Below, in pieces: positions 1 through 38,987 of a stretch of DNA of 38,987 bases (position 1 is its first letter; each line of letters begins with the position of its first letter). The position numbers and the translations under genes are program-made. This DNA comes from a phage. The notes below the pieces were generated by a model. That model had not been told where the DNA came from. It saw nothing but the letters and a program-made list of their open reading frames with translations, and made no database searches. The stretch lies in sequence record PZ379547.1; one strand, 5' to 3'.

Positions 1-127
1 TCCACACTGAGTTCTGGGACAATGGGGTCCGGGTAACTCACGATACTGACGACGAGCTTGGACTAGGGTCCTACGTTACGTTCCACTAGCTGAATGAATA
101 ACTATAGGCGAAAACTGAATTAATAAG
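1..127 (+). repeat. Window-end duplication, copy 1 (identical to 38861-38987); includes last 89 nt of terminase large-subunit gene, stop TAG 87-89
   Basis: Exact 127-nt identity between window start and end, read directly; consistent with a circularised assembly of a terminally redundant phage genome. Confidence 0.95.
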
Positions 128-183
128 CAGTTAGTAACCTATAGTTACTACCAGCCTAACCTACTGTTTTATAAGGAGTTTGG

Positions 184-206
184 ACTTAACTATCACTATA
201 GGGAAG
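184..206 (+). promoter_or_regulatory. Phage RNAP promoter (position equivalent to T7 phiOR, upstream of gene 19.5)
   Basis: cttaactatcactatagggaaga matches the repeated promoter consensus; +1 G at 201. Confidence 0.8.
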
Positions 207-386
207 ACCCCCGGTTACTTATAGTATTACTGTAGTGAATATACATATGCAGACTTTATGCAAGACCTTAGGAGGCAGACTCCGAGTTCTTACCTAAGGC
301 TTGCACCGATGGAAGGAGGGTGATATTAATCATAATCCCTCCAATACAGATAGTCACCGACCATAGATACAGGAGGTATGTAGCAT

Positions 387-545
387 ATGGCAAAGACCAA
401 AGCTGTACTTAAAGCTCTGGCGACCAATCGAGCTACATACAGGTTTCTTGCTGCTGTTCTACTTGCTGCTGGCGTTACTGCTGGAAGTCAGTGGGTCGGG
501 TGGGTCGAGACTCTCGTATGTTCTCTGGTCTCTCAGTGTAATTAA
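387..545 (+). CDS. Small hydrophobic protein, positional equivalent of T7 gene 19.5 (52 aa)
   Basis: ATG 387 with AGGAGG 10 nt upstream; ORF MAKTKAVLKALATNRATYRFLAAVLLAAGV...; stop TAA 543-545; sits after terminase and the phiOR-like promoter. Confidence 0.55.
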   Translation: MAKTKAVLKALATNRATYRFLAAVLLAAGVTAGSQWVGWVETLVCSLVSQCN

Positions 546-580
546 CGCAATCATGGTAACGATTCATGAGCGGAAGACCT

Positions 581-619
581 AAGGTCAGTACGTGGATAAA
601 GACTCACTCTACTGACCTT
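581..619 (+). other. Stem-loop: perfect 10-bp inverted repeat (aaggtcagta / tactgacctt) with 19-nt loop, downstream of gene 19.5
   Basis: Inverted repeat read directly; no U-tract follows, so not a classic intrinsic terminator. Confidence 0.4.
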
Positions 620-674
620 AGCTACTGTAGTCAAGGACTTTAGGTAACACCTTAAGAGAAGCTCACTTAGGGTC

Positions 675-749
675 ATCCTACTTATTGGTCTATCCTAGTG
701 TCGCCTGACCTACGGTCCTTGACCTACAGTGGCTGTGGCCTACAGTAGT
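675..749 (+). repeat. Short direct-repeat array (CCTAC/CCTACRGT motifs, about 5-6 copies) on the right-end side of the predicted terminal repeat
   Basis: atCCTACttat, atCCTAGtgt, gaCCTACGGTcc, gaCCTACAGTgg, ggCCTACAGTag at irregular 14-17 bp spacing. Confidence 0.6.
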
Positions 750-784
750 GACGATGAGGTTTGGACCAAAAGTTTGAGACCACA

Positions 785-980
785 TCTCACACTTCAAGAA
801 CCTCAAGTCTCCCCATAGGCCCTCTTTAAGTCCAGACCAAAGGCCCTACCCCAGTCTATCATAAGGTCGTACCGATTGTCAAGACGTTAGGTCAACGATA
901 GGTCTAGGCTATGGCTTAGGGAAGGACGATAGGTAGGGACTATTGGTCTGCCTCTGAGTCCCTATCTGTATAGTGATATA
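785..980 (+). repeat. Predicted terminal-repeat region of the linear genome (single copy in this circularised representation)
   Basis: TCTCACACTTCAAGAACC...CCCCATAGG and ...GTCCCTATCTGT resemble the recalled T7 left-end sequence (TCTCACAGTG...CCCCCATAGG... and ...GTGTCCCTATCTGTTACAG); flanked by short-repeat arrays as in T7; boundaries are approximate. Confidence 0.4.
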
Positions 981-995
981 GTATAACATTACGTC

Positions 996-1096
996 CTACA
1001 CCTACAGTCTAACTAACCTACAGTCATTGACTCCTGCTGTACCTACAGTCACCGACCATCGGTAAAGCCATTACCTACAGTCAAAGACCTACAGTC
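996..1096 (+). repeat. Short direct-repeat array: five perfect CCTACAGTC copies (1001, 1017, 1042, 1074, 1088) on the left-end side of the predicted terminal repeat
   Basis: Exact 9-mer recurs 5 times at irregular spacing; analogous to the CCTAAAG-type arrays next to the T7 terminal repeat. Confidence 0.7.
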
Positions 1097-1349
1097 TAAC
1101 GACACAAAGCTATAGACTTAAGGTCTAATACATGTTAGTCAAAGACTATATCCTCTTAGTCACTATGGGGCCGACGATAGCTTAATCAATATTATTTAAG
1201 ATTACCTATTGACTACAGGTCCAGACTATGGCTTAATAGCTTCCGTCAACACGACACGGCAACAACCGGATAGTGAAGACGCCGGGTCATCCCGGTTAAG
1301 TAGACAGCCTGATAAGTCATACGAACAACAGGCAGATGACAGAAAGTAG

Positions 1350-1379
1350 TTGACAAGATGTACCGACTTAAAGTAGTAT
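1350..1379 (+). promoter_or_regulatory. Candidate host sigma70 early promoter (T7 A2-like)
   Basis: TTGACA (1350-1355), 18-nt spacer, TAGTAT (1374-1379), followed by gtaccaca as recalled downstream of the T7 A2 -10; lies between the predicted genome end and the first early gene. Confidence 0.4.
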
Positions 1380-1503
1380 GTACCACATCAACACGAAACA
1401 ACGGTGACGACCAACACTGAAACGGTCTACCTGAAGTCCTCTGACTGAAGGGAATGCTCTTTAACAATCTGGATAAACTCTTAATGTGCGCCGATAGCGA
1501 CTA

Positions 1504-1548
1504 ACTACAGGGTCTTTGAGTCTACATCTGAAGGCCCTGACTGATAGT
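1504..1548 (+). promoter_or_regulatory. Predicted RNase III-type processing hairpin (early mRNA, site A)
   Basis: actacagggtc ... ggccctgactgatagt form an imperfect stem with an internal bulge; same element recurs before the next early genes. Confidence 0.5.
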
Positions 1549-1571
1549 CACTAACTTAAAGGATGGACACT

Positions 1572-1817
1572 ATGAAACACTTAAGCACAATCACTAATAG
1601 CAATGAAGTATTCGTGAACACTAAAGGCTATGCGTGGATTCAGCTTAAAGAGATGACAGGAGCGCGTCACCGTGTGGTAGTGCGCAAGGTATCAAGCAAG
1701 CAGTTCAGCAACTACAGCGTCGATACTGTGCGTATAGACAACGAGACATACCTGATAGACTCGCAGATAACCGTGAGTCCTACAGTGGGCGTCTCAGCTC
1801 CTTATTTCGCTAACTGA
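1572..1817 (+). CDS. Hypothetical early protein (about 81 aa)
   Basis: ORF in six-frame track (1563..1817); second ATG at 1572 has better SD spacing (aagga 1559-1563); no recognisable motif. Confidence 0.55.
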   Translation: MKHLSTITNSNEVFVNTKGYAWIQLKEMTGARHRVVVRKVSSKQFSNYSVDTVRIDNETYLIDSQITVSPTVGVSAPYFAN

Positions 1818-1826
1818 GAGTGATTA

Positions 1827-1865
1827 ACTACAGGTCGTTAGACTGATAGCGGCCTGACTGATAGT
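1827..1865 (+). promoter_or_regulatory. Predicted RNase III-type processing hairpin (site B)
   Basis: actacaggtc ... ggcctgactgatagt; same architecture as site A. Confidence 0.5.
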
Positions 1866-1900
1866 CACTAACACATAATTAACTTTGAGAGGATATAACT

Positions 1901-2407
1901 ATGGAACGTAATGCTAACGCATACTATGAGCTGCTGGCTGCAACCGTTGAGGCATTTATCGAGCGTATTCAGTACGACCACCTGACTCAAGATGACGACT
2001 ACAGCGATGCGCTGCATGAGGTCGTAGACGGTCAGGTTCCTCACTATTACCACGAGATTTTTACGGTGATGGCTGCTGATGGTATAGACAACGAGTTCGA
2101 AGACTCTGGGATGATACCTGAAACCAAGGACGTAACGCGTATCCTACAAGCTCGCATCTATGAGGCACTTTATAACGACGTGTCTAATAGCTTGGATGTA
2201 GTCTGGTTTGAGGATGAAGAGGCAGACGAAGAGGATGAATATTGGGTAGTTGACGCTAAAACAGGCGCAATAATTGTGCAAGCTGTAGCTCTTGAGGTCG
2301 CTACTGCATGTGCCAAGGTTAACTATGCGGCAGGTCGCCACCTGAAGGTGGAAGACATCAATGATAACGTAGTGTTCGACCCTGCGGCTGAGGACTGCGA
2401 GCGATGA
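1901..2407 (+). CDS. ocr: Ocr-like DNA-mimic anti-restriction protein (T7 gene 0.3 homolog) with C-terminal extension, 168 aa
   Basis: [43 protein letters not shown] aligns with recalled T7 Ocr ([43 protein letters not shown]); acidic stretch; GAGAGGA SD 8 nt upstream of ATG. Confidence 0.85.
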
Positions 2408-2589
2408 GCAAGATATACGCAATATACCATGTCGTGCCTAACTCATGGGGAGATAACCACATCATGCAGGAGCCTTGTTATTATGACGAGGATGTGGCAA
2501 AACAGGCACTAGCGGAAGCCCAAGCGGTAGCCAAAGACCCTTGGTCTGGCGTGTACGAGGTCTGCATGGAGGTTATACAAGTTGTCTAA
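2404..2589 (+). CDS. Hypothetical early protein (61 aa)
   Basis: ATGA start/stop overlap with the ocr-like gene; ORF in track; no recognisable motif. Confidence 0.45.
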
Positions 2590-2736
2590 AACTTATGGCC
2601 TCTGCCAGCACCACGTCACTATCGCCCGGCTTATGGTCAAGACCGGGCAGTTAGACCACGATTGGGCTATGCGTCTCTTGAAAGTGGTCTACAGGAGACG
2701 CAAGCGTATGCACGACAGTTTACACGCTAAGTGACA

Positions 2737-2775
2737 GACTACAGGTCATCAATGCTGGTGGCCTGACTGATAGTC
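2737..2775 (+). promoter_or_regulatory. Predicted RNase III-type processing hairpin (site C)
   Basis: gactacaggtcatc ... ggtggcctgactgatagtc; inner stem AGGUCAU/GUGGCCU with G-U pairs. Confidence 0.5.
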
Positions 2776-2797
2776 ATTAACAACTGAGAGGGAAGAT

Positions 2798-3025
2798 ATG
2801 AACACAATCACTGGTGCCATAACCAAAGGTTTTCGAGCAATTTTCGGTGAAACGCAAGAAGTATGCACCAATCATAAATTCGTACTTTCTTGCGTAGCAG
2901 GTGACGAGTTTGACGGGTTCGATAAACTGGTGGTTTGCGACCATTGCGGACAAGAGGCTATCCAACACTCAAACGGTAAATTTGAATTAATAGACGATAG
3001 CCTTACAGAAGGAGACGGCGAGTAA
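2798..3025 (+). CDS. Hypothetical early protein with four Cys (possible zinc ribbon), 75 aa
   Basis: ORF with GAGAGGGA SD; Cys at C-x8-C ... C-x2-C (CTNHKFVLSC ... CDHC). Confidence 0.55.
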   Translation: MNTITGAITKGFRAIFGETQEVCTNHKFVLSCVAGDEFDGFDKLVVCDHCGQEAIQHSNGKFELIDDSLTEGDGE

Positions 3026-3099
3026 CCTAAATAAACAGGAGAGAACCAAATCATAGCTTGACCATAACACTGACGTGATGGTACTGAGTGATAGACGAG

Positions 3100-3123
3100 A
3101 GGTCATCGACTGATAGGTGGCCT
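3100..3123 (+). promoter_or_regulatory. Predicted RNase III-type hairpin (site D)
   Basis: AGGUCAU (3100-3106) pairs with GUGGCCU (3117-3123) via G-U wobbles. Confidence 0.4.
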
Positions 3124-3157
3124 CAAAGATTACCACTTACATTGATAGGAGTTAACT

Positions 3158-3262
3158 ATGAGCACTGCAATCATCTGGACTATCTCAGGCTTCGTAGCGT
3201 GGGGAATGTTTACTCTAGTCTGCAAACTACCGGTCCTTACTCAACTGTTATGGGGCTTATGA
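3158..3262 (+). CDS. Small hydrophobic peptide (34 aa), candidate early membrane protein
   Basis: ATG 3158 with AGGAG 6 nt upstream; MSTAIIWTISGFVAWGMFTLVCKLPVLTQLLWGL; stop TGA 3260-3262 overlaps next ATG (ATGA). Confidence 0.45.
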   Translation: MSTAIIWTISGFVAWGMFTLVCKLPVLTQLLWGL

Positions 3263-3462
3263 CTATGAGTATCGCACTATTGATAGCCATAGGCTATGGA
3301 CTTATCGCCTACGTGCTGGTGAGAGACATCAACAAAGCGCGTAAAGTCTACAAATTCAAATATGTACGTCTGGGTAGCTGGACTGTACGTCAACCTAACG
3401 GACGATTCATGCGCAACTTAGCGAACGTCTGGGATATAGCAACTCTTGGGAGCAAACTGTAA
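3259..3462 (+). CDS. Small membrane protein (67 aa; one predicted TM helix)
   Basis: ATG 3259 coupled to upstream stop; MTMSIALLIAIGYGLIAYVLV hydrophobic segment; the track ORF 3088..3462 starts at GTG inside hairpin D, so the shorter start is preferred. Confidence 0.45.
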   Translation: MTMSIALLIAIGYGLIAYVLVRDINKARKVYKFKYVRLGSWTVRQPNGRFMRNLANVWDIATLGSKL

Positions 3463-3788
3463 TGAACAAGTCATACGGGATTAATCTGGTACACTCTATG
3501 GACGCAGAAATGAACATGTTAAGCCTACTGGCTACCGGGTATCGTCACGGAACGTCAAGTCACACCGCACGTCAACAGCAGGAGCGGGACCGTGTACTAC
3601 AGGCGCGACTCCGGGCAGAGGGCCATAAGTCCGAACTGATGTGTCTGGCGTATGGTGGACGACCAATCACCGACGATGGTAAACTTTTAGTCTCAGGCTG
3701 GAAGGCGATAGACCAACGGTCAACCATCAAGCACACGACCAAAGGTGACTTCAGTCATCTCCACGCTAACCCGCTGATATGCAAGTAA
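3462..3788 (+). CDS. Hypothetical early protein (108 aa)
   Basis: ORF in track; ATG overlaps upstream TAA (TAATG); last gene before the RNA polymerase; not similar to the T7 0.7 kinase. Confidence 0.5.
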   Translation: MNKSYGINLVHSMDAEMNMLSLLATGYRHGTSSHTARQQQERDRVLQARLRAEGHKSELMCLAYGGRPITDDGKLLVSGWKAIDQRSTIKHTTKGDFSHLHANPLICK

Positions 3789-3793
3789 TTCTG

Positions 3794-3816
3794 ACTTAAC
3801 TATCACTATAGGACTC
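3794..3816 (+). promoter_or_regulatory. Phage RNAP promoter directly upstream of the RNA polymerase gene
   Basis: cttaactatcactataggactca matches the promoter consensus; +1 G at 3811, 75 nt before the gene 1 ATG. Confidence 0.7.
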
Positions 3817-3885
3817 AAGGTCTAAGACTCCAAGTGAAAGACCAAAGAGACTTTAAGTGAAAGACTAATAACAAGGACTTTAAGT

Positions 3886-6567
3886 ATGAGCGTCATCTCT
3901 ATTGACAAGCACGACTTCTCTGATGTGTCGAACGCCATTGAGCCGTTTAACCTGCTGGCTGACCACTACGGGCAAGACCTTGCAGTCAAACAGCTTCAGC
4001 TTGAGCATGAGGCATATACAGAAGGCGAGCGACGTTTCATCAAGAACCTTGAGCGGCAGACTGAGCGCGGGGAACTGGCAGACAATCAGGTCGCCAAGCC
4101 TTTGATGCAGACTCTGGTCCCTAAGATTGCGCAAGCCGTCAGGGAGTGGCACGAAGGCCTAGACGGGAAGCTGTCAACCTCGCGTCCTAGCGTAGCGTTC
4201 ACCATGTTGAGCACTGAAGAGAAGGCCGTAAAGGACCGCTCTATGCGCATCTCCTGTGAGTCCGCTGCGGTTATCATACTGAAGGTCGTACTCTCCAAGC
4301 TGGTCAAGCCTGAAGGGATACCGATTACACCGATGGCCTCCGCGATAGGTCGCACACTTGAGGACGAAATCCGCTTCGGTCGCATCCGTGACAAAGAGAA
4401 GGAGCACTTCAAGAAGGCGATAGCTGATAACCTGAACAAGCGAGCTGGGGCATCCTACAAGAAAGCCTACATGCAAGCGGTCGAGGCGTCCATGCTGGAG
4501 CAAGGCCAACTGGAAGATGCATGGGGTACTTGGAGTCCTACAGAGGCTGTACACGTTGGCATCAAGATGCTCGAGATTGTCATCCAGTCAACACAACTGG
4601 TCGAGCTTAAGCGGTACGGTGCTGGTAATGCAGCGGCTGACGTAGAGATGGTCCACCTGTCAGACTTCTGGGTCAAGAAGATGGCACAACGAGGATTCAG
4701 CCTTGCGGGTATCGCTCCAGTCTACCAGCCTTGCGTCGTTCCACCTAAGCCGTGGACTGGTGTCGTAGGTGGTGGGTACTGGGCCAAAGGTCGCAGACCG
4801 TTACCATTGATTCGCTTAGGGTCTAAGTCTGCGGTAGCACGTTATGAAGACGTATACATGCCTGAAGTCTATGACGCTGTGAACATCATTCAGAATACAC
4901 CTTGGAAAGTTAACAAGAAGGTATTGGACGTGGTGAACATGGTCGAGAAGCTGAACAACACGCCTATTAATGACATCCCTCAGATGGAACCGCTGAAGCC
5001 TGAGGACTATGCTGGTGAAACCGAGGAGGAACTCAAGGCATGGAAGAAGGCTGCTGCTGGTATCTATCGCCGCGAGAAGGCCAGACAGTCACGCAGATTG
5101 TCCATGAGTTTCATCGTATCACAGGCCAACAAGTTCTCACAGTTTAAGGCCATCTGGTTCCCGTACAACATGGATTGGCGAGGTCGTGTCTACGCTGTCC
5201 CGATGTTCAACCCTCAGGGTAACGACATGCAGAAGGGGCTCCTGACTCTGGCAGTCGGCAAGCCTATCGGGGCGGATGGTTTCAAATGGCTTAAAGTCCA
5301 CGGTGCAAACTGTGCGGGTGTCGATAAAGTCACCTTCGATGAGCGCATCAAGTGGGTGGAAGACAACCACGAAAACATCATGGCTGCTGCTAAGGCACCG
5401 ATGGATAGTATTGAGTGGTGGGGCAAGTTAGACTCTCCGTTCTGTTTCCTCGCGTTCTGCTTCGAGTATGCTGGCGTAATGCACCACGGCCTGTCTTACT
5501 CCTGCTCGCTGCCGATAGCGTTCGATGGGTCCTGCTCTGGTATTCAGCACTTCAGTGCGATGCTTCGTGACCACATCGGTGGACATGCAGTAAACCTGAC
5601 GCCATCCGGCATGGTACAAGACATCTACCGCATTGTGTCTGACCGCATTGAGGAGGAGCTTAAAGTCCTTCTGATTAACGGTACTGACAACGAGATGGTC
5701 ACTCACGAGGATAAGAAAACTGGTGAGATTACCGAACGTATCAAGCTGGGGACACGAGAGCTGGCCCGTCAGTGGCTGACATACGGTATGTCACGCAAGG
5801 TCACTAAGCGTTCAGTCATGACTCTGGCATACGGGTCGAAAGAGTACGGATTCGCAGACCAAGTTTACGAGGACATCGTGATGCCAGCGATTGACTCAGG
5901 GTCTGGCGCTATGTTCACTGAACCAAGCCAAGCGTCTCGCTTCATGGCAAAGATGATTTGGGAAGCTGTGAGTGTGACAGTAGTTGCTGCGGTTGACGCG
6001 ATGAAGTGGCTTCAAGGTGCTGCCAAGCTGCTGGCTGCTGAGGTGAAGGACAAGAAGACTGGGGAAATCCTGAAGCCTTGCCTTCCGGTACACTGGGTCA
6101 CACCTGATGGGTTCCCGGTCTGGCAGGAATACCGCAAGAAGGATAGCACTCGTCTGAACCTGATGTTCTTAGGGTCCTTCAACCTTCAACCTACGGTCAA
6201 CAAAGGTACGAAGAAAGAGCTGGACAAGCACAAGCAGGAGTCAGGCATTAGCCCTAACTTCGTCCACTCACAAGATGGTAGCCACCTGCGGAAGACTGTA
6301 GTCCACACTCACCGCAAGTATGGCGTGATGTCATTCGCAGTGATTCACGATAGCTTCGGGACCATCCCTGCTGACGCTGAGTATCTGTTCCGTGGTGTCC
6401 GTGAGACGATGGTCGAGACATACCGCGATAACGATGTGCTGCTTGACTTCTACGAGCAGTTTGAATACCAGCTTCATGAAAGCCAGCGCGACAAGTTGCC
6501 TGAGCTTCCGAAGAAAGGTAAACTGAATATCGAAGACATCTTGTCTTCAGACTTTGCATTCGCTTAA
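3886..6567 (+). CDS. gp1: Single-subunit DNA-directed RNA polymerase (T7 gene 1 homolog), 893 aa
   Basis: DGSCSGIQHFSAMLRD, RSVMTLAYGSKEYGF, VIHDSFGTIPADA and C-terminal ...SDFAFA match recalled T7 RNAP motifs. Confidence 0.97.
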   Translation: MSVISIDKHDFSDVSNAIEPFNLLADHYGQDLAVKQLQLEHEAYTEGERRFIKNLERQTERGELADNQVAKPLMQTLVPKIAQAVREWHEGLDGKLSTSRPSVAFTMLSTEEKAVKDRSMRISCESAAVIILKVVLSKLVKPEGIPITPMASAIGRTLEDEIRFGRIRDKEKEHFKKAIADNLNKRAGASYKKAYMQAVEASMLEQGQLEDAWGTWSPTEAVHVGIKMLEIVIQSTQLVELKRYGAGNAAADVEMVHLSDFWVKKMAQRGFSLAGIAPVYQPCVVPPKPWTGVVGGGYWAKGRRPLPLIRLGSKSAVARYEDVYMPEVYDAVNIIQNTPWKVNKKVLDVVNMVEKLNNTPINDIPQMEPLKPEDYAGETEEELKAWKKAAAGIYRREKARQSRRLSMSFIVSQANKFSQFKAIWFPYNMDWRGRVYAVPMFNPQGNDMQKGLLTLAVGKPIGADGFKWLKVHGANCAGVDKVTFDERIKWVEDNHENIMAAAKAPMDSIEWWGKLDSPFCFLAFCFEYAGVMHHGLSYSCSLPIAFDGSCSGIQHFSAMLRDHIGGHAVNLTPSGMVQDIYRIVSDRIEEELKVLLINGTDNEMVTHEDKKTGEITERIKLGTRELARQWLTYGMSRKVTKRSVMTLAYGSKEYGFADQVYEDIVMPAIDSGSGAMFTEPSQASRFMAKMIWEAVSVTVVAAVDAMKWLQGAAKLLAAEVKDKKTGEILKPCLPVHWVTPDGFPVWQEYRKKDSTRLNLMFLGSFNLQPTVNKGTKKELDKHKQESGISPNFVHSQDGSHLRKTVVHTHRKYGVMSFAVIHDSFGTIPADAEYLFRGVRETMVETYRDNDVLLDFYEQFEYQLHESQRDKLPELPKKGKLNIEDILSSDFAFA

Positions 6568-6582
6568 CAGGAGGAGAAGTAT

Positions 6583-6813
6583 ATGTCAATGAAACTTGTA
6601 GCACACAACAGGACATACAACGATGGGTCGGGACGTTGCCATGTAGAGCTGACTTATAGGGATTTAGTCATTCTCCGAGACAGATTACAAGCGGGTGTGA
6701 CTGGGTGGATTCAACCTAACGAGTACAACCTTATAGCTTCGATTGATGAAGTGCTTAACGCGTGGATGGAAGACGAGCGCACTCAGTATCCGTCATTCCC
6801 TATAATTAGATAA
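6583..6813 (+). CDS. Hypothetical protein (76 aa)
   Basis: ORF with strong SD (caggaggagaagtatATG); no recognisable motif. Confidence 0.55.
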   Translation: MSMKLVAHNRTYNDGSGRCHVELTYRDLVILRDRLQAGVTGWIQPNEYNLIASIDEVLNAWMEDERTQYPSFPIIR

Positions 6814-6823
6814 GGAGAGAGTT

Positions 6824-7039
6824 ATGAAATTTGCACACAAGCATGCTGGAGTTAAGGGCGGGACTCAAATCGTGACCGTAACAGAACACAACGGCAATGG
6901 TCTGGTGAAGACCACGGTCATTCCTACCGAAATGTCAAAGCAGCTTAACGTCCCATTCAAGACCCTCGTCTATCTTGTGGAATCCAGCCACGAGAAATAC
7001 CTGAAAGACGCAGTGACCAAGCTGGAGCAGACCAAATGA
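6824..7039 (+). CDS. Hypothetical protein (71 aa)
   Basis: ORF with strong SD (taaggagagagttATG); no recognisable motif. Confidence 0.55.
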   Translation: MKFAHKHAGVKGGTQIVTVTEHNGNGLVKTTVIPTEMSKQLNVPFKTLVYLVESSHEKYLKDAVTKLEQTK

Positions 7040-7113
7040 CAGACCTACAGTTACTGGCCTTGTGGCTGGGAGCACTCGCAGTATTCACTTTAATCCAAAG
7101 CAGAAGAGGTTAA

Positions 7114-7136
7114 CCTAAACTATCACTATAGGATTA
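7114..7136 (+). promoter_or_regulatory. Phage RNAP promoter (T7 phi1.1-like position)
   Basis: cctaaactatcactataggatta; +1 G at 7131. Confidence 0.85.
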
Positions 7137-7141
7137 GACTC

Positions 7142-7168
7142 AAGGTCATGACTCAAAGTCGTGGCCTT
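7142..7168 (+). promoter_or_regulatory. Predicted RNase III processing hairpin (T7 R1.1-like)
   Basis: AAGGUCAUGAC-ucaaa-GUCGUGGCCUU, 11-bp stem with G-U wobbles; preceded by the conserved agactcaagg motif. Confidence 0.6.
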
Positions 7169-7206
7169 CATGATTAACCCTAACTCATTCAATCAGGAGC
7201 TACACC

Positions 7207-7386
7207 ATGTATCAGAACACTATCAACTTCGAGCGAATCCGTGAACGTCAGCAGACTGAAGATTATATTCCGAAGGGACGCAAGCTGAACAAGACCAAGC
7301 GTGGTGGAGGTGTCAAGGGTGCTTTCCGTAACGCTGAAGGCAAAGACTCTATGGTCAACCAAGAGAAATACTTCGTAGGAGCGTAA
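7207..7386 (+). CDS. gp1.1: Gene 1.1-like small basic protein (59 aa)
   Basis: Below the track cut-off; ATG 7207 with AGGAG upstream; contains KGRKLNKTKRGGG as in recalled T7 gp1.1 (KGRKLNKTKR); stop TAA 7384-7386. Confidence 0.6.
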   Translation: MYQNTINFERIRERQQTEDYIPKGRKLNKTKRGGGVKGAFRNAEGKDSMVNQEKYFVGA

Positions 7387-7389
7387 GTC

Positions 7390-7650
7390 ATGAACCATTA
7401 CGAGCTTAAAGATTTCGCAAAGAGTCTTGGACTTGTGGTTGAGCACGACTGGTATGAGGACCTCCAGCGTAGACTTAAGGTAGAGCGAGTGTCCTTCAGG
7501 ACAGACTACAGGTACTCACCAAAGAACGGCTACGAGCGAGGGGACCTGATAGCGAGACTTGAGTTTAATGACTCAATGGGTCCAACAGAATACGCCGATG
7601 CCATCGGTCCGGCTTACAACGCACTTAAACAATTTGAACTGTGGAGATAA
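7390..7650 (+). CDS. Gene 1.2-like protein (86 aa) by position and size
   Basis: ORF directly between gene 1.1 and ligase, matching T7 order; sequence similarity not verified. Confidence 0.45.
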   Translation: MNHYELKDFAKSLGLVVEHDWYEDLQRRLKVERVSFRTDYRYSPKNGYERGDLIARLEFNDSMGPTEYADAIGPAYNALKQFELWR

Positions 7651-7654
7651 CACA

Positions 7655-8701
7655 ATGACAACTATCAAAACCAACCCGCATCGCGCTGTAGATTACTCTG
7701 AGTCAGGCGTTAAGAAAGCGCTTGAAGCTGCTGGGTCGCTGGAAGCCGAAGTGAAGTATGACGGTGTGCGGTTGAATATTCCGGTCTTCCCTACTGGTGA
7801 GACTCAATGGTTGAGCCGTGAGTCTAAACCTCTTCCAGCCTTGGAGTGGATGAACTCTGAGTTAGGTAATGCGTGGACCCAAGCTGACTGGCGATGGTTC
7901 CTGCGTCAAGCTGGCTACGAAGGCGTGGGCTTGATGATTGATGGCGAGGTAATGGTCAAAGGCGTGGACTTCAATACCTCCTCAGGTCTCATCCGAACGA
8001 AGTGGCTCAAGCCTAACAACGAGGAGTTCGCTGAATACTATTCGCCGGCGACTGGTGGAAAGAAGCTCCCGTTCTGGGGATCCCGGTCACGACTTCGGGT
8101 TGTGGTCTACGGTGTCATCGACATGACAACCATTGCTGACCCGAAAGCCGAAGGTCCTATCCATAGCGTCACACGCCTGAAGGCCGAAGCTATCGTCCCT
8201 CTCCTCCAGAAATACTTCCCGGAAATCGACTGGGTTCTGTCTGAGTCACACACGGTCTATGACCTTGAGTCGCTCAACTCCCTGTACGAACAGAAGCGTC
8301 TGGAAGGACACGAGGGTCTGGTAGTCAAGGACCCACTGGGTAAATATAAGCGTGGCAAGAAGTCAGGCATGTGGAAGATGAAGCCTGAGGAGACCATCGA
8401 CGGGACCGTGTGTGGTCTCGTGTGGGGGACTCAGGGTAAGGCTAACGAGGGCAAGGTCATCGGCTTCGAGGTTCTGCTTGAGGATGGCATGGTGGTTAAC
8501 GCCTGTGGTCTGACTGAAGAACAGAAGGCTGAGTTTACGGAAGCCTGTAACACTGATACATATATTCTCGGTGGAATCAATCCATACGAAGGCTGGCAAT
8601 GTGAAGTGCTATTCATGGAGCGGTTCCCTGATGGCTCTCTTCGTCACCCTAGCTTCAAGTGCTGGCGTGGAACGGAAGACAATCCAACCGTTAAGAGCTA
8701 A
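7655..8701 (+). CDS. gp1.3: ATP-dependent DNA ligase (T7 gene 1.3 homolog), 348 aa
   Basis: MTTIKTNP..., adenylation motif KYDGVR, MIDGEVMVKGVDFNTSSGLIRTKW, EGHEGLVVKDP, DGSLRHPSF match recalled T7 ligase; start moved from track 7559 to ATG 7655 (GGAG 10 nt upstream). Confidence 0.95.
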   Translation: MTTIKTNPHRAVDYSESGVKKALEAAGSLEAEVKYDGVRLNIPVFPTGETQWLSRESKPLPALEWMNSELGNAWTQADWRWFLRQAGYEGVGLMIDGEVMVKGVDFNTSSGLIRTKWLKPNNEEFAEYYSPATGGKKLPFWGSRSRLRVVVYGVIDMTTIADPKAEGPIHSVTRLKAEAIVPLLQKYFPEIDWVLSESHTVYDLESLNSLYEQKRLEGHEGLVVKDPLGKYKRGKKSGMWKMKPEETIDGTVCGLVWGTQGKANEGKVIGFEVLLEDGMVVNACGLTEEQKAEFTEACNTDTYILGGINPYEGWQCEVLFMERFPDGSLRHPSFKCWRGTEDNPTVKS

Positions 8702-8711
8702 CTAAATGTCA

Positions 8712-8744
8712 ACCCAGTGGTCTTCGGACTGCTGGGTTTCTTTG
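8712..8744 (+). terminator. Intrinsic terminator after ligase (T7 TE-like early terminator)
   Basis: ACCCAGUGGUC-UUCG-GACUGCUGGGU (11-bp stem, UUCG loop) followed by UUUCUUUG. Confidence 0.75.
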
Positions 8745-8765
8745 CGTCTAGGCCACCAGCTAGAC

Positions 8766-8788
8766 CCTAAGCTATCACTATAGGACAA
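8766..8788 (+). promoter_or_regulatory. Phage RNAP promoter, variant (G at -12)
   Basis: cctaagctatcactataggacaa; +1 G at 8783. Confidence 0.65.
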
Positions 8789-8812
8789 CCATCAACAACC
8801 TAAGGAGACTCT

Positions 8813-9073
8813 ATGTCTAATAACTTAATGTTCAACCGTTATTCCAATACCTTCCACCTGTCCAACAACCCGTTCGCTTGCATTAAGCGCAACGAGAAGC
8901 TGGGCTACTTCGGGAAGGCCGTGAAGTTATCACCTACAGTCTTCGCTCTGATTACTCCGGGTAAAGCTGAAGAGGCTCGCCAGAAGCGTGAGACCAACGT
9001 ACCTGTGGTCTACACTAAGTGGCCTCGCGTTCGTCTGTTTATTGAGTTCGTGAAGGAGGTGATCAATGGTTAA
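8813..9073 (+). CDS. Hypothetical protein (86 aa; T7 gene 1.4-1.6 region)
   Basis: ORF with SD taaggagact; no recognisable motif. Confidence 0.55.
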   Translation: MSNNLMFNRYSNTFHLSNNPFACIKRNEKLGYFGKAVKLSPTVFALITPGKAEEARQKRETNVPVVYTKWPRVRLFIEFVKEVING

Positions 9074-9509
9074 GGTTGGGGATACAGTTAACTATGTTGG
9101 ACCAGTTGGAGCGCACGCGGGACGCTCCTGTGGCAAGGTGATAGTGGTTAAGAATGAGCATGTAGCTGTTGTTAAGTGGCCCCGTTTATCTGAACCACTC
9201 ACTCACTCAATTAGTTCCTTAAGTATTACCAAGCAGGCGCAGTCCGAGCCGACAACCATAGGTCAGGAAGATAGCGTCCGTAAGCCATCTCACTATCAGG
9301 TCTTTGACGGCGTGGAGTCCATTGAGATTATCGCTCGGTCCATGACTGTCAGTGAGTTCCGTGGCTTCTGCATGGGTAACGTCCTTAAGTATCGACTCCG
9401 GGCTGGTAAGAAGTCAGAGCTGGCGACTATGGAGAAGGACCTGAACAAAGCAGCCTTCTATCAGGAGCTGTTCGACCTACATAAAGGTAAGTGCTATGCT
9501 TCCGAGTGA
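9066..9509 (+). CDS. DUF3310-like phage protein (147 aa), positional equivalent of T7 gene 1.7
   Basis: KPSHYQ ... GNVLKYRLRAGKK ... DLNKAAFY resembles my recollection of the DUF3310 signature; AAGGAGG SD 6 nt upstream. Confidence 0.55.
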   Translation: MVKVGDTVNYVGPVGAHAGRSCGKVIVVKNEHVAVVKWPRLSEPLTHSISSLSITKQAQSEPTTIGQEDSVRKPSHYQVFDGVESIEIIARSMTVSEFRGFCMGNVLKYRLRAGKKSELATMEKDLNKAAFYQELFDLHKGKCYASE

Positions 9510-9591
9510 GTGGTGCGAGCGTAAATTTGAGGAGACAGGTAACGTCGATTACCTTCAGCTCTACAACTTATGGAAGGAGCGTGGTCTATGA
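9496..9591 (+). CDS. Small ORF (31 aa), T7 gene 1.8-like position
   Basis: ATG 9496 overlaps the end of the upstream gene; stop TGA 9589-9591 overlaps the gene 2 ATG (ATGA). Confidence 0.3.
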
Positions 9592-9746
9592 CTGACGTAG
9601 AGAAGAAATACATCGTGGAGCTTGAGGGTCTCGTTCAGTCCTTCGAGGTTCCGGTGTACGCAAAGTCTCTTGAAGAGGCTACCATGAAGTCCCAAGAGTA
9701 TGAGGACGCTGGGTTTATGGTCGGACGGATTCGTCCTGAGACCTAA
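9588..9746 (+). CDS. gp2: Host RNA polymerase inhibitor Gp2 (52 aa)
   Basis: Below the track cut-off; [14 protein letters not shown]...[10 protein letters not shown] matches recalled T7 Gp2 (SFEVPIYAETLDEA...AGFEVTRVRP); AAGGAG SD. Confidence 0.8.
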
Positions 9747-9764
9747 ACTATCACTGTAGGACAG
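9742..9764 (+). promoter_or_regulatory. Phage RNAP promoter, variant (G at -3), upstream of SSB gene
   Basis: cctaaactatcactgtaggacag; overlaps gene 2 stop. Confidence 0.65.
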
Positions 9765-9804
9765 ACGTCCAGTTAGTAACTTTTAAATTAGGAGATTTAC
9801 ACCG

Positions 9805-10497
9805 ATGGCTAAAGAGCAATTGAAGACTTTCACCACTCCGGTAGCTGGTATCGTTGAGCCTTACGCATGGCTGAACAAAGCAGACACCAAGTTTAACGAG
9901 CGTGGTGAGCATAAGGTTAACCTGACGTTCGACCTGAGCGACCAGAAGGTCCGTAAGATGATTGATGTCTTACAGAAGATTCACGACGATGCGTATGCGA
10001 AAGCACTCGCAGACCACGAGAAGAACCCACCTCAGGTTCAGCGTGGCAAGAAGCCTATTGAACCACGTGAAGGCGACATGCCGTGGATTGAGAATGGTGA
10101 CGGTACTGTTACCCTTAAGTTTAAATGCTTTGCGTCTTACCTGAAAGACGGCAAGTCCGAGCCTATCGTATTACGGTTCTACGACACCGATGCTAAACTC
10201 ATCCGTGACGTCCCGAATATCTGCGCTGGGTCTAAGATGAAGGTCAAGTTTAAAGTCCTGCCGTTCAAGTGGAACGCTGCGACTGGTGCAAGCGTTAAGC
10301 TCCAGCTTGAGTCCTGCCTTCTGGTAGAACTGAAGGAGTGGAAAGGCGATGGTGGTGATGGTGGCTGGGGTGATGATGAAGACCTTGGTACTGGCTACAA
10401 AGCGCCAACCGATGGTGACTTCGGTGACGATGACTTCGGTGACGATGGTTCCGAAGGTGGTGACGACTCCAACTCTGGTGGCGATTACGACTTCTAA
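9805..10497 (+). CDS. gp2.5: Single-stranded DNA-binding protein (T7 gene 2.5 homolog), 230 aa
   Basis: EPYAWLNK, NPPQVQRGKKPIEPREGDMPW, GASVKLQLESCLLVEL and acidic Gly/Asp tail ending in F match recalled T7 gp2.5. Confidence 0.95.
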   Translation: MAKEQLKTFTTPVAGIVEPYAWLNKADTKFNERGEHKVNLTFDLSDQKVRKMIDVLQKIHDDAYAKALADHEKNPPQVQRGKKPIEPREGDMPWIENGDGTVTLKFKCFASYLKDGKSEPIVLRFYDTDAKLIRDVPNICAGSKMKVKFKVLPFKWNAATGASVKLQLESCLLVELKEWKGDGGDGGWGDDEDLGTGYKAPTDGDFGDDDFGDDGSEGGDDSNSGGDYDF

Positions 10498-10946
10498 TGG
10501 CTACAATAGAAAGCCTCAAGCAGCGACTCAGGGTTTCGGGTAGCTGCTGGCTTTTCACTGGCTGCGTTAACAACAATGGCTACGGTCAGATTAGGCATAA
10601 TGGGAAAACCATGCTTGCCCATCGTGTAGCCTACGAGCTGACTACAGGTGAAGAACCAAATGGTGTTCTACTACACACTTGTGACACTCCACTATGTTGT
10701 AACCCTGAGCATCTAACTGTAGGAACCCAAATGGATAACCTTCAGGACATGCGTAACAAGGGGCGCGGTGTAAACCCTCCTCATGTTCCGGGAGAGAAGT
10801 GCGGTATGTCTAAACTTACTGATACTAAAGTCAAGGAAATTAGGTCTTCTGACCTTACCCAGCGACAGCTCGCCACAATCTACGGAGTGTCTCAGCCAAC
10901 AATAGGTAAGATACTAAGGAGAGAAACATGGCGACACGTAGTATAA
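10497..10946 (+). CDS. HNH homing endonuclease with C-terminal helix-turn-helix (149 aa)
   Basis: CWLFTGCVNNNGYGQIRHNGKTMLAHRVAYEL ... HTCDTPLCCNPEHL (HNH_3-type) plus ...LATIYGVSQPTIGKILR; inserted between SSB and endonuclease I. Confidence 0.85.
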   Translation: MATIESLKQRLRVSGSCWLFTGCVNNNGYGQIRHNGKTMLAHRVAYELTTGEEPNGVLLHTCDTPLCCNPEHLTVGTQMDNLQDMRNKGRGVNPPHVPGEKCGMSKLTDTKVKEIRSSDLTQRQLATIYGVSQPTIGKILRRETWRHVV

Positions 10947-11383
10947 GCAGGGGGCATTCGGTAGGAATATATAGGTCTGGTCTTGAGGCAAAGAACCAAG
11001 AGTGGCTGGAGAAGAATGGCGTAAAGGCTGAATACGAGATGTATAAAATAGCATACACAATCCCTCAGTCTCTACACAGTTATTGTCCAGACTTTGTATT
11101 GCCCAATGGAATAATTGTGGAGACCAAAGGAATCTTCGCAGTGGAAGACCGTAAGAAGCACCTATTGATTAAAGAGCAGCACCCAGAGTTAGACATCCGG
11201 TTCGTGTTCTCAAGTTCCCGCTCCAAGTTATACAAAGGGTCTCCAACCACGTATGGCGCATGGTGCGAAAAGAACGGCTATAAGTATGCCGATAAGTTCA
11301 TCCCGGTTGAGTGGCTGCGAGAGGCGACTGTACGTCTGCCCTCAGGTATCCTCATCCCCAAGAAGAAAGGAGTTAAGTTATGA
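10928..11383 (+). CDS. gp3: Endonuclease I, Holliday-junction resolvase (T7 gene 3 homolog), 151 aa
   Basis: YRSGLEAK, PDFVLPNGIIVETKG, DRKKHLLIKEQHPELDIRFVFSSSRSKLYKGSPTTYG match recalled T7 gp3. Confidence 0.93.
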   Translation: MATRSISRGHSVGIYRSGLEAKNQEWLEKNGVKAEYEMYKIAYTIPQSLHSYCPDFVLPNGIIVETKGIFAVEDRKKHLLIKEQHPELDIRFVFSSSRSKLYKGSPTTYGAWCEKNGYKYADKFIPVEWLREATVRLPSGILIPKKKGVKL

Positions 11384-11604
11384 CTCAAGAAGTTAAGGTC
11401 GTTCGTAAGCGTCTGACCATTGATAAAATCCCGGTAGGCTATGCGTTTATCGTCCACGGTAAGCCGGGTGAAGTGTACGTGAAGATTAGTAACTCTCACG
11501 TCTTCAACCATAAGTTGCTCCAGATGCACACCACGGATGCTAACCGCTTCCAACGTCATCTGAACCTCGTAGCTGTAGAGCTGGTGGTGTATGATGGTGA
11601 GTAA
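11380..11604 (+). CDS. Hypothetical protein (74 aa) between endonuclease I and lysozyme
   Basis: ATGA overlap with gene 3 stop; AAGGAG SD 7 nt upstream; no recognisable motif. Confidence 0.5.
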   Translation: MTQEVKVVRKRLTIDKIPVGYAFIVHGKPGEVYVKISNSHVFNHKLLQMHTTDANRFQRHLNLVAVELVVYDGE

Positions 11605-12052
11605 GGTGCAATTCAACCCACGGTCCCGGACTGACGCTATCTTCGTTCACTGTTCGGCTACCAAGCCAGATATGGACATCGGGGTAGAGACCATCCGTAT
11701 GTGGCACAAGCAGCAAGGATGGCTGGACGTAGGCTACCACTTTATCATCAAACGTGATGGCACTGTGGAAGAGGGTCGCCCGGTCAATGTCGTAGGGTCA
11801 CACGTTAAGGACTGGAACTCCAAGTCCGTAGGCGTCTGCCTTGTAGGTGGAATTGACGCTAAGGGCAAGTTTGAAGCTAACTTCACTCCGGCCCAGATGA
11901 ACTCACTGCGCAACAAGCTGGCTGACCTGAAGGTCCTGTATCCTCAGGCAGAAATCAAAGCACACCATGACGTAGCACCTAAGGCGTGTCCAAGTTTTGA
12001 CTTGCAACGCTGGCTGTCTACCAATGAACTGGTCACTTCCGACCGTGGTTAA
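11591..12052 (+). CDS. gp3.5: Lysozyme / N-acetylmuramoyl-L-alanine amidase (T7 gene 3.5 homolog), 153 aa
   Basis: TDAIFVHCSATKP, WLDVGYHFIIKRDGTVEEGR, VGVCLVGGID, FTPAQM, HHDVAPKACPSFDL, ELVTSDRG match recalled T7 lysozyme. Confidence 0.95.
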   Translation: MMVSKVQFNPRSRTDAIFVHCSATKPDMDIGVETIRMWHKQQGWLDVGYHFIIKRDGTVEEGRPVNVVGSHVKDWNSKSVGVCLVGGIDAKGKFEANFTPAQMNSLRNKLADLKVLYPQAEIKAHHDVAPKACPSFDLQRWLSTNELVTSDRG

Positions 12053-12076
12053 TAAACTCTAAGGGAGAACAACCCA

Positions 12077-12292
12077 ATGATTAAACTTATCGAATTTCTT
12101 GGTCGTCTGGTGGTGCGTGGTTATCGTCGTGCTGCGGTACTGGAACGAAAGGTAGAAAAGAAGACTGCGGACGGTGCGGCTGATGCTGCTGCTCTGGCTG
12201 ACAAGCTGACCATCGCGTCACTGGAAGCTGGCATGAAGGCTCGTCAGGCTGATACCAAAGCTGACCAGTTGGCTCAGTTCTTCAAAGCCTAA
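12077..12292 (+). CDS. Hypothetical protein (71 aa), Ala/Lys-rich
   Basis: ORF with SD (taagggagaac); no recognisable motif. Confidence 0.5.
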   Translation: MIKLIEFLGRLVVRGYRRAAVLERKVEKKTADGAADAAALADKLTIASLEAGMKARQADTKADQLAQFFKA

Positions 12293-12310
12293 ACTATCAC
12301 CTTAGGGATG
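12288..12310 (+). promoter_or_regulatory. Phage RNAP promoter, variant (CTTA instead of TATA), upstream of primase-helicase
   Basis: cctaaactatcaccttagggatg; weaker match to consensus. Confidence 0.5.
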
Positions 12311-12357
12311 GGACCATGAGTCCTGTCCCTTTGTTCGCATTTGTGACTAAGGAGTGA

Positions 12358-14061
<1,704 letters not shown>

Positions 14062-14112
14062 ATGTCAATGCCCTGAGTGCGACTGGAAGTCACCATACGG
14101 AGGACACCATTA

Positions 14113-14277
14113 GTGTTTAAGAAACTTAAAGCTCGCTACCATCGGTTCATGTACAAATGGTGGAGTGATGAAGCAACCTGCCTGTCCAACATTCTTGGAG
14201 ACCAAAGGTTCGACTCTAAGGCATGGAAGAGAGCTAACCGGAAGTTTATGTATCACTTCTTGCGTACAGACTTCTAG
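14113..14277 (+). CDS. Hypothetical small protein (54 aa from GTG; T7 gene 4.3-4.7 region)
   Basis: Track ORF 14077..14277; GTG 14113 has GGAGG 9 nt upstream; start uncertain. Confidence 0.35.
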   Translation: MFKKLKARYHRFMYKWWSDEATCLSNILGDQRFDSKAWKRANRKFMYHFLRTDF

Positions 14278-14287
14278 GTCTAGACTC

Positions 14288-14312
14288 AAGGTCATTCACA
14301 TCGAGTGGCCTT
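14288..14312 (+). promoter_or_regulatory. Predicted RNase III processing hairpin (T7 R4.7-like position)
   Basis: AAGGUCAU-ucacaucga-GUGGCCUU with G-U wobbles; preceded by agactcaagg motif. Confidence 0.55.
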
Positions 14313-14340
14313 TATGATTAGACTAAACGGAGGATTAACC

Positions 14341-16512
14341 ATGTTTGACCTTAAGAGTATCTGGGGTTCTGACATCGAGACCAACGGTCTCCTTGATACA
14401 GTCTCCCAGTTTCACTGTGGGGTCCTGATTAACGCCGAGTCGAATGAGACCCTTAAGTATGGGGTAGCTCCGATGGTCGGTATCGTCGGTGGCTTCAAAG
14501 AGTATGTGCAGAAGGTGGAAGAGATTGCCGCATCACCTGATGGTATGCTGGTATTCCACAACGGTATCAACTATGACGTCCCGGCTATTGACAAGCTGAA
14601 GCGTCTGTACTTCGGGAAACGCTTTAACTTCCCGAAACACAAGATGATTGATACCTTGGTGCTGGGTCGCTTGATGTATCCCAACATTAAGTTCTCAGAC
14701 ATGGGCGCGGTGAAAGCTGGTCGTCTGCCTCCTAAGATGATGGGACGCCAGTCTCTTGAGGCTTGGGGTTATCGTCTCGGTGAGATGAAGGGTGAGTACA
14801 AACACGATTACGTTGCCAAGTGCAAGGCTGAAGGTATCGAATATAAGTCTGGGGACGAATGGTTGTTCCCATCTCAGGAGATGCTAGACTATAACGTTCA
14901 AGACGTTGTGGTCACACTGGCGTTGTTCAAGAAGTTCCTGACTGACAAGTATTACTTCCAGTCTGAACAGTTCGCTTTCGACCAGATTTATGCGTTGCGT
15001 CTGGAACATGATGCTGCGTGGACCTGTGCGAAGATGGAACGTAACGGCTATCCGATGAACACCGAGATGGTCGAAGGCTTATATCGTGAACTCACCGTCA
15101 AACGTGCAGAGTTGTTGGACAAGCTGCGTTCGACTTTCGGTAGCTGGTATGCACCAAAGGGAGGCAAGGAGTTCTTCAAGCACCCACGGACAGGCAAGGA
15201 CCTTCCGAAGTATCCGAGGGTCGTGTATCCTAAGGTCGGTGGTATCTTTAAGAAGCCGAAGAACAAAGCTCAACGCTTAGGTCTTGAACCTTGTGAACGA
15301 GATACGCGAGACACGATGGAAGGAGCACCATTCACGCCAATCACTTACGTTGAGTTTAATCCGGGAAGCGGAGACCACTTAGCGAAAGTCCTGATGGAGC
15401 GTGGCTGGGAGCCTGTTGACTTCACTGACACCGGGAAACCTGTAGTCGATGACGAGACGTTAGAACACGTTAAGTTGCCAGACGCAGAGGCTCAGGCTTG
15501 CGTAGAGCTGGTCCGTGAGTATCTGGTAGTCCAGAAGAGAATCGGGCAGGCTGCTGAAGGTAAGAACGCATGGTTGAAACTTGTAGGTCCAGACGGACGT
15601 ATGCACGGTTCAATCAACCCTTGTGGAGCAGTAACAGGACGTGCGACTCATAGTTCACCTAACATGGCTCAGGTCCCGGCTAACGGTGCTCCGTATGGTG
15701 AGATTTGCCGTGGTGCTTTCGGTGCAGCGTGGAACAAGAAGGACGGTAAGCCAGACCCTTGGATTCAAGTAGGTGTGGATGCCTCAGGTCTTGAGCTTCG
15801 TTGTCTGGGGAACCGAGCGGCTCCGTTTGATGGTGGCGACTATGCGAAGACTGTGGTCGAAGGGGACATCCACTGGGCCAACGCAGTCAACGCTGGGTTA
15901 GCACCTAACGTCCCACGCGATAAGACTAGCCACGACCATGATGCTTTCCGTAACAACGCTAAGACGTTCATCTATGCGTTCCTGTATGGTGCAGGGGCCG
16001 CTAAGATTGGACTGATAGTTGGCGGTGGTAAGAAGGAAGGTGCGGCCCTGATGAAGAAATTCATTGAGGGTACACCAGCCATCAAGGACCTCAGGGAAGC
16101 TGTGAGTAATACGTTAATCTCAGACTCTAAGTGGGTAGATGGTGAGAACATCGTTAAGTGGAAACGCCGCTGGTTGCGTGGACTTGATGGTCGCCGCATT
16201 CACATCAGGTCGCCACACTCAGCACTTAACGCATTACTTCAGGGTGACGGTGCTGTGGTCTGTAAGCACTGGATTGTCGAGACTGAGCGTATGCTCGAAG
16301 AGGCCGGGTATGTCCACGGCTGGGAAGGAGACTTTGCGTACATGGCATGGGTGCACGATGAGCTACAAATTGCGTGTAAAAACAATTACATAGCTGAACG
16401 TGTTGTACAGATTGCTCAACTTGCTATGCGTAAGGTGGGTGAGTTCTATAATTTTAAATGTGTCCTTGATACCGAAGGTAAGATTGGACCAACGTGGAAG
16501 GAGTGTCATTGA
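14341..16512 (+). CDS. gp5: DNA polymerase (T7 gene 5 homolog), 723 aa
   Basis: DIETNGLL...FHCGV (exo), VFHNG..YDVPA, GSWYAPKGG, NPCGAVTGRATHSSPNMAQVP, NAKTFIYAFLYGAG, FAYMAWVHDE match recalled T7 DNAP; start moved to ATG 14341 (GGAGG 8 nt upstream). Confidence 0.97.
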   Translation: MFDLKSIWGSDIETNGLLDTVSQFHCGVLINAESNETLKYGVAPMVGIVGGFKEYVQKVEEIAASPDGMLVFHNGINYDVPAIDKLKRLYFGKRFNFPKHKMIDTLVLGRLMYPNIKFSDMGAVKAGRLPPKMMGRQSLEAWGYRLGEMKGEYKHDYVAKCKAEGIEYKSGDEWLFPSQEMLDYNVQDVVVTLALFKKFLTDKYYFQSEQFAFDQIYALRLEHDAAWTCAKMERNGYPMNTEMVEGLYRELTVKRAELLDKLRSTFGSWYAPKGGKEFFKHPRTGKDLPKYPRVVYPKVGGIFKKPKNKAQRLGLEPCERDTRDTMEGAPFTPITYVEFNPGSGDHLAKVLMERGWEPVDFTDTGKPVVDDETLEHVKLPDAEAQACVELVREYLVVQKRIGQAAEGKNAWLKLVGPDGRMHGSINPCGAVTGRATHSSPNMAQVPANGAPYGEICRGAFGAAWNKKDGKPDPWIQVGVDASGLELRCLGNRAAPFDGGDYAKTVVEGDIHWANAVNAGLAPNVPRDKTSHDHDAFRNNAKTFIYAFLYGAGAAKIGLIVGGGKKEGAALMKKFIEGTPAIKDLREAVSNTLISDSKWVDGENIVKWKRRWLRGLDGRRIHIRSPHSALNALLQGDGAVVCKHWIVETERMLEEAGYVHGWEGDFAYMAWVHDELQIACKNNYIAERVVQIAQLAMRKVGEFYNFKCVLDTEGKIGPTWKECH

Positions 16513-16802
16513 TGTCTATTACCAAACGTATGCGAGTTTCGTTCTCGCTGGGTGCTGTACTGTCTACTGAAGAAGTTGAGAACTTCAAGAAGTCTCTCTG
16601 TGATTTGAGCCGTAAGGTTCTCAATGGTGAGAAGACCACTGGTTTTGAACGTAAGATGGTAGAGGTCGGTGTGACTGAAGGTCTTGAAGCTGTAGTCGAA
16701 CTGGTCATCAAGAAAGGTATCGTAGAGCGGCTGAAAGAAGACCTGAGCGATTACGATGACAGGCCGAGCTTTGGTAACTTCCGGGTGGAGTTCAAGCAAT
16801 GA
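16512..16802 (+). CDS. gp5.5: Gene 5.5-like protein (T7 gp5.5 binds host H-NS), 96 aa
   Basis: NGEKTTGFERKMVEVGVTEGLEAVVELVIKKGIVERL...DDRPSFGNFRVE resembles recalled T7 gp5.5; ATG overlaps DNAP stop (TGATG). Confidence 0.65.
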   Translation: MSITKRMRVSFSLGAVLSTEEVENFKKSLCDLSRKVLNGEKTTGFERKMVEVGVTEGLEAVVELVIKKGIVERLKEDLSDYDDRPSFGNFRVEFKQ

Positions 16803-17008
16803 GTGAATACTTACGGGTCCTAGCGGCCCTTAAGTCCTGCCCGAAGACCTTCCAGTCCAACTATGTGCGCAACAACGCTGCACTAGTGGCTGAGGCTGCG
16901 AGTCGTGGACATCTGAGCTGCCTGTCTATGGACGGGCGTAACAACGGTGCGTGGGAGATTACCGCTGCTGGCACCAAGTTCCTGAACCAACACGGAGGCT
17001 GTCTATGA
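16799..17008 (+). CDS. gp5.7: Gene 5.7-like protein (69 aa)
   Basis: MSEYLRVLAALKSCPKTFQSNYVRNNAALVAEAASRGH... closely matches recalled T7 gp5.7. Confidence 0.75.
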   Translation: MSEYLRVLAALKSCPKTFQSNYVRNNAALVAEAASRGHLSCLSMDGRNNGAWEITAAGTKFLNQHGGCL

Positions 17009-17871
17009 GCGAAAAGAAAATAGCTCTGGTTCTGGATGGTGACTATCTGGTCTTCTCTTCTATGGCTGCTGCCGAGGACGAGACAGACTGGGGAGATGAC
17101 ATCTGGACCCTTATCTGCGACCATGAGAAGGCTCGTCGTATCCTTGAGAACACCATAGCTGAAATCGTTAAGAAGCGTAAGGCGTGGAAAGACGCTAAGA
17201 TTGTGATGTGCTTTACTGACGATAACAACTGGCGTAAGGACGTTCTACCTACCTATAAGGCCAACCGTAAGGGTTCTCGCAAGCCTGTAGGTTACAAGAA
17301 GTTCGTAGCCGAAGTGATGGCTGACCCACGGTTCAACAGCTTCCTACGCCCTACGCTTGAGGGTGATGACTGTATGGGTATCATCGGGACCCGACCTCAG
17401 ATTGTCGGATGTGACCATGCGGTGCTGGTGTCCTGTGATAAGGACTTCAAGACCATCCCAAACTGTGAGTTCTTCTGGTTAACCACTGGTGAAATCCTGA
17501 GTCATACGACTGCAGAGGCAGACTACTGGCACATGGAGCAGACCATCAAGGGTGACACTACAGATGGCTACGGCGGTATTCCGGGGATGGGTGAGGACAC
17601 CACACGCGCGTTCCTTGACGAGCCGTACTACTTCGTACAGGAGAGCCGTGAGCTTAAGACTGGTAAGAACAAAGGCCAGATTAAGACTGAGTGGAAGAAG
17701 TATCCGAAGCGTGAAGGCATGACGCTGTGGGACTGCATGGTTACACTGGCTGCTAAGGCTGGTATGACCGAGGAGGAACTTCTGGTCCAAGCTCAGGTCG
17801 CTCGTATTTGTCGAGCATCTGACTATGACCCTAAGTCAAAGGAGGTCATCCTGTGGACACCATCCATGTAA
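17005..17871 (+). CDS. gp6: 5'-3' exonuclease (T7 gene 6 homolog), 288 aa
   Basis: FEN/5'-exonuclease fold features (IALVLDGDYLVF..., acidic clusters); position after DNAP/5.5/5.7; start moved to ATG 17005 (GGAGG 6 nt upstream, ATGA overlap with 5.7). Confidence 0.9.
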   Translation: MSEKKIALVLDGDYLVFSSMAAAEDETDWGDDIWTLICDHEKARRILENTIAEIVKKRKAWKDAKIVMCFTDDNNWRKDVLPTYKANRKGSRKPVGYKKFVAEVMADPRFNSFLRPTLEGDDCMGIIGTRPQIVGCDHAVLVSCDKDFKTIPNCEFFWLTTGEILSHTTAEADYWHMEQTIKGDTTDGYGGIPGMGEDTTRAFLDEPYYFVQESRELKTGKNKGQIKTEWKKYPKREGMTLWDCMVTLAAKAGMTEEELLVQAQVARICRASDYDPKSKEVILWTPSM

Positions 17872-17945
17872 TCTACTGGGCCGGACTTCTGGCCCTTTAC
17901 TGCATGTACAAGTGGTTCGGGTCGAACAACCGACCTAAACACTGA
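17853..17945 (+). CDS. Possible small hydrophobic ORF (30 aa, GTG start) overlapping the end of gene 6 (T7 gene 6.3-like position)
   Basis: AGGAGG 7 nt upstream of GTG 17853; product (V/M)DTIHVIYWAGLLALYCMYKWFGSNNRPKH; speculative. Confidence 0.25.
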   Translation: MDTIHVIYWAGLLALYCMYKWFGSNNRPKH

Positions 17946-17997
17946 GTCTAACCGATAGTCATATCCTATCAATCCAACAGTCATCCATAGGTGAAAC

Positions 17998-18020
17998 ACT
18001 AAACTATCACTATAGGGACT
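17998..18020 (+). promoter_or_regulatory. Phage RNAP promoter (T7 phi6.5-like position)
   Basis: actaaactatcactatagggact; +1 G at 18015. Confidence 0.85.
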
Positions 18021-18081
18021 TTAGGACCTAAGATATGACTATAAGATAGACTTTAGTCTTAACTTAAAGAGGAGATTCAAG

Positions 18082-18354
18082 ATGGCTATTAATGCTATTG
18101 AAAACGTTGTTAAGCAGTTACAGGAAGAAAGACTCGATGTCCCGAACATCTCCCAGTCTGCCATCCAGTTCCTGCACGTATTGTTCAACGCAAGCTACGC
18201 TGAGAAGATGGGAGCTATTAGTCTCCTCAAGCAGCAGGGCTACAGCGATGCGTTCATTGCCGGATTCATCAAGGGTCTCCAGTATTGCTCTGACACTCTC
18301 GACTCTGCGATTGCTATGCGTCGTGAGCTGAAAGATACCGTTCAGTTCGATTAA
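18082..18354 (+). CDS. Gene 6.5-like hypothetical protein (90 aa)
   Basis: ORF following the promoter with SD (aagaggag); assigned by position only. Confidence 0.5.
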   Translation: MAINAIENVVKQLQEERLDVPNISQSAIQFLHVLFNASYAEKMGAISLLKQQGYSDAFIAGFIKGLQYCSDTLDSAIAMRRELKDTVQFD

Positions 18355-18368
18355 CTGTAGGAGGGACT

Positions 18369-18593
18369 ATGTGTTTCAGTCCAAAGATTAGCACTCCGAA
18401 GCCTTCGGTCCAAGCACCTGAACCAGCACCCCTGAGTGAGGAAGTTGCGTCAGTTGACATCGGGGCTGAATCGGATGTGGACACCAACGAGACCAAAGGT
18501 ATCAAAGACCTGAAGGTCAAGAAGGAGTCTGCAACTAAAGATAAATCGTCAGTAAGTCGCGCTATGCGAGCCTCTGGCGTCAACATGGGGTAA
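18369..18593 (+). CDS. gp6.7: Gene 6.7-like virion protein (74 aa)
   Basis: N-terminus MCFSPKI.TPK and EPAPL match my partial recollection of T7 gp6.7; SD gtaggaggg. Confidence 0.7.
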   Translation: MCFSPKISTPKPSVQAPEPAPLSEEVASVDIGAESDVDTNETKGIKDLKVKKESATKDKSSVSRAMRASGVNMG

Positions 18594-18597
18594 GACA

Positions 18598-19020
18598 ATG
18601 CTACCATATATCAACTCACGCGAAGGTCGCCACATGTGCGCTTGTCGCCTCTGGGAAGACGGGCAGTCTAACTTCAAGTCATTCGAGGACTTCAAGGCTC
18701 ATACTTACCGTATGGCTGACGAGTTCGATGGTGAAGAGTACACAATCTACGATGTCTCAGGCCAACCAGTAGCGTATCTCTACATGCTGGCTACCACATC
18801 TTGGCACCGACCGACTCCCGGTCTTGACCTTTCAATCGTCGCTATTCGTCGTGACTCGCAGTCCTCCCGCAAGGTTCTTGAGACTGTCAGGTACATCATA
18901 GACGAAGAGTGCAAGCGTTGGGGTCTTGGCTGGTATTCTCGTGTCAAGCATGTTTCCGGGTCGGTAGACATCGTAACAACCAAGTGCGTTAGCACGAACA
19001 AGGAGATTAACCGTGGGTAA
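18598..19020 (+). CDS. Gene 7-like hypothetical protein (140 aa) by position
   Basis: ORF between 6.7 and 7.3; no recognisable motif. Confidence 0.45.
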   Translation: MLPYINSREGRHMCACRLWEDGQSNFKSFEDFKAHTYRMADEFDGEEYTIYDVSGQPVAYLYMLATTSWHRPTPGLDLSIVAIRRDSQSSRKVLETVRYIIDEECKRWGLGWYSRVKHVSGSVDIVTTKCVSTNKEINRG

Positions 19021-19261
19021 ATCAATCAGTAAGGCCTTCAGTAAAGTAGTAAAAGGTGCTTTAGGGACCGTTGGTCTTGGTTCTAACGATGCACCTAAGG
19101 TTGTTGAGGCTCAGACCCCAGCAGCGCCAGTGGAAGTACCGAACGACAAAGTGGAAGATGTGGATACCGAAGCGACTGCATCTGATGAGAAGAAAGTGAA
19201 GCGTTCCGGTAAGCGTAGCCTTCAGGTCTCTCGCACCTCTGGTGGCGGTATTTCTATTTAA
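19013..19261 (+). CDS. gp7.3: Gene 7.3-like tail/host-range protein (82 aa, GTG start)
   Basis: MGKSISKAFSKVVKG ... SGKRSLQVSRTSGGGISI resembles recalled T7 gp7.3 (... KKSLSVARSSGGGINI); GGAG 7 nt upstream of GTG. Confidence 0.75.
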   Translation: MGKSISKAFSKVVKGALGTVGLGSNDAPKVVEAQTPAAPVEVPNDKVEDVDTEATASDEKKVKRSGKRSLQVSRTSGGGISI

Positions 19262-19272
19262 GGAGGTGACGA

Positions 19273-20841
19273 ATGGCTGAACGTGAAGGGTTCGCTGCTG
19301 AAGGAGCCAAAGCGGTCTATGACCGACTGAAGAACGGTAGACAGCCATATGAGACACGCGCTCAGAACTGTGCTGCTGTCACTATCCCGTCACTGTTTCC
19401 TAAGGAGTCCGACAACTCGTCTACTGAGTACACAACTCCGTGGCAAGCTGTAGGTGCTCGCTGTTTGAACAACTTGGCTGCAAAGCTGATGTTGGCATTA
19501 TTCCCTCAGTCACCGTGGATGCGACTGACAGTCTCCGAATATGAGGCCAAGACCTTGAGTCAGGACTCAGAGGCAGCTGCTCGTGTTGACGAAGGGCTGG
19601 CTATGGTCGAGCGTGTGTTGATGGCCTACATGGAGACCAACAGTTTCCGTGTGCCATTGTTCGAAGCTCTGAAGCAGCTTATCGTCTCCGGTAACTGTCT
19701 GCTCTACATTCCAGAGCCTGAACAGGGAACCTACAGTCCTATGCGAATGTACCGCTTAGTGTCATACGTTGTTCAACGTGATGCGTTCGGTAACATCTTG
19801 CAGATTGTGACTCTCGACAAGGTAGCGTTTAGTGCTCTACCGGAGGACGTGAAGTCTCAACTCAACGCAGATGACTATGAGCCTGACACCGAGCTGGAAG
19901 TGTATACGCACATCTACCGTCAGGACGACGAGTATCTACGCTACGAGGAAGTGGAAGGCATTGAGGTAGCAGGGACCGATGGTTCTTACCCACTGACTGC
20001 CTGTCCATACATCCCGGTACGAATGGTTCGACTGGACGGTGAAGACTACGGTCGTTCTTACTGCGAGGAGTATCTGGGAGACCTTAACTCGCTGGAGACG
20101 ATTACAGAAGCTATCACCAAAATGGCTAAGGTAGCCTCCAAGGTGGTGGGCCTCGTTAACCCGAACGGTATCACGCAACCTCGTCGTCTGAACAAGGCGG
20201 CTACAGGTGAGTTCGTGGCTGGTCGCGTTGAGGACATCAACTTCCTGCAACTGACGAAAGGTCAGGACTTTACGATTGCCAAGTCGGTGGCTGACGCTAT
20301 CGAGCAACGTTTAGGCTGGGCCTTCCTTCTTAATAGTGCTGTTCAGCGTAATGCAGAGCGTGTCACTGCTGAAGAGATTCGTTATGTTGCTGGCGAACTG
20401 GAGGCGACCTTAGGTGGCGTGTACTCAGTACAGTCACAAGAGCTTCAGTTACCTATCGTCCGTGTGCTGATGAACCAACTTCAGTCTGCTGGCATGATTC
20501 CTGACCTTCCGAAAGAAGCAGTAGAGCCTACTGTCTCCACTGGTCTGGAAGCGTTAGGTCGTGGTCAGGACTTGGAGAAGCTGACTCAGGCGGTTAACAT
20601 GATGACTGGTCTTCAGCCGCTATCTCAGGACCCGGACATCAACTTGCCGACCCTTAAGCTACGACTCCTGAACGCTCTGGGTATCGACACCGCTGGCCTA
20701 CTCCTGACGCAAGACGAGAAGATTCAGCGCATGGCTGAGCAGTCGTCTCAACAGGCAGTTGTCCAAGGTGCTGGCGCTGCTGGTGCTAACATGGGCGCTG
20801 CTGTAGGTCAGGGAGCTGGTGAGGACATGGCTCAAGCCTAA
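19273..20841 (+). CDS. gp8: Portal (head-tail connector) protein (T7 gene 8 homolog), 522 aa
   Basis: YETRAQNCA..TIPSLFPK, TPWQAVGAR, RMYRLVSYVVQRDAFGN, RMVRLDGEDYGRSY, TAEEIRYVAGELE match recalled T7 gp8. Confidence 0.95.
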   Translation: MAEREGFAAEGAKAVYDRLKNGRQPYETRAQNCAAVTIPSLFPKESDNSSTEYTTPWQAVGARCLNNLAAKLMLALFPQSPWMRLTVSEYEAKTLSQDSEAAARVDEGLAMVERVLMAYMETNSFRVPLFEALKQLIVSGNCLLYIPEPEQGTYSPMRMYRLVSYVVQRDAFGNILQIVTLDKVAFSALPEDVKSQLNADDYEPDTELEVYTHIYRQDDEYLRYEEVEGIEVAGTDGSYPLTACPYIPVRMVRLDGEDYGRSYCEEYLGDLNSLETITEAITKMAKVASKVVGLVNPNGITQPRRLNKAATGEFVAGRVEDINFLQLTKGQDFTIAKSVADAIEQRLGWAFLLNSAVQRNAERVTAEEIRYVAGELEATLGGVYSVQSQELQLPIVRVLMNQLQSAGMIPDLPKEAVEPTVSTGLEALGRGQDLEKLTQAVNMMTGLQPLSQDPDINLPTLKLRLLNALGIDTAGLLLTQDEKIQRMAEQSSQQAVVQGAGAAGANMGAAVGQGAGEDMAQA

Positions 20842-20859
20842 ACTATCACTATAGGAACA
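20837..20859 (+). promoter_or_regulatory. Phage RNAP promoter (T7 phi9-like position)
   Basis: cctaaactatcactataggaaca; +1 G at 20854; overlaps portal stop. Confidence 0.8.
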
Positions 20860-20938
20860 ACACCGTAAGTCCAACTCTAGGGGAGTAAACTAGACGAGGC
20901 AGGTGTTGCCTATTAACGACTTAAAGGAGAATGACTCA

Positions 20939-21823
20939 ATGTCTCAATCAGTTTATGCCGAGTTCGGCGTTAGCTCTAATGCAATCACTGGTTCCGTTGA
21001 GGACCTGAACGAACACCAGAAGTCTATGCTTGAACAGGACGTATCGGTTCGTGATGGCGACGATGCTATTACCTTCAAGCAACTGGAAGCTGAAACCGAA
21101 GAGGCTACCGAAGAAGACGATAACGTCGACGAGACTGAAGGTGAAGAAGACCACGAGTCCGATGACGAAGAGTCTGAGACCGATGGTGAGCAGCCTGAGT
21201 TCATCGAACTGGGTGATGCACCAAAAGAGCTGACCGAAAGTGTCACCGCTCTGGATGAAAACGAAGCTGCATTCGACGACATGGTGTCTTCTGCTGTAGA
21301 AGCTGGCAAGGTCACTGCTGATGAAATTACCGCTATCAAGGCTGAATACGCCAAGGACGGTAAGCTGTCTGACGCATCCTACGCTAAGTTGCAGGAAGCA
21401 GGTTACACCAAGCGTTTCGTAGATTCGTTTGTCCGTGGTCAGGAAGCTCTTGCTGAACAGTATGCTGCTGGTGTGGTTCGCTACGCTGGTGGTGCTGAAC
21501 AGTTTAATCGCATCCTGTCACACCTTGAGTCCAACGACCCGTCAACTCGTGAAGCACTTGAAGCTGCTATCGTTCGTAAGGACATTGCGACTACCAAAGC
21601 TCTGCTGAATCTGGCTGGCAAGACACTTGGCAAAGCTGTTGGCGTTAAACCTCAGCGTACAATCACCACTCAGGCTAAACCTGTGGTAGCACCTAAGGCT
21701 CCTCAGACCGAAGCATTCAGCTCTAAGGCTGACATGATTAAGGCTATGAGTGACCCGCGATACCTGCGTGACGCTAAGTACACGATGGAAGTTCGCGCTA
21801 AGGTAGCTGCCTCAAGCCTGTAG
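20939..21823 (+). CDS. gp9: Capsid assembly (scaffolding) protein (T7 gene 9 homolog), 294 aa
   Basis: Highly acidic Glu/Asp-rich protein between portal and major capsid; start moved from GTG 20903 to ATG 20939 (AGGAG upstream). Confidence 0.8.
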   Translation: MSQSVYAEFGVSSNAITGSVEDLNEHQKSMLEQDVSVRDGDDAITFKQLEAETEEATEEDDNVDETEGEEDHESDDEESETDGEQPEFIELGDAPKELTESVTALDENEAAFDDMVSSAVEAGKVTADEITAIKAEYAKDGKLSDASYAKLQEAGYTKRFVDSFVRGQEALAEQYAAGVVRYAGGAEQFNRILSHLESNDPSTREALEAAIVRKDIATTKALLNLAGKTLGKAVGVKPQRTITTQAKPVVAPKAPQTEAFSSKADMIKAMSDPRYLRDAKYTMEVRAKVAASSL

Positions 21824-21824
21824 G

Positions 21825-21847
21825 ACTAAACTATCACTATAGGGAGA
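21825..21847 (+). promoter_or_regulatory. Phage RNAP promoter upstream of capsid gene (T7 phi10-like), with 5' leader hairpin
   Basis: actaaactatcactatagggaga; +1 G at 21842; leader GGGAGACC ... GGUUUCCC can pair, like the T7 phi10 leader. Confidence 0.9.
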
Positions 21848-21949
21848 CCAAGAGACAGACTCAAGGTTTCCCTATTACTTCAGTCCATACGGATTGGGCA
21901 TACAGTAAGTAATAAACTTTATCTTTCAATTGAATAGGAGAATTATCAT

Positions 21950-22999
21950 ATGGCAAAAGTTCCGGGTCAGAAAGTTGGTACAGACCAAGGTAAAGGCAAA
22001 TCTGGTTCCGACGCTCTGGCGTTGTTCCTGAAGGTCTTTGCTGGCGAAGTCCTGACAGCATTCACTCGCCGCTCTGTAACTGCTGACAAGCATATTGTCC
22101 GTACCATTCAGAACGGTAAGTCTGCTCAGTTCCCGGTCATGGGTCGCACCTCTGGTGTGTATCTGGCTCCGGGTGAGCGACTGTCCGATAAGCGTAAAGA
22201 TATCAAACATACCGAGAAAGTGATTACCATTGATGGTCTGCTGACTGCCGATGTGATGATTTTCGACATTGAAGACGCGATGAACCACTATGACGTGGCT
22301 GGCGAGTACTCCAACCAGTTGGGCGAAGCTCTGGCTATCGCTGCCGATGGTGCGGTACTGGCTGAGATGGCTATTCTGTGTAACCTACCGGCTGCATCTA
22401 ATGAAAACATCGCTGGTCTTGGCAAAGCGTCTGTGCTGGAAGTTGGTACTAAAGCAGGCCTGAACACTCCGGCTAAGCTGGGTGAAGCAATCATCGGTCA
22501 ACTGACCATTGCTCGTGCGAAGCTGACATCCAACTACGTTCCTGCTGGCGACCGTTACTTCTACACCACGCCGGACAACTACTCTGCAATCCTCGCGGCT
22601 CTGATGCCGAACGCTGCTAACTATGCTGCGCTGATTGACCCAGAGACTGGTAACATCCGTAACGTAATGGGCTTCGTGGTTGTTGAAGTTCCACACTTGA
22701 CTCAGGGTGGTGCTGGGGAAACTCGTGGTGCCGATGGTATCACTATTGCGACTGGTCAGAAGCACGCCTTCCCAGCTACTGCTACTGGTGATGTTAAAGT
22801 TGCTCTGGACAACGTTGTGGGCCTGTTCTCTCACCGTTCTGCTGTGGGTACTGTGAAGCTTCGTGACTTGGCGCTGGAACGTGACCGTGACGTCGATGCT
22901 CAGGGCGACCTGATTGTTGGTAAATACGCTATGGGTCACGGTGGTCTGCGTCCTGAAGCGGCTGGCGCACTGGTTTTCAGTCCAGCAGCAGCGGGTTAA
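21950..22999 (+). CDS. gp10A: Major capsid protein 10A (T7 gene 10A homolog), 349 aa
   Basis: LALFLKVF.GEVLTAF, KRKDIKHTEKVITIDGLLTADV, LMPNAANYAALIDPE, VGTVKLRDLALER, AMGHGGLRPEAAG match recalled T7 gp10A; strong SD (taggag). Confidence 0.97.
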   Translation: MAKVPGQKVGTDQGKGKSGSDALALFLKVFAGEVLTAFTRRSVTADKHIVRTIQNGKSAQFPVMGRTSGVYLAPGERLSDKRKDIKHTEKVITIDGLLTADVMIFDIEDAMNHYDVAGEYSNQLGEALAIAADGAVLAEMAILCNLPAASNENIAGLGKASVLEVGTKAGLNTPAKLGEAIIGQLTIARAKLTSNYVPAGDRYFYTTPDNYSAILAALMPNAANYAALIDPETGNIRNVMGFVVVEVPHLTQGGAGETRGADGITIATGQKHAFPATATGDVKVALDNVVGLFSHRSAVGTVKLRDLALERDRDVDAQGDLIVGKYAMGHGGLRPEAAGALVFSPAAAG

Positions 23000-23262
23000 T
23001 GACCTTCAGGACTCTCTCTACTGAGGGTCCTACCTTGGAAACCTTGGAGTCCTCAGTGGGTGTCAGTATTAAGGTTGACTTCCCTGAGCTGGCAGATGTG
23101 ACCGACTGGTCTCTGCTGGATGTAACCATGCCGGATGGTGTGAGCTACTCTCGTAGAACTTCAAGTCTCTACTTCAAGGCCACCGATGCTGTGACAGGTC
23201 TTGTAACTGTTGGATATGACGGGTCTACCGTTAGGTCATTCAACGTTTCGTTCACAAACTAA
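21950..23262 (+). CDS. gp10B: Minor capsid protein 10B, predicted -1 frameshift product (shift at G GTT TTC, 22972-22978, into the 22999..23262 frame)
   Basis: Heptamer GGTTTTC lies 6 codons before the 10A stop; the -1 frame stays open for about 94 more codons to TAA 23260-23262; same arrangement as T7 10A/10B. Confidence 0.65.
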
Positions 23263-23268
23263 TTGAAA

Positions 23269-23304
23269 CCCCTTGGGTGCCTTCGGGTGCTTGAGGGGTT
23301 TTTT
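23269..23304 (+). terminator. Strong intrinsic terminator after capsid gene (T7 Tphi-like)
   Basis: CCCCUUGGGUGCC-UUCG-GGUGCUUGAGGGG (13-bp stem with G-U pairs, UUCG tetraloop) followed by UUUUUU. Confidence 0.9.
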
Positions 23305-23319
23305 GCTTAAGGAGGGCCT

Positions 23320-23886
23320 ATGGCTCAATACATTCCACTGAACGCTAACGATGACTTAGATGCCATCAACGATATGTTAGCTGCTATAGGTGAACCAGCA
23401 GTCCTACAGCTTGACGAGGGTAACGCTGACGTCTCTAACGCTCAACGTATCCTACATCGTGTCAATCGTCAGGTCCAAGCTAAAGGCTGGAACTTTAACA
23501 TCAACGAAGCTGCTGTCCTGACACCTGATGTCCAAGACAATAGGATTCGATTCTTGCCGTCATACCTTCGTGTAATGACCGCTGGGGCCACCAGCTACTA
23601 CAGCAACATGGGTGGATACCTGTACGACCTGTCCACTCAGTCGACCACTTTCACCGACCCTATCACGGTAGAGCTTGTGGAGATGAAGCCATTCTCAGAG
23701 ATGCCTGTGGTCTTCAGGGACTACATCGTTACCAAGGCCAGCCGTGAGTTCAACGCTAAGTTCTTCGGTAGCCCAGAGTCTGAACTGTACCTTCGTGAGC
23801 AGGAAGCAGAACTCTATCAGCAGGTCATGGAATACGAGATGGATACTGGTCGCTACAACATGATGTCCGACATAGGGAGAGACTAA
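23320..23886 (+). CDS. gp11: Tail tubular protein A (T7 gene 11 homolog), 188 aa
   Basis: INDMLAAIGEPAV, NAQRILHRVNRQVQAKGWNFNI, FRDYIVTKASREFNAKFFGSPE, MEYEMD match recalled T7 gp11. Confidence 0.92.
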   Translation: MAQYIPLNANDDLDAINDMLAAIGEPAVLQLDEGNADVSNAQRILHRVNRQVQAKGWNFNINEAAVLTPDVQDNRIRFLPSYLRVMTAGATSYYSNMGGYLYDLSTQSTTFTDPITVELVEMKPFSEMPVVFRDYIVTKASREFNAKFFGSPESELYLREQEAELYQQVMEYEMDTGRYNMMSDIGRD

Positions 23887-24113
23887 TGGCTAGTCACAAC
23901 CTGAAGATTCACCGCCAGCACTTTGGTCCGGTACAACTAGGTCTAAAGACAGCAGAGCTGAGACTTAACGACAGGGACTTTAAGGTTGGCGATTGGCTTA
24001 TCCTGAATGAGTGGGACAACGGGTATACTGGACAACAGGTAGCACGTAAGGTTGTCCACATTGCTGACGTTGGTGACATCGCTGAGGGATACGTCCTAAT
24101 GAGTATGATCTAA
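23886..24113 (+). CDS. ASCH/DUF3850-like small protein (75 aa) inserted between tail tubular genes 11 and 12
   Basis: LKIHRQHFGPVQLGLKTAELRLNDRDFKVGDWLILNEWD...GYVL fits the G-x-K-T-x-E-x-R ... NDR.F.VGD pattern I recall for ASCH/DUF3850; ATG overlaps gp11 stop. Confidence 0.6.
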   Translation: MASHNLKIHRQHFGPVQLGLKTAELRLNDRDFKVGDWLILNEWDNGYTGQQVARKVVHIADVGDIAEGYVLMSMI

Positions 24114-24122
24114 GGAGGGCCT

Positions 24123-26480
24123 ATGCCACTTATCACACAAAGCATAAAAAATCTTAAAGGTGGAATTAGCCAGCAGCCTGACATACTGAGGTTCTCAGAC
24201 CAAGGCGAGGCGCAGGTTAACTGCTGGTCATCAGAGAGTGATGGCCTCCAGAAGCGTCCACCTACAGTCTTCAAGCGACGTCTTAACATCGACGTTGGGA
24301 GCAACCCTAAGTTCCACCTGATTAACCGTGATGAGCAGGAGCAGTATTACATCGTGTTCAACGGGTCCAACATTCAGGTAGTTGACTTGAGCGGTAATCA
24401 ATACTCAGTTTCCGGTGAGGTAGACTACGTTAAGTCGTCCAACCCGCGAGATGACATCCGTGTCGTTACTGTTGCAGACTATACGTTCGTCGTTAACCGT
24501 AAGGTTGTCGTTAAAGGTGGAAGCGATAAGTCACACTCTGGTTATAATCGTAAAGCACGCGCTTTAATTAACCTGCGCGGTGGACAGTATGGTCGCACCC
24601 TTAAGGTAGGAATCAACGGTGGAGTTAAGGTCTCGCATAAGCTGCCAGCAGGTAATGATGCCGAGAATGACCCACCTAAGGTGGACGCTCAAGCCATTGG
24701 TGCAGCTCTGAGAGACCTTCTTGTTGCTGCCTATCCTACCTTCACGTTCGACCTTGGGTCTGGCTTCCTGCTAATCACAGCTCCTTCAGGGACCGACATT
24801 AACTCAGTGGAGACTGAGGATGGATACGCTAACCAGCTAATCAGCCCAGTCCTCGACACGGTGCAAACAATCTCTAAGTTGCCTCTTGCGGCTCCAAATG
24901 GGTACATCATTAAGATTCAAGGTGAGACCAACAGTAGCGCCGATGAATATTACGTGATGTACGACTCCAACACTAAGACGTGGAAGGAGACAGTAGAGCC
25001 GGGAGTGGTCACTGGGTTCGATAACACCACAATGCCACATGCTCTGGTGAGACAATCTGACGGCTCCTTTGAGTTCAAGACTCTGGACTGGTCCAAGCGT
25101 GGTGCTGGTAATGATGACACAAACCCTATGCCTAGCTTCGTGGATGCCACGATTAACGATGTGTTCTTCTACAGGAACAGGCTGGGGTTCTTGTCAGGTG
25201 AGAACGTAATCATGAGCCGTTCAGCCAGCTACTTTGCGTTCTTCCCTAAGAGTGTGGCTACACTGAGTGATGATGATCCTATTGACGTAGCTGTAAGTCA
25301 TCCTAGAATCTCAATCCTTAAGTATGCCGTTCCGTTTAGCGAGCAGCTACTACTTTGGTCGGATGAGGTGCAGTTCGTGATGACAAGCTCTGGGGTCCTT
25401 ACCTCGAAGTCTATCCAGCTTGATGTAGGCTCAGAGTTTGCTTTAGGAGATAATGCCAGACCGTTCGCTGTAGGACGCTCAGTCTTCTTCTCAGCTCCTC
25501 GTGGGTCATTCACCAGCATTAAGCGATACTTCGCTGTAGCTGATGTGTCTGATGTGAAGGATGCTGATGATACAACCGGTCACGTATTGTCCTACATCCC
25601 TAACGGGGTGTTTGACATTCAGGGGACAGGGACTGAGAACTACATCTGCGTCAACTCTACAGGTGCATACAACCGAATCTACCTCTACAAGTTCTTGTTT
25701 AAGGACGGCGTACAGCTTCAAGCCTCTTGGTCGCACTGGGAGTTCCCTAAAGCTGATAAGATTCTGGCGTCTGCGTCGATTGGCTCTACCATGTTCATTG
25801 TTCGTCAGCACCAAGGCGGCGTGGACCTTGAGCACCTTAAGTTCATCAAGGAGGCAACTGACTTTCCGTTAGAGCCATATAGACTCCACGTTGACTCCAA
25901 GGTGTCTATGGTCATCCCAATTGGCTCGTTTAATGCTGACACATATAAGACTACGGTTGACATTGGTGCTGCTTATGGTGGTAATGCTCCGTCTCCCGGT
26001 CGGTACTATCTGATTGACAGTCAGGGTGCTTATTTGGACCTTGGTGAATTGACCGACATCTCAACTGTGGCTGTACTCAATGGTGATTGGTCAGGACGTA
26101 CAGTGTTCATCGGACGGTCTTATCTGATGTCCTACAAGTTCTCACGGTTCCTGATTAAGATTGAAGACGAGAGTGGCACTCAGTCTGAAGACACTGGTCG
26201 TCTACAGCTTCGTCGTGCTTGGGTAAACTACAAGGACACTGGCGCTCTTAGACTCATTGTCAGAAACGGTGAGCGGGAGTTCGTGAACACCTTTAATGGG
26301 TACACCCTTGGTCAGCAAACCATAGGTACTACCAACATTGGGGATGGTCAGTATCGATTCGCTATGAATGGCAACGCATTAACCACGAGTCTAACCTTAG
26401 AGTCCGACTATCCTACCCCGGTATCCATCGTTGGGTGTGGCTGGGAGGCGTCATACGCTAAGAAAGCTCGTTCCGTCTAA
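24123..26480 (+). CDS. gp12: Tail tubular protein B (T7 gene 12 homolog), 785 aa
   Basis: SQSIKNLKGGISQQPDILR, GLQKRPP, VTVADYTFVVNR, NRLGFLSGEN, DDDPIDVAVS, RLQLRRAWVNY, GCGWE match recalled T7 gp12. Confidence 0.95.
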   Translation: MPLITQSIKNLKGGISQQPDILRFSDQGEAQVNCWSSESDGLQKRPPTVFKRRLNIDVGSNPKFHLINRDEQEQYYIVFNGSNIQVVDLSGNQYSVSGEVDYVKSSNPRDDIRVVTVADYTFVVNRKVVVKGGSDKSHSGYNRKARALINLRGGQYGRTLKVGINGGVKVSHKLPAGNDAENDPPKVDAQAIGAALRDLLVAAYPTFTFDLGSGFLLITAPSGTDINSVETEDGYANQLISPVLDTVQTISKLPLAAPNGYIIKIQGETNSSADEYYVMYDSNTKTWKETVEPGVVTGFDNTTMPHALVRQSDGSFEFKTLDWSKRGAGNDDTNPMPSFVDATINDVFFYRNRLGFLSGENVIMSRSASYFAFFPKSVATLSDDDPIDVAVSHPRISILKYAVPFSEQLLLWSDEVQFVMTSSGVLTSKSIQLDVGSEFALGDNARPFAVGRSVFFSAPRGSFTSIKRYFAVADVSDVKDADDTTGHVLSYIPNGVFDIQGTGTENYICVNSTGAYNRIYLYKFLFKDGVQLQASWSHWEFPKADKILASASIGSTMFIVRQHQGGVDLEHLKFIKEATDFPLEPYRLHVDSKVSMVIPIGSFNADTYKTTVDIGAAYGGNAPSPGRYYLIDSQGAYLDLGELTDISTVAVLNGDWSGRTVFIGRSYLMSYKFSRFLIKIEDESGTQSEDTGRLQLRRAWVNYKDTGALRLIVRNGEREFVNTFNGYTLGQQTIGTTNIGDGQYRFAMNGNALTTSLTLESDYPTPVSIVGCGWEASYAKKARSV

Positions 26481-26487
26481 CTTATTG

Positions 26488-26537
26488 AAGGGCCTATAGA
26501 TTTACCTTAACTATCACTATAGGGACTATAGGCCCTT
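26488..26537 (+). repeat. Perfect 12-bp inverted repeat (aagggcctatag / ctataggccctt) bracketing the gene 13 promoter
   Basis: Arms at 26488-26499 and 26526-26537, read directly. Confidence 0.8.
26505..26527 (+). promoter_or_regulatory. Phage RNAP promoter (T7 phi13-like position)
   Basis: ccttaactatcactatagggact; +1 G at 26522. Confidence 0.85.
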
Positions 26538-26556
26538 AAGGTTATAAGGAGACTTT

Positions 26557-27027
26557 ATGTATATTCGCAAGGCTACGGAACAGGATGTCCACTACTTTCT
26601 GTGGCATCTTTCAGCAGATGATGTTAATGAGTGCAAAGCAAACTACGGGTCAACCGTTGGTCTCTCTGAAAGACTGCTTAAGCACCTATCTCCGTCATCT
26701 GTGGTTTTAACGAACGGTGTAGGCGAAGTGTTTGCCTATGGTGGAAACCAAGGGGATAACGTATGGTTCTTGACTTCCGGTCTTGTCCATAAGCTGAGAC
26801 CTAAAGAGAAGCGGGAGTTCATAAAGCGTATCTCTGAGTACAGGGACTTAATGTTAGACCAATACGGGACCATCTGGAACTACGTGTGGTCAGGCAATAA
26901 GTCTCACATTAAATTCTTGAAGTTGCTTGGGGCTAAATTCCATGATGATTGGACTATAAGCCCAGTAACTGGTGAGCGTTTTCAACTATTCACTATCTCT
27001 AAGGAGGACGTATGTGCGAGCCAGTAA
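26557..27027 (+). CDS. Internal virion protein (T7 gene 13 positional equivalent), 156 aa
   Basis: ORF between gp12 and gp14 with SD (taaggag); assigned by synteny. Confidence 0.55.
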   Translation: MYIRKATEQDVHYFLWHLSADDVNECKANYGSTVGLSERLLKHLSPSSVVLTNGVGEVFAYGGNQGDNVWFLTSGLVHKLRPKEKREFIKRISEYRDLMLDQYGTIWNYVWSGNKSHIKFLKLLGAKFHDDWTISPVTGERFQLFTISKEDVCASQ

Positions 27028-27599
27028 GTATCGGCATGGGAATTATGACTGTAGCTGGTGCCACTATGTCCGCATCTCAACAGGCAAAGGCTGAGGGTGC
27101 TGCTATCGACGCTCAGAACCGGCAGGCTCAGGAGATGATTAAACAGATGAACTACTCTGACGCCAACCTGAGGATGCAGGAGCGAGACCTTAAGGAGCAA
27201 CAGGTCGCTGAACTGACTGAGACAACTCTGAATGGTGTTCGCAATCAGGGTATGGTCCGAGCTGCGGTGGCTGAGTCCGGTCTGGAAGGTAACTCTATTG
27301 ACAGGATTGAACGTCAGGTCGAAGGAGATACAGTCAAGGAGCGAGCAGGGATTACAGAAAGTTACAACCGCGACTATGCGGCTATCTTCGGGAACCGTAT
27401 CGCCAACATTGAGAACACCAAGTCTGCTATCCGTGGTCAAGGTAAGATCATCAAGACCAGTCCGCTGGCCCATGCACTTAATGTTGCAAGCGCCGGGATG
27501 CAGGGGTACGCTGCTGGTAAGTCAATCTCTGGGGCATCAAGCTCTGGTGGTGCTGCACCGATTAGTGCTGCTAAAGGCACACCTACAGGTCATAGCTAA
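27012..27599 (+). CDS. gp14: Internal virion protein B (T7 gene 14 homolog), 195 aa
   Basis: MC...SQQAKAEGAAIDAQNRQAQEM, ESGLEGNSIDRI, ITESYNRDYAAIF resemble recalled T7 gp14. Confidence 0.85.
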   Translation: MCEPVSIGMGIMTVAGATMSASQQAKAEGAAIDAQNRQAQEMIKQMNYSDANLRMQERDLKEQQVAELTETTLNGVRNQGMVRAAVAESGLEGNSIDRIERQVEGDTVKERAGITESYNRDYAAIFGNRIANIENTKSAIRGQGKIIKTSPLAHALNVASAGMQGYAAGKSISGASSSGGAAPISAAKGTPTGHS

Positions 27600-27610
27600 G
27601 AGGAGGACTA

Positions 27611-29893
27611 ATGGCTAGTAATATTGAATCAGCTCTGGCTAATCGGACTATGGGTCGCGGCAGAGCGCCGGGTAAAACTATCGCCGTCAACTATCAAGCA
27701 GCCAACGTTCAGGCTCCGACTGGGGACTCCGGTCTGGCTCGTGCGTTAACCAACTTCGTTGAGTCTGGGACTGGATTGTACAAGCAGTTCAAGGACGAGG
27801 AGAAGACCAGAGCTGACGAGCGGTCTAACGAGATTATCCGTAAACTGACACCTCAGCAAAGACGTGAGGCTATCCAGAACGGCACATTGCTGTATCAGGA
27901 TGACCCTTACGCTATGGAAGCACTTCGAGTCAAGACTGGTCGTAATGCTGCCTTTGCTGTAGACGACGAGATTAACGTTAAGATTCAGAACGGTGAGTTC
28001 CGTACACGTCAGGACATGGAAGAGTATCGCCACCAGCGACTTCAGGACGCCGCTAAGTCCTATGCTGAAGAGGCGGGTATTAACCCTACAGACGAGTTCT
28101 TCCAGCGTGGGTTCAACGATAACATCACAGACCGCAACATCGCTATCTATGGGTCTTTCAATAAGTATTTCAGCAAGCAGTCTGAAGAGACAGCAATGTT
28201 GAACACCCGTATTGAGATGAACTCATTCCTGAACGATGGCGACCTGATGCGTTCACCTGAGTCTGGCAAGACCTTCATGGCCTACCTTCGGGATGGACTA
28301 ACGACTGCTGCTATCCCCTCGGACCAGCGAGCGCGGGAGGTCATTGCCCAGACGGTCCGTGACGCAATCCAGAAGTCAGGCGGCTCAAACTTCCTACAGC
28401 AAGTACGAGGCGAGCGAATCACCCTTAACGGCGTGGATGCTACAGTCGAAGAGATTGTAGGACCTGATGTCTTCAACGCTGCTATTGTTGAGGCACAAGG
28501 AACTGAGTACAAGCTGGTGGCTAAGTATCAGGAAGACTTATCGTTAGGCGTTCAGTCTGCGATTCTTCAGGACGACCCAACCATCGGTCTGGCCCAGATT
28601 CAGAAACTCAAGGAGCAGAACAACCTGCTTCAGCCGGGTGAAGAACTCACGCCTCAGCGTCAGATGCTTATTAATGCCGAAGCCAGCTTACTGGAAGCGG
28701 TCAAGCGTAAGTCTGCTGAACAGGCGAAGGAGAACACTAAGTTAATCCAGACCCAGAACAAGCAGCTAGTCATAGACCAAGTGTATCAGCGACGTCTGGC
28801 TGGAGACAACGTGTCCACCAACTATGAGGACCTTCCGGTCTCTGAATCCACAGGAGAGTTCAAGCGTTCAGACATGAACAACTATGCGTCTGCTAAGCTA
28901 CAGCAGATTGACCAGATGGACATCCCTGAGGCTGCTAAGGACGCACAGAAGGTTGCATTATTAAGAGCTGACACTAACAACGGTCCGTTCCGTAATGCCT
29001 TCCAAACGCTTACTCAGGACGCTGCTGGTGAGTGGCAAGCTGCCGTCATCCGTGGACAGTACGACCCAGACAAGATGCAACGCTTCGAGTCTCTTCGTCG
29101 TGCCTACACTCAGGACCCTTCAAGTTTCGCTGCTCTGTATCCTGACCAAGCTCAGTTGTTCTCTACGTTCGACCAGATGGACAAGATGGGTCTGGACCCT
29201 CAGACGATGATTGAAGCTGATAAGCAAGCTGCAAGTCAAAGCCGTGAGATGCGCATGGAGTCAGACAAGGCGTGGCAGGAGTTGAAGAATGACTCTCGGA
29301 ATAAGGACCTTTCGCGTCTTCCTACGTCTCTGGACGCAAGTGCTCGTAAGGTCTGGGACTCATGGTACTATCGTACAGGTAACGCTGACGCTGCAACGCA
29401 GCAGACTCAACGCTGGCTGAATGAGAACACCGTAACGTTCCAGTCTGAAGGTTCTGACGGTAAGTCCCTCGGCATGGTGTCCAAGCACCAGCTTATGGTC
29501 GGGGATAACCCAGAGTCGTGGCAGGTTGGTCGAGACATTATCGACACCGCTCGTAAGCAGCTCATTAAGGCCAACCCTTGGGTAGTGAACTCTCAGTTGT
29601 CCGTTGTTGAACAGAACGGCTCTATCTTCCTCCAAGACGCTACAGGGACTATTCGTATTCGGTACGATAAAGAACTTGTAGGTAAACTCTACCGCGAACA
29701 ACAGCAGAAGGCACAAGATGCCGCATACGCTCAGGCAGAACGTGACGCTAACAAGCGAGCGCGTATAGTCGGTACTAAAGCTGCTGGTGACAAACGTCGA
29801 GCTGACCGAGAGGCCAACATCGAGAAGCGCGGTGGGATGTATAATGACGTCTCACTGGAGGGTATCGCAAACGTACTAATTGGTAAGGAGTAA
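27611..29893 (+). CDS. gp15: Internal virion (core) protein C (T7 gene 15 homolog), 760 aa
   Basis: ADERSNEIIRKLTPQQRREAIQNGTLLYQDDPYAMEALRVKTGRNAA, TGEFKRSDMNNYA, ALYPDQAQLF, IRIRYDKEL match recalled T7 gp15. Confidence 0.93.
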   Translation: MASNIESALANRTMGRGRAPGKTIAVNYQAANVQAPTGDSGLARALTNFVESGTGLYKQFKDEEKTRADERSNEIIRKLTPQQRREAIQNGTLLYQDDPYAMEALRVKTGRNAAFAVDDEINVKIQNGEFRTRQDMEEYRHQRLQDAAKSYAEEAGINPTDEFFQRGFNDNITDRNIAIYGSFNKYFSKQSEETAMLNTRIEMNSFLNDGDLMRSPESGKTFMAYLRDGLTTAAIPSDQRAREVIAQTVRDAIQKSGGSNFLQQVRGERITLNGVDATVEEIVGPDVFNAAIVEAQGTEYKLVAKYQEDLSLGVQSAILQDDPTIGLAQIQKLKEQNNLLQPGEELTPQRQMLINAEASLLEAVKRKSAEQAKENTKLIQTQNKQLVIDQVYQRRLAGDNVSTNYEDLPVSESTGEFKRSDMNNYASAKLQQIDQMDIPEAAKDAQKVALLRADTNNGPFRNAFQTLTQDAAGEWQAAVIRGQYDPDKMQRFESLRRAYTQDPSSFAALYPDQAQLFSTFDQMDKMGLDPQTMIEADKQAASQSREMRMESDKAWQELKNDSRNKDLSRLPTSLDASARKVWDSWYYRTGNADAATQQTQRWLNENTVTFQSEGSDGKSLGMVSKHQLMVGDNPESWQVGRDIIDTARKQLIKANPWVVNSQLSVVEQNGSIFLQDATGTIRIRYDKELVGKLYREQQQKAQDAAYAQAERDANKRARIVGTKAAGDKRRADREANIEKRGGMYNDVSLEGIANVLIGKE

Positions 29894-29897
29894 CATA

Positions 29898-32800
29898 ATG
29901 GCGACTCGTGGTATTCGCAATAACAATCCGGGTAACATCCGGGTAAGTAAGGACCAATGGGAAGGAATGACTGGAGATGATGGCGCATTCGTCACCTTCG
30001 ATAGTCCAGAGTCTGGCGTCCGAGCTTTAGGTAAAAACCTGCTGTCCTACGGTCGCCAAGGCTATGACTCCATCGAGAAGATTATCAACCGATGGGCACC
30101 TCCTAACGAGAACGACACTAAGGCTTATATCGACTCAGTGGTGGCTGCAACTGGTATTCCAGCTACCCAGAGTCTCGACCTATCGAACCCGGACACCCTG
30201 TCTGCTCTGGCGCAAGCTATCAGCTTCCATGAGACAGGCTCCCGGTACGACCCTGAAGTCTATCAGAAGGGAGTCGCACGAGCACTCAATGGCATTAGCC
30301 CAAAGACTCCACCAGTAAGCGCTAACGTATTTGACGCACTCACGGAAGGACTCAAGGCTAAACCTAAAGTAGCTCTTGGCGAGAACCTTCCGAACGCTGC
30401 TGGTCTGAACATTGAGGGTCAAGCATCTGAAGCTCCCAACGAATCGTTCGGTGAAATGTTCTATAAGGCTACCGGCGATACCATGCAGGAACGAGAGGAC
30501 CGCTCTACGTGGTTCGGCTTCGGGGTGGCTACAAAAGCTGAAGTGAAGAACTCTATGATCGGCGTGGCTATCCGCGCTGGTCAGACAGAGGACTCACTTG
30601 ATGTAATTGGCGATGTGTTCAACCCGACCCGTTGGAACAACCATAAGTGGACTCGTGAGGAGCTGGACCAGATTCGTAACGCTGGGGTCCTGCCTCAGTA
30701 TTACGGGGTCATTACTGGTGGCTCCCCTCAGAACCTGACCGAGCTTATTAACTTGGCGCTTGAGAACCAGAAGTTGGACCAAGAGAAGGCCAAGGCTGGG
30801 ACTGGTGCTCAGGTAGCTGCTGGTGTGATTGGCGCTGGTGTAGACCCTCTGACATACGTTCCTATCGCTGGACAGGTTGGTAAAGGCGCTAAGCTGGTCA
30901 ATAAGATGTTCACCGTGGCTGCTCAATCTGGAGCACTGGCTGGTGTGTCAGAGATGGCCCGTACCTCAGTGGCTGGTGGTGATGCTCATGTGGCTGAAGC
31001 TATCCTTGGTGGTGCTCTCTTCGGTGGTGGTATGACTGCTATCGCTGATGGGTTAGGCAGAGCCTTAGGTCGCAACACTAATGAGTTTGCTGGCCCAGCT
31101 ACACGTCTGGAAGCTCGTGAGACCGCTCGTAACGTTGATGGTCAGGACCTGTCTCGTCTCCCTATTCAGGAAGGTGAGCAGACCTTTAGTCATCAAGGAG
31201 TTAAGTTCGCTGACGTTCCGAATGAGCCGGGTAGTGTACGACTTGAAGATGGTTCAATCCTGATTGGTGAGAACCCTCTGAACCCTAAGACACGTAAGGT
31301 CTTTGACGAAGTGATTGAGCCTGAACGTGCCGCTGCTGGTGTGAACCTTGGTGGGCTAACTGAGATTGGCCTGAAGCTGCTTCGGTCCGAGAACCCTGAG
31401 ATTCGTGGAGTCGCTTCCGACTTAGTGCGTTCACCGACTGGTATGCAGTCAGGGGCCTCAGGTAAAATCGGGACCACTGCGTCAGACGTATTCGAGAGAC
31501 TTCGTGCTGTGGACCATCGGTTCTACAATGACATCGACGATGCGGTTACTGAGGCACTAAAGGACCCGTACTTCCAGACAGCATTCTGGCGAGACTCTGG
31601 CGCATTCCGTCAAGACATCTATCAGCGCGTGTCTATGGCTATCGAAGATGGTAGCGGAAACCTGAAGGCTGAATTGACTCCGGGAGAACTGAAAGTCTAT
31701 GACCTGCTGAAGAACCAGTTTGACGCCAAGCGTGAGATGATGGAGAACCCGGCGATGTTTGGTCGCCCAGACGCTCAGTCTATCTTTCCGGGTAGCCGCT
31801 TCAAGGGAACATACGTCCCGCATGTGTATAGCAACCAGATGAAGGAGCTGTACATCAAGGAGCTTGGGAGTCCAGAGGCACTACAGGAGGCCATCAAGAA
31901 GTCATGGTTGACCAGCTATGCGTCTCGACCTGAAGTCAAGAAACGTGTGGACGAGGCACTCTTAGAGGCTGACCCTACGTTGACTCCAGAAGGACTTGCG
32001 GCTGCGGTCGATAAGTACGCCAACGATAAGGCTTATGGTATCTCTCACACCGAGCAGTTCGAGCGTTCATCCGTAATGGAAGAGAACATCAATGGTCTGG
32101 TGGGTCTGGAGAACAACAGCTTCCTTGAGGCTCGTAACCTGTTCGATAGCGACATGTCAATCGTCCTACCTAACGGTCAGACCTTCAGTGTCAACAACCT
32201 GCGTGAGTGGGACATGGACAAGATTGTCCCGGCCTACAACCGTCGAGTTAATGGCGATATTGCTATCATGGCTGGTACAGGCAAGACCACGAAGGACATG
32301 AAGGACTTGGTTGAGACCCTGATGAACAAGGCTGGGGATGACGGTAAGTTGAAAGGTGAAGTATCTACCTTACGTGACACTTTGAAGATTCTAACTGGTC
32401 GTGCTCGACGTGATGGTGCTGATGATGCGGCCTTCGCTACCGTGATGCGCACAATGACAGACCTATCGTTCTTCGCTAAGAATGCCTACATGGGTGTTCA
32501 GAACTTAACGGAGATTGGTGGTATGCTGGCTCGTGGTAACGTTCGTGCAATGCTTCATGGAGTCCCAATTTTCCGTGACCTAGCCTTCCGTAACAAGAAG
32601 GTTGGGGCCTCAGAGATTAAGGACCTGCACAATGTTATCTTCGGTAAGGAACTGGATGACTCAATCCGTCCGTCTAAACAGGATGTCATTGACCGTCTGA
32701 GATCTTACAGTGACCTCGGTCGTGGTACAGCTACAGCTCTGGGGACTGCCAAGTATTACACTGGCGAACTTGCAGTACGCTATCCGTTCACTAAAGTCCT

Positions 32801-33785
32801 CAACGGTACGACCAACTACCTGTTAGATGCTGGACGTCAGGGCTTCCTGTCTGACATCGTGGAGCATAGCCTGACTGGTAGTAAGCGTAAGTTCGATGAC
32901 CGCTGGCTGAAGACCGCTGGTATCTCTGACGAGCAGTGGAAGGGCATTAAGTCCCTAATCCGTGAGTCAGTGACTCGTGGTCCAGACGGGAAGTATACCA
33001 TCAAGGATAAGAAGGCGTTCAGTCAGGACCCAAGGGCTATGGACCTGTGGCGTATGGGTGACACCATCGCTGACGAGACATTGCTTCGTCCACACAAGCT
33101 GAGCAACATGGACGCCAAGGCTTATGGTCCTCTGGCTAAGACTGTCCTTCAGTTTAAGAACTTCGTCATCAAGTCCATCAATGGGCGTACCATGCGAACC
33201 TTCTATAACGCCACGAAGAACAACCGAGCGATGGATGCTGCTCTGTCCACCGTGATGTCTATGGGTCTTGCTGGTATCTACTACATGGCTCAGGCACACA
33301 TAAAGGCTTACGCTATGCAGGACGGTCGTGACCGAGAGTATCTGAAGCAAGCCCTTAACCCAACAATGATTGGCTATGCGGCGCTGTCCCGTAGCTCCCA
33401 CTTAGGTGGTCCTCTTGGGGTCGCCCACATTCTGGGTGGAATCGCTGGGTATGAGGACACTAAGATGCTCCGCTCGTCAATCCTTCCGCGCTCACCTACC
33501 GAGAAGACGGAGAAGCCAATCGCCTTTGGTGCTGCTTCCAGTGGTCCGGTAATGAATGTGGTCGGCAACTTCCTTGAGCAGGTCCCGGCTTTCGGCTATG
33601 CTGCTAACGTTGGTGCTACGGCTTACAACTTGGCGGGATACCTCAAGGCTGATACCCGTGTCAACGAGCGAGACTACATGACCGGGATGTATAACACGTT
33701 CCGTGAACTTGTACCGAATGACCCGATTACCCAGAAGTTGCTGCTTGGAACGTTTGAGGAGCAGGGCATCCACATCAAGGACTAA
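29898..33785 (+). CDS. gp16: Internal virion (core/ejection) protein D (T7 gene 16 homolog), 1295 aa; N-terminal about 130 aa differ from the T7 transglycosylase module
   Basis: From about residue 200 strongly T7 gp16-like (RWNNHKWTREELDQIR, VITGGSPQNLTELINLA, RLEARETARN, RSPTGMQSGASGK, NPAMFGRP, GTYVPHVY, EARNLFDSD, NGTTNYLLDA, DPRAMDLWR); start moved to ATG 29898 (AAGGAG 7 nt upstream). Confidence 0.93.
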   Translation: MATRGIRNNNPGNIRVSKDQWEGMTGDDGAFVTFDSPESGVRALGKNLLSYGRQGYDSIEKIINRWAPPNENDTKAYIDSVVAATGIPATQSLDLSNPDTLSALAQAISFHETGSRYDPEVYQKGVARALNGISPKTPPVSANVFDALTEGLKAKPKVALGENLPNAAGLNIEGQASEAPNESFGEMFYKATGDTMQEREDRSTWFGFGVATKAEVKNSMIGVAIRAGQTEDSLDVIGDVFNPTRWNNHKWTREELDQIRNAGVLPQYYGVITGGSPQNLTELINLALENQKLDQEKAKAGTGAQVAAGVIGAGVDPLTYVPIAGQVGKGAKLVNKMFTVAAQSGALAGVSEMARTSVAGGDAHVAEAILGGALFGGGMTAIADGLGRALGRNTNEFAGPATRLEARETARNVDGQDLSRLPIQEGEQTFSHQGVKFADVPNEPGSVRLEDGSILIGENPLNPKTRKVFDEVIEPERAAAGVNLGGLTEIGLKLLRSENPEIRGVASDLVRSPTGMQSGASGKIGTTASDVFERLRAVDHRFYNDIDDAVTEALKDPYFQTAFWRDSGAFRQDIYQRVSMAIEDGSGNLKAELTPGELKVYDLLKNQFDAKREMMENPAMFGRPDAQSIFPGSRFKGTYVPHVYSNQMKELYIKELGSPEALQEAIKKSWLTSYASRPEVKKRVDEALLEADPTLTPEGLAAAVDKYANDKAYGISHTEQFERSSVMEENINGLVGLENNSFLEARNLFDSDMSIVLPNGQTFSVNNLREWDMDKIVPAYNRRVNGDIAIMAGTGKTTKDMKDLVETLMNKAGDDGKLKGEVSTLRDTLKILTGRARRDGADDAAFATVMRTMTDLSFFAKNAYMGVQNLTEIGGMLARGNVRAMLHGVPIFRDLAFRNKKVGASEIKDLHNVIFGKELDDSIRPSKQDVIDRLRSYSDLGRGTATALGTAKYYTGELAVRYPFTKVLNGTTNYLLDAGRQGFLSDIVEHSLTGSKRKFDDRWLKTAGISDEQWKGIKSLIRESVTRGPDGKYTIKDKKAFSQDPRAMDLWRMGDTIADETLLRPHKLSNMDAKAYGPLAKTVLQFKNFVIKSINGRTMRTFYNATKNNRAMDAALSTVMSMGLAGIYYMAQAHIKAYAMQDGRDREYLKQALNPTMIGYAALSRSSHLGGPLGVAHILGGIAGYEDTKMLRSSILPRSPTEKTEKPIAFGAASSGPVMNVVGNFLEQVPAFGYAANVGATAYNLAGYLKADTRVNERDYMTGMYNTFRELVPNDPITQKLLLGTFEEQGIHIKD

Positions 33786-33803
33786 ACTATCACTACAGGA
33801 AAC
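33781..33803 (+). promoter_or_regulatory. Phage RNAP promoter, variant (C at -2), upstream of tail fibre gene (T7 phi17-like)
   Basis: actaaactatcactacaggaaac; overlaps gp16 stop. Confidence 0.6.
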
Positions 33804-33849
33804 TGGAGGCGCTACCATAGGTCTCCGTTTAAATCACAAAGGAGGCATA

Positions 33850-36030
33850 ATGTCCACGATTACACAATTCCCTTCAGGAAACACTCAGTACAGGATAGAG
33901 TTCGACTACCTAGCCAGAACGTTTGTTGTTGTTACGCTGGTGAATAGCTCTAACCCTACCCTGAACCGTGTACTGGAAGTTGGTCGAGATTACCGATTCC
34001 TTAATCCAACGATGATTGAGATGTTGGCTGACCAATCAGGTTTCGACATCGTTCGTATTCACCGTCAGACTGGAACTGACTTAGTGGTAGACTTCAGGAA
34101 TGGCTCAGTGTTGACAGCTAGTGACCTGACCAATTCAGAGCTTCAGGCTATCCATATTGCAGAAGAAGGTCGAGACCAAACGGTTGACTTAGCGAAGGAA
34201 TATGCCGATGCTGCTGGTAGCTCTGCTGGCAATGCTAAGGATAGCGAGGACGAAGCACGCCGAATCGCTGCGAGTATCAAGGCAGCTGGTAAAATTGGCT
34301 ATATTACCAGCCGATCATTCGAGAAAGGCTTCAACGTTACAAAATGGAACGAGGTCCTGCTATGGGAAGAGGATGGTGATTATTACCGCTGGGATGGTAC
34401 GCTTCCAAAGAACGTTCCGGCTGGTTCAACTCCTGAATCATCTGGTGGTATTGGGCTGGGTGCGTGGGTTAGTGTTGGCGATGCGTCACTTAGAGCAAGC
34501 CTGTCTGATAGCGATGGCACTAAATACATAGGCAGTGGAGAAAGGACATTACTTGAGCACAACAATGATGTTTTGCACTCAAAAGACTTTCCAACACTGC
34601 AGGCAGCTATAGATGCATCTTTGCAAAAAAATGATCTACTGGTGTCTCCTGGCAATTATACTGAAAAAGTTACTATTGGAAACGCGCAGTTAAAAGGTGT
34701 TGGCGGGGCCACGGTACTAAAAACTCCGGCAGACTTTACAAACACTGTTCAGGTTAATTTAGCTACACCTCATTGGCAATTCCGCCATAGTGGTGGTTTT
34801 GCTATAGATGGTTACGGGACAACCGGGGCCGTAGGTATTAGTTTTGACCCGTCAGACCAATATTCCGGACGTCATAATTTTAGTGATGTATACATCCACA
34901 ACATCAACAAGGCCATTCAGAAGCCTTCCGGGAACATCGGCAATACTTGGAGAAATATTGGGATATCTACGTGTGATTGGGGGTATTACGCGATTAGTGG
35001 CTCAGAGATGCATTGCGGGGCCGATACCCTCTACAATATCCACTTCGATGGCATCTCCACCTATGCAGTCTATCTAGACGGCACTGTCGATAATGGCGGG
35101 GTGGGCGCATGGTGGCTTAAAGACTCCATTATTGAGGCTTCCGGAGGTGGCGGGATATACTTAAAAAGTAAATCGGGCGACTGTCCTACATCTCCATGCG
35201 GGGTATCCAATATATGGATGGAAGCGATCGCAACATCACCGGCTGTTCAGGTAGACGGCGTGCCGCAAAAACCGCGAGTTCTCAAGTTGGTAGACACAGC
35301 GATATTCTTTGCTGAGTATTCTTATCTCAACAACATCGAGCTATCCAACTCCAACTTAGTAACTTATGGTTGCCGTTTTGACAACGCTGATGGCAATCAG
35401 GATATTGTCGTGGATGCACAAAGTACCATTGTAGCCCATGACGTGTATTTAAACGGCAGTTCTGGAAAGGACGTTATTGTGGAGTCCGTAGCATCGCAAT
35501 CTGCAACGATAGCTGCCACAAACTTATCTCTGAGGGGCAACTTAACAAGGGGGAGAGTATTTAATACGCCGACAGGGAATAAATTAATGGCTATCACATT
35601 TGACTCAGGTAGCCATAATTTTTCTGGCAGCGCCACCGTTAACGGTTCGACTGTATCTGACGGACTTCACGCCGCTACATGTACCGAATTTTCATTCCCC
35701 GGAGCCGGTTTATATGAAATGGTAGCGACAAGAACAACCATTACATCCGGTAGATGGTACGTGTGGGGAGTTAACTCACGCCTACAATCTGGCTCGGCGG
35801 ATATTAGTATAACGTTAGGTATTACCATTGGTAGTGTTTACACAAAGCCGGGGGAGTGGATTAGCACTTTCGGTGTAGGAAAGGCATCTACCACTGGCAC
35901 TGTAGCGCTATACGTTTCCACAGGAGGAGGTTCGGGAGCTACGGTCAGATTCAGTGACTTTTTCATCGCTGAGTTTACGACGCAAGCTCAGGCTTTAGCT
36001 TTCGCCAATTCAAGGATGTCGTTATCATAA
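33850..36030 (+). CDS. gp17: Tail fibre/tailspike protein (T7 gene 17 homolog at N-terminus; divergent beta-helix-like C-terminal module), 726 aa
   Basis: N-terminus FDYLARTFVVVTL, DYRF, LVVDFRNGSVLTASDL, AIHIAEEGRD matches recalled T7 gp17 adaptor domain; C-terminal part is Gly/Asn/Ser-rich with repetitive short strands and is AT-richer than the rest; start moved to ATG 33850 (GGAGG upstream). Confidence 0.85.
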   Translation: MSTITQFPSGNTQYRIEFDYLARTFVVVTLVNSSNPTLNRVLEVGRDYRFLNPTMIEMLADQSGFDIVRIHRQTGTDLVVDFRNGSVLTASDLTNSELQAIHIAEEGRDQTVDLAKEYADAAGSSAGNAKDSEDEARRIAASIKAAGKIGYITSRSFEKGFNVTKWNEVLLWEEDGDYYRWDGTLPKNVPAGSTPESSGGIGLGAWVSVGDASLRASLSDSDGTKYIGSGERTLLEHNNDVLHSKDFPTLQAAIDASLQKNDLLVSPGNYTEKVTIGNAQLKGVGGATVLKTPADFTNTVQVNLATPHWQFRHSGGFAIDGYGTTGAVGISFDPSDQYSGRHNFSDVYIHNINKAIQKPSGNIGNTWRNIGISTCDWGYYAISGSEMHCGADTLYNIHFDGISTYAVYLDGTVDNGGVGAWWLKDSIIEASGGGGIYLKSKSGDCPTSPCGVSNIWMEAIATSPAVQVDGVPQKPRVLKLVDTAIFFAEYSYLNNIELSNSNLVTYGCRFDNADGNQDIVVDAQSTIVAHDVYLNGSSGKDVIVESVASQSATIAATNLSLRGNLTRGRVFNTPTGNKLMAITFDSGSHNFSGSATVNGSTVSDGLHAATCTEFSFPGAGLYEMVATRTTITSGRWYVWGVNSRLQSGSADISITLGITIGSVYTKPGEWISTFGVGKASTTGTVALYVSTGGGSGATVRFSDFFIAEFTTQAQALAFANSRMSLS

Positions 36031-36174
36031 AAACAACCTCAGCCGAATCGGGTTATTTATCATCAGAACGGTATTGAATCATCGAAGGTTGTGGAGGTAG
36101 AGGCTAACTACACGTTGACCAACGTATGATAACAACTTTGGGTCACGGACGACCCGCTTTAAACTGGAGGTTTT

Positions 36175-36369
36175 ATGATTGAGTTAGACTTCAAGAATGA
36201 GGTCCTCAAAGCCTCGCCTATCGTCGGGACCGCTGCGGCTGATGGTGCCAGTCGGTTCTTCTTTGGGCTAACGCTCAACGAATGGTTCTACGTCGCTGCT
36301 ATCGCGTACACCGTGGTGCAGATTGGCGTCCTAATTTACAAGACGATTAAGAGCGGAGGTAAGACATGA
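36175..36369 (+). CDS. gp17.5: Holin (T7 gene 17.5 homolog), 64 aa
   Basis: LDFKNEVLKASPIVGT...FFGLTLNEWFYVAAIAYTVVQIG matches recalled T7 gp17.5. Confidence 0.9.
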   Translation: MIELDFKNEVLKASPIVGTAAADGASRFFFGLTLNEWFYVAAIAYTVVQIGVLIYKTIKSGGKT

Positions 36370-36629
36370 CGCAGATGGACTTAGAGAAGTTCCTGTTAAT
36401 GCTGGACACAGAACGTGCTAGACTAATGCTGCAAGACCTGCGGGATGACTCTAAGCGTTCGCCCCAGCTCTACAACGCCATTGAGAAGCTACTGGCTCGT
36501 CACAACTTCGTGCTAAGCAAGGTGTCTGTTGACGAGAAGACGCTCGCTGATATGGAGGCCCTGAACGCAGAGTACGATAAGGTGCTCTCCGCTACGGAAG
36601 ATAATGACACTGGATATGGAGTGCAGTAA
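36366..36629 (+). CDS. gp18: Terminase small subunit (T7 gene 18 homolog), 87 aa
   Basis: LMLDTERARLMLQDL, RSPQLYNAIEKLLARHNF resemble recalled T7 gp18; ATGA overlap with holin stop. Confidence 0.85.
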   Translation: MTQMDLEKFLLMLDTERARLMLQDLRDDSKRSPQLYNAIEKLLARHNFVLSKVSVDEKTLADMEALNAEYDKVLSATEDNDTGYGVQ

Positions 36630-36649
36630 ATCTCTTAAGTGTTAGACTC

Positions 36650-36676
36650 AAGGTCATTACTGTATGTAGTGGCCTT
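36650..36676 (+). promoter_or_regulatory. Predicted RNase III processing hairpin (T7 R18.5-like)
   Basis: AAGGUCAUUAC-uguau-GUAGUGGCCUU, 11-bp stem with G-U wobbles; preceded by agactcaagg motif. Confidence 0.6.
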
Positions 36677-36739
36677 TATGGTTAACACTAACTAGTGGAG
36701 GAGACTCTACGTGAAATCTGATAAACCGGGAGGGCAACT

Positions 36740-37189
36740 ATGCTCGAATTTTTAAAGAGAGCGGCTCCGTGGTTACTTGCAGCAGTGATGTTTGCTGGTG
36801 GCTACCACACCGCTAACAATAAGTGGGAGGTTAAGGTCAATGCAGAATACACCTCGAATCTTAAGGCATCGGAAGATACAAGGCTTGCTGTCCAAGCTGA
36901 AGTCAACAAAGTGTCCAAACGGTTTCAGGACGAAATGTCCTCGCTGGAAGGCAGCACTGATAGGATTATTGCTGACCTTCAGTCTGACAATAAGCGGTTG
37001 CGCATCCGAGTCAAACCAACGAGTGGAACCACGCAAAGTGACGGTCGATGCTTCATTGATGGTTACGCCGAACTTGACGAACGAGATGCTAAACGTCTTA
37101 TCGCCATCGGAGTGAAAGGAGACAAGTGGATTAAGGCCCTTCAAGACACTGTGAGAGCCTTACAGCAAGAGAAGGAGGTGACGCATTGA
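36740..37189 (+). CDS. gp18.5: Rz-like i-spanin (T7 gene 18.5 homolog), 149 aa
   Basis: [13 protein letters not shown] (N-terminal TM), [49 protein letters not shown] match recalled T7 gp18.5. Confidence 0.88.
36840..37115 (+). CDS. gp18.7: Rz1-like o-spanin lipoprotein embedded in the +1 frame of gene 18.5 (T7 gene 18.7 homolog), about 91 aa
   Basis: [24 protein letters not shown] (signal plus lipobox) and C-terminal [15 protein letters not shown] resemble recalled T7 gp18.7; ATG 36840 with GGGAGG upstream. Confidence 0.7.
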   Translation: MQNTPRILRHRKIQGLLSKLKSTKCPNGFRTKCPRWKAALIGLLLTFSLTISGCASESNQRVEPRKVTVDASLMVTPNLTNEMLNVLSPSE

Positions 37190-38949
37190 GTAAAGACTTA
37201 GTGGCGCGTCAGGCGCTAATGACTGCACGTATGAAGTCAGACTTCGTGTTCTTCCTGTTCGTCCTGTGGAAAGCTCTGTCGCTCCCAGTCCCTACTCGCT
37301 GTCAGATTGACATGGCGAAGAAACTATCGGCTGGGGACAACAGGCGCTTCATCCTACAAGCGTTCCGTGGTATAGGGAAGTCCTTCATTACGTGTGCCTT
37401 CGTTGTCTGGAAGCTATGGAACAACCCAGACTTGAAGTTCATGATTGTGTCGGCCTCAAAGGAACGAGCCGATGCTAACTCCATCTTCATCAAGCGAATC
37501 ATCGACCTCATGCCTCAGCTTCAGGAACTCAAACCTAAGCAGGGTCAGCGAGATGCGGTTATCAGCTTCGACGTTGGACCGGCTAAGCCAGACCACTCAC
37601 CTTCGGTTAAGTCCGTTGGTATCACTGGTCAGTTGACTGGTAGTCGTGCTGACATCCTGATTGCCGATGACGTGGAGGTTCCGAACAACTCAGCGACTCA
37701 GGCTGCACGAGACCGTCTATCAGAGCTTGTGAAAGAGTTCGACGCTATCCTGAAGCCGGGAGGTACGATCATCTATCTGGGTACTCCTCAGAACGAGATG
37801 ACACTGTATCGTGAGCTGGAAGGTCGTGGGTACACCACTACTATCTGGCCCGCTCGTTATCCACGCGACAGGAAGGACTGGCAGTCTTACGGTGACCGTC
37901 TGGCACCGATGCTTCAGGCAGAGCTTGAAGAGGACCCTGAGTCCTTCTACTGGCGTCCGACTGATGAAGTACGCTTCGATGATACGGACCTGAAGGAGCG
38001 TGAGCTGTCCTACGGTAAAGCTGGCTTCGCTCTACAGTTCATGCTTAACCCGAACCTGAGTGATGCTGAGAAGTATCCTCTTAAGCTCCGTGACCTTATC
38101 GTAGCCGACTTGGACCCAGCGTCCAGCCCAATGGTCTACCAATGGTTGCCAAACCCTCAGAACAAGCGTGAGGACGTTCCTAACGTGGGACTCATGGGTG
38201 ACTCGTACCACACGTATCAGACTGTAGGTTCTGCCTTCAGCTCATACACCCAGAAGATTCTGGTCATTGACCCTAGTGGTCGTGGTAAGGATGAAACTGG
38301 CTATGCGGTACTGTACCAGCTCAACGGCTACATCTTCGCTATGGAAGTTGGTGGTATGCGTGGTGGCTATGAAGACTCTACGCTGGAAGCATTGGCTAAG
38401 ATTGGTCGTAAGTGGAAGGTCAACGAATACGTCATTGAGGGTAACTTCGGCGATGGTATGTACCTTGAGCTATTCAAGCCTGTAGCGGCCCGTATTCATC
38501 CTGCTGCTGTAACTGAAGTGAAGAGTAAGGGTCAGAAGGAACTCCGCATCTGTGACGTTCTGGAGCCTATCATGGGGTCTCACCGACTTATCGTTAACGC
38601 TGCTGCTATCGTCCAAGACTACCAGACAGCCTCTGACAAGGATGGCGTGCGTAACCCTATCTACTCTCTCTTCTATCAGATGACCCGTATCTCTCGTGAA
38701 CGTGGAGCCTTGGCACACGATGACCGACTTGATGCGCTGGCTATCGGTGTACAGTTCTTCGTTGAGTCTATGGCGAAGGATGCCAACAAAGGCGAACGTG
38801 AAGTCACTGAGGAGTGGCTGGAGGAACAGATGGAGAACCCACGGAAAGGCTTCGAGTCCATCCACACTGAGTTCTGGGACAATGGGGTCCGGGTAACTCA
38901 CGATACTGACGACGAGCTTGGACTAGGGTCCTACGTTACGTTCCACTAG
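37186..38949 (+). CDS. gp19: Terminase large subunit (T7 gene 19 homolog), 587 aa, probable TTG start
   Basis: [111 protein letters not shown] match recalled T7 gp19; AAGGAGG 8 nt before TTG 37186. Confidence 0.96.
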
Positions 38950-38987
38950 CTGAATGAATAACTATAGGCGAAAACTGAATTAATAAG
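38861..38987 (+). repeat. Window-end duplication, copy 2 (identical to 1-127)
   Basis: Exact identity with window start, read directly. Confidence 0.95.

Follow-up and report, generated by a model that had tools for sequence, protein, structure and literature searches.

A DUF3850 accessory gene with a predicted minimal ASCH fold at a polymorphic slot between tail genes 11 and 12 of Kayfunavirus

Between the genes for its two tail tubular proteins, the phage genome analysed here (hereafter the window: 38,987 nucleotides, sequence record PZ379547.1) carries a small gene of the DUF3850 family. Comparison of the junction across relatives shows it to be a lineage-specific accessory gene of Kayfunavirus that is polymorphic at a fixed slot. 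The window belongs to a T7-like phage of this genus (K1F-like), and the 1.1 kb around the gene is 99.9% identical to Escherichia phage vB_Eco_ZCEC02 and shares 94–98% identity with many phages of E. coli, Salmonella and Klebsiella. We regard the identity, expression and dispensability of the gene as close to certain. The best explanation overall, an accessory ASCH-fold gene with coupled late expression that acts in modified-cytosine chemistry, we hold to be probable though far from assured.

Genomic context and predicted expression

The features of the locus are collected in Table 1. The first-pass annotation had described a 75-aa ORF between genes 11 and 12, and its coordinates, strand, length and flanking genes were all confirmed. 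The ATG of the ORF overlaps the TAA stop codon of gene 11 by a shared A (TAATG, 23884–23888) and is the first start codon available in its reading frame. T7 and K1F have the same flanking genes in the same order, with the same Tphi-11-12-phi13 layout as the window, but they differ at the junction itself. In T7 there is a 23-nt spacer with no gene in it, so that gene 12 follows gene 11 directly, as the annotation had stated; in K1F gene 12 begins on the stop codon of gene 11; and in the window there are 237 extra bp containing the ORF.

Table 1. Features of the gene 11/gene 12 region and the flanking transcription signals, in window coordinates.
Feature	Coordinates	Strand	Evidence and remarks
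phi9-like promoter, second copy of the core	20840–20857		Promoter-core match
phi10-like phage-RNA-polymerase promoter	21828–21845	+	Identical to the annotated promoter core of phage PE3-1
Tphi-like terminator hairpin and U-run	23265–23302	+	17-bp stem, −25.2 kcal/mol, z = −5.1; terminator phiTE of the PE3-1 annotation
TAAGGAGGGCCTATG copy 1, ribosome-binding site and start codon of gene 11	23308–23322	+	Exact 15-mer
Gene 11, tail tubular protein A/adaptor, 188 aa	23320–23886	+	Pfam Tube, E 3.6e-46; PHROG 446; 100% identical to K1F gp11
Shine-Dalgarno GGGAGA for the DUF3850 ORF	23875–23880	+	Formed by the final Gly-Arg codons of gene 11; 6 nt upstream of the ATG
DUF3850 gene (predicted minimal ASCH fold), 75 aa, ATG start; G19-x-K21-x-x-E24-x-R26 followed by N28-D29-R30	23886–24113	+	Profiles, structure model, dN/dS about 0.1
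237 bp present in the window, absent from K1F	23889–24125	+	Window/K1F/PE3-1 alignment, junction comparison; an ATG at either end leaves the limits uncertain by 3 nt
TAAGGAGGGCCTATG copy 2, DUF3850 stop, ribosome-binding site and start codon of gene 12	24111–24125	+	Exact 15-mer
Gene 12, tail tubular protein B/nozzle, 785 aa	24123–26480	+	Pfam Phage_nozzle, 1092.8 bits, E 0
phi13-like phage promoter, downstream of gene 12	26508–26525	+	Promoter match

The nearest upstream promoter for a transcript of genes 10, 11, DUF3850 and 12 is the phi10-like promoter. Our search for phage promoters found none between the Tphi-like hairpin and position 26508, and sigma-70-like or terminator-like sites flanking the ORF did not rise above chance. 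In the T7 model, genes that lie past Tphi are expressed by terminator read-through. Since there is no promoter in this interval, the DUF3850 gene would, by analogy with T7, be transcribed late, on the same transcripts reading through Tphi as genes 11 and 12. The gene resembles a moron in being dispensable and in being present or absent between two conserved neighbours. However, a classical moron carries its own promoter and terminator; this gene has neither, and there is no phage promoter between 21828 and 26508, which rules out that class.

Translation is predicted to be coupled to that of gene 11, with the ATG placed on the gene 11 stop codon and the ribosome-binding site formed by two of the last sense codons of gene 11. 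The sequence GGGAG(G/A)GAC TAATG is present in all 20 of the fetched loci that carry the gene, and empty junctions of the kind described below as type A have the synonymous GGTCGAGAC TAATAG. It can be seen that the final Gly-Arg pair of gene 11 is encoded by GGT CGA in type A but by GGG AGG or GGG AGA in every ORF-bearing genome, a synonymous recoding that uses rare Arg codons and creates a GGAG core 6 nt upstream of the ORF ATG. This covariation of the Shine-Dalgarno recoding with the presence of the gene is the strongest evidence from sequence for translation, and it argues strongly that the ORF is translated.

Across 16 distinct alleles dN/dS was approximately 0.1, with pairwise values of 0.05–0.16 among the canonical alleles and 0.2–0.35 to the most divergent allele (0.00–0.15 for gp11), and no disrupted copy was found among 18 loci. 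Judged by these substitution rates, the ORF is under purifying selection; this and the 18,922 representatives of its family in public data show that it did not arise as an open frame by chance. The recoding, the low dN/dS and the position of the first ATG together speak against an untranslated ORF, the outcome that the first-pass annotation had named as fatal to its reading.

Family membership and predicted fold of the product

The protein matches the Pfam DUF3850 profile (PF12961) at 70.1 bits against a cut-off of 22.9 (E 1.9e-19; residues 4–73 on profile positions 2–76 of 77) and the ASCH profile of the PUA-like clan (PF04266) at 26.2 bits against a cut-off of 21.2 (E 1.4e-5; residues 7–65). 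It also matches PHROG 986, which is labelled ‘RNA-binding protein’, and the sequence of a solved DUF3850 structure, PDB 3IUW (E 1.2e-10). NCBIfam gave no useful match and the defence profiles of PADLOC-DB no significant one, the best being PDC-M07B (E 0.007, 14 bits, 34 residues). An AlphaFold2 model built with 47 diverse homologues had a mean pLDDT of 96.1 and a strand-helix-four strands topology. When it was used as a Foldseek query the closest structure was 3IUW (TM 0.92), followed by YqfB, PH0355, PF0470, TthASCH, the ASCH domain of TRIP4, ZmASCH and EOLA1. The model has the fold of 3IUW and shows the predicted product to be a slightly acidic, five-stranded β-barrel of 75 aa with one helix, a minimal ASCH (PUA-like) fold. 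The ASCH/PUA assignment of the first-pass annotation, which had named fold prediction as its check and a different fold as the result that would count against it, was therefore supported at the levels of profile, sequence match and confident model, and no other fold emerged.

All 24 positions of the DUF3850 signature are present in the window protein, each of them conserved in 82–99% of 274 aligned domains; they include H4, L6, K7, F13, G19, K21, E24, R26, N28, D29, R30, G35, D36, E42, T48, G49, H58, G68-Y69-V70 and S73. Twelve of the polar positions (H4, K7, K21, E24, R26, N28, D29, R30, D36, E42, H58 and S73) are nearly invariant across the 274 domains, and all 12 of these residues are found here. 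By each of the features tested, the protein is a full member of the DUF3850 family and of the ASCH superfamily.

DUF3850 is a large family, comprising 18,922 representatives of 50%-identity clusters at E ≤0.001, and most of its members are stand-alone proteins of 75–100 aa. The pI of the window protein is 6.4, and the median for the stand-alone members is 6.2. Among 95 multidomain relatives the only fusion partners identified were DUF551 (10), DUF7415 (2) and single MazG-like, Lar and Anti-TRAP domains, a set that agrees with phage accessory regions but is not decisive for function. The structural match 3IUW is itself an ‘activating signal cointegrator’ (NP_814290) of Enterococcus faecalis V583, solved as a structural-genomics DUF3850 structure. 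With 83 aa against 75 aa here, it is of bacterial or prophage origin, and the likeness confers no mechanism.

Many Kayfunavirus genomes in GenBank encode an identical or near-identical protein, under the names ‘RNA-binding protein’, ‘DUF3850 domain-containing protein’, ‘activating signal cointegrator’ or ‘hypothetical protein’, and our literature search found no paper that discusses a DUF3850 gene in Kayfunavirus. The feature itself is thus already known from public annotation. The slot polymorphism, the K1F deletion and the recoding of the ribosome-binding site described here are new details of an ordinary kind.

Occupancy and history of the slot

We compared the junction between genes 11 and 12 in 26 Kayfunavirus-like loci from IMG/VR and in K1F, PE3-1 and T7, later adding three loci with diverged alleles. 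Four states were found among the compared loci. In the empty type A (...GGT CGA GAC TAA TAGGAGGTGAT ATG) there is a spacer of 11–13 nt, as in other T7-like phages; this type is present in SH3/4/5, Dev2, GW1, SFPH2 and others (approximately 27 GenBank records). The filled state reads ...GGG AGG GAC TAATG-ORF, and its alleles are 100–93% identical to the window protein in the window type, 85% in locus L015, 68% in L034 and L035, 61% in Pectobacterium phage LET1 and 45% in the L026/P0038 type. In the empty K1F type (...GGG AGG GAC TA ATG-gene 12), gene 12 begins exactly at the would-be start of the ORF; K1F, PhiNW-B1, Pipis, YZ1, ZG49 and others share this arrangement (approximately 15 records). 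Finally, two T7-like contigs from other genera have a different insert in the slot, an HNH/EndoVII-like ORF. In T7-like loci of other genera DUF3850 was absent from 56 out of 56, and 54 of these have only a spacer of 8–35 nt.

Within Kayfunavirus-like loci of IMG/VR the gene was present in 13 of 24 and missing from the other 11. In GenBank, 218 records encode a gp11 at least 80% identical to that of the window, and 155 of them a DUF3850 protein at least 80% identical; there are an additional 26 records, some with DUF3850 at 60–80% identity. From these counts the gene is present in roughly 70–80% of sequenced Kayfunavirus, and about one genome in four, K1F included, has an empty slot. The first-pass annotation had suggested an acquired accessory gene and had proposed examining the same junction in related phages. 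The presence/absence polymorphism that we find, together with the slot being empty in T7 and in nearly all of the loci from other genera, bears that suggestion out. Its further view that the insertion is unexpected does not hold for this genus, in which the gene is the majority state and is already annotated. That K1F, SH3–5, Dev2, GW1 and others are viable isolates without the gene shows that it is dispensable.

These genomes also bear on whether the product is a tail-associated structural or assembly protein, acting either free or as a −1 frameshift fusion of gp11 and DUF3850, which we consider very unlikely. The position of the gene between two tail-tube genes and its coupling to gene 11 would suit such a role, as would the reading frame of the ORF, which is the −1 frame of gene 11 and has no stop codon in the 29 codons that precede the ATG. 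However, gene 11 contains no X XXY YYZ slippery heptamer, and the fusion was rejected despite the open frame. Moreover, K1F and locus L004, whose gp11 and gp12 are 98–100% identical to those of the window, assemble their tails without the gene, and homologues elsewhere are found in early, nin or accessory regions and not among tail genes. In the gene-bearing phage B1, where the protein is ORF40, it was not among the six abundant virion proteins identified in a shallow mass spectrometry survey.

The closest sequences outside the genus, at 59–65% identity, are DUF3850 genes of lambdoid nin regions, siphoviruses and temperate phages. Those of Erwinia phage Midgardsormr38 (ORF68), Kagunavirus, Tunavirus and P2-like Yersinia phages are, like the gene studied here, small and stand-alone and occupy variable regions. 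Neighbourhoods of the gene in other phages include the nin region, strings of small genes and, in P2-like phages, the slot after gene A. Those genes lie in early, replication-proximal or lysogenic-conversion regions, in contrast to the late tail operon and the coupling to gene 11 seen here. In a neighbour-joining tree (built without bootstrap support) the slot alleles form one clade apart from these outside relatives, and all of them have a common 5′ junction, a pattern consistent with the gene having been acquired once in the genus and having diverged afterwards.

Type A looks to be the ancestral state, since it resembles the spacers of the out-group and is the type found in L027, the most divergent Kayfunavirus-like locus. 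In loci L015, L034 and L026 the stop codon of the ORF is still closely followed by the gene 12 ribosome-binding site of type A, which suggests that the original insertion took place between the gene 11 stop codon and the ribosome-binding site of gene 12. The gene would subsequently have been lost repeatedly within Kayfunavirus, including by a precise ATG-to-ATG deletion in K1F. K1F-type sites retain the GGGAGG recoding, which apart from them is confined to ORF-bearing junctions; they have a gene 12 allele of the window type (98% identity), and a gene 12 start on the gene 11 stop codon is unique to this type among the T7-like loci sampled. The simplest reading of the alignments is that the K1F type arose by a secondary, precise deletion of 237 bp between the two ATGs.

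The allele of the ORF travels with that of gene 12 and not with that of gene 11. Between L034 and the window the gp11 proteins are 100% identical (dS 0.26), whereas the ORF is at 68% (dS 1.7) and the N-terminus of gp12 at 73%, which points to a recombination breakpoint at the border of gene 11 and the ORF. The GC content of the ORF (0.489) and its GC3 (0.533) are indistinguishable from those of its neighbours, so that a foreign base composition is ruled out; the gene appears fully ameliorated, which implies long residence. Homing-endonuclease genes are the usual small inserts in the late regions of T7-like phages. Here only DUF3850 and ASCH were matched, with no HNH, GIY-YIG or LAGLIDADG domain, and insertion as a homing endonuclease or mobile element was discarded.

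That the gene is a decaying passenger without current function is scarcely credible on this evidence. Its frequent loss in the genus would agree with decay, and so would the loss of the N-D-R motif in two alleles (the L026/P0038 type and that of phage LET1), but the ORFs of both alleles are intact, selective constraint extends even to the most divergent allele, none of the 18 loci is disrupted, the Shine-Dalgarno sequence in gene 11 is kept in all carriers, and the base composition is that of a long-term resident.

The first-pass annotation had in addition pointed to a Shine-Dalgarno and start context shared by genes 11 and 12. The recurrence was confirmed: the 15-mer TAAGGAGGGCCTATG occurs exactly twice, at the two gene starts, where approximately 0.01 matches with up to two mismatches would be expected by chance, and a third near-copy precedes gene 14 (27000). 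The AAGGAGG and ATG elements account for constraint at ten of its 15 positions. A link to the insertion, in contrast, did not survive, as the copy at gene 11 is independent of the DUF3850 gene. It is present in three genomes that have no such gene (L016, L017 and L021) and is replaced by unrelated sequence in the ORF-bearing L005, L006, L008–L010, L014 and L020, which rules out the pair as a target-site duplication or recombination scar. The scar reading is also countered by other alleles keeping a different ribosome-binding site before gene 12: L015 and L034 have kept the ancestral GGAGGTGAT site there instead of TAAGGAGGGCCTATG, and the copy at gene 12 occurs with the window-type allele alone, L008 differing from it by two bases and L009 by one. 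We read the 15-mer as a shared strong ribosome-binding site and not as an insertion scar, the two copies of which have possibly been homogenised by short-patch recombination.

Candidate chemistry and alternative roles

We propose that the ASCH Lys/Glu dyad (K21 and E24, with R26) binds, and probably hydrolyses, N4-acylated or otherwise modified cytosine. The substrate would be a nucleoside or a base in host RNA such as tRNA, and the product would be a non-essential, host-dependent fitness factor and not a part of the virion. As to the specific chemistry, binding or hydrolysis of such a cytosine is a tentative assignment that may well prove wrong.

The 12 nearly invariant polar residues and the slightly acidic pI suggest a specific pocket or active site and not a general binder of nucleic acid. 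The ASCH octapeptide GxKxxExR lies on strand 2 as G19-L-K21-T-A-E24-L-R26, and profile alignment places it on G19-R-K21-T-I-T24-I-R26 of YqfB, so that K21, E24 and R26 fall on K21, T24 and R26. In a survey of 19 ASCH proteins, with no DUF3850 member among them, all removed ac4C from E. coli tRNA in vitro, and the Lys and Glu/Thr of the octapeptide were essential in every ASCH protein that was mutated (bioRxiv 10.64898/2026.02.27.708502). The catalytic Lys plus Glu/Thr of these ac4C amidohydrolases is present here as K21 and E24. Removal of ac4C late in infection has no obvious benefit for a T7-like phage.

The other part of the amidohydrolase pocket is missing. E. coli YqfB (9KYF/9KYH) and T. 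thermophilus TthASCH (2DP9) are proteins of 103–121 aa with a C-terminal helical segment that contributes Glu74 or Tyr81, respectively, whereas the window protein ends before it, at residue 75, and the profile alignment to YqfB ends at YqfB residue 60. As this helical part makes up half of the ASCH pocket, catalysis could have been lost, or could need a dimer or a partner; Y69 is a candidate that might replace the aromatic pocket contact. Relative to YqfB and TthASCH, DUF3850 has invariant residues of its own (H4, K7, N28-D29-R30, E42 and H58). With the dyad present and the pocket segment absent, membership of the ac4C-amidohydrolase group appears partial. The same motif occurs in ZmASCH and TRIP4, which did not hydrolyse free ac4C. 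ZmASCH (Zymomonas mobilis, 5GUQ) is a single-strand-specific ribonuclease, but it has 143 aa, extra helices and approximately 9% identity to the window protein; Y47 and S128 are the residues mutated in its deposited structures.

Other proteins of the superfamily point to DNA as a possible ligand and so count against an RNA substrate. In phage ParB-CTPase-DUF3850 fusions encoded next to parA, DUF3850 takes the place of the ParB DNA-binding domain (PNAS 2025); predicted defence loci encode fusions of ASCH with HTH or HsdS; and BapA, an ASCH-like 5hmC glycosylase, flips 5hmC out of DNA. On these grounds, and with the single fusion to the restriction-alleviation domain Lar, the protein could be a non-catalytic reader or binder of nucleic acid, probably of DNA or a modified base in DNA, with a role such as that of a regulator, or of a decoy or shield that counters host nucleases. 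We find this alternative doubtful, though worth keeping in mind. The window protein and most of its stand-alone relatives are slightly acidic, an uncommon property among nucleic-acid binders. A pure reader would have no use for the catalytic Lys and Glu, yet these are conserved in 269 and 267 of the 274 domains, and the top structural neighbours of known function are enzymes.

A generic RNA-binding protein that tunes the translation or stability of late phage mRNA would agree with the label carried by PHROG 986 and many GenBank records, and the ASCH superfamily was first predicted to bind RNA. We nevertheless judge this role improbable: the database label reflects a prediction passed on by transfer, the protein has an acidic net charge, many natural isolates do without the gene, and in other phages the gene has a nin-type or accessory location with no constant RNA-related neighbour.

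The modified-cytosine reading can be extended into a more ambitious form, which we put forward as a long shot. DUF3850 would be a phage counter-defence deacylase, present in the accessory regions of thousands of phages, that reverses host acylation or strips ac4C34. It might reverse N-acetylation by the GNAT-type toxin or abortive-infection modules that are regularly encoded beside ASCH proteins; alternatively, its removal of ac4C34 from elongator tRNA-Met might let the phage evade or weaken a defence directed at tRNA. If so, presence and absence of the gene in Kayfunavirus would track the defence repertoire of the host.

Whichever function applies, the locus is a clean natural experiment: one fixed slot has five or more diverged alleles, its empty sites are of two kinds, the type phage K1F has a precise deletion, and the end of gene 11 has been reshaped into a ribosome-binding site. 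Taken as a whole, these features indicate a gene that is selected and dispensable and, as far as sequence can tell, expressed. A structure has been solved for DUF3850, a very large and phage-enriched family (approximately 19,000 cluster representatives). Kayfunaviruses can readily be engineered and are in therapeutic use against E. coli K1, Salmonella Typhi and Enterobacter. Isogenic pairs of phages with and without the gene are therefore a practical route to finding the function of DUF3850.

Diverged DUF3850 alleles and their flanks

Two relatives, L026 and Pectobacterium phage LET1 (L036), carry an intact DUF3850 gene, the small ASCH-fold ORF, in the same slot between tail tubular genes 11 and 12 as in the window (table below). 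In these alleles the otherwise nearly invariant N28-D29-R30 signature is replaced, by PSIPE and PYDEG in L026 and L036, and K21, E/D24 and R26 (window protein numbering) are retained. Both proteins may have an altered or relaxed activity.

Features of the compared loci and of the window.
Feature	Sequence	Coordinates	Strand	Remarks
87-aa ORF	window	22999-23262	+	PHROG 7473
HNH/endonuclease-VII-like ORF	L077	about 2060-2390		gene 11/gene 12 slot; IMG/VR T7-like contig of another genus
HNH/endonuclease-VII-like ORF	L086	about 2060-2440		gene 11/gene 12 slot; IMG/VR T7-like contig of another genus
DUF3850 allele without N28-D29-R30	L026	4067-4291		allele type P0038, 11 member sequences
DUF3850 allele without N28-D29-R30	L036	4001-4219		Pectobacterium phage LET1

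The loci L034 and L035 encode a gp11 with 100% or 99.5% identity to that of the window, whereas identity falls to 68% for the adjacent DUF3850 allele and to 73% for the N-terminus of gp12. The gene 11 stop codon thus marks a sharp mosaic breakpoint.

Public records of relatives and the 15-mer

A DUF3850 protein 100% identical to that of the window is encoded at 24449-24673 of GenBank MT350292.1, 'Enterococcus phage EFA-1', where the gene adjoins that for tail tubular protein A. The host label of this record is Gram-positive; since the phage looks like a Kayfunavirus, either this host assignment may be an error or the isolate may have been contaminated. For the close relative phage B1, a 158-aa 'hypothetical protein' (ORF41, 24,315-24,791) is annotated directly after the DUF3850 gene (ORF40), overlapping the gene 12 start (PMC12785254, Table 1). 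This entry probably reflects a false gene prediction or a wrongly placed start of gene 12.

The 15-mer, the ribosome-binding site and start sequence shared by genes 11 and 12, has a further copy with one mismatch, TAAAGAGGGCCTATG, close to the left end of the genome (window 814-828, minus strand).

Variable positions from capsid gene 10 to gene 12

The 87-aa ORF is in the -1 frame and begins on the final nucleotide of the stop codon of gp10A. T7 makes its 10B frameshift extension at the corresponding place. The sequence there differs from the window's in both K1F and L006, so the C-terminal extension of the capsid protein, too, is allelic within Kayfunavirus.

In the 70-nt stretch before gene 11, L004, L006, L014, L010 and L020 had unrelated sequence in place of the terminator-like Tphi hairpin directly 5' of the gene. 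The gene 10/gene 11 interval is thus a second variable slot, and its state is independent of that of DUF3850. Outside the genus, the ORFs in the gene 11/gene 12 slot of L077 and L086 share the motif C..C...DH.H..G..R..LC..CN; small inserts thus land at this junction repeatedly.

Follow-up and report, generated by a model that had tools for sequence, protein, structure and literature searches.

Very probably, the product of gene 17 in this T7-like coliphage is the tailspike, and only receptor-binding protein, of an LM33_P1-type Kayfunavirus; in it, a genus-conserved block (residues 1-215) is joined at a neck motif to a portable, O25b-recognising cassette (residues 216-726) that is exchanged by recombination. 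The window, the whole 38,987-nt stretch of DNA that was analysed, is a complete Kayfunavirus genome (K1F group, T7-like). The module swap in gene 17 is an already described case, and papers and databases have contained the same gene since 2016.

The gene starts at ATG 33850, inside a longer ORF (33703-36030), and is preceded by a ribosome-binding site, AAAGGAGG, at 33839-33846. It follows the gene for the gp16 internal virion protein and precedes the holin/terminase genes, as the ORF order of a T7-like late region has it, and this synteny agrees with the annotated genomes of LM33_P1, IMEP24, F, PE3-1 and PSK1. A phage-RNA-polymerase promoter-like copy adjoins gene 17 on its upstream side and overlaps the gp16 stop codon; it is a member of a family, CTAAACTATCACTATAGG, with about ten copies within the window. 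Rfam searches of the whole window gave no match, and scans for sigma-70 promoters and terminators gave no signal over chance level. The product aligns full-length and colinearly with PHROG 27367 (phrog_27367; 1318 bits, residues 1-726 against profile positions 1-736 of 736). It is 98% identical in amino acids and 99.0% in nucleotides to gp17 of LM33_P1 (YP_009324518.1; Kayfunavirus LM33P1; Dufour et al. 2016, J Antimicrob Chemother 71:3072), which is likewise 726 residues long, sits between gp16 and the holin gene, has the same junctions and differs by 13 amino-acid substitutions. The same gene 17 occurs in 11 further database phages at 95.5-99%. The left 24 kb of the window are about 94% identical to LM33_P1 and are nearer to PSK1 (95.8%), whose spike differs.

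Features of gene 17 and its surroundings. Coordinates are positions in the window, and residues are those of gp17.
Feature	Position	Strand	Residues	Evidence
Promoter-like copy, CTAAACTATCACTACAGGAAACT	33782..33804	+		Sequence read; member of a repeated family
Gene 17, tailspike / tail fibre	33850..36030	+	726 + stop	ORF 33703-36030
T7 gp17-type N-terminal tail-attachment domain and helical linker	33850..34299	+	1-150	PF03906, T7 gp17 chains, 9vvr
Tail_spike_N domain (TSP1/Gp66 type)	34300..34482	+	151-211	PF18668
Left recombination junction, ...GDASLR / ASLSDSDGTKYIGSG...	34483..34530	+		blastn, nucleotide alignment, protein motif
Exchanged cassette: receptor-binding module and 48-nt lineage-specific spacer	34495..36080	+		blastn, alignment
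Right-handed parallel β-helix body	34630..35661	+	261-604	Predicted structure
C-terminal β-sandwich (CBM-like) ending in a short helix	35680..36027	+	611-726	Model strands, Foldseek
Spacer 3' of the gene 17 stop codon	36033..36080	+		Alignment, blastn

The conserved N-terminal block consists of two domains, of which only the first is T7-like. PF03906 (Phage_T7_tail) matches residues 10-115 with 60.2 bits, above its curated cut-off of 25.2, and the T7 gp17 chains in the PDB (7boz/8dsp) match residues 6-116 (E 3e-16), with 40% identity over residues 6-113. The second domain is recognised by PF18668 (75 bits against a cut-off of 25, E 5e-21) and matches the pre-helix domains of CBA120 TSP1, TSP3 and TSP4 (4oj5, 5w6f, 5w6h); it still lies inside the Kayfunavirus-conserved block, which here runs to residue 215, whereas T7 gp17 has no PF18668 domain. 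The sequence-only reading, in which the first 220 or so residues match the T7 fibre N-terminus, thus holds for residues 6-116 and is overstated beyond them. Residues 1-224 are near-identical to residues 1-224 of PDB 9vvr, a Kayfunavirus-type spike (450 bits, E 1e-133); a literature search for a paper on 9vvr or 9lna found none. The 9vvr entry holds 18 chains of the spike protein, which is consistent with six trimers. Residues 1-215, comprising the attachment domain (about 1-150) and Tail_spike_N, would attach the spike trimer to the tail, where trimers of T7-type fibres sit at the adaptor/nozzle (gp11/gp12) interface. A trimeric state, with six spikes on each tail, would be expected from analogy with T7 and from the chain count of 9vvr.

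The cassette is predicted to comprise a cap, a right-handed β-helix and a C-terminal CBM-like β-sandwich. The central domain has the β-helix fold in the predicted structure, which bears out the β-helix-like C-terminal module proposed earlier. Positions 397-495 of the model form long antiparallel strands and positions 498-507 a helix, and local Foldseek matches of the β-sandwich are carbohydrate-binding modules (8xmz, CBM22 4xuo and CBM16 2zey; TM on target 0.51-0.65). Structural neighbours of the module include the P22, Sf6, HK620 and CBA120 tailspikes and many Klebsiella capsule depolymerases. Sequence identity to P22, Sf6, HK620 and CBA120 TSP1-4 is 9-14% over the helix, with no family membership at the sequence level and catalytic residues that cannot be aligned, and identity of the module to any solved structure is at most 15%. 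Searches of the PDB by sequence and by profile returned matches to the N-terminal adaptor and no significant match to the module; the lone exception in the profile search, pectinesterase 8tne, is non-significant (E 0.23) and confined to a generic cap motif. Pfam searches of residues 215-726 (E <= 0.01-1) gave no match, either to a catalytic family or to a β-helix family (Beta_helix PF13229, Pectate_lyase_3 PF12708 and similar). Among 38 relatives of the module, Pfam again identified no catalytic family, and PF13229 matched one.

The most conserved core of the helix spans residues 387-525. Its invariant acids, D425, E458, D511 and D522, are candidate catalytic residues only; D392, E429, D482, E489 and D514 are near-invariant. 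D392, D425 and E458 were considered as stacked catalytic acids, being 33 residues apart like the catalytic pairs of P22, Sf6 and HK620. Because the rung period is 24-29 residues (DSSP strand starts in the model at 128, 152, 179, 208 and 236), these three drift along the sheet and their adjacency is not shown; the arrangement was dropped. An AlgE-like 'FDP' motif at residues 334-336 was also rejected: its conservation in the family does not reach 90%, and uronic acid is absent from the O25b repeat.

The cassette probably recognises the O25b O-antigen of E. coli, to judge from the hosts of the phages that bear the module. LM33_P1, published in 2016, is reportedly specific for O25b/ST131, its infection being said to track O25b and to be blocked by an LPS extract. 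The specificity is a correlation across phages, drawn from the literature. O25b-positive strains were the isolation hosts of Kayfunaviruses 22664BS1, 101136BS1 and 101118UKE1 and of Kagunavirus 22664BS2 (PMC8614997), and the strains lysed by phiEc3 and phiEc4 were mostly O25 (PMC8285336). The part of PMC7885116 that cites Dufour 2016 has LM33_P1 targeting ST131. Reported host ranges cover 41-44% of a panel of UTI strains and are wider than a single strain set.

Most of the β-helix O-antigen spikes that have been studied (P22, Sf6, HK620 and the CBA120 TSPs) are enzymes. By analogy with them and from its fold, gp17 may be an O-antigen depolymerase, and endoglycosidase cleavage of the neutral O25b repeat would then bring the tail to the outer membrane. 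Glc, Rha, Rha2Ac and GlcNAc are the only sugars of the O25B repeat unit (PMC8260533); because it has no uronic acid, a lyase is argued against if O25b is the substrate, and a hydrolase would be the likely chemistry. A more tentative reading, possible though doubtful, is that the module (PHROG 27367, with its roughly 295 cluster representatives) constitutes a new family of glycoside hydrolases, or of carbohydrate esterases, with the O25b repeat as substrate, and that it perhaps also binds host heparan sulfate as is reported for ES17-TFP. If so, an LM33_P1-type spike would place the phage on mucosa and, in addition, remove O25b.

It is unlikely that the module is instead a binding-only adhesin for O25b, possibly also for host-tissue glycans such as heparan sulfate, with no cleavage. 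Such a protein would fit the lack of a catalytic Pfam match and of assignable catalytic residues. It would also fit the one biochemically studied relative, ES17-TFP of a Kuravirus, which belongs to the same module family (64% amino-acid identity, TM 0.95), is 1021 residues long with a long, different N-terminus, and likewise has an ST131 host; on a glycan array the purified protein bound heparan sulfate, it was reported as a heparan sulfate proteoglycan binder, and depolymerase activity went undetected (Green et al. 2021, PMC7885116). Against this, the most conserved block lies mid-helix and is rich in invariant acids, as expected of an active site, and the tailspikes nearest in structure are mostly enzymes.

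We consider it very unlikely that the module is an O-antigen esterase, removing the acetyl group of Rha2Ac, and not a glycosidase. O-acetylation of the 3-linked Rha in the O25B repeat is about 98% complete, and the acetyl group is among the differences between O25B and O25A (PMC8260533). Foldseek also lists the pectin methylesterases 2ntb and 1qjv, which are β-helix esterases (E ~1e-4), the weak profile match to 8tne points the same way, and BLAST gave Green et al. a weak 'pectinesterase' domain (PMC7885116). Highly improbable, in turn, is a module directed at the capsular (K) polysaccharide of ST131 strains and not at the O25b O-antigen. Among Kayfunavirus spikes, capsule depolymerases are frequent, the K1F endosialidase being an example (PMC6872550), and the Klebsiella enzymes among the structural neighbours agree with this. 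However, O25/O25b is common to all source hosts of module-bearing phages and no common capsule type is reported for them (PMC8614997, PMC8285336). The O25b-tracking, LPS-blocked infection attributed to LM33_P1 also argues for the O-antigen as the target.

The mosaic structure of gene 17 is established by the boundaries of the cassette. blastn similarity to the Kayfunaviruses IMEP24, F, PE3-1 and PSK1, which carry other spikes, stops at 34484-34494; for phage F, which bears a K1 endosialidase spike, it stops at 34485. In the nucleotide alignment, identity to the sister Kayfunaviruses ends after GATGCGTCACTTAGAG and similarity to Kagunavirus Golestan starts at TCTGA, placing the left breakpoint between about 34495 and 34503. 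Over 34495-36080, blastn found no similarity to IMEP24, F, PE3-1 or PSK1, and 34526-36032 is 88.3% identical in nucleotides to Golestan (about 90% in amino acids). The spacer behind the stop codon aligned with neither the sister Kayfunaviruses nor Golestan, and an RNA fold across it (36028-36175) was not significant (z = -0.78). The right junction lies at about 36081, blastn similarity to the sister Kayfunaviruses being back at 36081-36093. The notion that the C-terminal part is ancestral to Kayfunavirus gene 17 and diverged vertically and fast under host-range selection, with no acquisition, is effectively refuted because the breakpoints are sharp: receptor-binding ends do evolve quickly and IMEP24 carries a distant member of the module family (38.7% amino-acid identity) with the same junction motif, but similarity to sister genomes, about 91-97% up to each cassette end, drops abruptly below detection there within about 10 nt, the module is 88% identical in nucleotides to a siphophage spike and 81% in amino acids to P22-like prophage spikes, and PSK1, the closest backbone, bears an unrelated 900-residue spike.

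Acquisition by exchange also accords with the occurrence of the module on other adaptors, and the mosaic gene that had been read from the sequence is both real and correctly located. The motif L-x-x-x-DG-x-K-x-IGSG is retained behind at least five different N-terminal adaptors. The module is found behind the T7-type N-terminus, behind two Kagunavirus N-termini, behind PF09008, the head-binding domain of P22, in a prophage where it lies beside an integrase, in another siphophage, in Kuravirus ES17 and in Gamaleyavirus Bp4/PD38. Library-wide, there are 295 cluster representatives, and in most the match reaches the protein C-terminus. No prophage copy was found by blastn in distant mode among 5,426 complete E. 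coli genomes; the P22-like prophage copies are in other assemblies only. The Kagunavirus spikes (VB_EcoS-Golestan gp30, phiEc3/phiEc4 and 22664BS2) carry the module from residue ~219 to the C-terminus at 88-91% amino-acid identity, colinear and gapless, behind a wholly different N-terminus of about 150 residues that suits the baseplate of a siphophage; upstream of the junction they have the neck motif once more. The module is under purifying selection (dN/dS = 0.10 against Golestan), and because dS is 0.47 the Kagunavirus copy is no recent direct donor or recipient. Recombination, homologous or illegitimate, at the motif ...LRxxL-x-DGxKxIGSG... probably spreads the cassette between podophages, siphophages and P22-like prophages, and such a swap would retarget the phage.

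Base composition does not mark the junction. In the sequence-only reading, the DNA became AT-richer from about 34520 and the break was taken as a sign of recent acquisition. The two A-rich strings it quoted are present, at 34623 and 34661, and 34500-34799 is low in GC (0.427, the 1.8th percentile of 300-nt windows; genome GC 0.501), but there is no break at the junction. GC is 0.485 in the N part (33850-34499) versus 0.464 in the C part (34500-36030; z = 0.89), and the best GC split within the gene reaches only |z| = 1.08. GC3 is 0.442 versus 0.437, both far below the 0.564 +/- 0.036 of the long genes of the genome; neither GC nor codon usage shifts significantly at the junction. The best GC change-point, 33781, lies just 5' of the gene 17 start, within the region of the promoter-like copy. 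The best two-breakpoint segmentation of 29000-38900 returns a low-GC block at 33781-37201 (LLR 11.9), as against 7.3 when forced to 34500/36030 and a block-shuffle maximum of 5.4. Because this block starts at 33781 and not at 34500, gene 17 is deviant as a whole and its junction is unmarked. In the siphophage setting, GC/GC3 of the module is 0.467/0.435 and the flanks are at 0.51-0.52. Low GC3 is a property of the entire gene 17, with the N part equally poor, and of the module wherever it is located. GC, GC3, change-point scan and segmentation all point to the gene start, and composition was discarded as a sign of either the junction or a recent date; a "recent" acquisition cannot be read from it. 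No recent donor is known because the nearest non-Kayfunavirus copy of the module stands at that same dS. The Gly/Asn/Ser-rich character ascribed to the C part is confirmed, with Gly 11.6, Ser 10.4, Thr 9.2 and Asn 6.2% versus 8.4, 6.0, 5.5 and 4.5% in ten long genes.

The gene is one more textbook case of the T7/K1F-type exchange of receptor-binding domains, which in T7 gp17 and K1F gp17 occurs behind a conserved anchor of about 140 residues (Latka et al. 2019, PMC6872550). As in that paradigm, there is a T7-type anchor, one receptor-binding protein per phage and a distal part swapped across phage families. The distal part differs: it is a β-helix here, a fibre tip in T7 and an endosialidase β-propeller in K1F, and Pfam matched neither a sialidase β-propeller nor a C-terminal chaperone (Peptidase_S74) in gp17. 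The lesson for gene 17 is that a composition cue does not mark the module junction. The cassette boundaries (34495 and 36030-36080), together with the conserved neck motif, give workable sites for splicing when host range is engineered in T7-like chassis. The module probably decides which E. coli can be attacked, here most likely the pandemic O25b:H4-ST131 lineage.

Gene 17, which encodes the predicted tailspike gp17, is a real and sharply bounded mosaic. In blastn searches with 33001-37000, four Kayfunaviruses carrying other spikes (IMEP24, F, PE3-1 and PSK1) are 91-96% identical to the window outside the exchanged cassette; their identity ends at 34484-34494 and returns at 36081-36093. The spike of phage F is a K1 endosialidase. 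For the Kagunavirus siphophage Golestan, blastn similarity covers 34526-36032 (88.3% identity). Nucleotide alignment places the left breakpoint between ...GATGCGTCACTTAGAG (R215, 34492-34494) and TCTGA (~34503); the sequence-only reading, which had put it at 34500-34520, missed the actual position by no more than about 25 nt. The right breakpoint falls immediately after the stop codon for Golestan and at ~36081 for the Kayfunaviruses, leaving a lineage-specific spacer of 48 nt between the two limits. A clean GC-rich hairpin with a T-run, AAGGCCCCAAACGGGGCCTTTTCTCT, lies directly 3' of the module in Golestan (5508-5545), and at the equivalent place in the window there is a weak, non-significant hairpin only.

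Base composition does not mark this junction. The same reading had inferred the acquisition from a compositional break, but GC is 0.485 within the gene upstream of 34500 and 0.464 downstream (z = 0.89), no internal split of gene 17 is significant (best |z| = 1.08), and GC3 shows no shift (0.442 in 33850-34499, 0.437 in 34500-36030). The local features it described are present: A-rich strings at 34623 and 34661, AT-richness of 34500-34799 (GC 0.427, the 1.8th percentile of 300-nt windows), and enrichment of the C-terminal part in Gly, Ser, Thr and Asn. GC3 on both sides is far below that of the phage's ten long genes (0.564 +/- 0.036); the C-terminal value is below that of every 1500-nt chunk, and the N-terminal value is matched or undercut by just 1% of 645-nt chunks. 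Two-breakpoint likelihood segmentation of 29000-38900 identified a low-GC block at 33781-37201 (GC 0.473 vs 0.525) with an LLR of 11.9, compared with 7.3 when forced to 34500/36030 and a shuffle maximum of 5.4. In Golestan, with flanks of 0.51-0.52, the module has GC 0.467 and GC3 0.435. IMEP24, F and PE3-1 have unrelated C-terminal modules in which GC3 is lower still (0.31-0.40). Low GC3 thus characterizes these spike genes in general and gives no date for an acquisition.

Substitution rates are dS 0.47 and dN 0.049 (dN/dS 0.10) against the Golestan module, and dS 0.016 against that of LM33_P1. The comparison with Golestan shows that the function of the module is conserved and that the two phages did not recently exchange it directly. 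The proposed recent acquisition stands only as continuing spike reassortment among Kayfunaviruses: PSK1, whose backbone is the closest in the left 24 kb, carries a different spike of 900 aa with identical breakpoints.

The T7-like genome is complete and fills the window, as indicated for a linear T7-like molecule by a perfect 127-nt direct terminal repeat (1-127 = 38861-38987). By megablast it belongs to the genus Kayfunavirus (K1F group); PSK1 is 95.8% and LM33_P1 about 94% identical over the left 24 kb, and LM33_P1 is 97.5% identical over the right arm (30850-38987). The right arm is 99-100% identical to LM33_P1 outside 32950-33549 (end of gp16; 91-93%) and 36550-36849 (between the small terminase and Rz genes; 88%), which indicates further small recombination patches. 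A 64-nt direct repeat (80% identity) occupies two intergenic regions, 7122-7185 and 36630-36693, with a partial third copy at 14275-14295, and possibly serves the phage as a conserved element in regulation or RNA processing. About 10 copies of a phage-RNA-polymerase promoter-like site, consensus CTAAACTATCACTATAGG(G/A), are present; the one 45 nt upstream of gene 17 (33782-33804) has the variant core ACTACAGGAAA. The gene 17 ORF spans 33703-36030, and its true start is the ATG at 33850, eight bases after AAAGGAGG. A 109-aa alternative-frame ORF in its N-terminal part (34202-34531, + strand), ending just past the junction, is probably spurious. Gp17 shares 713 of its 726 residues (98%) with that of LM33_P1 (99.0% identity in DNA), and full-length gene 17 is found in 12 database records at 95.5-99% identity.

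Pfam recognizes Phage_T7_tail (aa 10-115) and Tail_spike_N (PF18668, aa 151-211) in gp17 and no further domain past aa 211. T7 gp17 aligns, at 40% identity, to aa 6-116 only, and not to the roughly 220 residues first claimed. The solved spike 9vvr (843 aa, 18 chains; 450 bits, E 1e-133) is almost identical over residues 1-224 and diverges thereafter, which defines the genus-conserved block as aa 1-215, with two domains. The structure of aa 215-726, predicted using 38 aligned relatives (pLDDT 91.5, pTM 0.87), confirms the suggested beta-helix. Foldseek is concordant, and finds the last domain locally similar to carbohydrate-binding modules; the only close models in BFVD are tail fibres of ES17, PD38 and pYD6-A.

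Structural elements of the gp17 module and promoter-like sites in the window
Feature	Position	Basis
Short helical cap	start of modelled aa 215-726	predicted structure
Run of short strands, 24-29-residue period	~aa 261-604	predicted structure
C-terminal sandwich of long strands, then helix	aa 611-709	predicted structure
Promoter-like copy	177-202	CTAAACTATCACTATAGG family
Promoter-like copy	3787-3812	CTAAACTATCACTATAGG family
Promoter-like copy	7107-7132	CTAAACTATCACTATAGG family
Promoter-like copy	8759-8784	CTAAACTATCACTATAGG family
Promoter-like copy	9735-9760	CTAAACTATCACTATAGG family
Promoter-like copy	12285-12323	CTAAACTATCACTATAGG family
Promoter-like copy	17991-18016	CTAAACTATCACTATAGG family
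Promoter-like copy	20830-20855	CTAAACTATCACTATAGG family
Promoter-like copy	21818-21843	CTAAACTATCACTATAGG family
Promoter-like copy	26498-26523	CTAAACTATCACTATAGG family
Promoter-like copy	33782-33812	CTAAACTATCACTATAGG family

Homologues of the module are joined to N-termini of five or more kinds: the Kayfunavirus block, two Kagunavirus N-termini, another siphophage N-terminus, the P22 head-binding domain PF09008 (644-aa proteins, 81% identity), and longer Kuravirus and Gamaleyavirus N-termini. Similarity begins in every homologue at one motif, L-x-x-x-D-G-x-K-x-I-G-S-G, which is where the module naturally begins. Searched exhaustively, the module has 295 cluster representatives, 190 of them at E <= 1e-10; the match extends to the C-terminus in most, and their N-termini vary widely in length. 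One P22-type copy (record L008, 6001-9165) lies at a prophage end, adjoining an integrase and chromosomal focA, mlaA and fadL-like genes; no module copy was detectable among 5,426 complete E. coli genomes. This enterobacterial spike module also occurs, at 69% identity, in MZ417522.1 (24,953 bp), labelled Mycolicibacterium phage J1; the record was probably mislabelled or contaminated. Among relatives the module is a mosaic in its own right, as seen over gp17 aa 455-726 (~35212-36027). Identity of the relative P0028 to gp17 is 88-95% as far as ~aa 455 but 42-50% from aa 495 on, and the P22-like relative P0017 falls from about 90% to 62-82% past aa 535. These profiles suggest a second exchange point near the beta-helix end.

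The module is carried by Kayfunaviruses 22664BS1, 101136BS1 and 101118UKE1 and by Kagunavirus 22664BS2. LM33_P1 is reportedly O25b-specific and inhibited by LPS. The isolation hosts of those four phages are O25b-positive strains, two of the phages coming from one strain, DSM22664 (PMC8614997); strains lysed by phiEc3 and phiEc4 are mostly O25 (PMC8285336), and PMC7885116, citing Dufour 2016, gives ST131 as the target of LM33_P1. This host correlation supports O25b as the receptor of the module. For the ES17 protein (64% identical), heparan sulfate binding is reported rather than depolymerase activity (PMC7885116). With O25b as the substrate, a lyase mechanism would be excluded, since the O25B repeat, a pentasaccharide built from Glc, Rha, Rha2Ac and GlcNAc, is neutral (PMC8260533); by analogy with beta-helix O-antigen spikes, an endoglycosidase would be the default expectation. 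The most conserved stretch of the family is aa 387-525, with invariant D425, E458, D511 and D522.

The mosaic spike architecture was thus read correctly from the sequence, and it is well located and already known, the same gene being annotated in LM33_P1 and about a dozen other genomes. Gene 17 follows the T7/K1F paradigm, in which the C-terminal receptor-binding domain is exchanged behind a conserved anchor (PMC6872550).
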